NCBI GenBank assembly: GCA_017935905.1
Contig: JAGBGO010000010.1
Coordinates: 13,715-77,714 of the forward strand
Reading direction: 5' to 3'
Source: Clostridia bacterium
GTDB lineage: Bacteria > Bacillota > Clostridia > UBA1212 > UBA1255
DNA: 64,000 bases
Both the position numbers and the translations under genes were made by a program. Position 1 is the first letter of the stretch. Every line of letters begins with the position of its first letter. A model generated the notes under the pieces. It did not search any database and was not told where the DNA came from. It saw only the letters and a list, made by a program, of their open reading frames with translations. This document shows positions 1 to 64,000 of this stretch, one piece after another.

Positions 1-267
1 AACAGGACGGATATTTTACTGGTTCCGCATCACGGTTCTAAGAACGGATGCTCGGAAAATTTGCTGTCGAATATTTTACCGAAGTATGCTATAATAAGTG
101 TTGGTATGAAAAATGCCTACGGACATCCGGCACAGGAAACGCTGACGCGGCTTTCAAATTACGGAACGCGCGTATATCGAACGGATCACAGCGGCGGGAT
201 TTCGGTGACGATTGGACCTGCATTTTTGTTCAGAAAGAAGGGTATTGAGGTATGGCAGACGTTGTAA
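1..267 (+). CDS. comEC: ComEC/Rec2 competence protein, C-terminal metallo-beta-lactamase-fold fragment (5' end lies outside the window)
   Basis: The frame is open from base 1. The translation (NRTDILLVPHHGSKNGCSEN...YGHPAQETLTRLSNYGTRVYRTDHSGGISVTIGPAF) carries the HHGS and DHSG-type motifs typical of the ComEC C-terminus. Confidence 0.7.
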   Translation, partial: NRTDILLVPHHGSKNGCSENLLSNILPKYAIISVGMKNAYGHPAQETLTRLSNYGTRVYRTDHSGGISVTIGPAFLFRKKGIEVWQTL

Positions 268-1238
268 TCGGAGAAATTAAAGATGCGAAGAGTATGAAGT
301 CCCATTTGGCGTCCGGGAATTATGCCCATGCCTATTTGTTCTACGGGGAAGAGGAGTATTTGAAGGATTTATATATTGCCAGAATTAAGAAGGCGGTTGT
401 AGATGACCCCATGAATATTTATCTTTTTACCGGAAAGACGGATCCCGGGGATATCGCCGATATTGTCACCGGTGTTTCCTTGTTTGGCGAACGGAAATTG
501 ATTATCGTTTCCGGAAGCAATTTTTTCAAAAGCGCAGTGCCTCTTGATTTTATGGAGGACTTGGAAGACGGAAATTGCACCGTGATCTTCCGGGAGGATA
601 ACGTTGACAAGAGAGTGGTAAATTATAAAAACATATTGAAGCAGGGCGTTGTGTTCGAATGTAAACGACAATCGGAGCAGGATATTGTGCGTATGCTTTC
701 TGCACAAGCCAAGAGTGCCGGTCGAACGCTTTCTCCCGGTGCCGCAGAATTGCTTCTGTCCGGCATCGGTCCGGATATTGTTCGACTGATGGGCGAACTG
801 GAGAAACTGATTCTTTATACAGAGGATAACGCTGTCATTCAAGAGCAACACGTGCTTCAAGTGTGTACGCTTTCTTTGTCCGCCCGGGTGTTTGATTTAA
901 CCGATGCGGTGTCCCAGGGAAATCACCGGAAAGCGTACCAAATACTGCAGGTCTTGTTAGATGAGAAACAATCTGCGTTGGGAATTTTGTCGTTACTTTC
1001 CAAAAATTGGATTTCTATGTATGAAGCCAAGCAGATTATGGCAGAAGGCGGCGGTATTGGTGATATCCAAAGACGTTTAGGTGTTGCGCCGTTTATTGCT
1101 AATAAATTGGTAGCAGGGTGCAAAAAATGGGATTTAGATGCCTTGCGTGAGAAGATTTATTTATGCGTTGAAATGGATGAAGGGATTAAATCGGGAATGA
1201 TCAAGGACGTGCGTGCTTTGGAACTTCTGATTTGTTGA
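252..1238 (+). CDS. holA: DNA polymerase III delta subunit
   Basis: 328 aa. N-terminal sequence, length and its position after comEC are typical of holA. The ATG at 252 is preceded by a GAGG. Confidence 0.75.
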   Translation: MADVVIGEIKDAKSMKSHLASGNYAHAYLFYGEEEYLKDLYIARIKKAVVDDPMNIYLFTGKTDPGDIADIVTGVSLFGERKLIIVSGSNFFKSAVPLDFMEDLEDGNCTVIFREDNVDKRVVNYKNILKQGVVFECKRQSEQDIVRMLSAQAKSAGRTLSPGAAELLLSGIGPDIVRLMGELEKLILYTEDNAVIQEQHVLQVCTLSLSARVFDLTDAVSQGNHRKAYQILQVLLDEKQSALGILSLLSKNWISMYEAKQIMAEGGGIGDIQRRLGVAPFIANKLVAGCKKWDLDALREKIYLCVEMDEGIKSGMIKDVRALELLIC

Positions 1239-1259
1239 TTGAAAGGTTGACAGGGGATT

Positions 1260-2015
1260 ATGCGTCGTTTTTTTATCTCAAAGGAACAAAGTGAAATGGC
1301 GGAGCAAGGTTCGGTTTTATTAACCGGATCCGACGTGAACCACGTTGTAAACGTACTGCGTATGGGCCCGGGAGACGAATTGGTTTTGTCTGCAACTTCC
1401 GGTTGGGAGTACCGGTGCGTGATCCGGCGCATTGAAGGGCAGACGGTTGTTTGTGACGTTTTACAGGCGAATCGAAACCAAACGGAACCCAAAATCGGTG
1501 TGACGTTACTTCAGGGCATTCCAAAAGGCGAGAAGATGGAATTGATTATTCAAAAAGGCGTTGAGTTAGGGGTTACGGAAATTATTCCTGTCTCTATGGA
1601 ACGCACCGTCGTACGGTTTCATACGCCGAAAGATGCTGAAAAGAAACAAAATCGCTGGCAGAAGATTTCGGAGGAAGCATCCAAACAATGCGGCCGCGGT
1701 TTTTGCCCGGAAATTGGTGCTGTACAGTCTTTGAAAGAAACGATTTTTCGGCTTCCTGAAGATACGCTACCTCTTGTTGCGTATGAGAATGAAACTGTTT
1801 TTTCGCTGAAGCAGCGGATTCAAACCGCGAAATCTGCGGGCAACTTGCATCATATTACCGTGCTGATCGGTCCGGAGGGCGGTATTGCTCCTTCTGAGTA
1901 TGCATTGGTTTGTGACAACGGCTTTTTGAGTGTTTCTCTAGGCAAGCGGATTCTTCGTACGGAAACAGCCGGATTGTGTGTGCTTTCGGCGTTGCGCTAC
2001 GAGTTTGAGGATTGA
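1260..2015 (+). CDS. rsmE: 16S rRNA (uracil1498-N3)-methyltransferase RsmE
   Basis: 251 aa with PUA-like N-terminus and SPOUT C-terminus (LIGPEGG motif). Confidence 0.8.
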   Translation: MRRFFISKEQSEMAEQGSVLLTGSDVNHVVNVLRMGPGDELVLSATSGWEYRCVIRRIEGQTVVCDVLQANRNQTEPKIGVTLLQGIPKGEKMELIIQKGVELGVTEIIPVSMERTVVRFHTPKDAEKKQNRWQKISEEASKQCGRGFCPEIGAVQSLKETIFRLPEDTLPLVAYENETVFSLKQRIQTAKSAGNLHHITVLIGPEGGIAPSEYALVCDNGFLSVSLGKRILRTETAGLCVLSALRYEFED

Positions 2016-2034
2016 TGAGAAAGGATTAACGAAT

Positions 2035-4563
2035 ATGTTGTTATCGGATATATTGGAAAGTTTACCTTATACAAACAAAGCCAAGGCGGCGCTAAAGCTT
2101 GCTTCCAACGAAGCATTACTTTTAAATGGTGGCGTGGTAGGCACGGAACACATTCTTTTAGGGCTTTGTGCGGATAAAGATGGTGTCGCGGGTGCTATTT
2201 TGTCCCGTCATCACGTAGATACGGATAGCGTACGGGGCATGATATTGAAACTTTCCGGCGTTGAACAACCGAAAGAGGATGCTTTAGAAGCGGATATTCA
2301 ATTTAGCGTTTCCGCAGCACGCGTGCTTGCGAGAAGTGAAGAAATTGCCAGAGGTTTATTCCCGCTTAAAGGAATGGGGTTGAAAATCGGTACAGAGCAT
2401 ATTTTGATTTCTCTGTTTAAGGAAAGCGACAGCGTTGCGGTGCGCATTATGGCGGAATTGGGTGTCAATGCCATTGAATTCTTTACGGATTTACAAGAAA
2501 GCATTCGTGCCCGTGAGTTTGTGCAACACGGCGATCTCAACCGTCCGGAACGGGAACCTGCCAAGACAGAAGTGCCGGCACAAGGGAAACAGGAACCGGG
2601 GGAGAATCATCCGTCTACCGGTTATTTGCAACAATTTGGTCGGGATATGACTTTAATGGCGATTTCCGGTCGCTATGACCCTGTGATTGGTCGGAGGGAA
2701 GAAACTGGCAGATTGCTTCAAATTCTGTCCAGAAAGTCCAAGAACAACCCTTGCTTAGTGGGTGAGCCCGGTGTGGGAAAGACCGCCATTGTGGAAGGTC
2801 TTGCCCAGCGCCTTGCAGCAGGAAACGTGCCGGATAATATGAAAGATATGCGCTTGATTGCTTTGGATATGTCTTCTATTGTGGCGGGGACCAAATATCG
2901 GGGTGAATTTGAAGAGCGGATGCAGAAACTCATTGAGGAAGCTATACTGGATAGACGGGTCATCCTTTTTATTGACGAAATTCATACCATTATCGGCAGT
3001 GGCGGTTCAGAAGGTAGCTTAGATGCAGCCAATATTTTAAAACCGGCACTTTCAAGAGGCGAACTTCGTGTAATCGGCGCAACGACGCAGCAGGAATACC
3101 GGAAATATTTTGAGAAGGATGCAGCGCTTGCTCGGCGTTTTCAATCTGTACAAGTTCAGGAACCCAATGATGAACAAACGCTGGAAATTCTTCGCGGTCT
3201 TCGTAAGACGTACGAACGCTTCCACGGTGTGGAGATTTCAGACGAAGTATTGGAAAGTTGTGTGCAATTGTCCAAGCGATATATTCATGAACGCTGTCTG
3301 CCGGACAAAGCCATTGATTTGATGGATGAGGCAGCCTCTGCCAAAAGAATGCTTCTGTCTTCTATGAAGCAAAGCGGCAGAGCAGAACAACTCAGACAGG
3401 AATTGAACCAGTGCTATCAAGAAAAGCTACAGGCCATTCGCACGGGAGATAAAGAGGCTGCCAATCGTTTCCACGAAAAGGAGTCAATGCTGCGGGATCA
3501 GTGGGTTAAGGCCAGTGCTATTCACGATATGTGTGCACTGCTCCCGGTGCCGCTTTCGGTTTCGGATATTGAACAAGTTGTATCGGCTTGGACGGGCGTT
3601 CCTGTGGTCAAGTTGGGTGAAGCGGAATCGTCCCGGTTGCTCCGTTTAGAAGAACAGCTTCATGAACGGGTCGTGGGTCAACATGATGCCATTTCTGCTG
3701 TTTCCAAGGCCGTGCGCAGAGGCCGGACCGGTATGCAAGATCCCAAACGCCCTATTGGTTCGTTTATTTTCTTAGGTCCCACAGGCGTTGGTAAGACAGA
3801 AGTGGCAAAAGCTTTGGCACAGGCTCTTTTCAACGATGAAAAATATTTGATTCGTGTGGATATGTCCGAATATATGGAAGCTCACAGTGTTTCCCGTATG
3901 GTGGGATCCCCGCCGGGATACGTGGGTCACGATGACGGTGGACAGTTAACGGACCGCGTTCGTTCCAACCCTTACAGTGTTGTGCTGTTTGATGAAATTG
4001 AGAAGGCGCATCCCGACGTGTTTAATATTCTTCTGCAAGTATTAGAGGACGGACAATTGACGGATACGAAAGGACGCCGTGTGGATTTCAGAAATACCGT
4101 GATTATTATGACGTCTAACGTGGGCGCACGGAATATTACGGAGCCGAAACGGTTGGGCTTTGCAATAGAGTCTGAAACGGATCGATATGAGAAGATGCAA
4201 TCTGCAGTGATGGAGGAACTTCGCAAAACGTTTAAGCCGGAGTTTTTGAATCGTGTAGATGAAACGGTGGTGTTTAAGCCCCTGGGTAAAGCGGAAATTC
4301 GCGAAATTGCAGCTCTTCAACTTTCCCGGTTGGTGGACCGTTGTTTGCAGACCGGTGTAACGTTATCCTACGATGCGCAATTATTGGATTATATAGCAGA
4401 AAAAGGCTACAGTAGTCTGTACGGCGCGCGTCCGCTGAAACGACTGATTCAACAAGAGGTAGAGGATTTGCTTTCAGAAGCAATTTTGAAGAACGGCGGC
4501 GCAAATCATCCGTTTAATGCCCATTTATTTGTGGAGGAAGGGAAGGTGGCACTTCGTGGCTAA
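2035..4563 (+). CDS. clpC: ATP-dependent Clp protease ATP-binding subunit ClpC (AAA+, two Clp_N repeats, two nucleotide-binding domains)
   Basis: Start moved to ATG 2035 (MLLSDILES...), which has the RBS GAGAAAGGA upstream. Walker A motifs GEPGVGKT and GPTGVGKT, a UVR-like linker and the Clp N-domain repeat are present. Confidence 0.9.
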   Translation: MLLSDILESLPYTNKAKAALKLASNEALLLNGGVVGTEHILLGLCADKDGVAGAILSRHHVDTDSVRGMILKLSGVEQPKEDALEADIQFSVSAARVLARSEEIARGLFPLKGMGLKIGTEHILISLFKESDSVAVRIMAELGVNAIEFFTDLQESIRAREFVQHGDLNRPEREPAKTEVPAQGKQEPGENHPSTGYLQQFGRDMTLMAISGRYDPVIGRREETGRLLQILSRKSKNNPCLVGEPGVGKTAIVEGLAQRLAAGNVPDNMKDMRLIALDMSSIVAGTKYRGEFEERMQKLIEEAILDRRVILFIDEIHTIIGSGGSEGSLDAANILKPALSRGELRVIGATTQQEYRKYFEKDAALARRFQSVQVQEPNDEQTLEILRGLRKTYERFHGVEISDEVLESCVQLSKRYIHERCLPDKAIDLMDEAASAKRMLLSSMKQSGRAEQLRQELNQCYQEKLQAIRTGDKEAANRFHEKESMLRDQWVKASAIHDMCALLPVPLSVSDIEQVVSAWTGVPVVKLGEAESSRLLRLEEQLHERVVGQHDAISAVSKAVRRGRTGMQDPKRPIGSFIFLGPTGVGKTEVAKALAQALFNDEKYLIRVDMSEYMEAHSVSRMVGSPPGYVGHDDGGQLTDRVRSNPYSVVLFDEIEKAHPDVFNILLQVLEDGQLTDTKGRRVDFRNTVIIMTSNVGARNITEPKRLGFAIESETDRYEKMQSAVMEELRKTFKPEFLNRVDETVVFKPLGKAEIREIAALQLSRLVDRCLQTGVTLSYDAQLLDYIAEKGYSSLYGARPLKRLIQQEVEDLLSEAILKNGGANHPFNAHLFVEEGKVALRG

Positions 4564-5929
4564 AGGGAAGACCTGTTTTTTCTGTAATGAATGTGGCTAT
4601 GAATCCAGCGGCTGGTTAGGCAAATGTCCCGGTTGCGGCGCATGGAACACTTTTGTTGAAGAAAAGATTCGACCGGATTCGAAAGGTGGAAATTCTTTCG
4701 GTTTTTCCGGCGTATCCGGTGTGCATTCAAAAGCTATGCCGATTCAGGAAATCCCCCTGGATCATCAGCAAAGAACACGCTCCGGAATCGGTGAATTGGA
4801 CCGTGTATTAGGCGGTGGCATTGTTCCCGGTTCTTTGGTCCTCGTAGCAGGGGATCCCGGAATCGGCAAATCCACGATGATGCTTATGCTCTCCGGTCAT
4901 CTTGCAAAACAACAACGTGTTTTGTACGTATCCGGAGAAGAATCCAGCGGTCAGATTAAGATGCGTGCAGCGCGTTTAGATATTTGTGAAGAACAGCTCT
5001 ATATTTATGCAGAAACGTCTATGGATGCCATTATTGCACAGGTGGAAGCGCTGAAACCGGATGTTGTGATTGTGGATTCTGTGCAAACGCTGGCGGACAG
5101 CACGGTAAGTTCGGCCCCCGGCAGTGTCAGTCAAATTCGTGAAATTACCGGCACGTTTCTTCGTCTGTCTAAATCTCTCAACATTACGGTGTTTATTGTT
5201 GGCCACGTTACGAAAGAAGGGGCTATTGCAGGTCCTCGTGTGCTGGAACACATGGTGGATACCGTACTTTATTTCGAAGGAGAACGGCATTTAAGTTATC
5301 GCATTTTACGGGCCGTCAAGAACCGTTTTGGCTCTACCAATGAAATCGGCGTGTTTGAAATGCGTGAAAACGGTTTATGGGAGGTGGAGAATCCCTCTAT
5401 GGCGTTGCTGGAAGGCCGTCCTACGAACAACGCAGGTACTGCGGTTGTTTGTGCAATGGAAGGATCCAGACCGGTGATGTTAGAGGTTCAAGCTTTGATC
5501 AGCGGCTCCAATTTAACCAATCCGAGACGAATGAGCACCGGCTTGGATTACAACCGTTTCGCGCTTTTACTAGCCGTGCTGGAAAAGCGAGGGGGATACC
5601 GTTTGGGCGCCTGCGACGCATACGTAAATGTAATTGGCGGTTTGAAACTTATGGAACCTGCAAGCGATTTAGCTGTAGCTGCGGCCGTCATTTCTTCCTA
5701 CAGAAACGTGGTGCTTCCCGAAGATACGGTTTGTATCGGTGAAGTGGGACTTACCGGCGAGATTCGCGCTGTGAGCCATATAGAAAAGCGAGTCGGCGAG
5801 TCTTTCCGCCTTGGCTTCAAACGGTGTATCGTACCCGGTGGAAATCGAAAACAGCTGGCGGACATGGAAAACGTGATTTTCGTACAAAATATTCATGAAC
5901 TTTCAAGTTTCTTTGAAAAAGGAGTTTAA
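4556..5929 (+). CDS. radA: DNA repair protein RadA/Sms
   Basis: N-terminal C4 zinc finger (CNECGY...CPGCGAWNTF), RecA-like ATPase (GDPGIGKST) and Lon-like C-terminus. The likely start is GTG 4556 with GGAGG 8 nt upstream, overlapping clpC by 8 nt. Confidence 0.85.
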   Translation: MAKGKTCFFCNECGYESSGWLGKCPGCGAWNTFVEEKIRPDSKGGNSFGFSGVSGVHSKAMPIQEIPLDHQQRTRSGIGELDRVLGGGIVPGSLVLVAGDPGIGKSTMMLMLSGHLAKQQRVLYVSGEESSGQIKMRAARLDICEEQLYIYAETSMDAIIAQVEALKPDVVIVDSVQTLADSTVSSAPGSVSQIREITGTFLRLSKSLNITVFIVGHVTKEGAIAGPRVLEHMVDTVLYFEGERHLSYRILRAVKNRFGSTNEIGVFEMRENGLWEVENPSMALLEGRPTNNAGTAVVCAMEGSRPVMLEVQALISGSNLTNPRRMSTGLDYNRFALLLAVLEKRGGYRLGACDAYVNVIGGLKLMEPASDLAVAAAVISSYRNVVLPEDTVCIGEVGLTGEIRAVSHIEKRVGESFRLGFKRCIVPGGNRKQLADMENVIFVQNIHELSSFFEKGV

Positions 5930-5932
5930 GAG

Positions 5933-6487
5933 ATGGGCAAGATATTGATGTTGATACATAACGGCTTTGAAGAAATAGAAGCCCTTACCACTGTGGATTT
6001 ATGCCGCAGAGGCGGATTGGAAGTGTGTGTTTGCAGCATGACCGGAAATGAAACGTTGCAAGGTGCACACGGTATTCAAGTGGTAGCCGATGCGCAATAT
6101 GAAGATGTAGTGGCGGACGCATACGATATGGTGGTGCTTCCCGGCGGTCTTCCGAATGCTACGTCCCTTCGGGACGATGATCGGGTTATTCATACTTTGC
6201 AGCTTTTTAACCGACAGGATAAATGGTTGGGCGCTATTTGTGCCGCCCCTATTGCGTTGGAACGCGCCGGATTGCTTCGTGGGCGGAAGGCTACGTCTTA
6301 TCCCGGATGCTTGGAAGATTCCTCGGCATGCCTGTATTTGGAAGCACCGGTTGCCGTAGACGGAAAGATTGTTACAAGCCGTGGCGTAGGCACTGCCATT
6401 GCGTTTGCACTTCAAATTATTGAACTGCTTGTATCGGCAGAAAAAGCAAAAGAAATCGGCAAAGGAATCTTATATGAAAATTCGTAA
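5933..6487 (+). CDS. DJ-1/PfpI (ThiJ) family protein
   Basis: 184 aa with the class I glutamine-amidotransferase-like fold signature (AICAAP nucleophile elbow). Confidence 0.75.
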   Translation: MGKILMLIHNGFEEIEALTTVDLCRRGGLEVCVCSMTGNETLQGAHGIQVVADAQYEDVVADAYDMVVLPGGLPNATSLRDDDRVIHTLQLFNRQDKWLGAICAAPIALERAGLLRGRKATSYPGCLEDSSACLYLEAPVAVDGKIVTSRGVGTAIAFALQIIELLVSAEKAKEIGKGILYENS

Positions 6488-7397
6488 TTTCTTTTTATTG
6501 GTTTTAACCGCGTTAATATGGGGTTCTTCTTTTGTTGCTCAGAAGAGTGGCGGTCCTCAAGTGGGGGCTTTCACCTTTAACGGTATTCGTTCTTTTATCG
6601 GTGGACTTTTCTTGCTGGGATTTATTTTACTTCGCGGACGTATTCGCAAACAATCCGTTGTCCCACAGACAAAGACGGAAAGAAAGAATCTGATCCTTGG
6701 CGGAACCCTTTGCGGTATCGTACTTTTTGTGGCAACATCTCTTCAACAGTTGGGCATGAACCTGGGCGCAAGTGCAGGCACGGCCGGTTTCTTAACGGCT
6801 TGCTATATGGTTTTAGTGCCTATTTTGGGACTTTTTTTGAAAAAGAAGTGTCCGTGGACCACTTGGATCAGTGTTTTCGTTGCCTTGTTCGGCCTCTATT
6901 TACTTTGCATTAACGGCAAATTTACGCTGAATTTATACGACGGCATTATTTTACTGTGTGCCGTTGTTTTTGCTGTACATATCTTAGTCATTGATCGTTT
7001 CGCACCTATGGTAGACGGCGTTTCTTTATCCTGTATACAATTTTTGGTATGCGGTGTTTTAAGCTTGGTACCTATGTGGGTCTTTGATATGGGTCTTGCT
7101 TTTCAGGATTTACAACCGTGGGTTTCTGTGCTGTCTGATTTTGACGTTTGGATTCCCATTCTTTATGCGGGCATTATGTCCTGCGGCGTTGCGTACACGC
7201 TTCAGATTGTCGCCCAAAAAGGCATTAATCCTACCGTTGCTTCAATGGTTTTGAGCTTAGAATCGGTATTCTCCGTTCTTTCCGGTTGGATTTTATTGGG
7301 TGAACGGATGTCTTTCCGTAATTTACTGGGATGCGGGTTGATTTTCGCGGCTATTTTATTCGTGCAGTTGCCCATAGGAAAGCACAAGGAGGTTTAA
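6474..7397 (+). CDS. EamA/DMT family transporter
   Basis: Start placed at ATG 6474 (MKIRNFFLLVL...). The protein has about 10 predicted TM helices and two EamA repeats. Confidence 0.7.
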   Translation: MKIRNFFLLVLTALIWGSSFVAQKSGGPQVGAFTFNGIRSFIGGLFLLGFILLRGRIRKQSVVPQTKTERKNLILGGTLCGIVLFVATSLQQLGMNLGASAGTAGFLTACYMVLVPILGLFLKKKCPWTTWISVFVALFGLYLLCINGKFTLNLYDGIILLCAVVFAVHILVIDRFAPMVDGVSLSCIQFLVCGVLSLVPMWVFDMGLAFQDLQPWVSVLSDFDVWIPILYAGIMSCGVAYTLQIVAQKGINPTVASMVLSLESVFSVLSGWILLGERMSFRNLLGCGLIFAAILFVQLPIGKHKEV

Positions 7398-7401
7398 TGC
7401 A

Positions 7402-8541
7402 ATGGAACCGGTTTGCCGAGAAATTATTTTATCTGCTACGGATTCTGCTGCGCAGGCATACGCGGTGCAAGAGAATGGCCACTTGGTAGAATACGGGCAG
7501 GACGACGGTGGGAAAATGGGTGCCGTTTACTGTTGCCGCGTAACAGAATATGTGAAAGCGTTTAAGGCGTGTTTTTGTGAAATCGGAGAAGAACGCCGAG
7601 GGTATTTAAATTCAGATGCCTATCGCGCCGGAGACTGGGTTCTTTGCCAGGTCAGCGGTGAAGCCCACGATACGAAAGGAATGCGTTTAACAGACAACGT
7701 GAAGCTTACCGGCGCCTATCTGGTGCTTTTGGAAGGGAACACGGTGGGTATTTCGGGAAAAATACAAGATGATATCAACCGAAATCGGTTAAAAAAGATC
7801 GGGGATCAACTCATCGCGTCTTGTGTGGACGCTTCTGTTGGCTTGATTTTTCGCACGGAATCCCAGTATGCTTCCGATGCGGATATTATGCAAGAATTTA
7901 AAGCCTTGCGTCAAAAAGCCATTGCCCTTCGGGATGCATTTAACATTGCCAAGAAAAACGGGAATCCGACGCGATTGTATCAACCGGACTTTGGTGCCAA
8001 AATTTTGTTTCGATATCCGCCTTCTACGATTTCGACTCTATATTGTGATCATCCGGTATATGCCAATACTATTGAAACACAATATCCGATTTTTGCCGGA
8101 AAAGTGCACTTGTGCAAAGCCCCTGCAATGGATACCGCCGGTATTACACGGAAAATGGCTACGCACTTAGGTCGCAAAGTCTGGCTGAAATGCGGCGGGT
8201 ATTTGATTTTTGACCGAACAGAAGCGATGACGGTGATTGACGTAAACTCCGGCAAGACCTCGGGAATTCATTCTTCTCGGGAATTGGCTAAGACGGTTAA
8301 TTTTCAGGCGGCAGAGGAAATTTTGCGCAGTATTCGTCTTCGCAGCATTGGCGGCATGATTTTGTGTGATATGATCGATATGACGGCGGAGGAAGACCGG
8401 GAGGAACTGCTTGAATTTATGCGTAAAATGGCGGAAAATGACCCGGATGTCACGCAAATTCACGATATTACAAAACTAGGTATTGTGGAAATTACCCGAA
8501 AACGTACAAAAAATACGGAATATCTTGACAAAAGAGGGTAG
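7402..8541 (+). CDS. rng: Ribonuclease G/E family endoribonuclease
   Basis: S1 domain plus an RNase E/G catalytic core (VIDVNSGK motif). AGGAGG lies 9 nt upstream of the ATG. Confidence 0.75.
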   Translation: MEPVCREIILSATDSAAQAYAVQENGHLVEYGQDDGGKMGAVYCCRVTEYVKAFKACFCEIGEERRGYLNSDAYRAGDWVLCQVSGEAHDTKGMRLTDNVKLTGAYLVLLEGNTVGISGKIQDDINRNRLKKIGDQLIASCVDASVGLIFRTESQYASDADIMQEFKALRQKAIALRDAFNIAKKNGNPTRLYQPDFGAKILFRYPPSTISTLYCDHPVYANTIETQYPIFAGKVHLCKAPAMDTAGITRKMATHLGRKVWLKCGGYLIFDRTEAMTVIDVNSGKTSGIHSSRELAKTVNFQAAEEILRSIRLRSIGGMILCDMIDMTAEEDREELLEFMRKMAENDPDVTQIHDITKLGIVEITRKRTKNTEYLDKRG

Positions 8542-8595
8542 AAGTACTAATATAAATCACGGTAGTTTAATAAATTTTTATGTGGAGGCTTATTT

Positions 8596-10569
8596 ATGTC
8601 ATTATCTACAATTGTTTCCATTTCTCATAAGTATGGTTCCAACCCGGATTTCGTACTGGCCGGTGGCGGAAACACCTCTTATAAGGATTCTAAGTATTTG
8701 TATATCAAAGGCTCCGGTACCACCTTGGCCACGATTACAGAAGACGGTTTCGTAAAGATGAACAGAGCGAAACTGGCAAAGATGTTTGAGAAGCGTTATC
8801 CCAAAGATACCGTAAAGCGTGAAGCAATGGTATTAGAGGATATGATGGATGCCCGTGAGAAATCTGAACTTTCCAAGCGTCCAAGTGTAGAGACGTTGTT
8901 GCACAATTTGATCAATTACACCTACATTGTACATACGCATCCAGCTGAATTAAACGGCCTGACTTGCGGTCAAAGCGGTCAGCGTGCTGCAAAGCGTTTG
9001 TTCGGTAACGATTTCATTTGGATCGGTCTTGTGGAGCCCGGCTACGTACTTGCTGCAGAGCTGAAGAAGAAGATGGATCGCTACAAAGCGCAGTATGGCA
9101 AAGATGCCGATTTGATTTTACTTCAAAATCACGGTGTATTTATTGCCGGCAATACGAAGAAAGAAATTGAAGAGAAGACCAAATTCGTATTCAATCAAAT
9201 TCGCAGCAAATTAAAGAAGAAGCCGGATTTATCTCCCGTTGAATTTGATAAAGAGCGTGCAGCCTTCATTGCACCTGCCCTTCGAATGATGATGATGGAC
9301 GGCGAGAATGCGCCGATTCTTACGTTCCGTACCAATAAGCAGGTTCTGAAGTTCGTAGAGAGTGAAGAAGCATTCTATCCTGTATCCTCCGCTTATTCTC
9401 CGGACCATATCGTATACTGTAAGCCCTATCCTTTGTTTGTTGCCCATGCAGACGATATGGACGCACAGTATGATCTTCTTAAGAAGGGTTTGGAAGATTA
9501 CAAAGCAAAATATGGATTTATGCCCCGTGTGATTGCCGTTCAAAAGTTAGGTTTCTTCGCTTACGGCACGTCTAAGAAGAACGCAGATATTTGTGCGGAC
9601 GTATTTATGGATGCTTGCAAGATCGGCGCTTATTCTCAAAACTTTGGTGGTCCTTTGTTTATGACGCAAGCGATGATCGATTTTATATGCAACTGGGAAG
9701 TAGAGTCTTACCGTTCTAAAGTTTCCTTGGCAGGCGCAGGTGCTCTTCGTTTGCAGGATAAGATTTCTATCGTAACCGGCAGTGCACAAGGATTTGGCCA
9801 AGGCATTGCAGAACACATGTTGGGACAAGGTGCAAACGTTGTCATTGCCGACCTCAACTATGATCTTGCAAAGGCAAACAGCGATGCCATGAACGAGAAA
9901 TTCGGTCGCGGTCGCACCATCGCCTGCAAAGCAGACGTAGGTGACGAAGCGTACGTTACCGATATGGTTTATGACTGTGTACTGGCATACGGCGGATTGG
10001 ATATCTTCGTAAACAACGCAGGTATTGCCATTGCCGGCAGCTTAGAGGAAATGACCCAGGCTCGTTTTGAATTGGTTACAAAGATTAACTACACCGCTTA
10101 CTATTTGGGCGCTAAATTGGCTTCCAGAATTATGAAGATTCAAAACCGTTTTGCACCGGACTACTTTATGGATATTATCCAAATCAACTCCAAATCCGGT
10201 CTTTCCGGCAGCAATAAGAACTTTGCTTATGCCGGCAGTAAATTCGGTGGCATCGGTCTCACACAAAGTTTTGCATTAGAGTTGGCGCCGTTCAACATTA
10301 AAGTGAATGCAGTTTGTCCCGGTAACTTCCTGAACGGTCCTTTGTGGATGGATCCGGTGAAAGGTCTGTTTGTGCAATACTTTAAAGCCGGTAAAGTTCC
10401 GGGAGCGAAGAGCGTAGATGACGTACGGAAGTTCTATGAGTCCAAAGTGCCCATGAACAGAGGTTGTGAGACCATCGACGTTGCACGTGCAGTATTCTAC
10501 ATTGTAGAGCAGAAGTATGAAACCGGACAGGCAATCCCTGTAACCGGCGGACAGGAAATGTTGAAATAA
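8596..10569 (+). CDS. Bifunctional class II aldolase (rhamnulose-1-phosphate aldolase-like) / short-chain dehydrogenase
   Basis: 657 aa. The N-terminal domain has the GGGNTS motif of the fused aldolase family and the C-terminal half is an SDR (TGSAQGFGQGIA Rossmann motif, NNAG). No rhamnose pathway neighbours are present. Confidence 0.65.
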   Translation: MSLSTIVSISHKYGSNPDFVLAGGGNTSYKDSKYLYIKGSGTTLATITEDGFVKMNRAKLAKMFEKRYPKDTVKREAMVLEDMMDAREKSELSKRPSVETLLHNLINYTYIVHTHPAELNGLTCGQSGQRAAKRLFGNDFIWIGLVEPGYVLAAELKKKMDRYKAQYGKDADLILLQNHGVFIAGNTKKEIEEKTKFVFNQIRSKLKKKPDLSPVEFDKERAAFIAPALRMMMMDGENAPILTFRTNKQVLKFVESEEAFYPVSSAYSPDHIVYCKPYPLFVAHADDMDAQYDLLKKGLEDYKAKYGFMPRVIAVQKLGFFAYGTSKKNADICADVFMDACKIGAYSQNFGGPLFMTQAMIDFICNWEVESYRSKVSLAGAGALRLQDKISIVTGSAQGFGQGIAEHMLGQGANVVIADLNYDLAKANSDAMNEKFGRGRTIACKADVGDEAYVTDMVYDCVLAYGGLDIFVNNAGIAIAGSLEEMTQARFELVTKINYTAYYLGAKLASRIMKIQNRFAPDYFMDIIQINSKSGLSGSNKNFAYAGSKFGGIGLTQSFALELAPFNIKVNAVCPGNFLNGPLWMDPVKGLFVQYFKAGKVPGAKSVDDVRKFYESKVPMNRGCETIDVARAVFYIVEQKYETGQAIPVTGGQEMLK

Positions 10570-10710
10570 TTGCGGATCATATCTTGTTTCGTAGGATGAA
10601 ATAGTTTTTGCAAACGGTAGGATGTAGTTTCATAGTTTCTATAAAATTGCATTTTACCGTCTGCGTCTTTTTTACAAAAGTGAATTCCGTTTGGAGAAAG
10701 GTTAGGATTT

Positions 10711-12678
10711 ATGGCAAAAAGAGAATACGATAATGAAAGTATTACCTCGCTGAAAGGACCGGATCGGGTGCGTCTTCGCCCTGCTGCGATCCTTGGTTCT
10801 GATGGATTGGAAGGCTGTCAGCATACGTTTATTGAAATCTTGGCAAACTCCATTGACGAGGCCCGTGAAGGGTACGGTAAAGTGATTGAAGTCACACGTT
10901 TTAAGGATCAATCCATTCAAATCCGCGACTACGGCCGTGGCTGTCCTTTGGACTACAACGAGAAAGAAGGACGTTACAACTGGGAATTGGTTTACTGCGA
11001 ACTGTACGCCGGCGGTAAATACAACAACAATGAAGGGGAGAACTACGAGTTCAGTTTGGGATTAAACGGTCTGGGCAGTTGTGCTACCCAGTATAGTTCC
11101 GAGTATATGGACGTAACCGTATATAAGGACGGTTTTAAGTATGATTTACACTTTGAGAAAGGTTTTAACGTAGGCGGACTGAAGAAAGAGCCTTGCCAGT
11201 ACAAGCATACGGGAACCATTCAAAAATGGAAGCCGGATTTGGCTGTTTTTACAGACGTGGATATTCCGCTGGAGTTTTTTACCTCCACGTTAAAGAAACA
11301 AGCCGTTGTCAATGCCGGCCTGACCTTCAAACTGTATGATGAAGCCTCCAACGAGCGCTTTGAATATATGTACAAAGAAGGTATTGTGGACTATATGCGG
11401 GAAGTTTCCGCAGGGAAAGAATTTACCGGCATTCAGTTCCATGAAACAGAAACGAAAGGGCGAGATCGCGCAGATCTTCCTGAATATAAACTCAAGATGC
11501 AGGTGGCCTTCTGTTTTAATAATTACGTGAATTTAATGGAGTACTATCATAACTCCAGTTGGCTTTCCAACGGCGGTTCTCCGGACAAAGCGGTGCGTAA
11601 TGCATTTGTGAATGAAATTGATAAATATATTAAAGCCCAGGGCAAATACAATAAAGACGAGAGCAAGATTACGTTTAACGACGTACAGGATTCTTTGATT
11701 GTGGTGACCAACTCTTTCTCCACTATGACCAGCTATGAGAATCAAACCAAGAAAGCCATTACCAATAAGTTCATTCAAGAGGCGATGACGGATTTTATTC
11801 GCCAGCGTTTGGAAGTATATTTCATTGAGAACCGTTTGGAAGCGGACAAGCTCATTGAGCAAGTGCTGATTAACAAGAGAAGCCGTGAGTCTGCGGAGAA
11901 GAGCCGTACGGCCATGAAGAAGAAACTGTCCGGCAATACGGATATGGGAAACCGTGTGAAGAAATTTGTGGATTGCCGTACCAAAGACGTTGCTCGCAGA
12001 GAGCTGTATATCGTAGAGGGTGACTCTGCTTTAGGTTCTGTTAAGCAAGGCAGAGACAGTGAGTTCCAGGCGGTTATGCCGGTTCGGGGTAAGATTTTGA
12101 ACTGCTTGAAGGCGGATTACAAGAAAATTTTTGAAAGCGAAATTATCACGGACTTGGTGAAAGTACTGGGGTGCGGTGTGGAAATTCAAAACAAACATAC
12201 GAAAGATATGTCTTTGTTTGATTTGAAAGCCCTTCGTTGGAACAAGATTGTGATCTGTACCGATGCCGACGTGGACGGATTCCAAATTCGAACACTTATT
12301 TTGGCAATGTTGTACCGCCTGACGCCTACGCTAATTGAAGAAGGCAAAGTATTTATTGCGGAATCTCCCTTATTTGAAATTATTCATAAGGGGAAGTCTT
12401 ATTTTGCGTTCGACGAGAAAGAAAAGGCTCAGATATTAGCGCAGTTAGACGGCAAAGTGACCATTCAGCGGTCCAAAGGTCTTGGTGAAAACGAACCGGA
12501 TATGATGTGGGAAACGACGATGAATCCAAAGACCCGGCGCTTGATCAAGATTATGACGGAAGAAGCGGAGAAAATGGCTACGTACTTTGAAACGCTGTTG
12601 GGCGACGATCTGGAAGCAAGAAAGCGACAAATCCGTGAGAAAGGTCATCTGTATTTGAATGACCTGGATTTGGATTAA
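10711..12678 (+). CDS. Type IIA DNA topoisomerase subunit B (ParE/GyrB family; probably topoisomerase IV)
   Basis: 655 aa with GHKL ATPase, TOPRIM (EGDSA) and a B-subunit tail. It sits directly upstream of the A subunit and is not next to dnaA/dnaN/recF. Confidence 0.8.
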   Translation: MAKREYDNESITSLKGPDRVRLRPAAILGSDGLEGCQHTFIEILANSIDEAREGYGKVIEVTRFKDQSIQIRDYGRGCPLDYNEKEGRYNWELVYCELYAGGKYNNNEGENYEFSLGLNGLGSCATQYSSEYMDVTVYKDGFKYDLHFEKGFNVGGLKKEPCQYKHTGTIQKWKPDLAVFTDVDIPLEFFTSTLKKQAVVNAGLTFKLYDEASNERFEYMYKEGIVDYMREVSAGKEFTGIQFHETETKGRDRADLPEYKLKMQVAFCFNNYVNLMEYYHNSSWLSNGGSPDKAVRNAFVNEIDKYIKAQGKYNKDESKITFNDVQDSLIVVTNSFSTMTSYENQTKKAITNKFIQEAMTDFIRQRLEVYFIENRLEADKLIEQVLINKRSRESAEKSRTAMKKKLSGNTDMGNRVKKFVDCRTKDVARRELYIVEGDSALGSVKQGRDSEFQAVMPVRGKILNCLKADYKKIFESEIITDLVKVLGCGVEIQNKHTKDMSLFDLKALRWNKIVICTDADVDGFQIRTLILAMLYRLTPTLIEEGKVFIAESPLFEIIHKGKSYFAFDEKEKAQILAQLDGKVTIQRSKGLGENEPDMMWETTMNPKTRRLIKIMTEEAEKMATYFETLLGDDLEARKRQIREKGHLYLNDLDLD

Positions 12679-12698
12679 GGAAAGGGAGGACGTTTACA

Positions 12699-14897
12699 AT
12701 GGACAATCAAGAAAATCAAATCCTTTTCCGGGAAGAAAAGATTACAAAGACGCTGGAAGATAACTACATGCCCTATGCCATGAGCGTTATCGTCTCCCGT
12801 GCTATTCCGGAGATTGACGGATTCAAACCGTCCCACCGGAAATTGCTGTACACTATGTACAAGAAGGGACTTTTGAAAGGTGGTCTTACCAAATCCGCCA
12901 ACGTTGTGGGTGAAACTATGAAATTAAACCCCCACGGTGACCAGGCAATTTACGAGACGATGGTTCGTATGACCCGGGGTAACGGTGCACTGCTTCATCC
13001 GTACGTGGAATCTAAGGGTAACTTCGGTAAATCCTATTCCCGCGATATGCAATGTGCGGCTGCACGTTACACGGAAGTAAAGCTTGCGAAGATTTGTGAA
13101 GAATTATTCTCAGATATTGACCGGGATGCGGTTGAATTTGTGGATAACTACGATGGAACCATGAAAGAACCCACTTTGTTCCCGGTTACGTTCCCCACCA
13201 TCTTGGTGAACTCCAACCAAGGTGTAGCCGTAGGTATGGCAACCAATATTTGCAGCTTCAATTTGCGGGAAGTTTGCGATGCTACGTGTGCGTATATCGA
13301 TCACAAAGATGCGGATTTGACCCAATATATTAAAGCGCCGGATTTTTCCACCGGTGGCACGGTCATTTACAACTCCGAGGTTATGCGCTCCATTATTGAA
13401 GAGGGCCGCGGCAGTGTAAAGGTTCGCGGAAAATACCGTTACGACAAGAAGAACAACTGTATTGAAATCTACGAAATTCCGTATACGACTACAAGTGAAG
13501 CCATTATTGATGAAATCATTAAACTGGTTAAAGAAAATAAGATTAAAGACGTCTTGGATATTCGTGATGAAACTGACCGTCAAGGTTTGAAGATTGCAAT
13601 GGACGTTCGCAAGAATATTGATCCGGAAGGGTTGATGAATAAACTCTACAAGATGACGTCTTTGCAAGATAATTTTGCATGTAACTTTAACGTTTTAATC
13701 GACGGCCGTCCCCAGGTGCTTGGTGTTCGCGGCTTGATTCGGGAGTGGCTTCGTTTCCGTATTGAATGTATTAAGCGGGAGTTGGCTTTTGATATTAAGA
13801 ATAAAAGCGATCGATTACACCTTTTGAAAGGTTTAGAGAAGATCTTACTGGATATCGATAAAGCCATTAAGATTATTCGTGAAACAGACAAAGAAGATTT
13901 GGTTATTCCCAACTTGATGTGGGGCTTCGGCATTGATGAAATTCAGGCGAATTTTGTTGCAGAAATCAAATTGAGAAACTTAAATAAAGAGTACATTCTC
14001 AATAAAACTGCGGATATTCAGCGTTTGATAGAAGAAATTGCTGATCTGAAGGATATGCTTCAAAAAGAAAATCGAATTCGCACCCTTATTCGCAAACAAC
14101 TTCGGGAAGTGGAGAAGAAGTACGGTCAAGACCGTTTGACGGATTTGATGCAGGAAGATGAAGTGGTTGTAATCACCAAAGATGAACTCATTGATGATTA
14201 CAATTTGCGTGTGTTTATGACGCAAGAAGGCTATTTTAAGAAAATTCCGCTTACTGCACTTCGTTCTTCTCCGGAGCAGAAGGTGAAAGACGGGGATGCA
14301 ATTGTACAAGAAATCGAGTGGCACAACAAGTCGGATATTATTTTCTTCTCCGACCGTCAAACCGTTTACAAGATGAAACTCTATGAGATGAATGACAGTA
14401 AAGCGGGAAGTTTGGGTGATTTCTTGCCTAACTTGTTAGAAATGGGTGAGGATGAACATATTATCTTTATGACCGTCACCGATAATTACAATGGTGAATT
14501 GCTTTTGGCATTTGAGAATGGTAAGGTTGCCCGTGTGCCTTTCGAGGCGTATGCTACGAAGACCAATCGAAAGAAATTGGTGAATGCTTATTCTGCCGTA
14601 TCGCCTATTGTGGATATTTTACACTTGCCCGTTGCGGCAGACGTAAGTATCCGCAGCTCCAACGATCGGATTATTACCGTAAATTCCGACGTAATTCCTT
14701 TGAAGACCACCAAGAGTACGCAAGGCGTACAGGTTCTTAAATTAAAGAAGGGCTGCACGCTCAAATATATGAAGCGGGCAGAGGGTAGTGGCCTGGCAGA
14801 TCCGGATGCATACCGTACGAAAGTGATTCCGGCACCTGGAAACTTCTTAAAGAAAGCGGACCAAAATACGGTTCAATTAAGTTTGTTAGATGAATAA
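12699..14897 (+). CDS. Type IIA DNA topoisomerase subunit A (ParC/GyrA family; short C-terminal domain)
   Basis: 732 aa. The N-terminal breakage-reunion domain is intact (AMSVIVSRAIPEIDGFKPSHRKLLY with the catalytic-tyrosine region). It is shorter than canonical GyrA. Confidence 0.8.
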   Translation: MDNQENQILFREEKITKTLEDNYMPYAMSVIVSRAIPEIDGFKPSHRKLLYTMYKKGLLKGGLTKSANVVGETMKLNPHGDQAIYETMVRMTRGNGALLHPYVESKGNFGKSYSRDMQCAAARYTEVKLAKICEELFSDIDRDAVEFVDNYDGTMKEPTLFPVTFPTILVNSNQGVAVGMATNICSFNLREVCDATCAYIDHKDADLTQYIKAPDFSTGGTVIYNSEVMRSIIEEGRGSVKVRGKYRYDKKNNCIEIYEIPYTTTSEAIIDEIIKLVKENKIKDVLDIRDETDRQGLKIAMDVRKNIDPEGLMNKLYKMTSLQDNFACNFNVLIDGRPQVLGVRGLIREWLRFRIECIKRELAFDIKNKSDRLHLLKGLEKILLDIDKAIKIIRETDKEDLVIPNLMWGFGIDEIQANFVAEIKLRNLNKEYILNKTADIQRLIEEIADLKDMLQKENRIRTLIRKQLREVEKKYGQDRLTDLMQEDEVVVITKDELIDDYNLRVFMTQEGYFKKIPLTALRSSPEQKVKDGDAIVQEIEWHNKSDIIFFSDRQTVYKMKLYEMNDSKAGSLGDFLPNLLEMGEDEHIIFMTVTDNYNGELLLAFENGKVARVPFEAYATKTNRKKLVNAYSAVSPIVDILHLPVAADVSIRSSNDRIITVNSDVIPLKTTKSTQGVQVLKLKKGCTLKYMKRAEGSGLADPDAYRTKVIPAPGNFLKKADQNTVQLSLLDE

Positions 14898-14924
14898 TAA
14901 ATACATAGATGGAGGCAAATTACT

Positions 14925-16142
14925 ATGACTAAGAAAGATGAATTCATTGTACAATTAAACGATGCAGACAAACAAGTGCGTTTGGATGCACTTCGAGGCT
15001 TGATGGCTATGATTCAAGCGGGAGAAATCGAGGCGCCAGCCCAGGGAAATGACGTAAACAATCATATTCATACCACGTATTCCTTCTCTCCGTATTCACC
15101 TACAAAAGCCGTATGGATGGCTTACAATGCAGGTCTTAAGACGGCCGGTATCATGGACCACGATTCTCTGTCCGGCGCAAGAGAATTTATTGAAGCTGCT
15201 GAAATCGTAGGTATGCTTTCCACAATCGGTGTTGAGTGCCGTGCATCTATGAAGAACACGCCTTTAGGAGACAGAAGAATCAACAATCCGGACCAAAAGG
15301 GTATTGCTTATATGGCACTTCACGGTGTACCTCACCAGAATATTGATGTAGTAGTTGAATTCTTTAAACCATACGTAAAGGCAAGAAATGAACGAAATCG
15401 TAAAATGATCGCCAATATCAATAAATTAATTGCATCTGTTGGTATCGAATTGGATTTTGACAAAGACGTAGTGCCTCTTTCCATGGCCCATGATGGCGGT
15501 TCTATTACAGAGCGTCATTTGTTGTTTGCCCTTTCCAAGAAAATCACGGCACGTTTAGGTAAAGGGGAAGCTGTCCTTAAATTCTTGGAAGAAGATTTGA
15601 AGATTGCCGTTAGCAGCAAGATTCGTACGCTTCTTGCAGATCCCAATAACGACGTTTACGAATACGACCTTTTGGGCGCACTCAAGAGCAACATGGTAGA
15701 AAAGTTCTACGTAGATGCGGACGAAGAGTGTCCGGACGTAAGAGACGTAATCGCTCTGGCAGAGCGTACCGGTGCAATTTCTGCGTACGCATACTTGGGC
15801 GACGTAGGTGATTCCGTAACCGGTGATAAGAAGACACAAAAATTTGAAGATGACTATATTGATCTTTTGTTTGATACGCTGAAAGAATTGAATTATAACG
15901 CAGTTACGTATATGCCTTCCAGAAACACCATGGAGCAACTTCGCCGCGTAAGAGGTCTTTGCGATCAGTACGGCTTCTTCCAGATTAGCGGTGAAGACAT
16001 TAACTCTCCCCGTCAGAAGTTTATCTGTGAAGCACAGCGCAACCCTGAGTTTAAGAATTTGTATGATGCAACCATGGCGTTGATCGCCCATGAGAAAGCT
16101 GCAACAGAAGATATTACAAAGGCTATGTTCTATAAAGGATGA
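14925..16142 (+). CDS. PHP-domain (polymerase/histidinol-phosphatase-like) metal-dependent phosphoesterase
   Basis: Carries the NNHIHTTYSFSPYSP motif characteristic of PHP domains. Confidence 0.55.
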   Translation: MTKKDEFIVQLNDADKQVRLDALRGLMAMIQAGEIEAPAQGNDVNNHIHTTYSFSPYSPTKAVWMAYNAGLKTAGIMDHDSLSGAREFIEAAEIVGMLSTIGVECRASMKNTPLGDRRINNPDQKGIAYMALHGVPHQNIDVVVEFFKPYVKARNERNRKMIANINKLIASVGIELDFDKDVVPLSMAHDGGSITERHLLFALSKKITARLGKGEAVLKFLEEDLKIAVSSKIRTLLADPNNDVYEYDLLGALKSNMVEKFYVDADEECPDVRDVIALAERTGAISAYAYLGDVGDSVTGDKKTQKFEDDYIDLLFDTLKELNYNAVTYMPSRNTMEQLRRVRGLCDQYGFFQISGEDINSPRQKFICEAQRNPEFKNLYDATMALIAHEKAATEDITKAMFYKG

Positions 16143-16146
16143 TTGA

Positions 16147-17535
16147 ATGATGAAAAAATATGACGTAGTGATTATTGGTGGCGGAACAGCAGGTATTTTT
16201 ACCGCTTACGAACTGAACCATCTGAAACCGGAATTGAAGATTGCAATCGTAGAGCAGGGAAACCCTCTTGCTAAGCGTGTTTGTCCGATTGTGGCAGGGA
16301 AAGTCGATCACTGCATCAACTGTAAACATTGTTCCATTATGAATGGCTTTGGAGGTGCCGGTGCCTTTTCCGACGGTAAATTTAATTTTACCACGGAATT
16401 CGGCGGCTGGCTTCAAGATTACATTCCGTCCCATGAAGTCATGGATTTGATTGAGTATGTAGACGGTGTGAATGTGCGTTTTGGCGCTACCTTGGAACGT
16501 TTTTCCACGTTTTCGCCGGAAGCCATGGAACTGGAGAAAGAAGCCCTAAGGCACGATCTTCACTTGCTGAAGGCTCAAGTAAAGCATCTGGGTACAGAGC
16601 GGAATTTGGATATATTGGGTCATATTTATGACTTTTTAGCCCAACGCATTGATATTCTTTGCGATACTACGGTGAGCGACATCGCCTGTTTAGAGAATGG
16701 CACGTATGAATTGTCCATAGACGGAGGAGAAAGTCTTCTCTGTAAGGCGCTTGTTTGTGCGCCGGGACGCTCCGGTGCCGAATGGTTCTCTGCCCAGTGC
16801 AAGAAACTGGGGATTCCCATGATCAACAACCAAGTGGATCTTGGTGTACGGGTGGAACTTCCTGCGCAAGTATTTGAGAAAATCACTGACGTGGTTTATG
16901 AAGCGAAATTGGTGTACAGAACGAAGCAGTACGGAGATCACGTGCGTACGTTCTGTATGAATCCTTACGGCCACGTGGTTATGGAGAACGTGGAAGGATG
17001 CATCACAGTAAACGGACACAGCTACTCGGATCCGGCACTTCGCAGCGACAATACCAACTTTGCACTTCTTGTCAGCAACCGTTTTACAGAGCCTTTCAAT
17101 GAACCGTACCAATACGGCAAACGAATTGCTTCGCTTTCGAATATGCTTGGTGGCGGCGTTTTGGTGCAGCGTTTCGGGGATCTTGTCAAAGGCGTACGTA
17201 CCAATGAACACAGATTGGGAAAAAGTTTTACAAAGCCAACTTTGCATGCGACACCGGGTGATTTGAGCCTTGTCCTGCCAAAACGTCAGTTGGATAATAT
17301 TATTGAGATGATATATGCTTTGGACAAGCTTGCACCGGGTACCGCAAACTATGATACGCTTCTTTACGGCGTTGAAGTTAAATTCTACAGTGCTCGTATT
17401 TCTTTATCTTCCGAGTTGGAGACGGTAAAAAGGAATATGTTTGCCTGCGGAGACGGCGCCGGTGTTACAAGAGGTCTTTCTCAAGCGGCTGCAAGTGGCG
17501 TTCATGTAGCAAGAACGGTGGCAAAACGCTTTTGA
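16147..17535 (+). CDS. FAD-dependent oxidoreductase (COG2509-like, uncharacterised FAD-dependent dehydrogenase)
   Basis: GxGxxG at the N-terminus (VVIIGGGTAG), a Cys cluster CPIVAGKVDHCINCKHC, and a conserved C-terminal domain. Confidence 0.55.
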   Translation: MMKKYDVVIIGGGTAGIFTAYELNHLKPELKIAIVEQGNPLAKRVCPIVAGKVDHCINCKHCSIMNGFGGAGAFSDGKFNFTTEFGGWLQDYIPSHEVMDLIEYVDGVNVRFGATLERFSTFSPEAMELEKEALRHDLHLLKAQVKHLGTERNLDILGHIYDFLAQRIDILCDTTVSDIACLENGTYELSIDGGESLLCKALVCAPGRSGAEWFSAQCKKLGIPMINNQVDLGVRVELPAQVFEKITDVVYEAKLVYRTKQYGDHVRTFCMNPYGHVVMENVEGCITVNGHSYSDPALRSDNTNFALLVSNRFTEPFNEPYQYGKRIASLSNMLGGGVLVQRFGDLVKGVRTNEHRLGKSFTKPTLHATPGDLSLVLPKRQLDNIIEMIYALDKLAPGTANYDTLLYGVEVKFYSARISLSSELETVKRNMFACGDGAGVTRGLSQAAASGVHVARTVAKRF

Positions 17536-17554
17536 AAAGTATGGAAAAATTGTG

Positions 17555-17583
17555 TTGATTTTTCTTCGTTTTGTTTATATAAT
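17555..17583 (+). promoter_or_regulatory. SigA-type promoter for xpt (TTGATT-17-TATAAT)
   Basis: -35 at 17555-17560, a 17-nt spacer, -10 at 17578-17583, about 105 nt upstream of the xpt ATG. Confidence 0.5.
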
Positions 17584-17687
17584 AATTACATTAGTGAAAT
17601 GAGTTCTTCACAAGATACAAAAGATAACGGTTTTCAAATCAAACAAGACTTATATTTCTAAATGTTACAGTAAAGGAATTGAAAGAG

Positions 17688-18260
17688 ATGCAACTGTTGA
17701 AGGATCGTATCGTGAAGGATGGTATTGTGAAAGAAGGAAATGTCTTACGTGTAGACAGTTTCTTAAATCATTGTATGGATATTGAGCTTTTCCAGGAGAT
17801 TGGCAAAGAGTTTCGTCGGATTTACGAAGGAGAAGAAATTACAAAGATATTGACCATTGAAGCCTCCGGTATCGGTATCGCTTGTATTGTTGCTCAATAT
17901 TTTCACGTACCTGTTGTTTTTGCAAAAAAGAACCGCAGTTCAAATTTACCGGATCACGTATACACGAGTCAGGTTCAGTCTTTTACCCACGGAACCACCT
18001 CGTGTATCGTTGTTTCTAAAGATTTTTTAAAGCCGGATGATCGTGTCTTGATCATTGATGATTTTTTAGCCAACGGTTGTGCTTTAGAAGGTCTTGCAGA
18101 GATTATTCAAGAATCCGGTGCAACTTTGGTAGGTGCAGGTATTGTCATTGAGAAAGCCTATCAACGGGGCGGACAAGCACTGCGTGCAAAAGGTATTCGC
18201 GTTGAATCTTTGGCCCGCATCCAGGAAATGAGCCCGGAGAAGGGCGTTGTATTTGCTTGA
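17688..18260 (+). CDS. xpt: Xanthine phosphoribosyltransferase
   Basis: Full-length similarity to Xpt (VDSFLNH motif, PRTase motif VLIIDDFLANG). ATG 17688 is preferred over the TTG at 17679 given in the ORF track. Confidence 0.85.
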   Translation: MQLLKDRIVKDGIVKEGNVLRVDSFLNHCMDIELFQEIGKEFRRIYEGEEITKILTIEASGIGIACIVAQYFHVPVVFAKKNRSSNLPDHVYTSQVQSFTHGTTSCIVVSKDFLKPDDRVLIIDDFLANGCALEGLAEIIQESGATLVGAGIVIEKAYQRGGQALRAKGIRVESLARIQEMSPEKGVVFA

Positions 18261-18315
18261 AAAGAGAACGTGGAGAGTCTCTTTTTGATAAACAATATTT
18301 ATAGGAGGAAGAAAC

Positions 18316-19491
18316 ATGAAGAAAGTATTATCCGTACTTCTTGTAGTGATGTTGGCTGCTTCTTTGTTCGCTTGCGGACCGGTTGAGAAGGAAGACATTA
18401 CTGCAAACCCCATCACAAAAGATGATATTAAGGTGGGTGTTATTCACATTGGCGATCCTGCAGATGGCGCCGGCTATTCTTATGCACACGATCAAGGTAT
18501 CGTTGGTATGCAGAAGAACCTTAGCCTTAAGGACAGCCAAATCGTTCGTAAGAACAACGTAAATGACTCCGATGCAGCAGCAACCAAAACTGCAATTGAA
18601 GAGTGTATTGAAGATGGCTGCAACATTATCTTTGGTACCAGCTGGGGCTACATGGAGACCATGCAAGAGTTGGCAAAGGAATACCCCAACGTAATTTTCT
18701 CTCACGGAACCGGTTACATGAGCGACGGTAACAACTTTAACAACTATTTTGGTCGTATTTACCAAGCAAGATACTTAGCAGGTATCGCTGCAGGTCTTAA
18801 GACAAAGTCTAACAAGATTGGTTACGTTGCAGCTTGGGGTTCTGACAATGCAGAAGTTACCGGTGGCTTAGATGCCTTCGCAAAAGGTATTGCTGCTGTA
18901 AATCCGGACGCTGAAGTATACGTAAAGACCACCGACTCTTGGTTTGATCTGGCTAAAGAAGGCGACGTTGCACAGGCTTTGATTGACCTTGGTTGTGACG
19001 TGATCGGTCAGCACTGTGACACCACGGCTCCTCAGCTCAAGGCAAATGCTGCGAACGTTTGGGGTTGCGGATACAACACCGATATGACTACGGCTGCTCC
19101 TAACGCACACTTGACCGCTCCAATTTGGAATTGGGACGTTTACTATACCTCTGCTGTTCAGGCTGCGATCGATGGCAAATGGGTAGAGTTTGGTAACTAC
19201 TTCGGCGGTCTTAAAGAAGGTTTCGTAGACATCAGCCCGCTTACTGCAAACTGTGCAGAAGGTACTGCTGATATTATTGCAGCCGTTCGTGCATTGATCG
19301 TAAGTGGCGAATTCGAAGTATTTGACGGCAAGCAGATTCAGGTTGCTGAAGACGGCACTGTTTCTGTTGTTGATGAAGCTTTGAAGGATAACAAGGGCAA
19401 TGAGATCGTTGCTGCAGGCGGCGACTGCCTTTCTGATTCCACCATCACCGGTGCAATCAACTGGTACTACGAGAACGTTGTAGAGAAATAA
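18316..19491 (+). CDS. BMP-family (PnrA/Med-like) nucleoside ABC transporter substrate-binding lipoprotein
   Basis: Lipoprotein signal with lipobox LFAC and a BMP-family fold, followed by an ABC ATPase and two permeases. Confidence 0.75.
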   Translation: MKKVLSVLLVVMLAASLFACGPVEKEDITANPITKDDIKVGVIHIGDPADGAGYSYAHDQGIVGMQKNLSLKDSQIVRKNNVNDSDAAATKTAIEECIEDGCNIIFGTSWGYMETMQELAKEYPNVIFSHGTGYMSDGNNFNNYFGRIYQARYLAGIAAGLKTKSNKIGYVAAWGSDNAEVTGGLDAFAKGIAAVNPDAEVYVKTTDSWFDLAKEGDVAQALIDLGCDVIGQHCDTTAPQLKANAANVWGCGYNTDMTTAAPNAHLTAPIWNWDVYYTSAVQAAIDGKWVEFGNYFGGLKEGFVDISPLTANCAEGTADIIAAVRALIVSGEFEVFDGKQIQVAEDGTVSVVDEALKDNKGNEIVAAGGDCLSDSTITGAINWYYENVVEK

Positions 19492-19521
19492 TTCAGATTA
19501 ATTTTGAACGGAGTTTTGGCG

Positions 19522-21036
19522 ATGCAAAAAGAAGCAATCCGACTTACAGGAATAACCAAAACTTTTGGAAGTGTTGTGGCCAACCGGAACGTTCACTTGG
19601 AAGTTCGTCGGGGAGAAATCCTTGCACTTTTAGGTGAAAACGGTTCCGGTAAGACCACCTTGATGAATATGCTGTCGGGAATTTACCGTCCCGACAGCGG
19701 TTCTATTGAAATAAACGGAGTCCCTGTTGTTATTCAGTCTCCGGAAGATTCCAAAAGATTGGGCATTGGTATGATCCATCAGCATTTTAAGCTTGTGGAA
19801 GTTATGTCAGCTGCAGATAATATCCTTTTGGGATCAAATCAAGAAAAGAAAATTCTATCTGCTTCTCGGTTTGAGAAGGTAAAGGCCTTCTGTGAAGAAA
19901 TCGGCATGGAAGTGGACCCGAAGAAGAAAATTTATGATATGGCTGTTTCTGAAAAACAGACGGTAGAAATTATTAAAGTACTTTATCAAGGTGCAGATAT
20001 CTTGATTTTGGACGAGCCTACCGCTGTATTGACTCCCCAAGAAACGGAGCGTCTTTTTGATATTTTACGAAAGATGCGGGAGAAGGGTGCAGCCATTATT
20101 ATCATTACCCATAAATTAAACGAGGTTATGGCGGTCAGCGATCGCGTAACCATTTTACGCAAGGGCGAGAGTGTTGCCACAGTTGAAACGGCCAAAACAA
20201 CCATTAAGGAATTGACGGAATTGATGGTGGGTCACGCTGTTTCCCTTTCTATTGACCGACCGGATAACGATCATACGGGAACCCTCTTAAACGTACATCA
20301 TTTAAGCGTCTGCGATGAACACGGCGTGGAGCGTTTGAAAGACGTTTCTTTCGACTTAAACAGCGGGGAAATATTGGGCGTTGCCGGTGTTGCGGGAAGC
20401 GGTCAGAAAGAGCTTTGCGAGGCGATTGCAGGTCTTTTGCCCATTCATAAGGGTGCAATCCTCTTTAAGAAAGAAAATATCGAAGGCAAGTCGCCCCGTG
20501 AAATCATTAAAATTGGTATCGGTATGAGTTTCATTCCGGAAGATCGATTGGGTATGGGACTTGCGGCATCTTTAAGCATTACCGACAATATGATTCTAAA
20601 GAACTATCACAGGAGCAAAGGTCCTTTGGTAAACCGAAAGAAGGCTGCAAAACAAGCACAATCCGTGGTGGAACGCTATCAGGTTTCTACCCCCAGCATT
20701 CATACGGCGGTGCGGAAACTGTCCGGCGGTAACGTGCAAAAAGTCTTGTTAGGACGTGAGATTGACGCGGCCCCCAGTGTTTTGATTACCGCGTATGCTG
20801 TTCGCGGACTGGATATTCATTCTTCTTATATGATTTACGATGAAATCAATAAGCAAAAACAAAACGGCGTAGGCGTGCTGTTCGTAGGTGAAGATTTGGA
20901 CGTTATGCTGGAATTGTGTGACCGTGTACTGGTTTTGTGCCACGGTGAGATTACCGGTATCGTAGACGCAAAGACGACCACCAAGGAAACGTTAGGCTTG
21001 TTAATGACCGGTGCAGAAGGGGAGGCGAAAGCATGA
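19522..21036 (+). CDS. ABC transporter ATP-binding protein with duplicated ATPase domains
   Basis: Two Walker A sites (GENGSGKTT and GVAGSGQKE) and the LSGG signature. Confidence 0.8.
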   Translation: MQKEAIRLTGITKTFGSVVANRNVHLEVRRGEILALLGENGSGKTTLMNMLSGIYRPDSGSIEINGVPVVIQSPEDSKRLGIGMIHQHFKLVEVMSAADNILLGSNQEKKILSASRFEKVKAFCEEIGMEVDPKKKIYDMAVSEKQTVEIIKVLYQGADILILDEPTAVLTPQETERLFDILRKMREKGAAIIIITHKLNEVMAVSDRVTILRKGESVATVETAKTTIKELTELMVGHAVSLSIDRPDNDHTGTLLNVHHLSVCDEHGVERLKDVSFDLNSGEILGVAGVAGSGQKELCEAIAGLLPIHKGAILFKKENIEGKSPREIIKIGIGMSFIPEDRLGMGLAASLSITDNMILKNYHRSKGPLVNRKKAAKQAQSVVERYQVSTPSIHTAVRKLSGGNVQKVLLGREIDAAPSVLITAYAVRGLDIHSSYMIYDEINKQKQNGVGVLFVGEDLDVMLELCDRVLVLCHGEITGIVDAKTTTKETLGLLMTGAEGEAKA

Positions 21037-22148
21037 AGAAAAGAGAATCAATCATTCATATTTCGAAGCGCCCTCCGCTTTCGAATTGGAAAATGGCGAC
21101 GTATTACGGACTTGCCATTCTTTGTGCGGTGCTGATTAGTTCCTTGTTTGTTATTTTAACCGGAACGGATATTGTAAAATTCTATCAATTTGTTATTGAC
21201 GGTTCTTTCAAGTCTGATTTGTCTATGCGTGGACTTGTAAGAAATATTTTACCCTTGCTCATTACCTCACTGGGCGTAGCAGTTGCCTTTAAGATGAAGT
21301 TTTGGAACATTGGCGCGGAAGGTCAGTTGATTATGGGTGCGGTAGGTGCTACGTTCGTCGCTTTCACGTTCCCTAATTTACCCCACGGTCTGTTGATTCT
21401 TTTAATGGCCCTTGCCGGTATTCTTGCAGGCGGTATCTGGGGATTGTTGGTAGCCTTTTTCAACTGTAAATTCGGCACCAATGAGACGCTTCTTACGTTG
21501 ATGCTGAATTACGTGGCCCTCTATATTGTACAATGGCTTCGTGACGGTCCGTGGCGTGATCCGGCCGCTAAGGGATTCCAAAAAATTCCTTCTTTGCCGA
21601 AGAATGCCTGGCTGGACCAAGTGGGCGGTATTGATATTACGTGGATCATTGCCTTAGGGCTGGTTGTTCTTTTGTTTGTTTATTTCAAATATACCAAGCA
21701 AGGTTACGAAATCAGTGTCGTGGGTGACAGTAAAGGCACTGCGCACTATGCAGGTATGAACGTAAACGGCATTGTTATGCGAACTGTCTTTATCAGTGCG
21801 GCAATCTGTGGACTTGCCGGTATGCTTCACGTAAGCGGTGACGCTACTACCCACCAGTTAACCATGGGTGTTGCAAATGGTGTAGGTTTTACGGCTATTA
21901 TTGTAGCGTGGCTTGCAAAATTGAATCCGTTTGGCGTTTTGGTGGTTTCCTTCTTCTTCGGACTTTTGGAGAAGAGCTCCGGTGCCATTGAGTCCGGTTT
22001 GCATCTGTCCAAGGCTTTTACAGACGTTTATCAAGGCATTATCTTGTTTGTAATTTTGGGCTTTGACTTCTTTATTCGCTACCGCGTTTCTTTGCGATTG
22101 GGTAGCAAGAAGAAAAACAAAGAATTGAAAGGGGAGGCTGAACAATGA
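21033..22148 (+). CDS. ABC transporter permease (BMP system)
   Basis: Multi-TM protein, translationally coupled to the ATPase by an ATGA overlap. Confidence 0.75.
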   Translation: MKKRESIIHISKRPPLSNWKMATYYGLAILCAVLISSLFVILTGTDIVKFYQFVIDGSFKSDLSMRGLVRNILPLLITSLGVAVAFKMKFWNIGAEGQLIMGAVGATFVAFTFPNLPHGLLILLMALAGILAGGIWGLLVAFFNCKFGTNETLLTLMLNYVALYIVQWLRDGPWRDPAAKGFQKIPSLPKNAWLDQVGGIDITWIIALGLVVLLFVYFKYTKQGYEISVVGDSKGTAHYAGMNVNGIVMRTVFISAAICGLAGMLHVSGDATTHQLTMGVANGVGFTAIIVAWLAKLNPFGVLVVSFFFGLLEKSSGAIESGLHLSKAFTDVYQGIILFVILGFDFFIRYRVSLRLGSKKKNKELKGEAEQ

Positions 22149-23128
22149 ATACGATTATTAACTTTTTCTTTGCAGCTGTTCGTAGCGGTACGCCTCTTCT
22201 GTTCGGTACAACCGGTGAGATCCTAACCCAAAAGAGCGGAAGCTTAAATCTGGGTGTGGAAGGTTTAATGTACATGGGTGCGTTTGCCGGCTTCTTCGTC
22301 GCTTACAAAACCGGAAATTTACTACTTGCATTGCTGGGCGCTTTCTTGTTTGGCGTGCTGGGCGCTTTGGTATATGCTTTTTTGACCGTTACGCTGCAAG
22401 CGAATCAAAACGTTACCGGTCTTGCACTGACGATTTTTGGAACAGGTGTAGCCCAGATGTTGGGCTTTTGGATGATCCAGTCCAATGACGGATTGAAACC
22501 CATTGTTAATGATTCCATGATGCGTCAGATCAGCGACAGCGGTATTCCGTACTTGCGGGATATTCCGGTGATTGGTAAGATGTTCTTTTCCTACAACGTA
22601 CTGGTCTATCTTGCGCTTATTATTGCTGTTTTGGTGTGGTTCTATTTGAATAAGACACGGGCAGGATTAAACGTTTGTGCTGTGGGTGAAAATCCGGCTG
22701 CAGCCGATGCTTCCGGTCTTGCGATTAACCGTATTAAATACGTCAACATTATGATTGGCGGCGGTATTTGCGGACTTGGCGGTGCCTATATTTCCCTGAT
22801 TAACGGTATCGGAAACTGGGATAATAACTGTGTAAGCGGTCAAGGCTGGATTTCTGTAGCACTGGTTATCTTCGCCGCATGGAATCCTGCAAAAGCGATT
22901 TTGGGATCTTTGCTGTTTGGCGCATTTACCGCACTTCAAATTCGTGCGGCGGATTTTGCTGCTGAATTTTCATTCCTTAGTTTTATGACAAAGATTCCCT
23001 CCGCTGTTTATCAAATGCTGCCGTTCGTAATTACTGCGGTAATTTTGATTATTTCTTCCATTCGTCAGAAGAAAGAAGGAAATCAACCGGCTGCATGCGG
23101 TATTAACTATTACAGAGAAGAAAGATAG
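22145..23128 (+). CDS. ABC transporter permease (BMP system)
   Basis: Multi-TM protein coupled to the upstream permease by an ATGA overlap. Confidence 0.75.
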   Translation: MNTIINFFFAAVRSGTPLLFGTTGEILTQKSGSLNLGVEGLMYMGAFAGFFVAYKTGNLLLALLGAFLFGVLGALVYAFLTVTLQANQNVTGLALTIFGTGVAQMLGFWMIQSNDGLKPIVNDSMMRQISDSGIPYLRDIPVIGKMFFSYNVLVYLALIIAVLVWFYLNKTRAGLNVCAVGENPAAADASGLAINRIKYVNIMIGGGICGLGGAYISLINGIGNWDNNCVSGQGWISVALVIFAAWNPAKAILGSLLFGAFTALQIRAADFAAEFSFLSFMTKIPSAVYQMLPFVITAVILIISSIRQKKEGNQPAACGINYYREER

Positions 23129-23136
23129 GATGCTTT

Positions 23137-23982
23137 ATGCGTAAATGGATTTGTTCATTATGTTTGGTGATTGTATTGGTAACGTTTTTGGCGGGATGTA
23201 GCGGAAGTGACGTACCTACGCTGATTTTTCCCAGCGCCACGGTACCGACACCTGCGGGGACTGCCCTAAAACCCACCGCAGCCCCTACACCGTCTGCTAC
23301 TTTTTCTTCGGCGCCGACTGCTACCGCTAAACCGACTTTGGCACCAGGTAAAGCGTGGCCGTATGCGGTTCCGATTTACGACGTGGTTCGATCGGATAAT
23401 AAAATTTGTCTTACGATTAACTGTGCTTGGGGCGCAGACGATATCAACCAAATTTTGGATATTTTAGACACTTATGAAGTGAAGACAACATTCTTTATGT
23501 TGGGAAAATGGGCGGAAACCAATCCGGAAGCGGCCAAGGAGATTCATAACCGAGGTCACGAAATTGGTAATCACTCCTACAATCACGTGCTCCCGCCTAC
23601 GAACGAGGATACAATCAAGGGTATGGAAGCGATTGAACGCATCGTGGGTGTTCGTCCTACTTTTTACCGTGCGCCTTCCGGGGAATATACCAAAGAAGCA
23701 ATGGACTGTGCATATTCTTTGGGTATGATACCCATACAGTGGTCTGCAGATACAGTGGATTGGAAGTTTACTGCGGAAGAAAGCTTGGAGCGGCTTCGTA
23801 AAGATACGGCTTCCGGCGGAATTATGCTCTTCCACAATGATACAAAGACCATTCTTACGCTACTGCCTCAAGTATTACAGGAGTTTCAAGATCAAGGTTT
23901 CACTTTTGTCAAGTTATCTGAATTACTGTATCCGGAACCGTACACCGTAAACCAGTGGGGTCATCAAAAGAAATCCTCTTAA
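23137..23982 (+). CDS. Polysaccharide deacetylase (NodB-homology) lipoprotein with Pro/Thr/Ala-rich linker
   Basis: Lipobox LAGC, a PT-rich linker and a NodB domain (TFFMLGKW, HEIGNHSYNH). Confidence 0.8.
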   Translation: MRKWICSLCLVIVLVTFLAGCSGSDVPTLIFPSATVPTPAGTALKPTAAPTPSATFSSAPTATAKPTLAPGKAWPYAVPIYDVVRSDNKICLTINCAWGADDINQILDILDTYEVKTTFFMLGKWAETNPEAAKEIHNRGHEIGNHSYNHVLPPTNEDTIKGMEAIERIVGVRPTFYRAPSGEYTKEAMDCAYSLGMIPIQWSADTVDWKFTAEESLERLRKDTASGGIMLFHNDTKTILTLLPQVLQEFQDQGFTFVKLSELLYPEPYTVNQWGHQKKSS

Positions 23983-23992
23983 TGCATACTAT

Positions 23993-24028
23993 AAGAATAC
24001 GGAAGCAATTCCGTATTCTTATTTTATT
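23993..24028 (+). terminator. Rho-independent terminator
   Basis: Perfect 12-bp stem AAGAATACGGAA/TTCCGTATTCTT with loop GCAA, then ATTTTATT. Confidence 0.7.
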
Positions 24029-24041
24029 GGAGGAATGTGTA

Positions 24042-24413
24042 ATGCTGCACGGCGTGTGTTATCTCTACGGTAATCAAGAGATGCCTGCGCTTCACGGGAC
24101 CGTCACATTCCGTGAAGTTCGGCCGAACTACGTTTGCTATGAAATTGATATACAAGGGATTTCGGATCGCTGGTTATACGGTCTTCAGGTTGGGAAAACA
24201 CTTTTTCCGCCCATTGCCGCAGATGAGTCTGGAAAAATTAACGTAATTTTTTGTCGGAATTATAAAAATGTGACGTCTTTTTCCGGTTTGAAGGTAACTT
24301 TATTTCGATTCGATCACCGAAAGCCGGACCGCTATACGAAGCATAAAACGATTGCCCTGGGAACTGCCCGGGAACTGATTTACGGCGGGGAATATTATGT
24401 GAAAAATAAATAA
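24042..24413 (+). CDS. Hypothetical protein (123 aa)
   Basis: ATG 24042 has GGAGG 8 nt upstream. The ORF is bounded by a terminator on one side and a promoter on the other, and has no recognisable motif. Confidence 0.45.
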   Translation: MLHGVCYLYGNQEMPALHGTVTFREVRPNYVCYEIDIQGISDRWLYGLQVGKTLFPPIAADESGKINVIFCRNYKNVTSFSGLKVTLFRFDHRKPDRYTKHKTIALGTARELIYGGEYYVKNK

Positions 24414-24421
24414 TTTTTTAT

Positions 24422-24450
24422 TTGACAGCGGTATTTGGTTTTGCTATAAT
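24422..24450 (+). promoter_or_regulatory. SigA-type promoter for tRNA-Leu (TTGACA-17-TATAAT)
   Basis: Consensus -35 (24422-24427) and -10 (24445-24450), about 16 nt upstream of the tRNA 5' end. Confidence 0.65.
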
Positions 24451-24466
24451 ATCGCTGTTGTTCATC

Positions 24467-24553
24467 GCTGATGTGGCGAAATCGGCAGACGCAAAGGACT
24501 TAAAATCCTTCGGGGGCAACTCCGTACCGGTTCAAGTCCGGTCATCAGCACCA
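24467..24553 (+). tRNA. tRNA-Leu (anticodon UAA), class II with long variable arm, CCA encoded
   Basis: Hand-folded cloverleaf. Acceptor GCUGAUG pairs with CAUCAGC, the anticodon stem is AAGGA/UCCUU with loop CUUAAAA, the variable arm is a hairpin, the T-arm is ACCGG-UUCAAGU-CCGGU, and discriminator A is followed by CCA. Length 87 nt. The ORF 24422..24637 in the track is therefore spurious. Confidence 0.85.
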
Positions 24554-24559
24554 ATAAAT

Positions 24560-24592
24560 AAAGCACTTCTTCGGAAGTGCTTTGTTTTTATT
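24560..24592 (+). terminator. Rho-independent terminator after tRNA-Leu
   Basis: Stem AAAGCACTTC/GAAGTGCTTT with loop TTCG, followed by GTTTTTATT. Confidence 0.7.
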
Positions 24593-24766
24593 CAATCCGA
24601 AGGATTGGCATGTAATCTCGCGATAGCGAGTATGTAATCCGTTTGCTTTGCAAACGGTATGGCATCAAGCCGTAAGGCTTGTATGCTTATTTCTTCGGAT
24701 TGATTACATACCACCTACGGTGGGTTACATGCAACACTTCGTGTTGGTTACATACAATGCTACGCA

Positions 24767-24795
24767 TTGATTTACTACCGCTTTTATGATATAAT
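24767..24795 (+). promoter_or_regulatory. SigA-type promoter (TTGATT-17-TATAAT) for the small membrane-protein gene
   Basis: Consensus spacing. The -10 to RBS block is duplicated at 25510-25550. Confidence 0.55.
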
Positions 24796-24816
24796 ACACA
24801 CATAGGCGGTGATGTT

Positions 24817-25236
24817 ATGAACAAAAAACATATTGCTATTAACACACATTTAATTCTTTGCGTTGTTCTTTTTATTGTATTTCTCGGACTTTCTATAAGT
24901 TGTGCAATAGAAAGTGACATTGGCTTGAGTATTATGTTTGCATTGTTTATTTTGTTACCCTTATTCGTCTTTGGAATATCACCACTGTATTTTGTTTTTT
25001 CTGATGAATGTATCGAAATTATTTATAACTTTGGACAAAAAGAAATAATTAAGTGGAGCGATATAAGAAATATCTCGCTAATGGGTAGTTTGATTGGAGC
25101 AGGGGGAGGTTTGCCACACTATAATATTGCGTATCCCCAAAAAGAAAAAAGGCTGTTTTTTGTGGTTGGAGAGATTCAAAAAACAAGAAAGACTAAAAAG
25201 CTTATTGAAAAGTATTATAAGAAGAAAATTGTATAG
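24817..25236 (+). CDS. Hypothetical small membrane protein (139 aa) in AT-rich islet
   Basis: Two or three predicted TM helices, low GC, and the RBS-like GGCGGTGA upstream. Confidence 0.5.
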   Translation: MNKKHIAINTHLILCVVLFIVFLGLSISCAIESDIGLSIMFALFILLPLFVFGISPLYFVFSDECIEIIYNFGQKEIIKWSDIRNISLMGSLIGAGGGLPHYNIAYPQKEKRLFFVVGEIQKTRKTKKLIEKYYKKKIV

Positions 25237-25281
25237 AAAATCAGGTTTTTAGACCGGTTCCATTTTGAGTGTCGGTCCCAG

Positions 25282-25316
25282 AAAAAAGTCCTGTTCGAAA
25301 GAACAGGACTTTTTTC
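25282..25316 (+). terminator. Rho-independent terminator (bidirectional-looking)
   Basis: Stem GTCCTGTTC/GAACAGGAC with loop GAAA, an A-run upstream and a T-run downstream. Confidence 0.7.
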
Positions 25317-25500
25317 AACTAAATCCACCCTAACGAGTGGGTGAAATATTGCTTCGCAATGTGAAATTCTCGCTTCGCTCGAGTGAAATCGCTGCGGCGG
25401 TGGGTGGATTTAATTTCACATTTTGCGTTAGCAAAATATTTCACCAAAGGCGAAAGCCTTTGATTTCACCGTGAGCAAAGCGAACGCTTTCACTAAAATC

Positions 25501-25529
25501 TTGCCCCTCCGCCGCTTTTATGCTATAAT
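25501..25529 (+). promoter_or_regulatory. Promoter paralogous to 24767-24795 (TTGCCC-17-TATAAT)
   Basis: The block CCGCTTTTATGcTATAATAC...AGGCGGTGAT is shared with the upstream copy. Confidence 0.45.
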
Positions 25530-25550
25530 ACCCCCAAGGCGGTGATTCAA

Positions 25551-25889
25551 ATGAAAAATAATCAAGATAATAAGTATCCTGTAAGTCTGTTTGTAATTGG
25601 AGTTTTAATGAATCTAACAAAAAACTTCTTTTTGTTTCTACCGAGTATTATTCTACTTATTGTAGGCGTATGGGTAAAATGGTGCCTTTTTGTTGGCGTT
25701 GCTTTATTATTGTTAGATATGATCATTTCGTTAATTGAACAGATTATAATTCGTAATGCTACAATTAATAGTGATAATCCGAATTTCAAAGAATGGCAGG
25801 ATGCTATCTTGTCATCTGATTGGAAGAATAACATTATGGATTTAACTGAATCTAAGATTGATGACACAAATGATAAAGAATCTAACTAA
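25551..25889 (+). CDS. Hypothetical small membrane protein (112 aa) in AT-rich islet
   Basis: ATG 25551 preferred, since GGCGGTGA lies 5 nt upstream (the track has GTG at 25542). Two predicted TM helices and a charged C-terminal tail. Confidence 0.5.
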   Translation: MKNNQDNKYPVSLFVIGVLMNLTKNFFLFLPSIILLIVGVWVKWCLFVGVALLLLDMIISLIEQIIIRNATINSDNPNFKEWQDAILSSDWKNNIMDLTESKIDDTNDKESN

Positions 25890-26059
25890 TATAACGTAGC
25901 AAATTGGATCTATGCGACAAGAACCGGTGTATATATTTCCGGCTTCGAACCAATTTAATGCGGGTAATTGAATCTTGATCATACCGTTCATCCTTTCCTT
26001 TGATACGTATAATTATATCAATTGTATTGTACCAATAACGTCCCATAATAGGCTTTCCG

Positions 26060-26088
26060 TTGCGTTTTTATTGCACGTATGGTATAAT
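26060..26088 (+). promoter_or_regulatory. Extended -10 SigA promoter for glpK (TTGCGT-17-TGgTATAAT)
   Basis: -35 at 26060-26065, a TG motif at 26080-26081 and the -10 at 26083-26088. Confidence 0.5.
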
Positions 26089-26122
26089 TAACAAACAAAT
26101 ATCAACGAATAAGGTGATCGAT

Positions 26123-27613
26123 ATGAGCGAGAAGAAGTATATTGTCAGCTTAGACCAAGGAACCACCAGTTCCAGATGTATTATTTTTGATCACGACGGA
26201 CAAATTGTAGCAACCGCCCAGCGTGAGTTTAAGCAGATTTACCCGAAACCCGGTTGGGTAGAGCACAACCCTATGGAAATCTATGCATCTCAAATCGGCG
26301 TTTTTAATGATGCGGTGATTCAAAACGGTATTGAACCGGAGGAGATTGCCGGAATCGGTATCGCCAACCAAAGAGAAACCACCATATTATGGGACAAGCA
26401 TACCGGAAAGCCGATTTATAACGCCATTGTATGGCAATGCCGTCGCTCTGCAGATATTGTGGAAGAATTGAAAGCGGCGGGATTGGAACCTCATATCCGT
26501 CATACCACCGGTTTGATTCCGGATGCGTATTTCTCTGCAACGAAGATTAAATGGATCTTAGATAACGTGCCGGAGGCACGAGAAAAAGCGGAAGCAGGGG
26601 ATATCTTATTTGGTACGGTAGACACATGGTTGGTTTGGAATCTGACCGGTGGCAAGGTACACGTTACGGACTATACCAATGCTTCTCGAACCATGCTTTA
26701 TGACATTCGCAATCTTGATTGGGATGACAAACTCTTAACTGCGCTCAACATTCCCAAGAGCATTTTACCCAAAGTCTGTAATAGTAGCGAGATTTACGGC
26801 ACTATGAAGATGAACGGTGTTGAAATCCCTATTTCGGGTATTGCCGGTGACCAGCAGGCAGCCTTGTTTGGTCAAACCTGTTTTGAGCCGGGGGAAGCGA
26901 AGAATACCTACGGTACAGGCTGCTTCTTGCTTATGAATACCGGTGAACAACCCTTTGAAAGCGAACACGGTTTAATTACCACCATTGCCAGCGGTTTAGA
27001 CGGCAAAGTGACGTACGCTGTTGAAGGCAGTATTTTTGTTGGCGGTGCCGTGATTCAGTGGCTTCGGGATGAAATGAAGCTGTTAAATTCTTCCGCAGAA
27101 TCCGAAGGGATTGCGCTGTCCGTTCCGGATAACGGCGGTGTGTACGTGGTGCCGGCTTTTGCAGGACTTGGTACGCCGCATTGGGATATGTACGCAAGAG
27201 GTACGATCTGTGGCCTTACCCGAGGCACGGGAAGAGCCCATATCGTGCGTGCTGCCTTGGAGTCCATTGCCTATCAGACTTGGGAAGTGGTTCGCACCAT
27301 GGAGGCGGATACCGGTATGAAGCTCTCCGCGATTAAAGTAGACGGCGGCGCCTGTGCCAACGATTTTCTGATGCAGTTCCAGGCGGACGTTTTGAACGCA
27401 GCGCAGAAGCGACCGGTTTGCAGAGAAACAACCGCAATGGGTGCTGCATTCTTAGCCGGGCTTGCTGTAGGTTTTTGGAGTGATATGGAGGAACTTCGTC
27501 ATATTTGGAAACAGGAACGTTTCTTCTGGTCTCAAATTAATGGGCAAACGCGGGAACGTCTGCTTGCCGGATGGCAGAAAGCGGTGGAAAGAAGCAAAGG
27601 TTGGAGCGAATAA
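26123..27613 (+). CDS. glpK: Glycerol kinase
   Basis: Start at ATG 26123 ([18 protein letters not shown]...) with RBS AAGGTGA. The FGGY family signature is present throughout. Confidence 0.9.
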
Positions 27614-27617
27614 AGGC

Positions 27618-27646
27618 TTGCTTTTATTTCTAAAATGGGATATAAT
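27618..27646 (+). promoter_or_regulatory. SigA-type promoter for efp (TTGCTT-17-TATAAT)
   Basis: Spacing is consensus. Leads into the efp RBS TGGAGGT. Confidence 0.5.
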
Positions 27647-27686
27647 TACAAAGATATTATTTTTATTTTAATTTGGAGGTCATACT

Positions 27687-28244
27687 ATGGTAACAGCAGG
27701 AGATTTCAAGAACGGTATTACATTTGAAATGGACGGCGGTGTGTTTCAGATCGTAGAGTTCCAGCATGTAAAGCCCGGTAAAGGTGCTGCTTTTGTCCGT
27801 ACGAAGATAAAGAACGTCATTACAGGTGCTACGGTTGAAAAGACTTTCAACCCCACTGACAAGATGCCCCTTGCACACATTGAGCGCAAGGAAATGTCTT
27901 ATTTGTACAATGACGGTGATTTGTACTACTTCATGGACGTAGAAACGTACGAGCAGATTCCCGTAAACAAAGACACGGTAGCAGATGCACTTAAATTTGT
28001 AAAGGAGAATGACGTATGTAAGATTCTTTCTTTCAAAGGCAACGTATTCGGCATCGAAGCACCGATCTTCGTTGAGCTTGAAGTAACACATACAGAACCC
28101 GGATTTAAGGGTGATACAGCAACCGGTGCTACCAAACCTGCTACGGTTGAAACCGGTGCAATGGTTAAGGTTCCGTTGTTTATCAACACCGGCGACCGTA
28201 TTCGTATTGATACGAGAACAGAGTCCTATATGGAAAGAGCGTAA
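27687..28244 (+). CDS. efp: Elongation factor P
   Basis: 185 aa with the KPGKGAAF loop that carries the modified lysine. Confidence 0.9.
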
Positions 28245-28259
28245 AGGAGGCTACTTGAA

Positions 28260-28685
28260 ATGGCATATTTATCTGAGCGTGTAAGCTATATCAAAGGTTT
28301 GATGGACGGTATGAATTTTGATACCACCACCAATGAAGGTAAATTATTTAAGGCGATTGTTGACGTATTGGACGATATGGCTTTGTCCATCGAAGATACG
28401 GAAGAGACCCAGGATCAAGTAATTGAGACTTTGAACGAAGTCAGCGAAAGCCTTGAGGATTTGGAAGACGTTGTTTATGAGGATTGCGACTGCGATTGCT
28501 GCGACGACGAGGACGAGCCTTTCTGCTGCCCGGAGTGCGGTGAAGAGCTTCCTTTGGAAGATTTAGATATCGATGAGAACACCGAGTCTATTGTATGTCC
28601 TGCTTGTAAGACTGAAATCGAGCTTGAGTGGGATGATGAGGATTGTTGCTGCGATTGTTGCGGATGCGACTGTGACGAGGAATAA
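28260..28685 (+). CDS. Extremely acidic, cysteine-rich zinc-ribbon protein (141 aa)
   Basis: Two CPxCG/CPxCK pairs flank the poly-Cys/Asp runs CDCDCCDDEDE and CCCDCCGCDCDEE. The gene sits between efp and spoIIIAA and has a strong RBS. Confidence 0.6.
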   Translation: MAYLSERVSYIKGLMDGMNFDTTTNEGKLFKAIVDVLDDMALSIEDTEETQDQVIETLNEVSESLEDLEDVVYEDCDCDCCDDEDEPFCCPECGEELPLEDLDIDENTESIVCPACKTEIELEWDDEDCCCDCCGCDCDEE

Positions 28686-28711
28686 TTCCTGAATTTTATC
28701 CAAATTATATT

Positions 28712-28744
28712 AGACTGTCTCTGAAACGAGGCAGTCTTTTTTTG
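28712..28744 (+). terminator. Rho-independent terminator
   Basis: Stem AGACTGTCTC/GAGGCAGTCT with one U.G pair, followed by TTTTTTTG. A near-identical stem recurs at 34653. Confidence 0.7.
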
Positions 28745-28806
28745 TTCTAATTTTACACTTTCGTGCATATCTATCACTGTAATAGAATTTCAGGTGGTGA
28801 AGGCGT

Positions 28807-29784
28807 ATGCATAAAGAGCAATTTATTCATCAAATTGCGGACAGGTTAGGCGGGCACGTTGGGAATATTTTAACGAAAGCCATTTACACAGATCCCGGCT
28901 TGGTATCTGAAATCACGGAAATACGTCTTCGGATTGGTCGTCCCATGGCCGTGAAAAGAACAATAGAAGACTGCTTCCTGAATTATCAAGGGTGTCCCGC
29001 TGGAGCAAGACAAGCCTACTGCATCACACAAGAAGATCTCTCCGGTGCCATGAGCCGCATTTGTCAACATTCACGTTACGCATTTGAATCGGATATTAAA
29101 CAGGGATATGTTACGATTCCCGGCGGTCATCGTGTGGGACTTGCCGGTAAAATGCTTCCGGACGGCACCCTTACCGACGTTTCCGGAATGTCTGTCCGAA
29201 TTGCCAAAGCCATTCTCGGCGCTTCACAAAAAATACTTCCGTATGTGCTTCGAGGCAGAACAGATATATATTCCACCTTAATTATTTCACCGCCCGGATG
29301 CGGTAAAACAACCATTCTGCGGGATTTAACCCGCAACATTTCAAATGGAGTGACAAATTTACATTTTACCGGACTGAACGTAAGTGTAGTGGACGAGCGG
29401 GCAGAAATTGGAGCCTGTTTGCGTAGTATTCCAACGCACGACGTAGGCCTTCGGACAGATCTTTACGACGGATGCCCAAAAGATAAAGGTATCCTGATGA
29501 TGCTTCGGGCAATGGCACCCGACGTGATTGTACTGGATGAATTAGGCGGAGAAGGGGATCTGCGTGCCGTATATACCGCCATGCATGCCGGTGTGCGCTT
29601 CATTGCCACCATGCACGGGTACGGCATTGATCCTGCCTCGCAGCGTATGGATATTAAAAGAATGATCGAAGCACAACTGTTTGAACGGTATGTAGTACTA
29701 GACAGGAGTCGCGGACCGGGAACCGTTACAGGCATTTATGATGCGGGCGGAAAAAATATTTACAAAAGCGAGGGATTGAGATGA
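28807..29784 (+). CDS. spoIIIAA: Stage III sporulation protein AA (ATPase)
   Basis: Walker A ISPPGCGKTT, and it is the first gene of an eight-gene spoIIIA operon. Confidence 0.85.
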   Translation: MHKEQFIHQIADRLGGHVGNILTKAIYTDPGLVSEITEIRLRIGRPMAVKRTIEDCFLNYQGCPAGARQAYCITQEDLSGAMSRICQHSRYAFESDIKQGYVTIPGGHRVGLAGKMLPDGTLTDVSGMSVRIAKAILGASQKILPYVLRGRTDIYSTLIISPPGCGKTTILRDLTRNISNGVTNLHFTGLNVSVVDERAEIGACLRSIPTHDVGLRTDLYDGCPKDKGILMMLRAMAPDVIVLDELGGEGDLRAVYTAMHAGVRFIATMHGYGIDPASQRMDIKRMIEAQLFERYVVLDRSRGPGTVTGIYDAGGKNIYKSEGLR

Positions 29785-30308
29785 TTGTGTGGGGCATTAA
29801 AATCGCCGGCGCCGGTTTGATTTTGGCGGGCAGTTTCCTTTTTGGGACCAAATATCGGACGTACCTGCAAAGACGGTGGGCAATATTGGATTCTATCTAC
29901 AAAACCTTATGCATGATACGGGAAAAAATCATTCATGAAAATGAACTGTTGGTAACCGGTATGCTGACGTGCGGAAAAGCATATCCCGTGCCGGAAGGAA
30001 ACCTGTTTGAACGGTTTGCAAATTCCATGGAAGGCATGGACATTCCCGGTGAACAATGGAAAAAACATGTGAATGATTACCTGCATCAATATGGAATCTA
30101 CACGGAGCCGCTTGCTTCCGGTCTGCATGCCTTTAGCGACGCTTGGCAACACGTCAGTCCGGAATCCGTAACTTCATCCATTGAATCAGCCTGCGGTATC
30201 TTAGAAACAGAAATCAAGGCGGCAGAAGTCAAACAACAAAAAGAAGGTGCGCTCGCTTTGAAAATATCGTTGGCAATCGGTATTTTGTTGATTGTGTTGC
30301 TGATATGA
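29781..30308 (+). CDS. spoIIIAB: Stage III sporulation protein AB
   Basis: Size, single N-terminal TM and operon position. Confidence 0.75.
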   Translation: MIVWGIKIAGAGLILAGSFLFGTKYRTYLQRRWAILDSIYKTLCMIREKIIHENELLVTGMLTCGKAYPVPEGNLFERFANSMEGMDIPGEQWKKHVNDYLHQYGIYTEPLASGLHAFSDAWQHVSPESVTSSIESACGILETEIKAAEVKQQKEGALALKISLAIGILLIVLLI

Positions 30309-30318
30309 GGATTCATCT

Positions 30319-30513
30319 ATGGAAATTGATTTAATTTTTAAAATTGCAGGCATTGGAATTATCGTGGCCATTATCAATCAATTGCTCGGAAAGTCCGGGC
30401 GAGATGAGCAAGCCCTTATGGTCACCCTTGCAGGCTTGGTTATCGTACTTCTGATGTTGGCGGGGAAAATCAGCGAGCTTTTCTCGGTGCTTAAACGGTT
30501 GTTCTCGCTGTGA
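30319..30513 (+). CDS. spoIIIAC: Stage III sporulation protein AC
   Basis: 64-aa two-TM protein in the expected position. Confidence 0.75.
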   Translation: MEIDLIFKIAGIGIIVAIINQLLGKSGRDEQALMVTLAGLVIVLLMLAGKISELFSVLKRLFSL

Positions 30514-30529
30514 GAAAGGAGTCGTCAAA

Positions 30530-30928
30530 ATGGCTTCTATGATGCTGAAATGCTGTTTGTTCGCAATTTTGACCGGTGTGCTGGCTCTCTTACTTCGGGA
30601 ACTTCAAAGCGGACAATGGAGCATGCTCTGTGTGCTGGCAGGCGGTATTGTGCTTGTAACGGTAGCAGTGTCTGCCTTTGGAGAGTGGCTTGGACAAATC
30701 CGGACGTTTGTTGAGAAAAGCGGACTTGCGGGAAAAGAATGGACAGCTCTGCTGAAAAGCGCTTTGGTTTGCATTTCCGTGGACGTAACGGGTGAATTTT
30801 GTAAAAATATGGGACAACCATTCTTGGCCCATGGATTGGAAATGGCGGGAAGAGTATGTTTGGGTGTGATTGCAATTCCCTATATTTTGGACGTGCTCTC
30901 TTTGTTGGAAAGTATTTTGCGGGCATAG
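30530..30928 (+). CDS. spoIIIAD: Stage III sporulation protein AD
   Basis: 132-aa multi-TM protein in the expected position. Confidence 0.75.
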   Translation: MASMMLKCCLFAILTGVLALLLRELQSGQWSMLCVLAGGIVLVTVAVSAFGEWLGQIRTFVEKSGLAGKEWTALLKSALVCISVDVTGEFCKNMGQPFLAHGLEMAGRVCLGVIAIPYILDVLSLLESILRA

Positions 30929-30946
30929 CAGGGAAAGGAGAAGGAG

Positions 30947-31894
30947 ATGGAAGGTCTGGAATTTCTCAATGAATATGAAGTTGTATTCGGATTGGATCCT
31001 TCCGGATCTGTTTCCTCCATTCATTGGAAAAATGTATTTCTGGAGATTCTTTCTTATGCAGGGAATGTGGCGGCAGAAACCAAAACAGTGGTTTTGCTGA
31101 TTTTTGCAGTCAGTATTATGGCAGTCTTTTTGCCAAAAGGGAAGTATTCTGTTTATATTTTTATTGCGATCTGCGGCGTGCCGGTTCTTCGGGATTTTAT
31201 TCAACTGGTGGAAGTGGGGCGAAATGGCATCAGCAATTTGACCAGCATGATGGTTGGCGCGATTCCTGCTTTGTTTTCCTTGCATTTTACCGGTGGTACC
31301 GGTGTTTTCCTTTTTATTACGCAGATTGTGGGATTTTTAGCACTACACTTTTTTCTTCCGCTGGTTCTGTGTCAAACGGCACTGGGCATCGGCGACTGTT
31401 TGACAGGTCCGTTTCGTCTGCAAGGGATTCATCAAAGTGTACGCAGCATTTTTACCTGGGGACTTGGTATGGTGATGTTGGTTTTCAGTGTTACGTCTGC
31501 GGTGAGCGGAACCCTTCTTGGCACCAATGCTACAACAGTAGGTCGATCTTTGCGTTATGCGGGCAGCGCAATTCCCGTCGTAGGACGGTATTTGGCGGAA
31601 AGTGCCGAAATGATCTATGCAGGTGGTTCCGTTCTTGCCAGTACCGGAGGCGTTGGGGTTTGTATTGCAGTGATTGGATATATGCTGCGGCCATTTGTAC
31701 AACTATTCATTTACAGTATGATTTATAAATTTACGGCATTTTGCGTTCGTCCCTTTGGGGAAAGCGGGATCGTGTCGCTTTTGAATGCGGTGTCTGAAGG
31801 GCTCAGTGGTCTTGCTGGTCTTACTATATTGGTAGCAGCAGTGGCATTGATCAACGTGGCGGTAATGATTCGGGTCGTAGGCTTTGGCATTTAG
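30947..31894 (+). CDS. spoIIIAE: Stage III sporulation protein AE (short, 315 aa)
   Basis: Polytopic membrane protein in the AE position. It lacks the long N-terminal extracytoplasmic region seen in Bacillus AE. Confidence 0.7.
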   Translation: MEGLEFLNEYEVVFGLDPSGSVSSIHWKNVFLEILSYAGNVAAETKTVVLLIFAVSIMAVFLPKGKYSVYIFIAICGVPVLRDFIQLVEVGRNGISNLTSMMVGAIPALFSLHFTGGTGVFLFITQIVGFLALHFFLPLVLCQTALGIGDCLTGPFRLQGIHQSVRSIFTWGLGMVMLVFSVTSAVSGTLLGTNATTVGRSLRYAGSAIPVVGRYLAESAEMIYAGGSVLASTGGVGVCIAVIGYMLRPFVQLFIYSMIYKFTAFCVRPFGESGIVSLLNAVSEGLSGLAGLTILVAAVALINVAVMIRVVGFGI

Positions 31895-31899
31895 GAGGT

Positions 31900-32466
31900 G
31901 TGGGTAAAATGACGTGGATTGTACGGCTATTGTGCCTGGCAATCTTACTGGGGATTCTCTATGCATTGGTGCCGGAAGGGCCGCTGCGCGCTGTATTGTG
32001 CTGTGTAATGGGCCTTGTGTTGCTTGTATCCATCTTGCGACCTGTTGGAAATTTGCTGCGGGATCATCCGCTTACCTGGCTGAATTCTGTTATGATTGAA
32101 GACACGGAGAATCTGTATACAGATGGGAATCGGGATGCTGTTTTGACAGAGTACAAAGGGAAATGTAACCAAGCCATTGCTGCTTACGTTCAAGAAAAGG
32201 AGGGTGTTTCCCGATGTCGCGTAGACGTTTTAATCGATGACAATTGGGATTCGGCAACTTTTGGCAGTCTTCAGCACGTGTATCTATATATCACTTTCGG
32301 AAAAGAAAAAGAGAATAGTCCGGTGTGGATTCCGCCGATTGTAATTGGTTCGGAATCAAAACCGGATTATTCAACCGCCATAAAAGAGATTCAAGCAGCC
32401 GTTTCTACTTGGTTGCAGATCAACGAAAAATACGTAACTGTTTTTGAGGAGGGATCCAATGGGTAA
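31900..32466 (+). CDS. spoIIIAF: Stage III sporulation protein AF
   Basis: Two N-terminal TM segments, operon position. Confidence 0.7.
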   Translation: MGKMTWIVRLLCLAILLGILYALVPEGPLRAVLCCVMGLVLLVSILRPVGNLLRDHPLTWLNSVMIEDTENLYTDGNRDAVLTEYKGKCNQAIAAYVQEKEGVSRCRVDVLIDDNWDSATFGSLQHVYLYITFGKEKENSPVWIPPIVIGSESKPDYSTAIKEIQAAVSTWLQINEKYVTVFEEGSNG

Positions 32467-33067
32467 AATGAAATTTCATATTCGTGTACCGTCGGCATGC
32501 CGTTTGCCAATTGTTTTGATGTTTGTAGGTGTTCTTTTGATGATGGTCAGCCATTTTTTTACCGCACCCCGCAAATATGACACCCGTTCTGACCTGCCGC
32601 AATCCTCCGTTTCACAACCGCAGCAGAATTATACAGACGGTGCCACTCAATCGATCGTTACCGACTGGCGAACGATTACGTCGTATCACCAAAATCGTTT
32701 GCAGAATTTTTTGAAGAATATTCAAGGTGTGGGAGACGTTTCTGTGATGGTGTACTGTGATCGGTCATCTATATTGGAGTTGATTTCCAATTCTGTTCTA
32801 CATACCCAAACGACAGAGGAATCCGATGGAAACGGCGGGAATCGTGTGGTTCAGGAGGATGAATCGGAGGGGCAATATCTGGTGTTGGAAGATCAATACG
32901 GCAACCAGCGTGTGGTGGCGGTTCAGGAGTCTGTTCCCGCGATTACAGCCGTATGTGTGGTATGTGAGGGCGGTGGTAAAATGGCGGTGCAGGAACGGGT
33001 TATTGCTGCCATTGCTACGCTTTATGATTTGCCGCCAAGTAAAATTGCAGTATTGCCCGGGAAATAA
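32459..33067 (+). CDS. spoIIIAG: Stage III sporulation protein AG
   Basis: Start placed at ATG 32459 (GAGGAGGG RBS). Single TM plus a YscJ/FliF-like ring domain. Confidence 0.7.
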   Translation: MGKMKFHIRVPSACRLPIVLMFVGVLLMMVSHFFTAPRKYDTRSDLPQSSVSQPQQNYTDGATQSIVTDWRTITSYHQNRLQNFLKNIQGVGDVSVMVYCDRSSILELISNSVLHTQTTEESDGNGGNRVVQEDESEGQYLVLEDQYGNQRVVAVQESVPAITAVCVVCEGGGKMAVQERVIAAIATLYDLPPSKIAVLPGK

Positions 33068-33123
33068 CGTTCTATTTGATTGAAAACAAACATATATTTT
33101 ACAAGCATTAAAGGAGGGGTTTT

Positions 33124-33699
33124 ATGAAATTCAATATTTTACAGAAAGTGAAAAATATGTCTTTACGGACGAAACGAATCTTGGCGCTAAGCGTTTGCGT
33201 GCTTTTGTTGGGAATGGCAATCATACAAAGCGTGTCATCCGGAAAAAGTACAGCAGTTCAAGGTGATACCGATACGTCCGTGTCCGGAGATTCGGATACG
33301 CTTGTGGATTTAGTAGGTGTATCTAAAATTGAAGATGAAGAAGAATATTTTGCGGGCAAGCGCCTTAGTCGGTTGAATCAGCAAAGTGCGCAAGCGGAAG
33401 AATATGCAAGTGTATTGGAGGACGCTACCGCTGACAAAGATGCTATTTCACAAGCGGAAAGTCTGCTTGCGTCCTTAAATGCAATAATGTCCTGTGAGAA
33501 TGATTTGGAGTCTCAAATTAAATCTTTGGGGTATGCGGACGTTTTTGCAGAGTTAAAATCTGACGGTTTGGTGGATATTACGGTGCTTGCCCAGTCTCTT
33601 ACGGAAGCGGACGTTCAGTCCATTGCTGTAATCGCAAAAGAATTAACACAATCCTCTATGGAGCGGATTACCGTGCGCGGGGTACGGGAACTGAATTAA
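33124..33699 (+). CDS. spoIIIAH: Stage III sporulation protein AH
   Basis: N-terminal TM and an acidic coiled region, in the last position of the operon. Confidence 0.7.
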   Translation: MKFNILQKVKNMSLRTKRILALSVCVLLLGMAIIQSVSSGKSTAVQGDTDTSVSGDSDTLVDLVGVSKIEDEEEYFAGKRLSRLNQQSAQAEEYASVLEDATADKDAISQAESLLASLNAIMSCENDLESQIKSLGYADVFAELKSDGLVDITVLAQSLTEADVQSIAVIAKELTQSSMERITVRGVRELN

Positions 33700-33702
33700 G
33701 TG

Positions 33703-33731
33703 TTGACAGAAAATTTTACCGTTGTTATAAT
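33703..33731 (+). promoter_or_regulatory. SigA-type promoter (TTGACA-17-TATAAT) driving the TPP riboswitch leader
   Basis: Consensus hexamers with 17-nt spacing. Confidence 0.6.
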
Positions 33732-33737
33732 ATTTTC

Positions 33738-33904
33738 GTCCGCTGGGGGCGCAGATCGCTGAGATGAAGCAATCCGCCTGACTGGATTGTTCGGTCCCCT
33801 GGAACCTGTGTAGTTAATCCTACCGTAGGGAAGCGGCGCTCTGATTTCCCGTCAGTTTCGCGTACAGATTCCTCGGACAATAATTTGTTGTCGGAGGATT
33901 TTTT
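33738..33904 (+). promoter_or_regulatory. TPP (THI-box) riboswitch with intrinsic-terminator expression platform
   Basis: Aptamer landmarks CUGGGGGCGC...GCUGAGA...CCCCUGGAACCUG...CUACCGUAGGGAAG. A terminator hairpin CCUCGGACAA...UUGUCGGAGG plus a U-run ends directly at the ATG and sequesters the SD. Confidence 0.8.
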
Positions 33905-34633
33905 ATGCTCAAAATTTTCAACACATTTATTAAAGACGGCTCCGTAAACTTAGTGGATGCATTTAAGGAACATTGGCTGTTCTTTTTATGCTGGATTGTA
34001 GGTTTGATTGCCCTGTGTTTTATCCTTTATTTTGCAGTAAAAGCGGTAAACCGCAAACTACATCCCGAAACCGAGACTGCATCGGTTGTTCAGGTCGGCA
34101 AGAAGAAATTATTTGATACGAAGACCCTTGTAATGGGTTCATTGTGTTTGGGGCTTGCATTTATTCTTTCGTTTATTAAATTATGGGAAATGCCCCAGGG
34201 CGGCTCGATTACCCTTGCAAGCGCACTGCCGATTATTTTATTTGGCTATATTTACGGTTGGAAACCGGGGTTCGTAGTTGCGTTTGCGTACTCGCTCCTG
34301 CAGATGATTCAATCTCCGGGATATGTAATGAACGTACCCCAAGCACTTTTGGATTACGTGGTTGCTTTCACCATTCTCGGCATCGCCGGTTGTTTTCGAA
34401 AGAATATCTTCTTAGGTACCGTCAGTGCTTACGTGCTTCGTTATTTTGCCCACGTTGGAGCGGGATTACTTTGGTATCAGCAGTACAACGCAACTTCCTT
34501 TAGCGGCACGGCTTACTGCTTCCTTTACAATTTGGTGTTCCTGCTTCCTGAATTGTGCATATGCTTGATCATACTGGCGGTTCCCAACGTACGAAAACTG
34601 ATTCGTCAGCTGCAGATTAAGGCTGGTAAATAG
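33905..34633 (+). CDS. Probable thiamine / thiamine-precursor transporter (ECF S-component-like membrane protein)
   Basis: Six-TM protein immediately downstream of the TPP riboswitch. Confidence 0.55.
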   Translation: MLKIFNTFIKDGSVNLVDAFKEHWLFFLCWIVGLIALCFILYFAVKAVNRKLHPETETASVVQVGKKKLFDTKTLVMGSLCLGLAFILSFIKLWEMPQGGSITLASALPIILFGYIYGWKPGFVVAFAYSLLQMIQSPGYVMNVPQALLDYVVAFTILGIAGCFRKNIFLGTVSAYVLRYFAHVGAGLLWYQQYNATSFSGTAYCFLYNLVFLLPELCICLIILAVPNVRKLIRQLQIKAGK

Positions 34634-34652
34634 TCTTATATAAATTACAATC

Positions 34653-34690
34653 AGACTGTCTCTTCCGAAGGTAGAGGCAGTCTTTTTTTG
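34653..34690 (+). terminator. Rho-independent terminator
   Basis: Long stem AGACTGTCTCTTCC/GGTAGAGGCAGTCT with loop GAA, followed by TTTTTTTG. Confidence 0.7.
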
Positions 34691-34749
34691 TGTCGGATCA
34701 GGCGCACTGTACATAAGATGTATTGAGATGTAAAGAGGAGGGGTTCCCG

Positions 34750-35868
34750 TTGATTTATATGGACAATGCCGCTACCAGTTATCCAAAGCCTTCTGTGGTA
34801 TTGGATGCTTTGTGGGAGGCTGTAGAGCGATGCGGTAATCCCGGAAGAGGCGCACACAGTTTATCCGTTTGGGCAGGGGAAAAAGTGTTGGAAACCAGGG
34901 AGAACATTGCTCGTTTGTTTCATGTTCAAGATGCTTCCCGCATTGCTTTTACCCAAAATGCCACCCACGCCCTCAATATTGCGGTGCATTTATGTTATGG
35001 CGAAATATTGACTACGTCCATGGATCATAATTCTGTACTGCGTCCATGTGCAAAAAGAGGGTATTATCGAATCGTTTCCGGGGATTACAACGGGCATCTT
35101 TCTCCGGATCAAATTGTTTCTGCCATCGGCGATATGACAGGCGCTGTGATTATGACCCACGCATCAAACGTAACCGGTGAAATTTACGAGATCGAACCCA
35201 TTGCCAAAGCTTGCAGAAAACGGGGGATTTTATTTATATTAGACTGTGCCCAAAGTGCCGGTACCGTTGATTTGAATTTGGAAAAAGTACCGGCGGATAT
35301 TGTATGCATCACCGGTCATAAAGGATTATTTGGACTTCAAGGAACAGGTGCCGTTTACGTAGCACCCCACGTGCCCATAAGCCCTTTTATGAGCGGCGGT
35401 ACAGGAACAAATACCTTTGATTTAACACATCCAAACCAAATGCCGGAATGTTTTGAAGCCGGTACGGTGAACACCCATGGTATTGCTACTTTATGCGCCG
35501 GGGTGGAATACGTGCTGGACTGTGGTATTTCTGCAATTCGTAAGAAAGAAAGCGCGCTTAGATCGTATTTTCAGCAGGAACTCGTGAAAATTCCGGGCGT
35601 TACAATATACGGCGACGGATCCAATTGTGCATATACCGGTGTGTTATCCATCAATGTTCTCGGAAAAGATCCCGGTATGCTGGCCAATTATCTTGCTTCC
35701 AAAGAAATCTGCGTTCGTGCCGGCTTTCATTGTGCACCGCTTGCCCATGATACAATCGGAACCAAATCACTGGGCGGTACGGTGCGTTTCTCCTTAAATC
35801 ATTTGAACACAGTAGATGAAATTGACGTGGTGATCTCCTATATAAAAGAATTTTGTAAAAATCTTTGA
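34750..35868 (+). CDS. Class V aminotransferase-fold PLP enzyme (cysteine desulfurase family)
   Basis: Carries the HKGLFG lysine motif. The probable start is TTG 34750, 8 nt after GGAGG; the alternative is ATG 34759. Confidence 0.7.
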   Translation: MIYMDNAATSYPKPSVVLDALWEAVERCGNPGRGAHSLSVWAGEKVLETRENIARLFHVQDASRIAFTQNATHALNIAVHLCYGEILTTSMDHNSVLRPCAKRGYYRIVSGDYNGHLSPDQIVSAIGDMTGAVIMTHASNVTGEIYEIEPIAKACRKRGILFILDCAQSAGTVDLNLEKVPADIVCITGHKGLFGLQGTGAVYVAPHVPISPFMSGGTGTNTFDLTHPNQMPECFEAGTVNTHGIATLCAGVEYVLDCGISAIRKKESALRSYFQQELVKIPGVTIYGDGSNCAYTGVLSINVLGKDPGMLANYLASKEICVRAGFHCAPLAHDTIGTKSLGGTVRFSLNHLNTVDEIDVVISYIKEFCKNL

Positions 35869-35886
35869 AAATTCACTTTTTCCCAC

Positions 35887-35915
35887 TTTACAAAAAAATA
35901 CAGGTGTGGTATAAT
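35887..35915 (+). promoter_or_regulatory. Extended -10 promoter for tRNA-Pro (TTTACA-17-TGgTATAAT)
   Basis: Positioned 14 nt upstream of the tRNA 5' end. Confidence 0.5.
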
Positions 35916-35928
35916 CGCAAAGCGCTTT

Positions 35929-36006
35929 CGGGGTGTAGCTCAGTTTGGCTAGAGTGCTTGCTTGGGGTGCAAGAGGTCGCCTGTTCAAGTCAGGTCACTC
36001 CGACCA
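35929..36006 (+). tRNA. tRNA-Pro (anticodon GGG), CCA encoded
   Basis: Hand-folded. The C1-G72 acceptor CGGGGUG/CACUCCG is typical of bacterial tRNA-Pro. The D-arm is GCUC...GAGU, the anticodon stem CUUGC/GCAAG with loop UUGGGGU, and the T-arm GCCUG-UUCAAGU-CAGGU. Confidence 0.8.
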
Positions 36007-36016
36007 GCCGTAAGAA

Positions 36017-36050
36017 GCCCAAGAGGATTTCTCCTTTTGGGCTTTTTCTT
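36017..36050 (+). terminator. Rho-independent terminator after tRNA-Pro
   Basis: 11-bp stem GCCCAAGAGGA/TCCTTTTGGGC with loop TTTC, followed by a T-run. Confidence 0.7.
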
Positions 36051-36083
36051 TTGATAAAATGCGCAGGGGAAGGATTTCTATTT

Positions 36084-36962
36084 ATGAATTTAATTGCGGA
36101 TCAATGGAAAGATTATGAAATATTAGACGCGGGGGACGGTATGAAGCTAGAGCGTTGGGGAGACGTTATTCTTTCCAGACCGGATCCGCAAGTGATATGG
36201 AAGCCGGTTCGCCCGGATTTGTGGAAGAAGGCCCACGCTGTATACAGCAGAAGCCATTCCGGCGGCGGTAACTGGACGTACAAACGGGATTTTCCTAAGA
36301 ATTGGAAGATTCGTTATGATTGCTTGCAATTTCACATAGAACCTATGGGATTTAAACACACCGGTTTATTCCCGGAGCAAGCCGCCAATTGGGCGTGGAT
36401 GCGCAAACAAATTCAAGCGCGCATTCAAAAGGGTGGCACGGTGAACGTGCTAAATCTTTTTGGCTATACCGGCGGTGCTACCGTGGCTTGTGCACAAGCC
36501 GGTGCTAAGGTTTGTCACGTAGACGCATCCAAAGGTATGGTTCAAAGAGCCAGTGAGAACGTAGCCTTGTCCGGTTTGCAGGATCGTGAAGTTCGTTATA
36601 TTGTAGACGATGCGTTCAAGTTTGTAGCCCGGGAAATCAAACGCGGGCACCATTATGACGGTATTATTATGGATCCGCCTTCTTACGGAAGAGGTCCCAA
36701 TGGAGAAGTGTGGAAGTTGGAAGATAATTTGTATGCATTCGTAGAGGATGCCATGTCGTTGTTATCGGATCAGCCTTTATTCTTTTTATTGAATTCTTAC
36801 ACCACCGGTTTTTCTCCAACAGTTACCGGCAATATTCTTCGTATGACTGCACCGGCGCATACGGGACGGATTGAAAGCGGGGATTTGTTAATTCCCATTA
36901 CGTCTATGCCTGATACTTATTTACCCTGCGGTTCCTACGCTGCCTTAATCGGGGAGGCCTGA
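36084..36962 (+). CDS. Class I SAM-dependent RNA methyltransferase (RlmI/YwbD-like)
   Basis: Start at ATG 36084 with RBS AGGGGAAGGA. The track ORF 35865.. runs through the tRNA and terminator and is an artefact. Confidence 0.65.
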   Translation: MNLIADQWKDYEILDAGDGMKLERWGDVILSRPDPQVIWKPVRPDLWKKAHAVYSRSHSGGGNWTYKRDFPKNWKIRYDCLQFHIEPMGFKHTGLFPEQAANWAWMRKQIQARIQKGGTVNVLNLFGYTGGATVACAQAGAKVCHVDASKGMVQRASENVALSGLQDREVRYIVDDAFKFVAREIKRGHHYDGIIMDPPSYGRGPNGEVWKLEDNLYAFVEDAMSLLSDQPLFFLLNSYTTGFSPTVTGNILRMTAPAHTGRIESGDLLIPITSMPDTYLPCGSYAALIGEA

Positions 36963-36963
36963 A

Positions 36964-37692
36964 ATGAATCCTGCCGCTCTTCAAATTCTGTATGAAGACA
37001 ATCATATTATGAGTGTTGTGAAACCCTACGGCATTCTTTCCCAGGGCAACGGAAGCCGGGATGAAGATATGCTGAATTTGATTGCGGCTTTTATTAAAGA
37101 AAGAGATCATAAACCGGGAAACGTTTTTGTGGGTTTAGTACACCGACTGGATCGAAACGTAGGGGGCACTATGATCTTTGCAAAGACGTCCAAGGGTGCA
37201 TCCAGATTGTCGGCCAGTATGCGAGAAGGTGCCTTTTGTAAGGGTTATTTTACGCTAACCCAGAGGCCTTTGCCTGCCAATTCCGGATTGCTGGTTCATA
37301 CACTTTGGAAAGATCCCCGAAAGAATCAAGTTTTTCAGAGACCGGATGGCAAATTATGTAAGTTGGGGTATCATCTTGTGGGACATTACGGTTCACATTA
37401 CGTGTATTTTGCAGTACCGATTACAGGAAGGACGCATCAAATTCGAGCTCAATTTGCCTTCTCCGGTGCGCCGCTTGTAGGAGACAGTAAATACGGGACG
37501 GCACCCGCCGGACAAGGTCTTCCCATTGGATTGTGGTCCGGTGTTATTTCGGTACCGCATCCGATTCGCAAAGAAGAAACCCTGCTTTTCACCAGCGTGC
37601 CGGAAGGAAGCCCTTGGGAAACGAATCCGGATATATTAACCGGAATTACAGATTTTGTTGAGAAGGGAGAATTTCCATGGAACTTCAATTGA
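36964..37692 (+). CDS. RluA-family pseudouridine synthase
   Basis: Catalytic motif HRLDRNVGG. Confidence 0.8.
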   Translation: MNPAALQILYEDNHIMSVVKPYGILSQGNGSRDEDMLNLIAAFIKERDHKPGNVFVGLVHRLDRNVGGTMIFAKTSKGASRLSASMREGAFCKGYFTLTQRPLPANSGLLVHTLWKDPRKNQVFQRPDGKLCKLGYHLVGHYGSHYVYFAVPITGRTHQIRAQFAFSGAPLVGDSKYGTAPAGQGLPIGLWSGVISVPHPIRKEETLLFTSVPEGSPWETNPDILTGITDFVEKGEFPWNFN

Positions 37693-38846
37693 TTGCAACC
37701 ACCGCTTTTGGTTTGGAAGGCGTGGCTGCCAGGGAGTTATCCTGGTTAGGCGTTGAAAATGCCCGTACGGAAAACGGACGCGTTCGTTTTACCGGTGGTT
37801 TCAATACAGTTGCTCGTGCCAATCTTTGGCTTCGTACGGCAGATCGTGTACTAATCTCTTTGGCGGAAGGGGAGGTTCACACTTTTGAAGAACTCTTTCA
37901 ATTGGTGCGGCGTATTCCTTGGGAGAACTTTCTGCCGGAAAATGCTTGCTTTCCGGTTACCGGAAAATCGGTAAAATCAGTGCTGCACAGCGTGCCGGAT
38001 TGCCAAGCCATTACTAAAAAAGCGATTGTGGAACGGTTAAAGCAGTCTTACCCGGTAGATTGGTTTCCGGAAGACGGTCCTTTGTTCAAAATTGAAGTAT
38101 CTATTTTGAACGACTACGCTATGATCACGTTGGACACCTCCGGTGCGGGATTGCATAAGCGGGGATACCGAAAGGATTCTATTAAAGCACCGATTAAGGA
38201 AACGTTGGCTGCCGGTATGCTTTTAATCAGTCATTGGAAGAAAGACCGGGCACTGCTGGATCCTTTTTGCGGAAGCGGCACCATTCCCATTGAAGCGGCT
38301 ATGATTGCCCGGAATATTGCCCCGGGACTGCAACGTACTTTTTTATATGAAACGTGGCCGTGTGTACCGAAAGGCACACGAGAAACAGCACAAAAAGAGG
38401 CTGAATCTAAGATCGACTATGATATTACACTTCGTATTTCGGCTTCCGATATTGACTATTTTGCCGTGAAACAAGCAAAAGAAAATGCGCAGATTGCCGG
38501 TGTTTTGGATGATATTACCTTTCAAAAATTAGACTTTAAAGCAACGTCGTCACACTACAAATACGGATCTATCGTAACCAATCCGCCTTACGGTGAACGG
38601 CTAATGGAAGAGAAAGAAGCGGCGCGTTTATATAAAGATATGGGTGCGCATTTTAAGCATTTCGATACGTGGTCAGTTTATTTGATTACTTCTTTTGAAA
38701 AATTTGAAACTTGCTACGGACGTAAGGCCCATAAGAAGCGTAAACTTTATAATGGTATGCTGAAATGCAATTTGTATCAATATTTCGGTCCGAAACCGCC
38801 ACGGCAACCGATCGCATCCGGGATTGCAAATGAGGCGGAAGAATGA
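37677..38846 (+). CDS. THUMP-domain class I SAM-dependent RNA methyltransferase (RlmL/YpsC-like)
   Basis: THUMP N-terminus, the DPFCGSGT SAM motif and the NPPYG catalytic motif. Confidence 0.75.
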   Translation: MELQLIATTAFGLEGVAARELSWLGVENARTENGRVRFTGGFNTVARANLWLRTADRVLISLAEGEVHTFEELFQLVRRIPWENFLPENACFPVTGKSVKSVLHSVPDCQAITKKAIVERLKQSYPVDWFPEDGPLFKIEVSILNDYAMITLDTSGAGLHKRGYRKDSIKAPIKETLAAGMLLISHWKKDRALLDPFCGSGTIPIEAAMIARNIAPGLQRTFLYETWPCVPKGTRETAQKEAESKIDYDITLRISASDIDYFAVKQAKENAQIAGVLDDITFQKLDFKATSSHYKYGSIVTNPPYGERLMEEKEAARLYKDMGAHFKHFDTWSVYLITSFEKFETCYGRKAHKKRKLYNGMLKCNLYQYFGPKPPRQPIASGIANEAEE

Positions 38847-38893
38847 TATAATGGCAATAATCTTGTAATGATTTTTACATGGGGGTCATTTTT

Positions 38894-39307
38894 ATGAAAA
38901 GAGTTGGTTTTAAGGGTATTGTAAGTCTTCTTATGGTGGCTTGTTGTGTATTTACGTTATTTGCTTGCAAAGGTAAGTCGGATGAGCCTATCAATAAGCC
39001 TCAGGAAACGGCCACACCGAGTTCTACGCCGATGGGCACAAAAGGTCCCAGACCGGAGGTTACGTTACCGGAGGATGAATTCTTACCGGAAGAAACACCC
39101 GTTGCATCTGCTACGGTAACACCTACGCAAGCGCCTACAGATCATCATTCGCCTGCAGCAACTACACCTGCTGCTACCGAGCAGCCTACCGCTCCGGCCA
39201 CGAAGACACCTACGGCTACACCAAACAAAACTGCTACACCTACCAAGAAACCCACTGCAACGCCGAAGCCTTCCGGTGGTATTATGCTTCCGCCTGATTA
39301 TCTTTAA
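38894..39307 (+). CDS. Small Pro/Thr/Ala-rich lipoprotein (about 137 aa) with no globular domain
   Basis: ATG 38894 has GGGGG 8 nt upstream. Lipobox LFAC, then about 100 aa of TPxxPT-type low-complexity sequence ending in GGIMLPPDYL. It lies 18 nt upstream of the kinase gene. Confidence 0.6.
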   Translation: MKRVGFKGIVSLLMVACCVFTLFACKGKSDEPINKPQETATPSSTPMGTKGPRPEVTLPEDEFLPEETPVASATVTPTQAPTDHHSPAATTPAATEQPTAPATKTPTATPNKTATPTKKPTATPKPSGGIMLPPDYL

Positions 39308-39325
39308 CATGGAGGAAGTGAACGT

Positions 39326-40048
39326 TTGAACGCATTTTTTAAATTGGCAGATCTTGTCGTAGCTGCTACATTTCAATATGAATATTTGCTTAAACAATGT
39401 AAGGATTACGTCGTCCGGCGTCCTTTATCTGTTGATATGGAAATATCTGTAAGTTCTGAGGATATTGCGAAAGAACGTGCTAAAGATAACAACGGCGGCT
39501 TTTCTAACGGATATATAGAAAGCTTGGCTTTTTACCGAAAGTTTGCGGAGCAAGCGGCTGCTTTTGACTGCATCTTGTTTCATGGATCTGCTTTGAGTGT
39601 GGATGGAGAAGGCTATTTGTTTGGTGCGCCTTCCGGCACCGGCAAGTCAACCCACAGCGCTTTGTATCGCAGACAGTTTGGCGATCGTGTTGAAATGGTC
39701 AACGACGATAAGCCGCTTTTAAGAAGAATGAATGGCGGCTTCTACGTTTACGGAACCCCTTGGGACGGTAAACATCACCTGAGCCAAAATATATCTGTTC
39801 CGTTAAGAGGAATTTGTTTTCTTCAGCAAGGTCCAATAAATGAAATTCGGAAATTGACCTTTTTTGAAGCAATTGGTGCATCCCTTGGTCAAATATACCG
39901 GCCGGAAGATAAAGAGGCATTGTCAAAAGTCCTGCATTTTACACAAGGAATGTTACAGTCCGTACCTGTTTTTGAATTGAAATGTACGATATCCAACGAG
40001 GCGGCAGAACTATCCTACCGCACGATGAAAGGAGCCTATAACGTATGA
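39326..40048 (+). CDS. HprK-related serine kinase (HPr kinase C-terminal-domain fold, P-loop GAPSGTGKST)
   Basis: TTG start with GGAGG 10 nt upstream. The P-loop matches the GxSGxGKS of HPr kinase/phosphorylase, a fold that is also used by the kinases in lasso-peptide clusters. Confidence 0.7.
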   Translation: MNAFFKLADLVVAATFQYEYLLKQCKDYVVRRPLSVDMEISVSSEDIAKERAKDNNGGFSNGYIESLAFYRKFAEQAAAFDCILFHGSALSVDGEGYLFGAPSGTGKSTHSALYRRQFGDRVEMVNDDKPLLRRMNGGFYVYGTPWDGKHHLSQNISVPLRGICFLQQGPINEIRKLTFFEAIGASLGQIYRPEDKEALSKVLHFTQGMLQSVPVFELKCTISNEAAELSYRTMKGAYNV

Positions 40049-40308
40049 AATTGAAAGATGGTGTTATTATTTCTCAAGTGGAGAATGAATACGTAGCTGT
40101 ATTTGCCGGTGAAGCCGGGAAGGCTTGCAGCGGTATGATGCGTATGAATAAAGTATCTGCTTTTATTATGGAACGGTTGCAGCAAGAAACTGACGAAGCA
40201 CAGTTGGTCGCAGCACTTTTGGAACGGTATGAAGTTTCGGAAGAAGACGCCAGAAAAAGCGTACTTTTTGTCATTGATCAAGTGAATAAGGCTGGTATTA
40301 TGGCATGA
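40045..40308 (+). CDS. PqqD-family RiPP recognition element / peptide chaperone
   Basis: 87 aa with the PqqD/RRE architecture (N-terminal beta strands, then a helical LLERYEVSEEDARKSVLFVIDQVNKAGI). Overlaps its neighbour by 4 nt (ATGA). Confidence 0.7.
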   Translation: MKLKDGVIISQVENEYVAVFAGEAGKACSGMMRMNKVSAFIMERLQQETDEAQLVAALLERYEVSEEDARKSVLFVIDQVNKAGIMA

Positions 40309-40769
40309 CAGACCCGGCAGCCATTTCCATGCAGCATGCGATTCATGAGATTGGTTTTGTTGTAAGGCCCGTTGTTGGAACGAGTATGATGCCGCTTTTG
40401 GATCAACAGACAGACACAGTTCGTTTGGTCAAAGCACCGGAGCGGCTTAAGAAATACGACGTGCCGCTCTACCGGCGTCCGGACGGAGAACTCGTATTGC
40501 ATCGCATAGTGAAAGTATGTGCTGATTATTATGTTATTCGCGGAGATAATACCAACTATACGGAAATTGTTCCATTTGATTGGGTCATTGCGCTTGCAGA
40601 CGGTTGTTCGAAAAATGGCGTATGGCATTCTTTTGACGAACCGGAAATGAAACGCTATGCGGTTCGTACAGTCCGTTTCTGGCGTATACGTAATTTTATT
40701 CGTGGCACGAAGAGCCGTATTCGAGGTGGTTTGCGCCGCGTGTTTCGTGCTTTTAGGAGGAAAACGTGA
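40305..40769 (+). CDS. S26B (ER/archaeal-type, SipW/Sec11-like) signal peptidase I using a Ser-His dyad
   Basis: Box B is GTSMMPLL with the catalytic Ser. Box C ELVLHRIVKV has His where the P-type enzymes have the catalytic Lys (compare Sec11 PIVHRV). Box D is GDNTNYTE. Confidence 0.65.
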   Translation: MTDPAAISMQHAIHEIGFVVRPVVGTSMMPLLDQQTDTVRLVKAPERLKKYDVPLYRRPDGELVLHRIVKVCADYYVIRGDNTNYTEIVPFDWVIALADGCSKNGVWHSFDEPEMKRYAVRTVRFWRIRNFIRGTKSRIRGGLRRVFRAFRRKT

Positions 40770-41902
40770 ATAAACTGGAGTATTTATTAGACATATCTGA
40801 CTATTTTGTCGCTTTCGTTCGCGTGGCGGTTACAGGTGTGCCTGAAAATATTTCTCTTCCAAAGGATTTTAACTGGGAAGCGCTTTATTCCTTAGCGGAA
40901 AGACATAAACTTACGGCGGCTGTGTGGCGTGGAATTCAATTAACCGGGTTCAAAGTCCTTCCGGCATCGCTTTCGGAAAAATGGTTCGTTCGAACACAAC
41001 AAATACTTAGCAAATCCATTCGGTTTGATCACGAGATCAGCCGGATTCAAACGCTGTTTGATCAGTACGGAATCGACTATATTATAATTAAAGGCGTGAC
41101 ATTACAAAAGTATTGGCCGGAGAAAGGTCTTCGGGAGTTTTCTGATCACGACATCTTGATTCGGGAGGAACAGCGGGAAAGTGCACGTGATATTATGTTG
41201 TCTTTAGGTTATACCAATTCGCATTTTGGTAGTGTTCACGATGTATATCAAAAAGAACCGATTTACAACGTGGAAATCCACGTTGGATTATTTGAATCGG
41301 ATTTCGCATATTCAGATTATTTTACGCATATATGGGATCGTGCTGTACCGGTTTTGGATAATTCTCACCAATTTCAATTGACACGAATTGATTTTTATTT
41401 ATATTTTTTATTTCATTTTGCGAAACATGCCCAGTGCAGCGGCAGTGGCGTGCGATTTTATACAGATTTGTTTCTTCTGCGGAAGCAACTTTCTTTTACA
41501 CCGGAGGAAGAAGAAAACGTGAACCGTGTTCTTGTGCAGTATGGTCAGTTTGATCAGATTCAAAAGATCTATGCGAACTTGGACTATTTGTTCAGCCATA
41601 ATGGTGAAATGTCTTCTCAAACCAAGGAACTTATCTTTTCCGGCAGTACGTATGGAAGTCATACGCACCGTATTTACAATTCTATGCGGGCAAACGGAAA
41701 ATGGAAATACGTATTTGCCCGTCTTTTTCCGCCTCGTAAGGTGTTGATCAATCGCTTTAAAATATTGCGTCCTATGCCTTTTCTATTACCCTTTGTATGG
41801 ATTTATCGGTTGATTCATCACTTGTTTAGCGATTTTCATCGCCGGCGTATTCAAACGGAAATCCGCGACGTCCGACGTTTTTCGGATAAAGAGGTGAAGT
41901 GA
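40766..41902 (+). CDS. Nucleotidyltransferase-family protein (uncharacterised NTP_transf_5/PF14907-like)
   Basis: 378 aa. The architecture matches the uncharacterised nucleotidyltransferases seen next to PqqD and HprK-like genes. Confidence 0.55.
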   Translation: MNKLEYLLDISDYFVAFVRVAVTGVPENISLPKDFNWEALYSLAERHKLTAAVWRGIQLTGFKVLPASLSEKWFVRTQQILSKSIRFDHEISRIQTLFDQYGIDYIIIKGVTLQKYWPEKGLREFSDHDILIREEQRESARDIMLSLGYTNSHFGSVHDVYQKEPIYNVEIHVGLFESDFAYSDYFTHIWDRAVPVLDNSHQFQLTRIDFYLYFLFHFAKHAQCSGSGVRFYTDLFLLRKQLSFTPEEEENVNRVLVQYGQFDQIQKIYANLDYLFSHNGEMSSQTKELIFSGSTYGSHTHRIYNSMRANGKWKYVFARLFPPRKVLINRFKILRPMPFLLPFVWIYRLIHHLFSDFHRRRIQTEIRDVRRFSDKEVK

Positions 41903-43305
41903 TGAATTTTGCAAATTTATTCTTTATCTACGCCTTTTTACCGGCCGTATTACTGCTTTATTATGTAATTCCCAATATTCATTATCGCAATGGTGTATTG
42001 CTTTTGGCATCTCTCGTTTTCTATGCGTGGGGAAGCCCGGTTATGCTTTTGCTTCTTTTGGCGGTTTGTGTGGTGAACTATTTTCTTGGAAGAGGCATCG
42101 GCAAAGCACCGGGGGAGAAGAAGGGGAAAGTCTGCCTTGTAATTGGGTTGATTCTCAATATCGGCTTATTATTTGGATATAAATATTTGGCATTTTTCTT
42201 GGATACGATTAGTCTGATTCCCGGATTGCACGTGTCTGTCTGTAAATTTGCTATGCCTTTGGGGCTTAGCTTCTTCACTTTCAGAATTATATCTTACCTT
42301 TTGGACGTGTACTGGGAGAAAGTGAAAGCAGAGCGTTCTTTTCCTTTGTTTTTATTGTTTGTTTCCCTGTTTCCCTGCACGGTAGCCGGCCCCATTGTGC
42401 GTTATCAAACGATTGGGGAAAGTCTTCGTGTTCGCAGAGCCTCTTGGTCCGATTTGTACGTGGGATTTATGCGTCTGAGTGTAGGTTTAGGTAAGAAAGT
42501 GATTCTTGCGGACCATTTGTATGGTATTACGGAATATTACTTTTCAGGGAATCTTCGCAGTCTTACCGTTACGGAAGCATGGTTTGCTTTGCTGGTTTAT
42601 GCCTTGTATGTCTATTTTGACTTTTCCGGGTATTCGGATATGGCTATCGGTATAGCACGTATGTTTGGATTCCGATTCGAAGAGAATTTCCGCTATCCCT
42701 TTGTTTGTACGACAATCTCCGAATTTTGGCAAAGATGGCATATTTCATTGGGTTCTTTTTTTCGTGATTATTTATTGTACGTACCGATTTTTGGAAAAAT
42801 GCGCATATACGGAGGCTTGTTCTTAGTATGGTTTTCCACAGGGTTATGGCATGGTGCCTCTTGGAATTATGTAATATGGGGCCTGTATTTTGGTCTGTTT
42901 ATTTTACTTGAAACGAAGATCGGCAAGAAACGCATGAAGAAAATCCCGAAATTGATTCGACATTTTTATACAAAAATCGTAATTATATTAGGATTTGGAA
43001 TATTCTATTTTACGGATCTTGGTCGTATGGGAACCTTTTTCAAAAGCTTGTTCGGTTTGTCCGGAAATCAATTTGTTGATACATTTTCATCTACGTATAT
43101 GATGAATAATTTAATTTTGGTGTTGTTGGGTTTGATTTGTATCTTTCCCTGGGTTCCGTTCTTTCAAAAAAAACTGGAGAAAAGAAGCTGGACACTTGGC
43201 ATTGCCCAATGTGTTTGCGGTATTCTTTTACTTGCACTTTTTGTTTTTGCCAGTATAATTTTAGTGAACAGTACGAATCAACCGTTCCTATATACGCAAT
43301 TTTAA
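41899..43305 (+). CDS. MBOAT-family membrane O-acyltransferase (DltB/AlgI-like)
   Basis: 468 aa, polytopic, with the conserved His region WHGASWNY that corresponds to the MBOAT catalytic histidine. Confidence 0.8.
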   Translation: MMNFANLFFIYAFLPAVLLLYYVIPNIHYRNGVLLLASLVFYAWGSPVMLLLLLAVCVVNYFLGRGIGKAPGEKKGKVCLVIGLILNIGLLFGYKYLAFFLDTISLIPGLHVSVCKFAMPLGLSFFTFRIISYLLDVYWEKVKAERSFPLFLLFVSLFPCTVAGPIVRYQTIGESLRVRRASWSDLYVGFMRLSVGLGKKVILADHLYGITEYYFSGNLRSLTVTEAWFALLVYALYVYFDFSGYSDMAIGIARMFGFRFEENFRYPFVCTTISEFWQRWHISLGSFFRDYLLYVPIFGKMRIYGGLFLVWFSTGLWHGASWNYVIWGLYFGLFILLETKIGKKRMKKIPKLIRHFYTKIVIILGFGIFYFTDLGRMGTFFKSLFGLSGNQFVDTFSSTYMMNNLILVLLGLICIFPWVPFFQKKLEKRSWTLGIAQCVCGILLLALFVFASIILVNSTNQPFLYTQF

Positions 43306-43317
43306 AGAGGTGAGACC

Positions 43318-44676
43318 GTGGACAAGGAAACGAAGTTTCAAACAAAAAATCAAAATCGCTTTTTGCATGCAATTCGTATTGTGATCGTATGCCTGTTTTT
43401 GGTTGTTCTTTTGTCCGGTGCCGTGCTTTTGATTGTCTTGGATCGACCCACGTATTCGCAGGATGAAAAGCGCGTACTTGCCAAGAAACCTGCATTTACT
43501 TTTTCGTCTCTCCTCCGGGGTGAGTATACGGAGGATTTGCAATATTACTACAATGATACGATTCCGTACCGTTCTGTTTTTAAGCGATTTTCCGACAAAA
43601 TGATGAGTTATAAGGGTATTGCCCAAGATGATTTCTATATTGATATTCCAAAGGATCTTCCTTCTTTTCCGCCGGAGGAATCATCTGTTCCTACGCCGAT
43701 TCTTCCTACGCCGGATGGGAGCGGCAGCGCAGCTCCGGATGCTACAAACGTTCCGTCTGTCACTTTGGCACCCACTAAACCGAATGTAAATGAATTTACC
43801 CAGAATCAGGGTATTGTGACGTACCAAAAGCGTGCTATGGAATTGTATTGGGGCAGTAAAGCGTCTATGCGAGAGTATGCATTGTCTTTGAATACACTTT
43901 ATACAAGAAAGCCGGATTTGAATATTTGGTCCATGAATATTCCCACTGCTTCTGCGTACTATTTGCCGCCGTCCCTTGCCGGAAAATACGGCGATCAAGC
44001 CCAGGATTGTGCCTATATTCGCAGTTTGCTTCATCCGGATATCCACTACGTTGACGTGTATAACGTTCTTAAAAAACACACTCAAGAAGATATTTATTTG
44101 CGCACGGACCATCATTGGTCTTATTTGGGCGTTTTCTATGCCGTAGAAGAAATGATGAAACAAGGGGATTTGGCTGTGCCAAATTTGAAAAAGGATTACA
44201 CCACCAAGTCCAAGGATGGTAATTTAGGCTCATTCTATTTGTATTTTGACCAAAAGCATTTGGTGAATTATCCCGAAACGTTTACTTGGTATGAACCTAA
44301 ATTTTCTTTTGATGCTGCTTATTACAGTTATGACACAATGGAAGTGGTGCGAACCAGTAAGAATAAGATGTTTTTCTACTATTCCGAGCCGTTTTACGAT
44401 ATGGTTAATTATGGAGATTCATATCTCGCCCATATCCAAACGGAAAATCAAACGGGAAGACGCCTGGCGGTTTTCAAAGACAGTTTTGGCAATGCGTTAG
44501 CACCTTTTTTGGCGAAAGGATTTGATGAAATTTGGGTGATCGACCTTCGCTATTATAAGGGGGACGCCTACGCATTTCTGGAGGAAAAGGGAATTACGGA
44601 CGTCTTGATGGCTTCTTGTATGTTTACCAACGCAGGGTACAAATCTGTATACTATAAGAATTTATTTGTTTCTTGA
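43318..44676 (+). CDS. DHHW-family protein (AlgX/AlgJ/DltD-like SGNH partner of MBOAT)
   Basis: N-terminal TM anchor and the signature YLRTDHHWS. Confidence 0.75.
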   Translation: MDKETKFQTKNQNRFLHAIRIVIVCLFLVVLLSGAVLLIVLDRPTYSQDEKRVLAKKPAFTFSSLLRGEYTEDLQYYYNDTIPYRSVFKRFSDKMMSYKGIAQDDFYIDIPKDLPSFPPEESSVPTPILPTPDGSGSAAPDATNVPSVTLAPTKPNVNEFTQNQGIVTYQKRAMELYWGSKASMREYALSLNTLYTRKPDLNIWSMNIPTASAYYLPPSLAGKYGDQAQDCAYIRSLLHPDIHYVDVYNVLKKHTQEDIYLRTDHHWSYLGVFYAVEEMMKQGDLAVPNLKKDYTTKSKDGNLGSFYLYFDQKHLVNYPETFTWYEPKFSFDAAYYSYDTMEVVRTSKNKMFFYYSEPFYDMVNYGDSYLAHIQTENQTGRRLAVFKDSFGNALAPFLAKGFDEIWVIDLRYYKGDAYAFLEEKGITDVLMASCMFTNAGYKSVYYKNLFVS

Positions 44677-44687
44677 AAGGATTTCTC

Positions 44688-46469
44688 ATGAAAGAATTAC
44701 TTTATCCCTTTGACAGCGATTGGATTATGAAGAATCGCCGAAAGATTAAGAAGCGCCTTTTAGAGGATGGAACGACTCGGATTTCAAAGCGTATTGCGGT
44801 GTTGGGCGGTTCCACCACCCATGATATCATCCAAGTTTTGGAATTGTTTTTGCTAAATGAAGGCATTCAACCAACGTTTTACGAATCCGAATACGGACAG
44901 TTTTATCAAGATGGTATGTTTGGAAACGACGCGCTGGACCGGTTTGCCCCGGATTTAATTTTTATTCATACCACGAGCCGCAATTTAGATGCTGCGTATC
45001 CTATGGTTCAAGATACAAAAGATGCTGTCTCACAGCGGATTGCGGATCAAATGCATCTGTATACCCGTCTTTGGGACAATTTATCCAATAAATTTCACTG
45101 TACCATTATTCAAAACAACTTTGAATTTCCGGCATACCGTACTTTCGGCAATCAAGACTGTGTAGACCCATGCGGCCGCGTGCATTTTGTGCAAGCACTC
45201 AATCAAGGTTTCGCGGCGTACGCTGAAAGCCACTCGGATTTTTATATCCACGACATTCAATATTTGTCTGCTATGTACGGACTGGAAAAATGGTCCCAGC
45301 CTTTTTACTGGTATATGTACAAATATGCGTTATCATTTTCTGCCATTCCGTTTTTTGCATCCAGTTTGTGCCAGATGATTAAATCGGTATTCGGCAAGAA
45401 TAAGAAAGCTCTTGCTTTGGATCTGGACAATACGCTGTGGGGCGGTGTCATCGGGGATGACGGTGTAGACGGCATCGAAATCGGCCAAGAAACGGCGTTG
45501 GGACAAAGCTATTCAGAATTTCAAAACTATTTGCGTGCACTCAAAGATAAGGGCATTCTGCTGACGGTTTGTTCTAAAAATGAACCTGACAATGCGATGC
45601 TTGGATTAAATCATCCTTCCGGTGTGCTAAAGCCGGAGGATTTCACCGTGATTAAAGCCAATTGGGAAGCAAAATCGGAAAATGTGCGCTCTATTGCAAA
45701 AGAATTAAATATTTTACCGGACAGTATTGTTTTTGTAGATGATAATCCCGCTGAACGGGAAATTGTTCGTACGTATTCAGAGGGGGTATCTGTTCCGGAA
45801 CTGGGAGACGTAGACAGTTATATTTCGATTCTGGAAAGAAACGGTTTTTTTGAAGTCACTGCTTTTTCGGAGGACGATCTGAAACGCAATGCCATGTATC
45901 GGGAGAACGCATTAAGAGCCCAGGCCGAGCAATCTTTCACGGATTACCAAGCCTATCTGGAAAGTCTTGAAATGCAGGCGGTAATTCGTGATTTTGAACC
46001 TGTGTATTTACCGCGAATTACGCAACTGACCAATAAAAGCAATCAATTCAATTTAACCACGAAACGATATACGGAATCGGAAATGCGTGCAGTCGCAGAG
46101 GATGATGCTTATATTCGCTTGTACGGACAATTGAAGGACCGATTTGGGGACAATGGAATCGTTTCAGTTGTGATCGGTCGTAAAATGGGTGGCATACTGC
46201 ACGTGGATTTGTGGTTGATGAGTTGTCGCGTTCTGAAAAGAAATATGGAACTTGCGATGTTGGATACTTTAGTGTTACAATGTAAGAAGGAAGGCATCGA
46301 AGAAATCTACGGATATTATTATCCAACGCAAAAGAATAATATGGTGCGATACTTATACCGGGATTTTGGTTTTGATTTGGTTTCGGAAGACGAGCACGGA
46401 AACAGTGTTTGGCGTCTTTCCGTTGCCGGATACCGGAATCAAAATTCCGTGATTACCGTAGAAGAATAA
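44688..46469 (+). CDS. FkbH-like HAD-IIIC phosphatase-domain protein with C-terminal GNAT-like acyltransferase fold
   Basis: HAD motif I is LDLDNTLWGGVIGDDG. ATG 44688 (RBS AAAGGA) is preferred over the TTG at 44673. Confidence 0.7.
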   Translation: MKELLYPFDSDWIMKNRRKIKKRLLEDGTTRISKRIAVLGGSTTHDIIQVLELFLLNEGIQPTFYESEYGQFYQDGMFGNDALDRFAPDLIFIHTTSRNLDAAYPMVQDTKDAVSQRIADQMHLYTRLWDNLSNKFHCTIIQNNFEFPAYRTFGNQDCVDPCGRVHFVQALNQGFAAYAESHSDFYIHDIQYLSAMYGLEKWSQPFYWYMYKYALSFSAIPFFASSLCQMIKSVFGKNKKALALDLDNTLWGGVIGDDGVDGIEIGQETALGQSYSEFQNYLRALKDKGILLTVCSKNEPDNAMLGLNHPSGVLKPEDFTVIKANWEAKSENVRSIAKELNILPDSIVFVDDNPAEREIVRTYSEGVSVPELGDVDSYISILERNGFFEVTAFSEDDLKRNAMYRENALRAQAEQSFTDYQAYLESLEMQAVIRDFEPVYLPRITQLTNKSNQFNLTTKRYTESEMRAVAEDDAYIRLYGQLKDRFGDNGIVSVVIGRKMGGILHVDLWLMSCRVLKRNMELAMLDTLVLQCKKEGIEEIYGYYYPTQKNNMVRYLYRDFGFDLVSEDEHGNSVWRLSVAGYRNQNSVITVEE

Positions 46470-46488
46470 AAATTAAGGAGTTACAAAT

Positions 46489-46740
46489 ATGCTTACAGAG
46501 AAAGACGTATATGAACGGCTGAATGAAGTGTTTCGGGACGTTTTTGATGACGACGGAATTTGTGTGGGAGCAGAGACGACCGCCGCAGATATTGAAGACT
46601 GGGACAGTTTGGAACATATTCGTTTGATTGCTGCCGTTGAACAGGAATTTTCCATTCGTTTTAAAATGGGTGAAGTTGCTTCTATGAAGAACGTAGGGGA
46701 GATGGCAACCATTATTTTATCGCGCATTTCCAACGCATAA
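46489..46740 (+). CDS. Acyl carrier protein (DltC-like)
   Basis: 83 aa. The phosphopantetheine serine lies in DWDSLEHIRL. Confidence 0.75.
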   Translation: MLTEKDVYERLNEVFRDVFDDDGICVGAETTAADIEDWDSLEHIRLIAAVEQEFSIRFKMGEVASMKNVGEMATIILSRISNA

Positions 46741-46746
46741 AGACGT

Positions 46747-46775
46747 TTGATTTTTTCTCTATTTTATTGTAGAAT
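46747..46775 (+). promoter_or_regulatory. SigA-type promoter (TTGATT-17-TAGAAT) for the Asp23 operon
   Basis: Consensus spacing. Confidence 0.45.
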
Positions 46776-46806
46776 GTAACGGATCTTTTGGACAGAGGAT
46801 AACGAG

Positions 46807-47181
46807 ATGGATTCTTCATTTGAAAAACAATCTTTAAACGATACGATGATTACGGATGATGCTTTGGCTGTCATCGCAGGCATTGCTGCGTCTGAAGTTT
46901 CCGGTGTATCCGGCATGAGCAGCGGTATTACAGGCGGTATTGCAGAAGCACTTGGCCGAGTCAATTTGTCCAAAGGTGTGAAAGTGGTTACCCGAGACAG
47001 TGCTACGACTATTGATCTTTACGTGATCGTTCGGTATGGATACAGAATTCCGGATCTTGCCTTTGAGATTCAAGAACACGTGAAGAATTGTATTGAAGAA
47101 CAGGCAGGCATTGTTGTGGAGAATATTCATATTCACGTGCAAGGTGTTGATTATTCTGAAACGGAGAGTGAACAGGCATGA
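46807..47181 (+). CDS. Asp23/Gls24-family envelope stress protein
   Basis: 124 aa with an Asp23-family N-terminus. Confidence 0.8.
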   Translation: MDSSFEKQSLNDTMITDDALAVIAGIAASEVSGVSGMSSGITGGIAEALGRVNLSKGVKVVTRDSATTIDLYVIVRYGYRIPDLAFEIQEHVKNCIEEQAGIVVENIHIHVQGVDYSETESEQA

Positions 47182-47726
47182 ATTTATTATTTAGAATTTT
47201 GGTTGCCATTTATGCGGTGATTGCATCCATTATCAGTGGACTTATTATGATCTCCCCATTTGCGGACAAGCAAATTATGGAAATGATTCTAAGTTATGCA
47301 GATATCACGTTCTACCGTTCCAATCGATACGATATTCTTGTATTCTTATTGGGACTTTTGTTCTTGTTTGTGAACTTGGTTATTCTTTCTTCCGGCATTC
47401 GGATGCGTCACAGCAGCAAATTTTATTGCTTTAAGAACGAACATGGCGTTATTCGGGTATCTGCGAATTCCATTGAAAATATTGCCCTTTCCGTTGCAAG
47501 AAAGAGTACCAGCATTCGGGATGCAAAAGCAAAAGCAAAATTCAAACAGGACGCAGTTGAAGTAACGCTTCGTCTCGTTGTTTATCCCGATACACAGGTG
47601 CCTACGTTAAGCGAGTTATTGCAGGAAAATATCCAGTCTTCTATAGAGAGTATGACAGAATTAAAGGTTAGTTTAGTGGATGTGAATATTGAAGGTGTCC
47701 ATGCAAACAACGGTAAGGAGGGATAA
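47178..47726 (+). CDS. amaP: Alkaline shock response membrane anchor protein AmaP
   Basis: Two TM segments and an Asp23-partner domain, coupled to the upstream gene by an ATGA overlap. Confidence 0.65.
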   Translation: MNLLFRILVAIYAVIASIISGLIMISPFADKQIMEMILSYADITFYRSNRYDILVFLLGLLFLFVNLVILSSGIRMRHSSKFYCFKNEHGVIRVSANSIENIALSVARKSTSIRDAKAKAKFKQDAVEVTLRLVVYPDTQVPTLSELLQENIQSSIESMTELKVSLVDVNIEGVHANNGKEG

Positions 47727-47729
47727 CCG

Positions 47730-47957
47730 GTGCTTCGAAGATTATATAAATTTTACAGAATGCATTTTTATCCTATCAACGGTGCTTTGATTGGATTACT
47801 CATCGGTCTTTCCGTTCATTTCCTCGGTATATTTGCCACCATTTTTCTGGCATTATGTATTTTTGCCGGGTACTGGGTGGGAAAGCAAGTCCAGAAGGAC
47901 CGTTCATTCCTGCGTAATTTATTAGATAAGATTCTTCCGCCCGGAAGTTATCGATAA
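47730..47957 (+). CDS. DUF2273-type small membrane protein
   Basis: Third gene of the conserved Asp23-AmaP-DUF2273 trio. GTG start with AGGAGGG upstream. Confidence 0.55.
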   Translation: MLRRLYKFYRMHFYPINGALIGLLIGLSVHFLGIFATIFLALCIFAGYWVGKQVQKDRSFLRNLLDKILPPGSYR

Positions 47958-47978
47958 ACTGAAAGGGGCCATTCCTAT

Positions 47979-48422
47979 ATGAGCAGAAGAAGCGCCAGAG
48001 AAGCCGCTGTTAAGATTATTTTTCAAAACGAATTTGTAGATCAACGTCTTATGCCTGAAAACGGAACTTCCGGAGAAACGTTAGACGCTGAATCTATGCT
48101 AGCAATGTATTTGAATTCCATTTCCGAAGAAGAAGGGAAGAAATTGGAAACCCAATACGTATTAAACGTGTTAGATGGCATAATAAAAGTTGTGGACGAA
48201 CTGGATGCGCTGATTTTGGCCCACTCAAAAGATTGGACATTGGATCGTATGGCAAAGATGGATTTAGCCATTTTACGCGTCGCTCTTTATGAAATGAAAT
48301 ATATGCCCGATATTCCTGTAAGCGTGTCGATTAATGAAGCCGTTGAAATAGCGAAACAATTCAGTTATCCGGAAGCGTCCGCTTTTATTAACGGTGTTTT
48401 GGGAAGTGTCAGTAAAGCGTGA
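47979..48422 (+). CDS. nusB: Transcription antitermination factor NusB
   Basis: Full-length NusB similarity. Confidence 0.85.
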   Translation: MSRRSAREAAVKIIFQNEFVDQRLMPENGTSGETLDAESMLAMYLNSISEEEGKKLETQYVLNVLDGIIKVVDELDALILAHSKDWTLDRMAKMDLAILRVALYEMKYMPDIPVSVSINEAVEIAKQFSYPEASAFINGVLGSVSKA

Positions 48423-49639
48423 ATGCAAAGCCCGTCGTTCTTTCTGTTTCAAACGTAAACCAGTACATCAAATCTTTATTGATGTACGATTCGAATTTGT
48501 CATCGATTTCCGTACGTGGTGAGATTTCAAATTTTAAGCGTTATACCTCCGGTCATGCTTATTTTTCCTTGAAAGACGGAACCGGTGTGCTTAAGTGTGT
48601 GTTGTTTCAATCCAATTTTTCAAAGTTGGATTTCAAACCGGCAGACGGAATGAGCGTAATCGCCAGCGGAAGTATCAACGTATACGAACGTGACGGTGTT
48701 TATCAGCTATACGTGCAGAATATGGTTCCGGACGGCATTGGATCTCTCTTTGAACGGTACGAAGCACTTAAAAATCAACTGAATAAAGAGGGTTTGTTTG
48801 CACCGGAACGTAAACGTTCACTGCCTATTTTACCCAAAGCCATTGGCGTGGTTACGTCGCCTTCCGGCGCTGTTATTGAAGATATTCGAAATGTAACCAA
48901 AAGACGTTTTCCCAATATGCCTATCCTGCTTTATCCGGCCTCCGTGCAAGGTGCCGGAAGTTGTCAGGAAATCGTTCGCGGGATTGAACGTGCCAATGCA
49001 GAAAGAAAAGTGGACGTTTTGATTGTAGGCCGAGGTGGTGGCTCCATCGAAGATTTATGGTCTTTTAATGAAGAAGAAGTGGCGCGTGCCGTATATCGAT
49101 CCCAAATTCCGGTTATATCGGCAGTGGGCCATGAAACGGACTTCACAATTTGTGATTTTGTTGCAGATTTAAGAGCACCTACACCTTCTGCAGCCGCTGA
49201 ATTAGCGGTTCCGGAGCTTGCTGAACTGTATACGTCTCTTCATTTGCTGGAGAAGAAATTAAGAAGCCTTCCGAAACAAACGATTTTGTTGCAGCAAGCT
49301 CGTTTGGAACGATTGGCCGCTTACCGTTATTTTACCCATCCTCACGCTTTGTTGGATTATCAAAATGAACGGTTGATGCATATAGAGGAGCGGCTTACGG
49401 AGAAATATTTTCAAACGTGGGATTGGAATCGGATACGGCTAGAGAAGAATGAATCGAGACTTTGCCTTTTGAATCCCGCACAAGTACTTAAACGAGGCTA
49501 TGCCATTGTACGAAACCAAGAAGGACGTATTTTGTGCAATACCGGGGATTTTATCGAAAACCAAGAAGCGGATATTTTGTTGCAGGACGGCAACGTTCGC
49601 GTACAAATTAGCCCTCAAGTCACGAAAGGAGACGCGTAA
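48419..49639 (+). CDS. xseA: Exodeoxyribonuclease VII large subunit
   Basis: OB-fold N-terminus plus the catalytic domain. Confidence 0.85.
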   Translation: MNAKPVVLSVSNVNQYIKSLLMYDSNLSSISVRGEISNFKRYTSGHAYFSLKDGTGVLKCVLFQSNFSKLDFKPADGMSVIASGSINVYERDGVYQLYVQNMVPDGIGSLFERYEALKNQLNKEGLFAPERKRSLPILPKAIGVVTSPSGAVIEDIRNVTKRRFPNMPILLYPASVQGAGSCQEIVRGIERANAERKVDVLIVGRGGGSIEDLWSFNEEEVARAVYRSQIPVISAVGHETDFTICDFVADLRAPTPSAAAELAVPELAELYTSLHLLEKKLRSLPKQTILLQQARLERLAAYRYFTHPHALLDYQNERLMHIEERLTEKYFQTWDWNRIRLEKNESRLCLLNPAQVLKRGYAIVRNQEGRILCNTGDFIENQEADILLQDGNVRVQISPQVTKGDA

Positions 49640-49640
49640 A

Positions 49641-49856
49641 ATGGAAGAATTGAAATCAGATGAATTGAATCAGCTTTCTTATGAAGAAATGATGACCCGC
49701 TTGGAGCAGATTATTGCACGTATGGATAGCGGAAACGTTCCGTTGGAAGAAAGTCTGCGTGCATTTGACGAAGGTATGGCACTGATTCAGGCGGCTCGTA
49801 ACAAATTGGATGCCTATCGTATCAAAATTGAGGAAACGGCACAGGAGGAACAATAA
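49641..49856 (+). CDS. xseB: Exodeoxyribonuclease VII small subunit
   Basis: Start at ATG 49641 (MEELKSDELNQLSYEEMMTRLEQII). The track ORF is over-extended on the 5' side. Confidence 0.8.
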   Translation: MEELKSDELNQLSYEEMMTRLEQIIARMDSGNVPLEESLRAFDEGMALIQAARNKLDAYRIKIEETAQEEQ

Positions 49857-49857
49857 G

Positions 49858-50784
49858 ATGAATTTTAAAGCACAATTACAAGATTATGCATCTTTTACAG
49901 ATATGAAATTAGACTTCTATTTGCCACCTTTGGACAATGATCAAAAGAGCATTTACGAAGCCATGCGATACAGCCTTCTGTGTGGCGGTAAACGGATTCG
50001 TCCCGTGCTTGCGTACAGCACAGCAGCACTTCTTGGTATTTCTAAAGAAGATGTAGCGCCCTTTGCTTGTGCCATTGAAATGATTCATACCTATTCTTTG
50101 ATCCACGATGATTTACCGGCAATGGATAACGACGATTATCGAAGAGGACAACTTACTTGCCACAAAAAATTTGGTGAGGCACAGGCGATTCTTGCCGGCG
50201 ATGCGTTGCTCACAAAAGCTTTTGAAATCGCGGGCATTGGCGCCATAGAACTTGCTAATAAGATGCCGGAACAGGCTGTGCGCGGAGCATTGATTCTTCG
50301 TGCTTTGGCAGCTTCTGCCGGCAGCGAAGGTATGGTTGGCGGACAAGTGATTGATTTAGAGGGGGAAGAAAAGGTCCTTTCTAAAGAGACCCATGAAACG
50401 CTATGCGCGTTAAAGACCGGCGCGTTGCTTACCATTCCCGTTCAAATTTCTGTGTTGTATGCCGGCATGACGAATACGCCTGTGGGGGATCTTTTGATTC
50501 GTTACGCCCAAGGATTAGGGCTCGCTTTCCAGATCAAAGACGATATTTTAGATGTGGAAGGGGACGCAAAATTACTGGGAAAAGCCACGGGTATGGATGA
50601 AAAATGCAACAAAACCACCTTTGTATCCTTGTATGGATTAGAGGGTGCAAAAGCCCGTTTGAAAGCCCTTACGGAAGAATCCCTGGAGATTTGCGACCAA
50701 CTTTCGGATATTTTTCCGGAGCGTACGGAACAATGCGCCTTTTTACGCGAACTGGCGATCTTCTTATTAGAAAGGAATCATTGA
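49858..50784 (+). CDS. ispA: Polyprenyl (farnesyl/geranylgeranyl) diphosphate synthase
   Basis: Both DDxxD motifs are present (IHDDLPAMDNDDYRRG and KDDILD). Start at ATG 49858 with AGGAGG upstream. Confidence 0.8.
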   Translation: MNFKAQLQDYASFTDMKLDFYLPPLDNDQKSIYEAMRYSLLCGGKRIRPVLAYSTAALLGISKEDVAPFACAIEMIHTYSLIHDDLPAMDNDDYRRGQLTCHKKFGEAQAILAGDALLTKAFEIAGIGAIELANKMPEQAVRGALILRALAASAGSEGMVGGQVIDLEGEEKVLSKETHETLCALKTGALLTIPVQISVLYAGMTNTPVGDLLIRYAQGLGLAFQIKDDILDVEGDAKLLGKATGMDEKCNKTTFVSLYGLEGAKARLKALTEESLEICDQLSDIFPERTEQCAFLRELAIFLLERNH

Positions 50785-52662
50785 ATGCTTGACCGCCCGA
50801 ACTTAATAACTGAATTAAAATCTATGTCCGGTGCGGAAAAAGAACAACTGGCCGGTGAAATTCGACAACGTTTAATCGAAGTTGTCCCGAAGAACGGCGG
50901 GCATTTGGCTTCGAATTTAGGCGTCGTTGAATTAACGTTGGCATTATACAGCGTATTGGATCCTTTTCAAGATCGAATCATTTGGGACGTAGGCCATCAA
51001 TCTTACGTACATAAACTGCTTACCGGTCGCAATGACCGTTTTGATACGCTTCGAACGGAAAATGGAATTAGTGGATTTCCTGTGCGGGAAGAAAGCGGTG
51101 CGGATTGTTTTGACACGGGACACAGTTCTACGTCTATTTCCGCCGCTATCGGATTTGCACGGGCAAGAGATTTGCAAGGGGAGAAGCACCGGGTTGTGGC
51201 AGTGATTGGAGACGGTGCCTTCGGAAACGGTATGACATTTGAAGCACTCAACGATGCCGGGCAAATTACAAACGATTTGGTTATTATTCTAAACGATAAT
51301 GGTATGTCCATCGCTTCAAACGTTGGTGGTATGTCCCGCTACTTGGGCAACATTCGAACGGGAAAGTCCTACGTTCGCATCAAGAAAAGCATTAAGCGGA
51401 CTTTACTTCGGATTCCAAAAATTGGCGGTAAAATGGTGCGCAGGATTCAAAAATTTAAAGCATCTTTGCGTGTTTTGCTGATTCCCGGTGAATTGTTTGA
51501 AGAATTAGGCTGTAAATATATCGGTCCTGTAGACGGACACGACGTTGACCGTATGACAAAAGCGCTTGAAAAAGCAATCTATCTCGGTGGTCCGGTCATT
51601 CTCCATGCGATTACGAAGAAGGGGAGTGGGTATCAGCCTGCAGAAGAGAATCCTTCTTATTATCACGGTATAGCGCCTTCCGGAAGCAAAAAACAAGCAC
51701 CGTCTTATTCTGCCAACACAGGACGTGTTTTAACCGAATTAGGGCAAACGGACAGCAAAATTACAGCGATCAGTGCCGCCATGAGTGACGGTACCGGTTT
51801 GAATGCTTTTAAAAATGCGTTTCCTGATCGTTTCTTTGATGTGGGCATTGCAGAATCTCATGCAGTAACCATGGCGGCCGGTATGGCAGCCGGCGGACTG
51901 AAACCTTTCGTATGCGTTTATTCTACGTTTATGCAAAGAGCTTATGATCAATTTCTCCATGATTGCGCGTTGCAAAAACTGCCGGTTACCGTGTTGCTGG
52001 ATCGCGCCGGTGCCTCCGGTCTTGATGGAAAGACCCATCAAGGCATTTATGATCTTGCATTTCTGCAATCTATGCCCGGGGTTACAATCTGTGCGCCTTG
52101 CTGTATTTCGGAACAGACGGCTATGATTCAGTTGGCAAAGCAGACGGATACGCCTTTTGTGATTCGGTATCCCGCCAAAGATACGTCCGGTTTAACCGAT
52201 GATTTTGTCAAACAATATCCTGTGGAATTTGGAAGAGGCGCTACAATCCTCAATCCTTCCCGGGGGGACGTTCTGTTTGTTTCCTTGGGACAGATTACCC
52301 ATAACGTGATAGAAGCGGTAGAACTTTTGGAAGAACACCAAATCGCTTGCGGAATTTTTCACGCACGCTTTATGCGGCCGTTTGACGAAAAAGGATTATG
52401 TAGTTTAATCGATCAAAACCAGTTTAAATTGATCGTTACGGTAGAAGACGGTGTTGTTTCAGGGGGATTTGGATGTGTTGCAGCTTCGTTGGTTCAAACA
52501 AAATATCCCGGCAGCACAGTGCCGGTAATTTCAATCGGTTATCCCAATGAACCGGTAACCCATGGTACCATTGCACAAATTCATCAACGGTACGGAATGG
52601 ATGGTTTGGGCATTGCAAAACGAGTACTTGCAGCATTAAAGGGGGAACCCTCGTGCGATTAG
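50785..52662 (+). CDS. dxs: 1-deoxy-D-xylulose-5-phosphate synthase
   Basis: 625 aa with the TPP motif GDGAFGNGM and transketolase-like domains. Confidence 0.9.
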   Translation: MLDRPNLITELKSMSGAEKEQLAGEIRQRLIEVVPKNGGHLASNLGVVELTLALYSVLDPFQDRIIWDVGHQSYVHKLLTGRNDRFDTLRTENGISGFPVREESGADCFDTGHSSTSISAAIGFARARDLQGEKHRVVAVIGDGAFGNGMTFEALNDAGQITNDLVIILNDNGMSIASNVGGMSRYLGNIRTGKSYVRIKKSIKRTLLRIPKIGGKMVRRIQKFKASLRVLLIPGELFEELGCKYIGPVDGHDVDRMTKALEKAIYLGGPVILHAITKKGSGYQPAEENPSYYHGIAPSGSKKQAPSYSANTGRVLTELGQTDSKITAISAAMSDGTGLNAFKNAFPDRFFDVGIAESHAVTMAAGMAAGGLKPFVCVYSTFMQRAYDQFLHDCALQKLPVTVLLDRAGASGLDGKTHQGIYDLAFLQSMPGVTICAPCCISEQTAMIQLAKQTDTPFVIRYPAKDTSGLTDDFVKQYPVEFGRGATILNPSRGDVLFVSLGQITHNVIEAVELLEEHQIACGIFHARFMRPFDEKGLCSLIDQNQFKLIVTVEDGVVSGGFGCVAASLVQTKYPGSTVPVISIGYPNEPVTHGTIAQIHQRYGMDGLGIAKRVLAALKGEPSCD

Positions 52663-53375
52663 ACCGTTACCTTGCAGAAAACGGATTCTATAAGAGTCGT
52701 GAAAGAGCGGCAAGAGCCATTGAGTCCGGATGTGTACAAGTCAATGATGCCGTTATTCTAAAAGCATCTTATCACGTGCCGGAAGCGGCACGCATTCTTT
52801 GTCGCCCCGATCCCGTTCCTTACGTCAGTCGTGGCGGATTGAAGTTAGCCGGAGCACTCCGGCATTTTAACATTGTGGTGGACGGTTTGTCTTGCCTGGA
52901 TATTGGTGCATCTACCGGTGGTTTTACCCACGTGTTGCTGGAAAAAGGTGCTGAGAAAGTGACCTGCGTAGACGTGGGACACGGTCAGTTGGATCCCATC
53001 CTGCTTCAAGATTCTCGCGTTCATCCTTTTGAAGGCACGGATGCCCGTACGTTTCGACCGGAAGAACGATTTGACTTTATTTGCATGGACGTCTCATTTA
53101 TTTCTGTTACGCAAATGTTGGATACTGTCCATACGCTTATAAAGCCGAACGGAAATATCGTGATATTGATTAAACCGCAATTTGAATTATCTAGGCGTGC
53201 TTTGAATAAAAACGGCATTGTGAAAAATAGAGACGAAGGATTGAATCGTGCAAAAGAAATTGCCGCCTATTTCTGTGATCAAGGGAAATTTTGTTTGGGC
53301 GGTTTTATGGAGTCTCCCATTCAAGGGGGCGACGGAAATATTGAGTATTGTGCCTGGTTTTTCCCACTTGTGTAG
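52653..53375 (+). CDS. tlyA: TlyA-family rRNA 2'-O-methyltransferase
   Basis: S4 domain plus an FtsJ-like methyltransferase. GTG start. Confidence 0.8.
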   Translation: MRLDRYLAENGFYKSRERAARAIESGCVQVNDAVILKASYHVPEAARILCRPDPVPYVSRGGLKLAGALRHFNIVVDGLSCLDIGASTGGFTHVLLEKGAEKVTCVDVGHGQLDPILLQDSRVHPFEGTDARTFRPEERFDFICMDVSFISVTQMLDTVHTLIKPNGNIVILIKPQFELSRRALNKNGIVKNRDEGLNRAKEIAAYFCDQGKFCLGGFMESPIQGGDGNIEYCAWFFPLV

Positions 53376-53396
53376 TCTGAATTTTTGCGTTATAAT
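53368..53396 (+). promoter_or_regulatory. SigA-type promoter (TTGTGT-17-TATAAT) for the oxidoreductase operon
   Basis: Consensus spacing; the -35 overlaps the tlyA stop. Confidence 0.4.
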
Positions 53397-53437
53397 ATAG
53401 GTTCAAAAGTAATTCCTATGGAATACAGAAAGGTTGC

Positions 53438-53650
53438 ATGGTAATGGCTAAAGTTACATTTAGAGAAGAACGTTGTAAGGGCTGCAAATTATGTATTAAT
53501 GCTTGCCCGAAGAAAATTGTTATTATTAAAGAGGATGTCCTGAATGCGAAAGGGTATCATCCTGCCGGTGTATCGGATCCGGAGAAGTGCATTGGTTGTG
53601 CTTTCTGCGCTACGGTATGTCCGGATTGTGTAATTACGGTAGAAAGGTAG
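53438..53650 (+). CDS. 2-oxoacid:ferredoxin oxidoreductase delta subunit (2x[4Fe-4S] ferredoxin)
   Basis: Two CxxCxxCxxxCP motifs. Confidence 0.8.
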   Translation: MVMAKVTFREERCKGCKLCINACPKKIVIIKEDVLNAKGYHPAGVSDPEKCIGCAFCATVCPDCVITVER

Positions 53651-53659
53651 GATTGCAAT

Positions 53660-54718
53660 ATGGGTGAGAAGATTTTGATGAAAGGCAATGAGGTCATTGC
53701 TGAAGCAGCTCTTCGCGCGGGTTGCAGACATTATTTTGGTTATCCGATTACGCCTCAAACAGAGGTTGCACACTATATGGCTCGGAAGATGGAACAAATC
53801 GGCGGTACGTTCGTACAAGCTGAAAGTGAAGTTGCTGCGATTAACATGGTATATGGCGCTGCCAGTGCCGGTGTTCGTGCAATGACTTCTTCCTCCAGCC
53901 CCGGAATCAGCTTAAAGCAAGAGGGTATTTCTTACGCTGCCGGCGCTGAATTACCTATGGTAATCGTTGACATTGTTCGCTGCGGCCCCGGTTTGGGTGG
54001 CATTTTACCGGCACAGTGCGACTATTTCCAGATGGTAAAGGGTGGCGGTCACGGTGATTACCACCTGGTTGTTTTGGCCCCGCAAAGTGTGCAGGAAATG
54101 TACGAATTGGTTGTAGATGCTTTCAATATTGCGGACAAGTATAGAAACCCCGTTGTTGTAATGGGTGACGGTTATATGGGCCAGATGATGGAGGCTGTTG
54201 AATTCCGGGATGAAGAGAAGATTGAACGCTATGAAAAGCCCTGGGCAGCTTGCGGCAGTGATATGAAACGTGATCATAACGTAATTACTTCTATTTACAT
54301 TGAAGCTGACGTTTTGGAAGCACACGTAAACAAACTGTATGCGAAATATAAAGCCATTGAAGAAGCAGAAACCCGCGTTGAAGTATATAATTGCGAGGAT
54401 GCAGACGTGATCGTTACTGCCTACGGTACTTGTGCCCGTGTTGTACGTAACGTAATCAAGGATGCGGCTAAGATGGGGATTAAAGTTGGTCTGATTCGGC
54501 CTATTACTTTGTGGCCTTTCCCCAGCGAGGCTTTCCGTCAATATGCGAACGTTCCCAAAGGCTTCCTTTGTGTTGAAATGAGTAAAGGTCAGATGATTGA
54601 AGACGTTCGTCTTGCTTTGAACGGACAGAACACGGTTTCTTTCTATGGACGTACCGGTGGTAACGTACCTGCGCAGAAAGATATCTTAGAAGAAGTTCTG
54701 AAGATTGCAAGAGGATGA
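53660..54718 (+). CDS. 2-oxoacid:ferredoxin oxidoreductase alpha subunit (KorA/VorB type)
   Basis: The GYPITPQTE motif of the POR alpha family. Confidence 0.8.
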   Translation: MGEKILMKGNEVIAEAALRAGCRHYFGYPITPQTEVAHYMARKMEQIGGTFVQAESEVAAINMVYGAASAGVRAMTSSSSPGISLKQEGISYAAGAELPMVIVDIVRCGPGLGGILPAQCDYFQMVKGGGHGDYHLVVLAPQSVQEMYELVVDAFNIADKYRNPVVVMGDGYMGQMMEAVEFRDEEKIERYEKPWAACGSDMKRDHNVITSIYIEADVLEAHVNKLYAKYKAIEEAETRVEVYNCEDADVIVTAYGTCARVVRNVIKDAAKMGIKVGLIRPITLWPFPSEAFRQYANVPKGFLCVEMSKGQMIEDVRLALNGQNTVSFYGRTGGNVPAQKDILEEVLKIARG

Positions 54719-54737
54719 AAGGGAGGCGTTACAGATT

Positions 54738-55490
54738 ATGAGTATTGTATTTGAAAGACCCCACGCATTGATTGATAAACCCCTTCATTATTGTCCCGGA
54801 TGCACGCACGGTATTATTCACCGTCTTGTGGCTGAAGTTATGGACGAATTAGGAATTGAAGGAAATACGGTGGGTATTGCATCCGTTGGATGTACCTACA
54901 ACAGTTATGAATATTTTAATTGTGATATGATTCAAGCGGCACACGGCCGTGCGCCTGCGGTGGCTACCGGTGTTAAGCGTTCGCTTCCGGGAAAGAACGT
55001 ATTTACGTACCAAGGTGACGGTGACCTTGCTGCAATCGGTACAGCAGAGATCGTTCACGCCGCAACCAGAGGTGAGAAGATCACTACGATTTTCGTGAAC
55101 AATGCCATTTACGGTATGACATCCGGTCAGATGGCACCGACTACGTTGATTGGTCAGGTTGCAACCACTGCACCTTTTGGCAGAAAGCCGGAACTTCACG
55201 GCTATCCTATTCGCGTCAGCGAGATGCTTTCCACTTTGGAAGGTGCCGTTTACGTTGAGCGTGTTGCAGTCAACAACGTTGCGAACATTAAGAAAGCTAA
55301 AGCTGCAATTAAGAAAGCATTCCAAGTTCAACTTGCAGGCCTTGGATTCTCTTTGGTGGAAGTACTTTCTACGTGTCCTACCAACTGGGGATTGAATCCG
55401 CCGAAAGCCCTTGAATGGTTAGAGGAGAATATGATTCCACACTATCCTTTGGGTAATTTCAAAGACGTACAACTTCCGGAACAAAAGTAA
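54738..55490 (+). CDS. 2-oxoacid:ferredoxin oxidoreductase beta subunit (TPP-binding)
   Basis: Start at ATG 54738 with AAGGGAGG upstream. TPP-binding motif GDGD. Confidence 0.8.
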   Translation: MSIVFERPHALIDKPLHYCPGCTHGIIHRLVAEVMDELGIEGNTVGIASVGCTYNSYEYFNCDMIQAAHGRAPAVATGVKRSLPGKNVFTYQGDGDLAAIGTAEIVHAATRGEKITTIFVNNAIYGMTSGQMAPTTLIGQVATTAPFGRKPELHGYPIRVSEMLSTLEGAVYVERVAVNNVANIKKAKAAIKKAFQVQLAGLGFSLVEVLSTCPTNWGLNPPKALEWLEENMIPHYPLGNFKDVQLPEQK

Positions 55491-55509
55491 GAAAGGATAG
55501 GTGACTGAA

Positions 55510-56046
55510 ATGGAACAACAGATTATTTTTGCAGGTTTCGGTGGTCAGGGTATCCTTTCCATGGGTCGTTTTATTGCACACGCAGGTCTTCACGAAGGCA
55601 GACACGTTTCGTGGCTTCCTTCCTATGGTCCTGAAATGCGTGGCGGTACGGCAAACTGTAACGTAATTGTATCCGATGAAGAGGTTGGATCTCCCATTAT
55701 CAGCAGTGCAACTGCTTTAATCGTTATGAATCAGCCGTCTTTGGAGAAATTTGAAAACAGTGTAGCCCCCGGCGGAATCGTCATTCTTGACAAAGATTTG
55801 GTTCCTACGCTTCCTACACGTACGGATATTCGCGTCTTTGCGATTCCTGCTACGAAGATGGCATACGAATTGGGAAATGCAACTTTTGCCGGTATTATCT
55901 TGTTAGGTAAATTGATTGAAGAAACCAACGTGGTAAAGCCGGAGAGTTTCGAGGCTGCTTTGTATGGCATTTTGAAGGCAAAGAATCATCATTTAATTCC
56001 CGAAGAAATGAAAGCACTGGCATTAGGTGCTGCATACAACAGTTGA
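55510..56046 (+). CDS. 2-oxoacid:ferredoxin oxidoreductase gamma subunit
   Basis: Carries FAGFGGQG. ATG 55510 is preferred over the GTG at 55501. Confidence 0.75.
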   Translation: MEQQIIFAGFGGQGILSMGRFIAHAGLHEGRHVSWLPSYGPEMRGGTANCNVIVSDEEVGSPIISSATALIVMNQPSLEKFENSVAPGGIVILDKDLVPTLPTRTDIRVFAIPATKMAYELGNATFAGIILLGKLIEETNVVKPESFEAALYGILKAKNHHLIPEEMKALALGAAYNS

Positions 56047-56080
56047 TTTTTTTAATACGCACAGAAAGGAACAGCGGTTC

Positions 56081-57169
56081 ATGGGCGATTTACGGGTAGA
56101 ATTGGGGGAACGGAGTTACAATATATACATACAAAAGGGACTTCTTAATCGTGTTGCGCAAGATATTTCTACGCAATTTCATCCTACGTCGGTATGTATT
56201 GTAACGGATACCAATCTGTCTGCTTTGTATCTTTCGCCTTTAGAAGCGGATTTTAAACGCTTGGGTGTACCGAACTGTTCCTTTGTTTTTCAAGCCGGTG
56301 AAGCCTCCAAGAATTTTGCTGTATTAGAGCAGTTGTGTGACTGTATGATTCAGCAAAAAATGGATAGAAGCAGTATGCTCATTGCTTTAGGCGGCGGCGT
56401 TGTAGGTGATCTTACAGGCTTTGCCGCGGCGATATTCAAAAGAGGAATTTCGTACGTCCAAATTCCAACCTCCGTCGTAGCCCAAACGGATAGTTCTGTG
56501 GGGGGGAAGACCGGTGTTGATTTTGGTGGTGCGAAGAATATGCTGGGTGCCATTCACCAACCGAAAGCGGTGTATATTGATCCTGACGTATTACAAACGC
56601 TACCCGCACGCTTTTTACAGGATGGTTTGGGAGAAGTAGTTAAATATGCGCTTCTTTCCGGCGGCGCGCTTTACGATCGCGTACTTGCACTTCAGTCTCC
56701 GGAAGATTTTCTTCGGGATGACGGCTTTATTATTGAATCCTGTGTGGACTATAAACGTCGTTTGGTGGAAGAAGACGAGCGGGACACAGGGAGCCGAATG
56801 CTACTGAATTTAGGTCATACGGTAGGCCATTCTGTGGAAAGTTATTTTGGCTACGGACGTTATTCCCATGGAGAAGGTGTTTCCATCGGTCTTGTGGAAA
56901 TTTTACGCTATGCCGTACACAACTGTAATTTGAATCATGAAATTTTAGAACAAACGTGTGCTTTGTTACAAAGATTGAATTTACCCGTAGCACTTCCCGA
57001 ACGGAGTGAACGCATTTTTGCATCGATCGTTCAAGACAAGAAATGTACTGGTGCATCTATTCGGGTCGTCCTGCCTTATGCTCCCGGTGACGTACGTATT
57101 TGTACCGTAAATACGAAGGATTTCATGGATTATTTGTGCAAGGATTTATCCGAGAAGGGAGTGTTTTAA
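56081..57169 (+). CDS. aroB: 3-dehydroquinate synthase
   Basis: Start at ATG 56081 (MGDLRVELGERSYNIYI), with a GGGG-rich NAD-binding region. Confidence 0.8.
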   Translation: MGDLRVELGERSYNIYIQKGLLNRVAQDISTQFHPTSVCIVTDTNLSALYLSPLEADFKRLGVPNCSFVFQAGEASKNFAVLEQLCDCMIQQKMDRSSMLIALGGGVVGDLTGFAAAIFKRGISYVQIPTSVVAQTDSSVGGKTGVDFGGAKNMLGAIHQPKAVYIDPDVLQTLPARFLQDGLGEVVKYALLSGGALYDRVLALQSPEDFLRDDGFIIESCVDYKRRLVEEDERDTGSRMLLNLGHTVGHSVESYFGYGRYSHGEGVSIGLVEILRYAVHNCNLNHEILEQTCALLQRLNLPVALPERSERIFASIVQDKKCTGASIRVVLPYAPGDVRICTVNTKDFMDYLCKDLSEKGVF

Positions 57170-57750
57170 TGGAAACGTACCCGCTCGTTCATATGCCGAA
57201 ACAATACAATCGTATTGTCATTATCGGTATGCCCACCTCCGGTAAATCGTCGATTGGACGTTTGATTGCTGCACATTTCGGATTGGATTTTTATGATTTG
57301 GATGCAGAAATTGAAGCGGCGGCGGGAATGACCATTGAAGCAATTTTCCGTACGAAGGGCGAAAGTGAATTTCGTCGAATTGAAACCGAAGTGACGGGAA
57401 AGATGGCAAAGGTGTGTAATGCTGTGCTTGCAACCGGTGGCGGGATTGTTACAAAGCCGGACAATATGGCCCTGCTAAAGCAACCGGACAGTCTGGTTTT
57501 GTATATTCATCGGGATTTTTACAAGATTGCTACCACACCAAAACGGATTATGGAAAGAAGACCGATTCTGCAACACACCAGTTATGACAAACTTTTAGCC
57601 CTATATAAACAGCGTTTGCCGCTTTATCGAAAGTATGCGGATTTTGAAGTGAAGAATGACAAGCAAAAGGATGAATCTGTTCGTGAAATATTACACCGGT
57701 TAGATGAATTTTTTTGTGTACAAGGAGATTGTGAAGCATGCGATTCTTAA
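57169..57750 (+). CDS. aroK: Shikimate kinase
   Basis: P-loop GMPTSGKSS. The TAATG arrangement overlaps the aroB stop. Confidence 0.75.
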   Translation: METYPLVHMPKQYNRIVIIGMPTSGKSSIGRLIAAHFGLDFYDLDAEIEAAAGMTIEAIFRTKGESEFRRIETEVTGKMAKVCNAVLATGGGIVTKPDNMALLKQPDSLVLYIHRDFYKIATTPKRIMERRPILQHTSYDKLLALYKQRLPLYRKYADFEVKNDKQKDESVREILHRLDEFFCVQGDCEACDS

Positions 57751-58172
57751 TTATGAATGGTCCGAATTTAAATTTATTAGGGACGAGAGCGCCTGAAATA
57801 TACGGAAGCAAGACTTATGCCGATCTTTGTGCCTATATCCGACAAAGGGCGGATTCTTTAGGTGTTTACGTGGACTTCTACCAATCCAATCACGAAGGCG
57901 ATTTGATTGATCGCATTCACAGTGCAATGGGGATTTACGACGGTATTGTTTTTAATGCCGGTGCCTATACACACTATAGTTATGCATTGCACGATGCAAT
58001 TGAAAGCGTTCCTGTGCCTGTCGCGGAAGTTCATATCAGTAACGTGGACGCCAGAGAGGATTTCAGAAAGATTTCCGTGATTCGTCCGTCGTGTGCTTTT
58101 ACGATTTCCGGAAAAGGTTTTGACAGTTATACGGAAGCATTGGCGCGTTTTGTTTCGGAAATGAAGGGATAA
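57738..58172 (+). CDS. aroQ: Type II 3-dehydroquinate dehydratase
   Basis: 144 aa with the N-terminal motif MNGPNLNLLG. Confidence 0.9.
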   Translation: MRFLIMNGPNLNLLGTRAPEIYGSKTYADLCAYIRQRADSLGVYVDFYQSNHEGDLIDRIHSAMGIYDGIVFNAGAYTHYSYALHDAIESVPVPVAEVHISNVDAREDFRKISVIRPSCAFTISGKGFDSYTEALARFVSEMKG

Positions 58173-58184
58173 GAGGGAATATCT

Positions 58185-58685
58185 ATGTTTGAAAATATGA
58201 AACCGTCCATCAAATGCCGAAGTATTTACGATATGGACTTGTCTGAATTAAAGAGTATTGGCATTCGTGGCTTGATTTTTGATATAGACAATACGTTGGA
58301 ACCCTATGCACAGGAGGTTCCCGGCGACAAGTTGTGTCAATGGCTTTCGGAGCTATCCGCAAAAGGGTTTCGTATTGCCATTGTATCTAATGCCAAAGAA
58401 GCGCGTGTGGAACGTTTTTGCGCCGGTTTTCCTAAATCTGCTTTTCCTTTAGAGGTGATTTCCGTTGCACAGGCCGGGAAACCGCTGGAGAAAGGTTTCA
58501 AAGAAGCCTGTTTCCGCATGGGATTGGAACCCGGACAAACCGCAATGATCGGTGATCAGATTTTTACGGATATTTGGGGTGGAAACCGATTTGGTTGTAT
58601 GACAATCTTGGTGAAACCCATCGCACCGGAAAAGGAACCACCATTTGTTCGTTTTAAACGTTTTTTTGAAAAAATTGTACTGTAA
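58185..58685 (+). CDS. YqeG-family HAD-IIIA phosphatase
   Basis: HAD motif DIDNTL. Confidence 0.75.
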   Translation: MFENMKPSIKCRSIYDMDLSELKSIGIRGLIFDIDNTLEPYAQEVPGDKLCQWLSELSAKGFRIAIVSNAKEARVERFCAGFPKSAFPLEVISVAQAGKPLEKGFKEACFRMGLEPGQTAMIGDQIFTDIWGGNRFGCMTILVKPIAPEKEPPFVRFKRFFEKIVL

Positions 58686-58688
58686 ATA

Positions 58689-59765
58689 ATGAATAGCTCA
58701 ATTACTCAATTACAAAATTTAATGCAAACGCAGAATTTGTCCGCTGTTTTTTTTACGGATTCAGCCAACGTATTTTATTTTTCCGGATTCCGAGGTACCG
58801 GTGGCGATGCATCTTTGCTTGTTACCCCGAAATGCGTCTATATTTTCACCGACAGCCGCTACACGCTTCAGGTTGCCGAGCAATGCCCTGGGTGTACCTT
58901 ATTGGGAAAATCTGCCCAAGACATCAAGGCGTTAGGGGTGTTATTACGTGAAATTCAGGCGGAACGTGTAGGCTTTGAAAACCTTACTGTGGGTTATGCC
59001 TTATGGGAGAAACTTCAATCAGACGTTCATTTCGTCACTTGGGTGGGCATTGATAAAATGGCCGTATCCATTCGCAATGTTAAAACGGACGGGGAAATTC
59101 AAAAAATCGAAACCGCATGCAATCTTTGCGTGCAGGCGCTTCGGGAGACGGTTCCGTATATTCGGCCCGGTGTGCGTGAAAATGATCTTGCATCGGAATT
59201 GGAGTACAGGATGCGTAAAATGGGGCTGGAAGGCACCTCGTTTGACACCATCGTGGCATCCGGATACAGAAGTGCATTGCCCCACGGAATCGCCTCGTCT
59301 CGTGTAATTGAGTCCGGAGACGCTGTCACGATTGATTTTGGCGGTGTTTATGATGGTTACGCTTCTGATATGACCCGTACTTTTTTTATGGGGGAACCCA
59401 GTGCTGAACTTGCTCAAATATATCAGGCTGTCTTATGTGCGCAACAAACTGCTTTGGATCAATTTAATGTTGGTATGACCGGTGCGGAATTAGACCGCAT
59501 TGCACGAGATGTACTGTATGCACACGGTTATGGTCCTTATTTCGTACATGCTTTAGGACACGGAGTAGGAATTGAAGTACACGAGGGCGTTACAGTCGGA
59601 CGAAAATCTCAAGACAGTTTGCTTCCCGGTATGGTTTTTAGTATCGAGCCCGGTGTTTACGTGGAGGGACTCGGCGGCGTCAGGATCGAGGACTTGGTGG
59701 TTGTGACGGAAACAGGTCTTCGCGTGCTCACAAAAGACTTTGAGAAAACACTTGCAATTCTATAA
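58689..59765 (+). CDS. M24-family Xaa-Pro aminopeptidase/dipeptidase
   Basis: The pita-bread fold metal-ligand pattern (HGxGHGVG, EPG). Confidence 0.8.
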   Translation: MNSSITQLQNLMQTQNLSAVFFTDSANVFYFSGFRGTGGDASLLVTPKCVYIFTDSRYTLQVAEQCPGCTLLGKSAQDIKALGVLLREIQAERVGFENLTVGYALWEKLQSDVHFVTWVGIDKMAVSIRNVKTDGEIQKIETACNLCVQALRETVPYIRPGVRENDLASELEYRMRKMGLEGTSFDTIVASGYRSALPHGIASSRVIESGDAVTIDFGGVYDGYASDMTRTFFMGEPSAELAQIYQAVLCAQQTALDQFNVGMTGAELDRIARDVLYAHGYGPYFVHALGHGVGIEVHEGVTVGRKSQDSLLPGMVFSIEPGVYVEGLGGVRIEDLVVVTETGLRVLTKDFEKTLAIL

Positions 59766-59780
59766 TACTTATGCTATACT
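59752..59780 (+). promoter_or_regulatory. Promoter (TTGCAA-17-TATACT) for rpsF-ssb-rpsR
   Basis: Overlaps the end of the peptidase gene and is followed by a leader hairpin at 59800-59819. Confidence 0.4.
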
Positions 59781-59849
59781 GCTTGAGTGCTATTCCTTGT
59801 TCTGCATTTCATTGCAGAACCGTTTAGTCCAGAAGGAGGTGAAATTGAA

Positions 59850-60134
59850 ATGAATAAGTATGAAGTAATGTTCATTATCAACCCGGAACTCAATGAGGAG
59901 GACAATAAGGCTGTTGTTGAGAAATTCAAAGCAATGCTGGAAGGTGCCGGAACTGTTGAGACTTTTGCCGAGTGGGGAAAGCGTCGCCTTGCGTATCCGA
60001 TTCAGGATTATACGGAAGGCTATTATGTTGTTTCTGAATTTGAAGCAAATGCAGACTTCCCGGCAGAACTTGACCGTGTGATGAAGATTTCTGATGATAT
60101 TATTCGTCACATGATTACACGTAAGGATGTGTAA
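59850..60134 (+). CDS. rpsF: 30S ribosomal protein S6
   Basis: Start at ATG 59850 with RBS AGGAGGTGA. Full-length S6. Confidence 0.9.
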   Translation: MNKYEVMFIINPELNEEDNKAVVEKFKAMLEGAGTVETFAEWGKRRLAYPIQDYTEGYYVVSEFEANADFPAELDRVMKISDDIIRHMITRKDV

Positions 60135-60196
60135 TCCATTGAGTATGTTTGTATACGCTACGTGAGACGTATCGGGTGATAGTAGGAGGCTATGGC

Positions 60197-60670
60197 ATGA
60201 ACAAAGTAATTCTAATTGGTAGATTAGCAAGAGATCCTGAACTTCGGTATACCGCGGGAAACAACACAGCAGTGTGTCAGATCAGCGTTGCCGTAGATCG
60301 TCGGTTTAAGTCCGAGAACCAGCCCACCGCTGATTTCATCCCGGTTGTGGCTTGGAGACAACAAGCGGAGTTTATCAGCAAATATTTTACCAAAGGCAGC
60401 AGAATCGCCATTGTAGGTTCCATTCAAGTGAGATCTTATGATGACAAAGACGGTCAGAAACGTTTCGTTACTGAAGTCATTGCTGACGAAGTGGAATTTT
60501 GCGAGAGCAAGAGACAGGAAGGTGGATATCAAGGCGGTTTTTCTCAAGCGCCTCAAGCCCCTCAAACTCGTCCGCAGCAAGCCCCTCAGGCAAATACAAG
60601 CACGGGCGGCGATTCATTCGGTGGAGACGGTTATTTCTCCATTGATGATGACGAGAACGTACCGTTCTGA
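60197..60670 (+). CDS. ssb: Single-stranded DNA-binding protein
   Basis: OB fold, a Gly/Gln-rich tail and the C-terminal acidic tip DDDENVPF. Start at ATG 60197. Confidence 0.9.
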   Translation: MNKVILIGRLARDPELRYTAGNNTAVCQISVAVDRRFKSENQPTADFIPVVAWRQQAEFISKYFTKGSRIAIVGSIQVRSYDDKDGQKRFVTEVIADEVEFCESKRQEGGYQGGFSQAPQAPQTRPQQAPQANTSTGGDSFGGDGYFSIDDDENVPF

Positions 60671-60715
60671 TATACGTTGAACGGTTTCAATTGACAAGAA
60701 AGGAGGCAATGTATT

Positions 60716-60991
60716 ATGCCTTATGCAAAGAAAGATCGTGAAGGCTACGACAAGGGTGACTCCAAGAGCGCAAGACCTCGCAGAGCCAGAAAGAAAGTAT
60801 GCCCGTTCTGTGCAGAGAAAGCACAGTCCATTGATTATAAGGACATTGTAAAGCTTAGAAAGTTTGTTTCCGAAAGAGGTAAGATTCTTCCTCGCAGAAT
60901 TTCCGGAAACTGTGCAAAGCATCAGAGAGAGTTGACAATTGCGATTAAGCGCGCAAGACACGTGGCTTTGATGCCGTTCTCCGCTGACTAA
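60716..60991 (+). CDS. rpsR: 30S ribosomal protein S18
   Basis: Full-length S18. Confidence 0.9.
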
Positions 60992-61097
60992 TTTAAGCGG
61001 TAAGCGAAATAGTGCTTTGTAACATGGCGGTGCTGCACAGGTGTGTTGCACCGCTTATGCATAAAATTCATGGATTCAAGAAGGAGTGAGCAACGGT

Positions 61098-63107
61098 TTG
61101 AACAATAAATTTATTCGTAAGATCAATTTATTGACGGTAAACTCAGTGATTTTATTCACTGTTTTGGCTGTCTGCTCCTATTTGATGATTATTTCCGAAA
61201 ATTATGCTGCTGCACTTGTATTGAGCGTGCTTGCGCTCCTGTGTGCGGCTTTGAATATAATCGTACATATTGTTAAACAAAGAGATCGGCTTAAACGAAT
61301 CAAGTTGCTAACGTTCTATGCGGAAGGCAATCTACATCCCGGTCCCGGTGCGATTCCTTTTTTTCGTTTACCTTTAGCTTTTCTTTCTTCCGACGGGAAA
61401 TTCCTTTGGGCCAATGATCTTTTCCGTGCAATTTTTACAGATCAAGCGGGTATGCAGAAACAATTGCGGGAATTGTACGTGGTACATTTGCGGGGTAAAT
61501 TGGAAAATCAGGCCCTGATGTTGGAAACGCCGATTCAATTTGGCGACCGTAATTTTGTTATGATGACCAACGTCGTTCGCTTAGATCAAGAGCATACGGA
61601 GGATAGCTTTGCGATTATGCTGTATTTTTCGGAGAATACAGAACTGATCCAATTGAAGAAAAAATACGACAGCCGGCAGACTGCCGTTGCTGAAATCGCA
61701 GTAGATAGTTACCAAGAAATTTTTCAGTCAAACGGTGAGTCGGTTATCAATGCAATCACTGTTGAACTTTCTAAAATTTTTACCAAATGGCTGGCGGATA
61801 CCAATGCCGTTATTAAGAAATTAGTGCAGGACCGTTATATTCTAATTATGGAGGAAGATGCACTTAATCGGTTGTGCCAAGAGAAATTCAGCGTGTTAAA
61901 CCAAGTTAAGCGCATATCCGTAGGCAATCGAATTCCCGTTACGTTAAGTATCGGTGTAGGTGTACACGGTGATAGCGTACAGGCAAACTATGAAGCCGCT
62001 TCCCAAGCACTGGAGCTTGCGTTAAGCCGTGGCGGTGATCAGGCCGTTGTACGCGACCGAGGGCACGATGATTATTACGGCGGAAGCACTATGGACTTGG
62101 AAAGCTTGTCGAAAGTTAAAGCGCGCATCGTTGCCGACTTATTGAAGAAAGAAATTTTGCGAAGCTCACGGGTACTCATTATGGGCCATCAAATTGGTGA
62201 TATGGACTCCTTCGGTGCTTCTTTGTGTGTGTACCGCGCTTGTTCTTTCTTTGGGATTGAGTCCAAAATCATTTTGAATGAAGGCAATCCTGCGATCAAC
62301 GGTATGCTCCAGCGTCTTCAAGCCCTTCCTGAATACCGCGAATTATTCATTAATACCAGTTACGCACTGAATTTAGTGGATGATGATACCCTTGCGGTAG
62401 TTGTAGATACCAGTCGACAAAGTATGACAGAATGTCCTAAATTGTTGGACTATGCACCGCGCATCGCAGTGGTGGATCACCATAGAAAGTCCTCGGATTA
62501 TCTGAAGGAAACCGTATTGGATTATTCAGAATCCTATGCGTCTTCCACAAGCGAATTATTGGTGGAAGTATTGCAATATATGATTCCTCACGTAGCCGTT
62601 CCTGTGGTGGAAGCAGAAGCCATGTATGCCGGTATGTTGGTTGATACGAAAAATTTTACGTTTAAGACCGGAACCAGAACGTTTGAAGTTGCATCTTATT
62701 TGAAGAAACAAGGCGTAGATACCATTGGTGTGCGTCAGTATTTCCAGCCGGATTTTGATACTTACGCGGAAGTATCGAAAGTAACGGCTACGGTTAAGTT
62801 GGTACAAAACCGTATTGCCATTGCGTACTGTACGAAAGACAGTAAGAACATGAAATTGGTTGCCGCCATGGCAGCAGATCAACTTTTGAATATTGCCGGT
62901 GTTGAGGCGTCTTTTGTTTTGAGTGACAAAGGCGGAGACGTGGCAATCAGCGGAAGATCCTTAGGGGAAATCAATGTTCAAGTTATTTTAGAGAAGATGG
63001 GTGGCGGCGGTCATTTAACTGCTGCAGCCGCAGTTTTGAATAATATTTCATTGGAATTTGCTGAGAAAGAACTGATTAAGTACATTATGGAGTACTTAGA
63101 TAAATAA
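61098..63107 (+). CDS. gdpP: c-di-AMP phosphodiesterase GdpP (TM-PAS-degenerate GGDEF-DHH-DHHA1)
   Basis: Two N-terminal TM segments and a DHH motif (VVDHH). It occupies the conserved position between rpsR and rplI. Start uncertain: TTG 61098, or GTG 61086 as in the track. Confidence 0.8.
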   Translation: MNNKFIRKINLLTVNSVILFTVLAVCSYLMIISENYAAALVLSVLALLCAALNIIVHIVKQRDRLKRIKLLTFYAEGNLHPGPGAIPFFRLPLAFLSSDGKFLWANDLFRAIFTDQAGMQKQLRELYVVHLRGKLENQALMLETPIQFGDRNFVMMTNVVRLDQEHTEDSFAIMLYFSENTELIQLKKKYDSRQTAVAEIAVDSYQEIFQSNGESVINAITVELSKIFTKWLADTNAVIKKLVQDRYILIMEEDALNRLCQEKFSVLNQVKRISVGNRIPVTLSIGVGVHGDSVQANYEAASQALELALSRGGDQAVVRDRGHDDYYGGSTMDLESLSKVKARIVADLLKKEILRSSRVLIMGHQIGDMDSFGASLCVYRACSFFGIESKIILNEGNPAINGMLQRLQALPEYRELFINTSYALNLVDDDTLAVVVDTSRQSMTECPKLLDYAPRIAVVDHHRKSSDYLKETVLDYSESYASSTSELLVEVLQYMIPHVAVPVVEAEAMYAGMLVDTKNFTFKTGTRTFEVASYLKKQGVDTIGVRQYFQPDFDTYAEVSKVTATVKLVQNRIAIAYCTKDSKNMKLVAAMAADQLLNIAGVEASFVLSDKGGDVAISGRSLGEINVQVILEKMGGGGHLTAAAAVLNNISLEFAEKELIKYIMEYLDK

Positions 63108-63121
63108 ATGGAGGTTACTAT

Positions 63122-63568
63122 ATGAAAGTAATTTTACTGAAAGACGTTAAAGACCTTGGTAAGAAGGATCAAATCGTAGAAGTAAGTGATGGCTACGGAA
63201 AGAATTTTTTAGTTCCCAGAGGCATTGCGAAGATTGCAACAACCGGTTCCATCAATGAAGCGATGGATAAACAAAAGGCACAAGAAGCCAAAAAAGCAAG
63301 GGAATTGGCACAAGCAAAAGAATTGGCCCATGATATTTCTACGAAACGCGTTATTTTGAAAGCGAAATTAGGGGACAACGGTAAACTGTTTGGTGCAATT
63401 TCTGCTAAAGATATTGCGGAAGCGATGAAGAAACAGTTTAACATTGATTTAGACAAGAAGAAAATTGAATTGGATGAACCCATTAAATCCCAAGGTGTAT
63501 TTGACGTAACTGCAAAAGTGTATGCCGGTGTTGTCGGTAAGTTTCAGGTAGAGGTTCAAGCGCAATAA
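63122..63568 (+). CDS. rplI: 50S ribosomal protein L9
   Basis: Full-length L9. Confidence 0.9.
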   Translation: MKVILLKDVKDLGKKDQIVEVSDGYGKNFLVPRGIAKIATTGSINEAMDKQKAQEAKKARELAQAKELAHDISTKRVILKAKLGDNGKLFGAISAKDIAEAMKKQFNIDLDKKKIELDEPIKSQGVFDVTAKVYAGVVGKFQVEVQAQ

Positions 63569-63591
63569 GAACAGTAAAGGTGTGAACGATT

Positions 63592-64000
63592 ATGAAGGCA
63601 GGTCTCCCTCCACAAAATATTGAAGCCGAGAGGTCTCTATTAGGTGCCATTTTAACCGATCAAAGCGTTATTTTAGACGTTATGGCTTCTGTAAATGCTG
63701 AGGATTTTTATAGAAAAGATCATCAGTTGATTTTTGAAGCTATGGTAAAGCTTTCCGGTAAGAATCAGCCCATTGATATGATTACCGTTTCGGACTATTT
63801 AACGTCTACCGGTAGTATTTCCGGTGCAGGTGGTGTGGATTACATCGTTTCCCTTACGGAAGACGTTCCGCTGGCTTCAAATGCGGTTCAGTATGCACAA
63901 ATCGTATCCGAAAAGGCGCTGCAACGCCGTTTGATTCAAGCATCTTCTGAAATTGCTAAGATGGCTTATGAACCGGAAGGGGACGTACCCAACGTATTAG
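63592..64000 (+). CDS. dnaB: Replicative DNA helicase (N-terminal fragment; 3' end outside the window)
   Basis: DnaB N-terminal domain (IEAERSLLGAIL) in the conserved position after rplI. Confidence 0.85.
   Translation, partial: MKAGLPPQNIEAERSLLGAILTDQSVILDVMASVNAEDFYRKDHQLIFEAMVKLSGKNQPIDMITVSDYLTSTGSISGAGGVDYIVSLTEDVPLASNAVQYAQIVSEKALQRRLIQASSEIAKMAYEPEGDVPNVL

Follow-up and report, generated by a model that had tools for sequence, protein, structure and literature searches.

A candidate composite operon of uncultured gut Clostridia: LPP-type peptide-modifying enzymes and a lipoprotein beside an MBOAT-DHHW acylation module

The closest described counterpart of the first half of the locus reported here is lppAKBSDN of Paenibacillus alginolyticus (Popov et al., Nat Commun 2026; PMC13381572), a RiPP cluster for linear polyphosphorylated peptides (LPPs). 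Both encode an HprK-like kinase, a discrete PqqD-type RiPP recognition element (RRE), a SipW-like Ser/His peptidase and a PF14907-type NTP-transferase in K-B-S-N order, and neither has a macrolactam cyclase; this likeness to LppK/B/S/N is one of families, gene order and peptidase Ser-to-His spacing. The lasso peptide clusters of paeninodin, pseudomycoidin and Bsf also contain an HprK-like precursor kinase, with the motif H…GxGKS…DD (PMC10368454), together with a B1-type RRE and a PF14907 nucleotidyltransferase, a transferase type with a reported role in pseudomycoidin. For the second half, three kinds of system are comparable. In Dlt D-alanylation (DltA/B/C/D/X) a small carrier protein supplies an MBOAT, which is followed by an extracytoplasmic SGNH-superfamily transferase. 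PatA1/PatB1, which O-acetylate the secondary cell-wall polysaccharide of Bacillus cereus, and the predicted CcsH/CcsI combine an MBOAT bearing a C-terminal FxYxxF motif with a DHHW-family transferase; according to published descriptions they draw on acetyl-CoA and have no carrier protein. Finally, FkbH/OzmB-type enzymes load glyceryl groups onto ACPs in polyketide and tetronate pathways.

In a 64,000-nt stretch of a Clostridia genome (contig JAGBGO010000010.1; hereafter the window), eight closely spaced genes and, ahead of them, the gene of a lipoprotein occupy positions 38879-46740 (Table 1). The preliminary description had chained the eight genes by ATGA overlaps or short gaps. Packing and coordinates were borne out, but the overlaps are not all ATGA, as GTGA occurs twice and TTGA once besides two ATGA. 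Read in order from lipoprotein to ACP, the intergenic spacings are 18, -4, -4, -4, -4, 12, -4 and 19 nt. All eight family assignments were upheld by profile searches, that of the kinase by its AF2 fold and that of the peptidase by a family profile. Our preferred reading, to which we give a probability of about 55%, is that a single joining event, in the ancestor of the lineage, brought together an LPP-derived cassette acting on the lipoprotein and an ordinary MBOAT-DHHW cassette to give a composite operon. In comparisons across the lineage, pN lay far below saturated pS in 9 of 9 genes, which argues that all nine are functional and kept under purifying selection.

Table 1. Predicted features of the operon (positions in the window)
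Feature	Coordinates	Strand	Evidence
Promoter-like site, TTGCAA-17-TATAAT with upstream TG	38824..38852	+	Consensus scan, 10/12 matches; pattern match only
Lipoprotein, candidate substrate of the LppK/B/S/N-like enzymes	38879..39307 (probable start 38894)	+	ORF; ortholog conservation
LppK-like peptide kinase, HprK/PEPCK fold, Pfam PF27840 'ScmC'	39326..40048	+	Precomputed PF27840 annotation, motifs, AF2 model
LppB-like discrete RRE, PqqD family	40045..40308	+	PF05402 at 1.3e-13
LppS-like soluble Ser/His peptidase, SipW/SEC11 type (S26)	40305..40769	+	Family profile
LppN-like NTP-transferase (NTP_transf_5)	40766..41902	+	PF14907 at 9.4e-42
MBOAT with fused C-terminal acyl-shuttle motif (…PFLYTQF)	41899..43305	+	PF03062 at 1.5e-20
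DHHW-family (PatB1-type, SGNH-like) extracytoplasmic acyltransferase	43318..44676	+	PF14286 at 1.5e-31
FkbH-like loader	44673..46469 (probable start 44688)	+	TIGR01686, 283.5 bits (cutoff 146.65 bits), 2e-84
Dedicated acyl carrier protein, DSL phosphopantetheine-attachment motif	46489..46740	+	PP-binding, weak, 3.4e-4

The kinase gave weak HMM matches; its AF2 model (pLDDT 93.9) had PEPCK and HprK/P as best fold matches, by which the modelled HprK/PEPCK-fold identity is confirmed. Its invariant residues H86, G104, G106, K107, S108, D127 and D128 match the lasso-kinase motif. Of all operon proteins the PqqD-like RRE is the best conserved (77-92% identity within the lineage); the NCBIfam models closest to it, every one below cutoff, describe lasso PqqD chaperones. 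The HPr-rel-A and HprK_rel families named earlier do exist in NCBIfam, but their cutoffs are not reached by the window proteins. HMM matches of the peptidase itself were also weak; the family profile matched signal peptidase I (4NV4, 7e-4) and SEC11A (5e-3), and the motifs G25-x-S27-M-x-P, H66-R67 and G80-D81 (Gly-Asp-Asn) are invariant and align with SEC11A and bacterial signal peptidase I. Among 30 family members, nine matched Pfam S24 and four S26. The Ser-to-His spacing of the window peptidase is 39 residues, equal to that of LppS (S29/H68).

Stand-alone four-gene cassettes were observed directly. In stand-alone Clostridial relatives the genes are ordered precursor, kinase, RRE, peptidase, ABC exporter and NTP-transferase. 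Because this order equals lppAKBSDN, the first half of the operon matches the LPP RiPP enzymes LppK/B/S/N, whose biochemical function is thus already assigned (PMC13381572). The earlier statement that no assigned function was known for the kinase and PqqD families was therefore superseded by the 2026 characterisation. Across 27 well-flanked stand-alone loci, S24 was present in 24, the NTP-transferase in 21, a precursor in 18 and the ABC exporter in 17, and an Asn-synthase-type cyclase in none. As in P. alginolyticus, these relatives encode leader peptides of the form YxxP…F(E/D)x and place an MsbA-like exporter gene between S and N; in their leaders, however, YxxP and FET lie closer together and a block EDVITTS is conserved, and their hosts are Clostridia, whereas the published work treats Bacilli.

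The operon departs further from lppAKBSDN in having neither lppA nor lppD and in being fused to an MBOAT module. The absence of a cyclase and of a small precursor ORF from the cluster, already noted in the preliminary description, was confirmed and, for a small leader-type precursor, extended to the whole 64-kb window; an ABC exporter for a free peptide was found neither in the operon nor in the window. In the precursor's place stands a Sec/lipobox lipoprotein with a core-like tail. The resemblance of the first four genes to the accessory genes that go with phosphorylated or glycosylated lasso peptides also held, through the shared kinase, RRE and PF14907 protein, but unlike the lasso clusters the window has no Asn-synthase-like cyclase or transglutaminase-like B2 peptidase and carries an S26-type leader peptidase instead. 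Under the composite reading, the lipoprotein and four enzymes would descend from an LPP RiPP cluster that lost its leader-type precursor and ABC exporter in the window lineage. By homology with the LPP system, the RRE would present the substrate, the kinase would phosphorylate a hydroxyl residue, the peptidase would cleave the substrate and the PF14907 transferase would add another group.

The lipoprotein consists of a signal peptide with a lipobox Cys, an LPE(D/E)xF island, a disordered Pro/Thr-rich tether and a C-terminal tail, conserved as G-x-x-LPPD-x-L. In its orthologs (n=7), whose gene always lies 18-25 nt 5' of the kinase gene, only lipobox, island and tail are invariant and the tether varies in length. 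This conserved position and restricted invariance were counted in favour of a substrate role. Tails of the ELPF(V/I)PA(D/E) type are found on leader-type cores (L128, L167) and on lipoproteins adjoining other ScmC cassettes (L098, L154, L158, L175). Since its conserved tail is like LPP cores and also like those of lipoproteins that neighbour other such cassettes, the lipoprotein is likely to be the substrate of the first cassette, and its earlier nomination as best candidate was sustained. Core-like tails marked 12 of the 84 lipobox ORFs from ScmC loci and none of the 91 from control loci, an enrichment that is post hoc, the motif having been defined after inspection of the data. Two points weigh against this role. 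A YxxP-type leader was not detected in the lipoprotein, its leader HMM score being no better than that of shuffled sequence, which makes its recognition by the RRE hard to account for; and cleavage by a cytoplasmic peptidase would part the tail from the signal peptide. Ahead of Sec export and lipidation, the enzymes would act on this lipoprotein, a lipid-anchored disordered tether showing a conserved LPPD tail akin to LPP cores.

The last four genes make up, as had been proposed, an MBOAT module that depends on a carrier protein and has an FkbH-like loader; their description as simply DltBCD-like was not sustained. The MBOAT scored 142.7 bits against the DltB model TIGR04091, under its 375-bit cutoff. 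Both it and 74 of 76 complete FkbH-linked MBOATs end in a PatA-type FxYxxF motif, the acyl-shuttle function of which is taken from PMC12148441; with this Tyr shuttle fused to the MBOAT, DltX is unnecessary. The MBOAT's partner is a DHHW/PatB1-family protein and not a DltD; a membrane anchor at its N-terminus is accompanied by a Pro-rich linker. It matches PDB 4NZK (1.9e-45) and B. cereus PatB1 (5V8D, 1.6e-15), and, as in PatA1/PatB1 and CcsH/CcsI, retains the serine block, KDSF(G/A)NA, and the DHHW block. Unlike those pairs, the cassette encodes an ACP and a loader, the latter an FkbH-like enzyme rather than the adenylating ligase of Dlt. The loader comprises an N-terminal FkbH_N domain, a HAD phosphatase and a C-terminal acyltransferase domain whose GNAT fold was confirmed; the first two match PDB 3SLR, and D250-x-D252-x-T254 and C518 are invariant. 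The adjoining stand-alone ACP (about 5e-6 against ACP models, below cutoff) completes the likeness to glyceryl-ACP loaders, from which the module differs in its extra 3SLR-type N-terminal domain, in having no PKS, FabH-like or dehydrogenase partner, and in an ACP product that apparently goes to a membrane acyltransferase.

The FkbH-like enzyme would load the ACP, probably with glyceryl from 1,3-bisphosphoglycerate, the acyl group being probably a hydroxyacyl group rather than D-Ala; the MBOAT would shift it onto its own C-terminal Tyr (FLYTQF), and the DHHW serine transferase would hand it to an extracellular acceptor hydroxyl. In 80 species loci anchored on FkbH, an ACP gene lay within 300 nt 3' of the FkbH gene in 68 and an MBOAT was present in 64. 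Fused and stand-alone modules share 58% FkbH and 66% ACP identity, against 59% and 67% among stand-alone modules, and one stand-alone FkbH (P0154) is 65% identical to that of the window, equal to a fused FkbH. Under the composite reading, the second cassette is an unremarkable example of a widespread MBOAT-DHHW system that would O-acylate a cell-envelope polymer. Its architecture with ACP and FkbH-like loader occurs in 570 species or more and seems not to have been characterised so far.

The single pathway first proposed for the eight genes was examined by a neighbourhood census. A kinase (ScmC), PqqD or S24 peptidase gene was found in 0 of 80 FkbH-anchored species genomes, and the MBOAT/DHHW/FkbH/ACP half in 0 of 80 metagenome contigs anchored on the kinase (MBOAT 0, FkbH 0). 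Because neither set of loci links them, the halves are regarded as separate cassettes, and outside the lineage the proposal was contradicted. The fusion was seen only among close relatives of the window, uncultured gut Clostridia, always at one chromosomal site between rlmL and Asp23.

An integrated pathway is nevertheless conceivable, though we consider it unlikely. Here the lipoprotein would be phosphorylated and then decorated by the LppK-/LppN-like enzymes in the cytoplasm, exported and lipid-anchored, after which MBOAT-DHHW would O-acylate it or its attached group; the nine genes would then be one protein-directed envelope modification system with a possibly glyceryl ACP-borne group. The genes are co-directional with gaps of at most 19 nt, the window and the loci L172 and L170 show a 4- or 1-nt overlap of the NTP-transferase gene with the MBOAT gene, and the arrangement is conserved on at least six contigs from genomes diverged past synonymous saturation; this tight junction and long survival would fit functional coupling equally well. 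Moreover, the exporter was lost and replaced by a substrate with a Sec/lipobox signal, and LPP clusters often lie within envelope-polysaccharide loci (PMC13381572). No activity was detected for LppN, and the LPP study speculates that the enzyme depends on a partner from outside the core cluster (PMC13381572); here the MBOAT module could be that partner. Against integration stand the census (0 of 160 anchored loci outside the lineage), the 21 of 27 stand-alone cassettes that have the NTP-transferase without any MBOAT module, and the module itself, whose donor side has no lineage-specific divergence and whose DHHW protein exceeds the usual divergence only slightly. Moreover, where acceptors of DHHW/PatB1-type enzymes are known, they are glycopolymers and not proteins.

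It is also rather improbable that the substrate of the LppK/B/S/N-like enzymes is a leader-type precursor whose gene lies elsewhere in the genome, with the lipoprotein unrelated or accessory, for instance an anchor, receptor or immunity factor sharing the tail epitope. The precursor search covered 64 kb of the genome, and nine of the 27 stand-alone cassettes likewise had no detectable nearby precursor. Besides the undetected leader, lipoprotein tails often contain no Ser, Thr or Tyr (GGLWLPPDDL in L172), so that the tail itself cannot be the phospho-acceptor. What speaks against this explanation is the missing exporter, the fixed place of the lipoprotein gene before the kinase gene in all lineage members, and the recurrence of lipoproteins with core-like tails next to the ScmC cassettes of four or more further lineages. 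That the LPP-derived genes are a decaying remnant without substrate, carried by the downstream operon, is disfavoured and very improbable, for although precursor and exporter, the two parts defining a working LPP cluster, are missing, all lineage members have the four ORFs intact, with invariant catalytic residues and low pN, and the RRE is conserved to the degree of flanking housekeeping genes.

Some start sites may differ from those of the ORFs. For the MBOAT, the ATG at 41902 is a possible start, which would reduce the overlap with the NTP-transferase gene to 1 nt (TGATG), and FkbH more likely starts, as in its orthologs, at the ATG at 44688, which leaves an 11-nt gap. No terminator-like site was found between the lipoprotein and Asp23 genes. 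Shine-Dalgarno-like sites precede most operon genes, and the promoter-like site just 5' of the lipoprotein gene is likely the operon promoter, as judged by its match to consensus.

The nine plus-strand genes of the operon probably form a composite unit (probability about 0.55), in which a tailoring set derived from linear polyphosphorylated peptide (LPP) biosynthesis has been retargeted to a tethered lipoprotein and is co-transcribed with an ordinary ACP-fed MBOAT-DHHW cassette. In such an arrangement the LPP-derived enzymes would act on the adjacent tethered lipoprotein, and the ACP-fed MBOAT-DHHW cassette would O-acylate a polymer. The preliminary description had the anatomy of the operon right, and its nine ORFs and family calls were found. 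From the lipoprotein gene to the ACP gene, successive genes are spaced by 18, -4, -4, -4, -4, 12, -4, and 19 nt, and of the five overlaps two are ATGA, two GTGA, and one TTGA. Shine-Dalgarno-like sites lie upstream of most of the nine genes and a promoter-like site is found at 38824-38852, while no terminator-like site was found between the operon genes. Judging from ortholog starts, the FkbH-like protein more likely begins at 44688, and 41902 could serve as an alternative start of the MBOAT gene.

Genes of the operon, with positions in the window
Gene	Position	Strand	Basis
Lipoprotein gene	38879-39307	+	ORF call
Kinase-like gene	39326-40048	+	ORF call
PqqD gene	40045-40308	+	ORF call
Peptidase-like gene	40305-40769	+	ORF call
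NTP_transf_5 gene	40766-41902	+	ORF call
MBOAT gene	41899-43305	+	ORF call
DHHW gene	43318-44676	+	ORF call
FkbH-like gene	44673-46469	+	ORF call
ACP gene	46489-46740	+	ORF call

Pfam and NCBIfam back the PqqD, PF14907, MBOAT, DHHW, and FkbH assignments, and that of the ACP weakly; the nucleotidyltransferase (NTase) matches PF14907 at 9e-42. The kinase-like protein gives weak matches to curated models and is a member of Pfam PF27840 (ScmC). Curated NCBIfam cutoffs were not reached for ScmC (26.2, cutoff 125), HprK_rel_B (15.7, cutoff 200), PqqD_rel_X (20.1, cutoff 35), or ScmD (17.3, cutoff 100), and no operon protein matched HprK_rel_A; the families compared were those of the HPr-rel-A system, HprK_rel_A/B, and SynChlorMet ScmC/ScmD. 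Literature searches on ScmC/SynChlorMet retrieved only unrelated acronyms. Since comparison of the kinase profile with PDB sequences returned P-loop noise only, a fold search was needed; the top fold matches of the predicted model (pLDDT 93.9) are PEP carboxykinase and HprK/P. The invariant residues of the kinase (H86, G104-T-G-K-S108, and D127-D128) fit the H…GxGKS…DD motif of lasso-peptide kinases (PMC10368454). The peptidase-like protein, which alone has no Pfam match, contains no transmembrane segment and ends in a basic tail, and 4 nt of its gene are shared with the PqqD gene. In the profile of its 30-member family G-x-S27-M-x-P, H66-R67, and G80-D81-N82 are invariant and align to bacterial signal peptidase I and human SEC11A; some family members match Pfam S24 or S26.

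As judged by domain set, gene order, and motifs, on which the comparison was based, the first half of the operon is LPP-type machinery. The LPP family was reported in May 2026 in Bacilli, with the cluster lppA-K-B-S-D-N (PMC13381572), and the preliminary view that these genes have no assigned function is now outdated. The LPP leader motif is YxxPxVLxHQxIxFETxxS, and LppK polyphosphorylates Ser3 of the core. The SipW-like peptidase LppS (catalytic S29, H68, and D93) cleaves after the triplet F-3, E-2, T-1, and cleavage requires presentation of the precursor by the RRE LppB (PMC13381572). No activity was seen for LppN, for which the authors speculate that a partner is encoded outside the core cluster, and LPP clusters often lie within capsular-polysaccharide loci (PMC13381572). 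That paper's text and the supplements covered make no mention of Clostridia, lipoproteins, MBOAT, DHHW, or FkbH. Like the LPP cluster, the window combines an HprK-like kinase with an NTP-transferase and has a SipW/archaeal-type Ser/His signal-peptidase homolog adjoining a discrete RRE; its peptidase shares the 39-residue Ser-to-His spacing of LppS. Unlike the LPP cluster, it has neither a precursor with a YxxP…FET leader nor an MsbA-like ABC exporter (LppD). A leader HMM and regular expressions found no leader-type precursor in the whole 64-kb window or in the fused loci (the window and its close relatives in which both halves are joined). In a tblastn search of the window for an exporter, the sole match was a weak one to an NBD (19585-20115) that lies in an unrelated ORF, and no ABC exporter was found in the fused loci. 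The operon also has neither of the lasso parts sought, an Asn-synthase-like macrolactam synthetase and a transglutaminase-like B2 peptidase.

In Clostridia, LPP-type machinery forms a very large branch, whose kinases fall into more than 7,800 clusters at 90% identity. ORFs were clustered around 84 kinase loci, and feature counts were restricted to the 27 with enough flanking sequence. The recurrent gene order in the 84 loci is small ORF(s), kinase, PqqD, peptidase, ABC exporter (ABC_membrane and ABC_tran), and PF14907, and the architecture of these stand-alone cassettes is that of the LPP family (PMC13381572). A peptidase was present in 24 of the 27 well-flanked loci, an NTase in 21/27, a precursor in 18/27, and an ABC exporter in 17/27. 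A lasso cyclase near related cassettes was considered and rejected, as an Asn-synthase-like homolog occurs in 0/27. With the leader HMM, approximately 45 small precursors were recovered from the stand-alone relatives, at one to five per locus, and none has a family match in NCBIfam or Pfam. Their N-terminus is conserved as (M)xKY-x-x-P-x-M-E-V-I-x-F-E-x-E-D-V-I-T-T-S-G, and their C-termini are short, variable, and mostly acidic.

Several further features of the stand-alone cassettes were observed. Up to five precursor genes stand in tandem (L111 9143-9900 and other loci within L090-L169), sharing one conserved leader and differing in their short acidic cores. In the Clostridial leaders an F-E-T triplet matches exactly the site at which cleavage of LppA was mapped, and a conserved EDVITTS block comes after it. 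Approximately 3 kb 5' of the kinase gene, upstream of the LPP-type cassette, L154 (7999-9843) and 25 other kinase-anchored loci encode a secreted Transglut_core protein (ORF cluster 7). This protein of about 600 aa is distinct from the small cytoplasmic lasso B2 peptidase; it might process or cross-link exported peptides. In some cassettes the gene order is scrambled or broken by other genes: in L174 (9864-12346) the kinase gene is followed by two for serine recombinases, and in L003 (11052-13445) genes for a PD-(D/E)XK-like and a Fic-domain protein lie between those of the cassette. Both interruptions fit the mobility reported for LPP clusters.

The candidate substrate in the fused lineage is the lipoprotein. 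Its seven orthologs are only 39-54% identical and span 126-207 aa, because the Pro/Thr-rich tether varies in length. Only three elements are invariant, namely the lipobox Cys, an LPE(D/E)xF island, and a C-terminal G-x-x-L-P-P-D-x-(L/I). No leader peptide was found near the nearest outgroup cassette (L175, kinase 50% identical), which is flanked by three lipoproteins ending in …ITLPEDRFE, …IIKLPADEFC, and …TTPFDKFN. Lipoproteins beside other cassettes end in …TIELPFVPAEGTE (L098), …GPIELPEVP (L154), and …AIELPFIPAD (L158), and the same tail is found on leader-type cores, as in …GVINLPFVPTGK (L128) and …DYELPFVPAD (L167). The lipoproteins have a common design in which the lipobox is followed by a long disordered acidic or Pro/Thr-rich tether and then by the short tail. 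With a tail motif defined post hoc, tail-bearing lipobox ORFs numbered 12/84 in kinase-containing loci versus 0/91 in FkbH-only loci; the 12 represent about five independent lineages and one false positive. From these sequences, LPP-type cassettes appear to act on substrates of two kinds, leader peptides that are exported and Sec/lipobox lipoproteins that display the tail, and the Sec/Lsp route would replace the ABC exporter in the fused lineage. The LPEDEF island was also tried as an embedded LPP leader and rejected, as the seven lipoproteins score no higher than shuffled sequences with the leader HMM and at inconsistent positions. Several of the lipoprotein tails have no hydroxyl residue, and the tail itself is therefore not the phospho-acceptor. 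Were the lipoprotein cleaved in the cytoplasm, its tail would be separated from its signal peptide. If confirmed as the substrate, the lipoprotein would make this a RiPP system that modifies a cell-surface lipoprotein.

The second half of the operon encodes the MBOAT, DHHW, FkbH-like, and ACP proteins. The FkbH-like protein scores 283.5 bits against TIGR01686 (cutoff 146.65 bits); its N-terminal domain and HAD phosphatase resemble PDB 3SLR, and its C-terminal domain has a GNAT fold. Its invariant residues are D250-x-D252-x-T254 (the HAD DxDxT motif) and C518, the putative equivalent of the OzmB catalytic Cys. The ACP has 83 aa and a DSL motif (PP-binding 3e-4, ACP models about 5e-6). With an FkbH domain above the cutoff, DxDxT, a conserved C-terminal Cys, and a dedicated ACP, the window resembles FkbH-type glyceryl-ACP loaders, and by analogy with the FkbH family the product would be glyceryl-ACP made from 1,3-bisphosphoglycerate (PMC7489565).

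The MBOAT reaches 142.7 bits against the DltB model TIGR04091, below the 375-bit cutoff. It ends in …PFLYTQF, and FxYxxF is terminal in 74 of 76 complete FkbH-linked MBOATs. DltB depends on the microprotein DltX, and MBOAT/SGNH pathways other than Dlt have no carrier protein and use a Tyr shuttle in a C-terminal FxYxxF on the MBOAT (PMC12148441). The DHHW protein aligns to B. cereus PatB1 (5V8D) at 1.6e-15, with KDSFGNA and TDHHW kept. PatB1 belongs to the DHHW family and O-acetylates a secondary cell-wall polysaccharide with the MBOAT PatA1; Clostridial CcsH/CcsI are a predicted PatA1/PatB1 analogue. The cassette shares with Dlt a small carrier protein encoded in the operon, but differs from it in having an FkbH-like loader and no DltA adenylation-domain ORF, a DHHW/PatB1 homolog in place of DltD, and a shuttle fused to the MBOAT C-terminus in place of a separate DltX. 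With PatA1/PatB1 it shares an MBOAT with C-terminal FxYxxF and an adjacent DHHW/SGNH transferase. However, PatA1/PatB1-type systems use an acyl-CoA donor and no carrier, and the ACP and FkbH-like loader encoded here argue against a simple acyl-CoA donor. Since the FxYxxF MBOAT occurs alongside a carrier and loader, the cassette is a hybrid, its relay being of PatA1/PatB1 type and joined to an ACP of its own and an FkbH-type loader. It may represent a second carrier-protein-dependent MBOAT/SGNH route besides Dlt, and literature searches found no description of an FkbH/ACP/MBOAT cassette. At least 570 species representatives, most of them gut Clostridia and relatives, have the cassette, which would decorate the envelopes of gut commensals with what is probably a hydroxyacyl (glyceryl) group. 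That second route and the lipoprotein-format LPP substrates are two experimentally tractable leads.

The FkbH-anchored scan covered species-representative genomes, and the best 80 of at least 570 relatives were analysed (Oscillospiraceae, Lachnospiraceae, Ruminococcus, Christensenellaceae, Bacilli, Erysipelotrichaceae, and Synergistales). Of these 80 loci, 68 have an ACP gene no more than 300 nt downstream of FkbH and 64 have an MBOAT. Two architectures occur among them, MBOAT-DHHW-FkbH-ACP and FkbH-ACP…MBOAT, with 27 loci each. In the second (within L018-L082, e.g., L023 10001-13584), FkbH-ACP is followed by an MBOAT of a different clade, approximately 30% identical and ending in FIYxxF, and tblastn detected no DHHW homolog in these loci. 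Some cassettes contain two to four tandem DHHW paralogs (L048 5803-9982, L084 6665-9943, L065, L070, L056, L080, and L083), suggesting that several acceptors are served by one acyl donor.

The preliminary description had joined both halves in a single pathway, a reading whose co-occurrence test failed outside one lineage. Kinase, PqqD, and peptidase were found in none of the best 80 FkbH-anchored loci, and MBOAT, DHHW, FkbH, and ACP in none of the kinase-anchored metagenome loci, so that the halves are unlinked in both scans; four-gene cassettes standing alone were seen directly. Full fusion was found only in the close relatives of the window (kinase identity at least 57%), always between rlmL and Asp23 and always with the lipoprotein gene in front, and no MBOAT module was found at this site in sister lineages among the 80 loci. 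Across all nine genes of the fused lineage pS is 0.6-0.9 (saturated) and pN 0.03-0.45, with conservation of the RRE equal to that of the housekeeping genes on either side. Confinement to close relatives and to one site, together with maintained selection, points to a single, old, maintained event and not to a recurrent association. The acylation module of the fused lineage looks ordinary by sequence comparison: FkbH and ACP are as identical between fused and stand-alone modules as among stand-alone modules, and DHHW is the most divergent component everywhere (32% vs 39%, with overlapping ranges). The module was also compared for divergence that might indicate a new acceptor, a comparison that proved uninformative: the donor side is unchanged, and the slightly greater divergence of DHHW falls in the normal range.

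An integrated pathway acting on the lipoprotein is unlikely given this pattern, and keeps some standing because the junction is tight and long conserved and because the partner of LppN is unknown. Somewhat more doubtful is a specific version in which the nine genes make a lipid-anchored, decorated "tethered LPP", with LppK-/LppN-like phosphorylation and extension before Sec export and then extracellular O-acylation by the ACP/FkbH-fed MBOAT-DHHW relay; if true, protein-directed acylation of the Dlt-like kind would be seen here for the first time, and LppN would gain its missing partner. No leader is detectable in the lipoprotein, and a precursor encoded elsewhere is conceivable; with a lipoprotein gene heading every fused operon, this is improbable. 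The least likely of the readings, a decaying remnant, is very hard to reconcile with the low pN. The fused lineage is a natural test case for whether LPP products are linked to envelope-polymer modification, a question left open by the LPP study (PMC13381572).

The operon is flanked by housekeeping genes, upstream by spoIIIA genes, a ThiT-like transporter, a cysteine desulfurase, and rRNA/tRNA-modification genes, and downstream by Asp23, nusB, xseAB, ispA, and dxs. All real-looking ORFs of at least 150 aa are on the plus strand and GC skew is positive throughout the window (1-64000), consistent with a long leading-strand stretch. A TPP riboswitch (33735-33848, +) lies directly 5' of the ThiT/YuaJ-type thiamine transporter gene (33905-34633). 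A tRNA-Pro(GGG) gene (35929-36006, +) falls inside the mechanically called ORF 35865-36962; the orthologs of this methyltransferase have 292 aa, so its real start lies downstream of the tRNA. No ORF of at least 150 aa is present between 24.4 and 26.0 kb, where GC is low (0.378, 24-26 kb). Just 3' of tRNA-Leu(TAA) (24467-24553), this region contains a Gut-1 RNA (RF01706; 25316-25394, +), an orphan sRNA motif, which scores 71 bits, above the gathering score.
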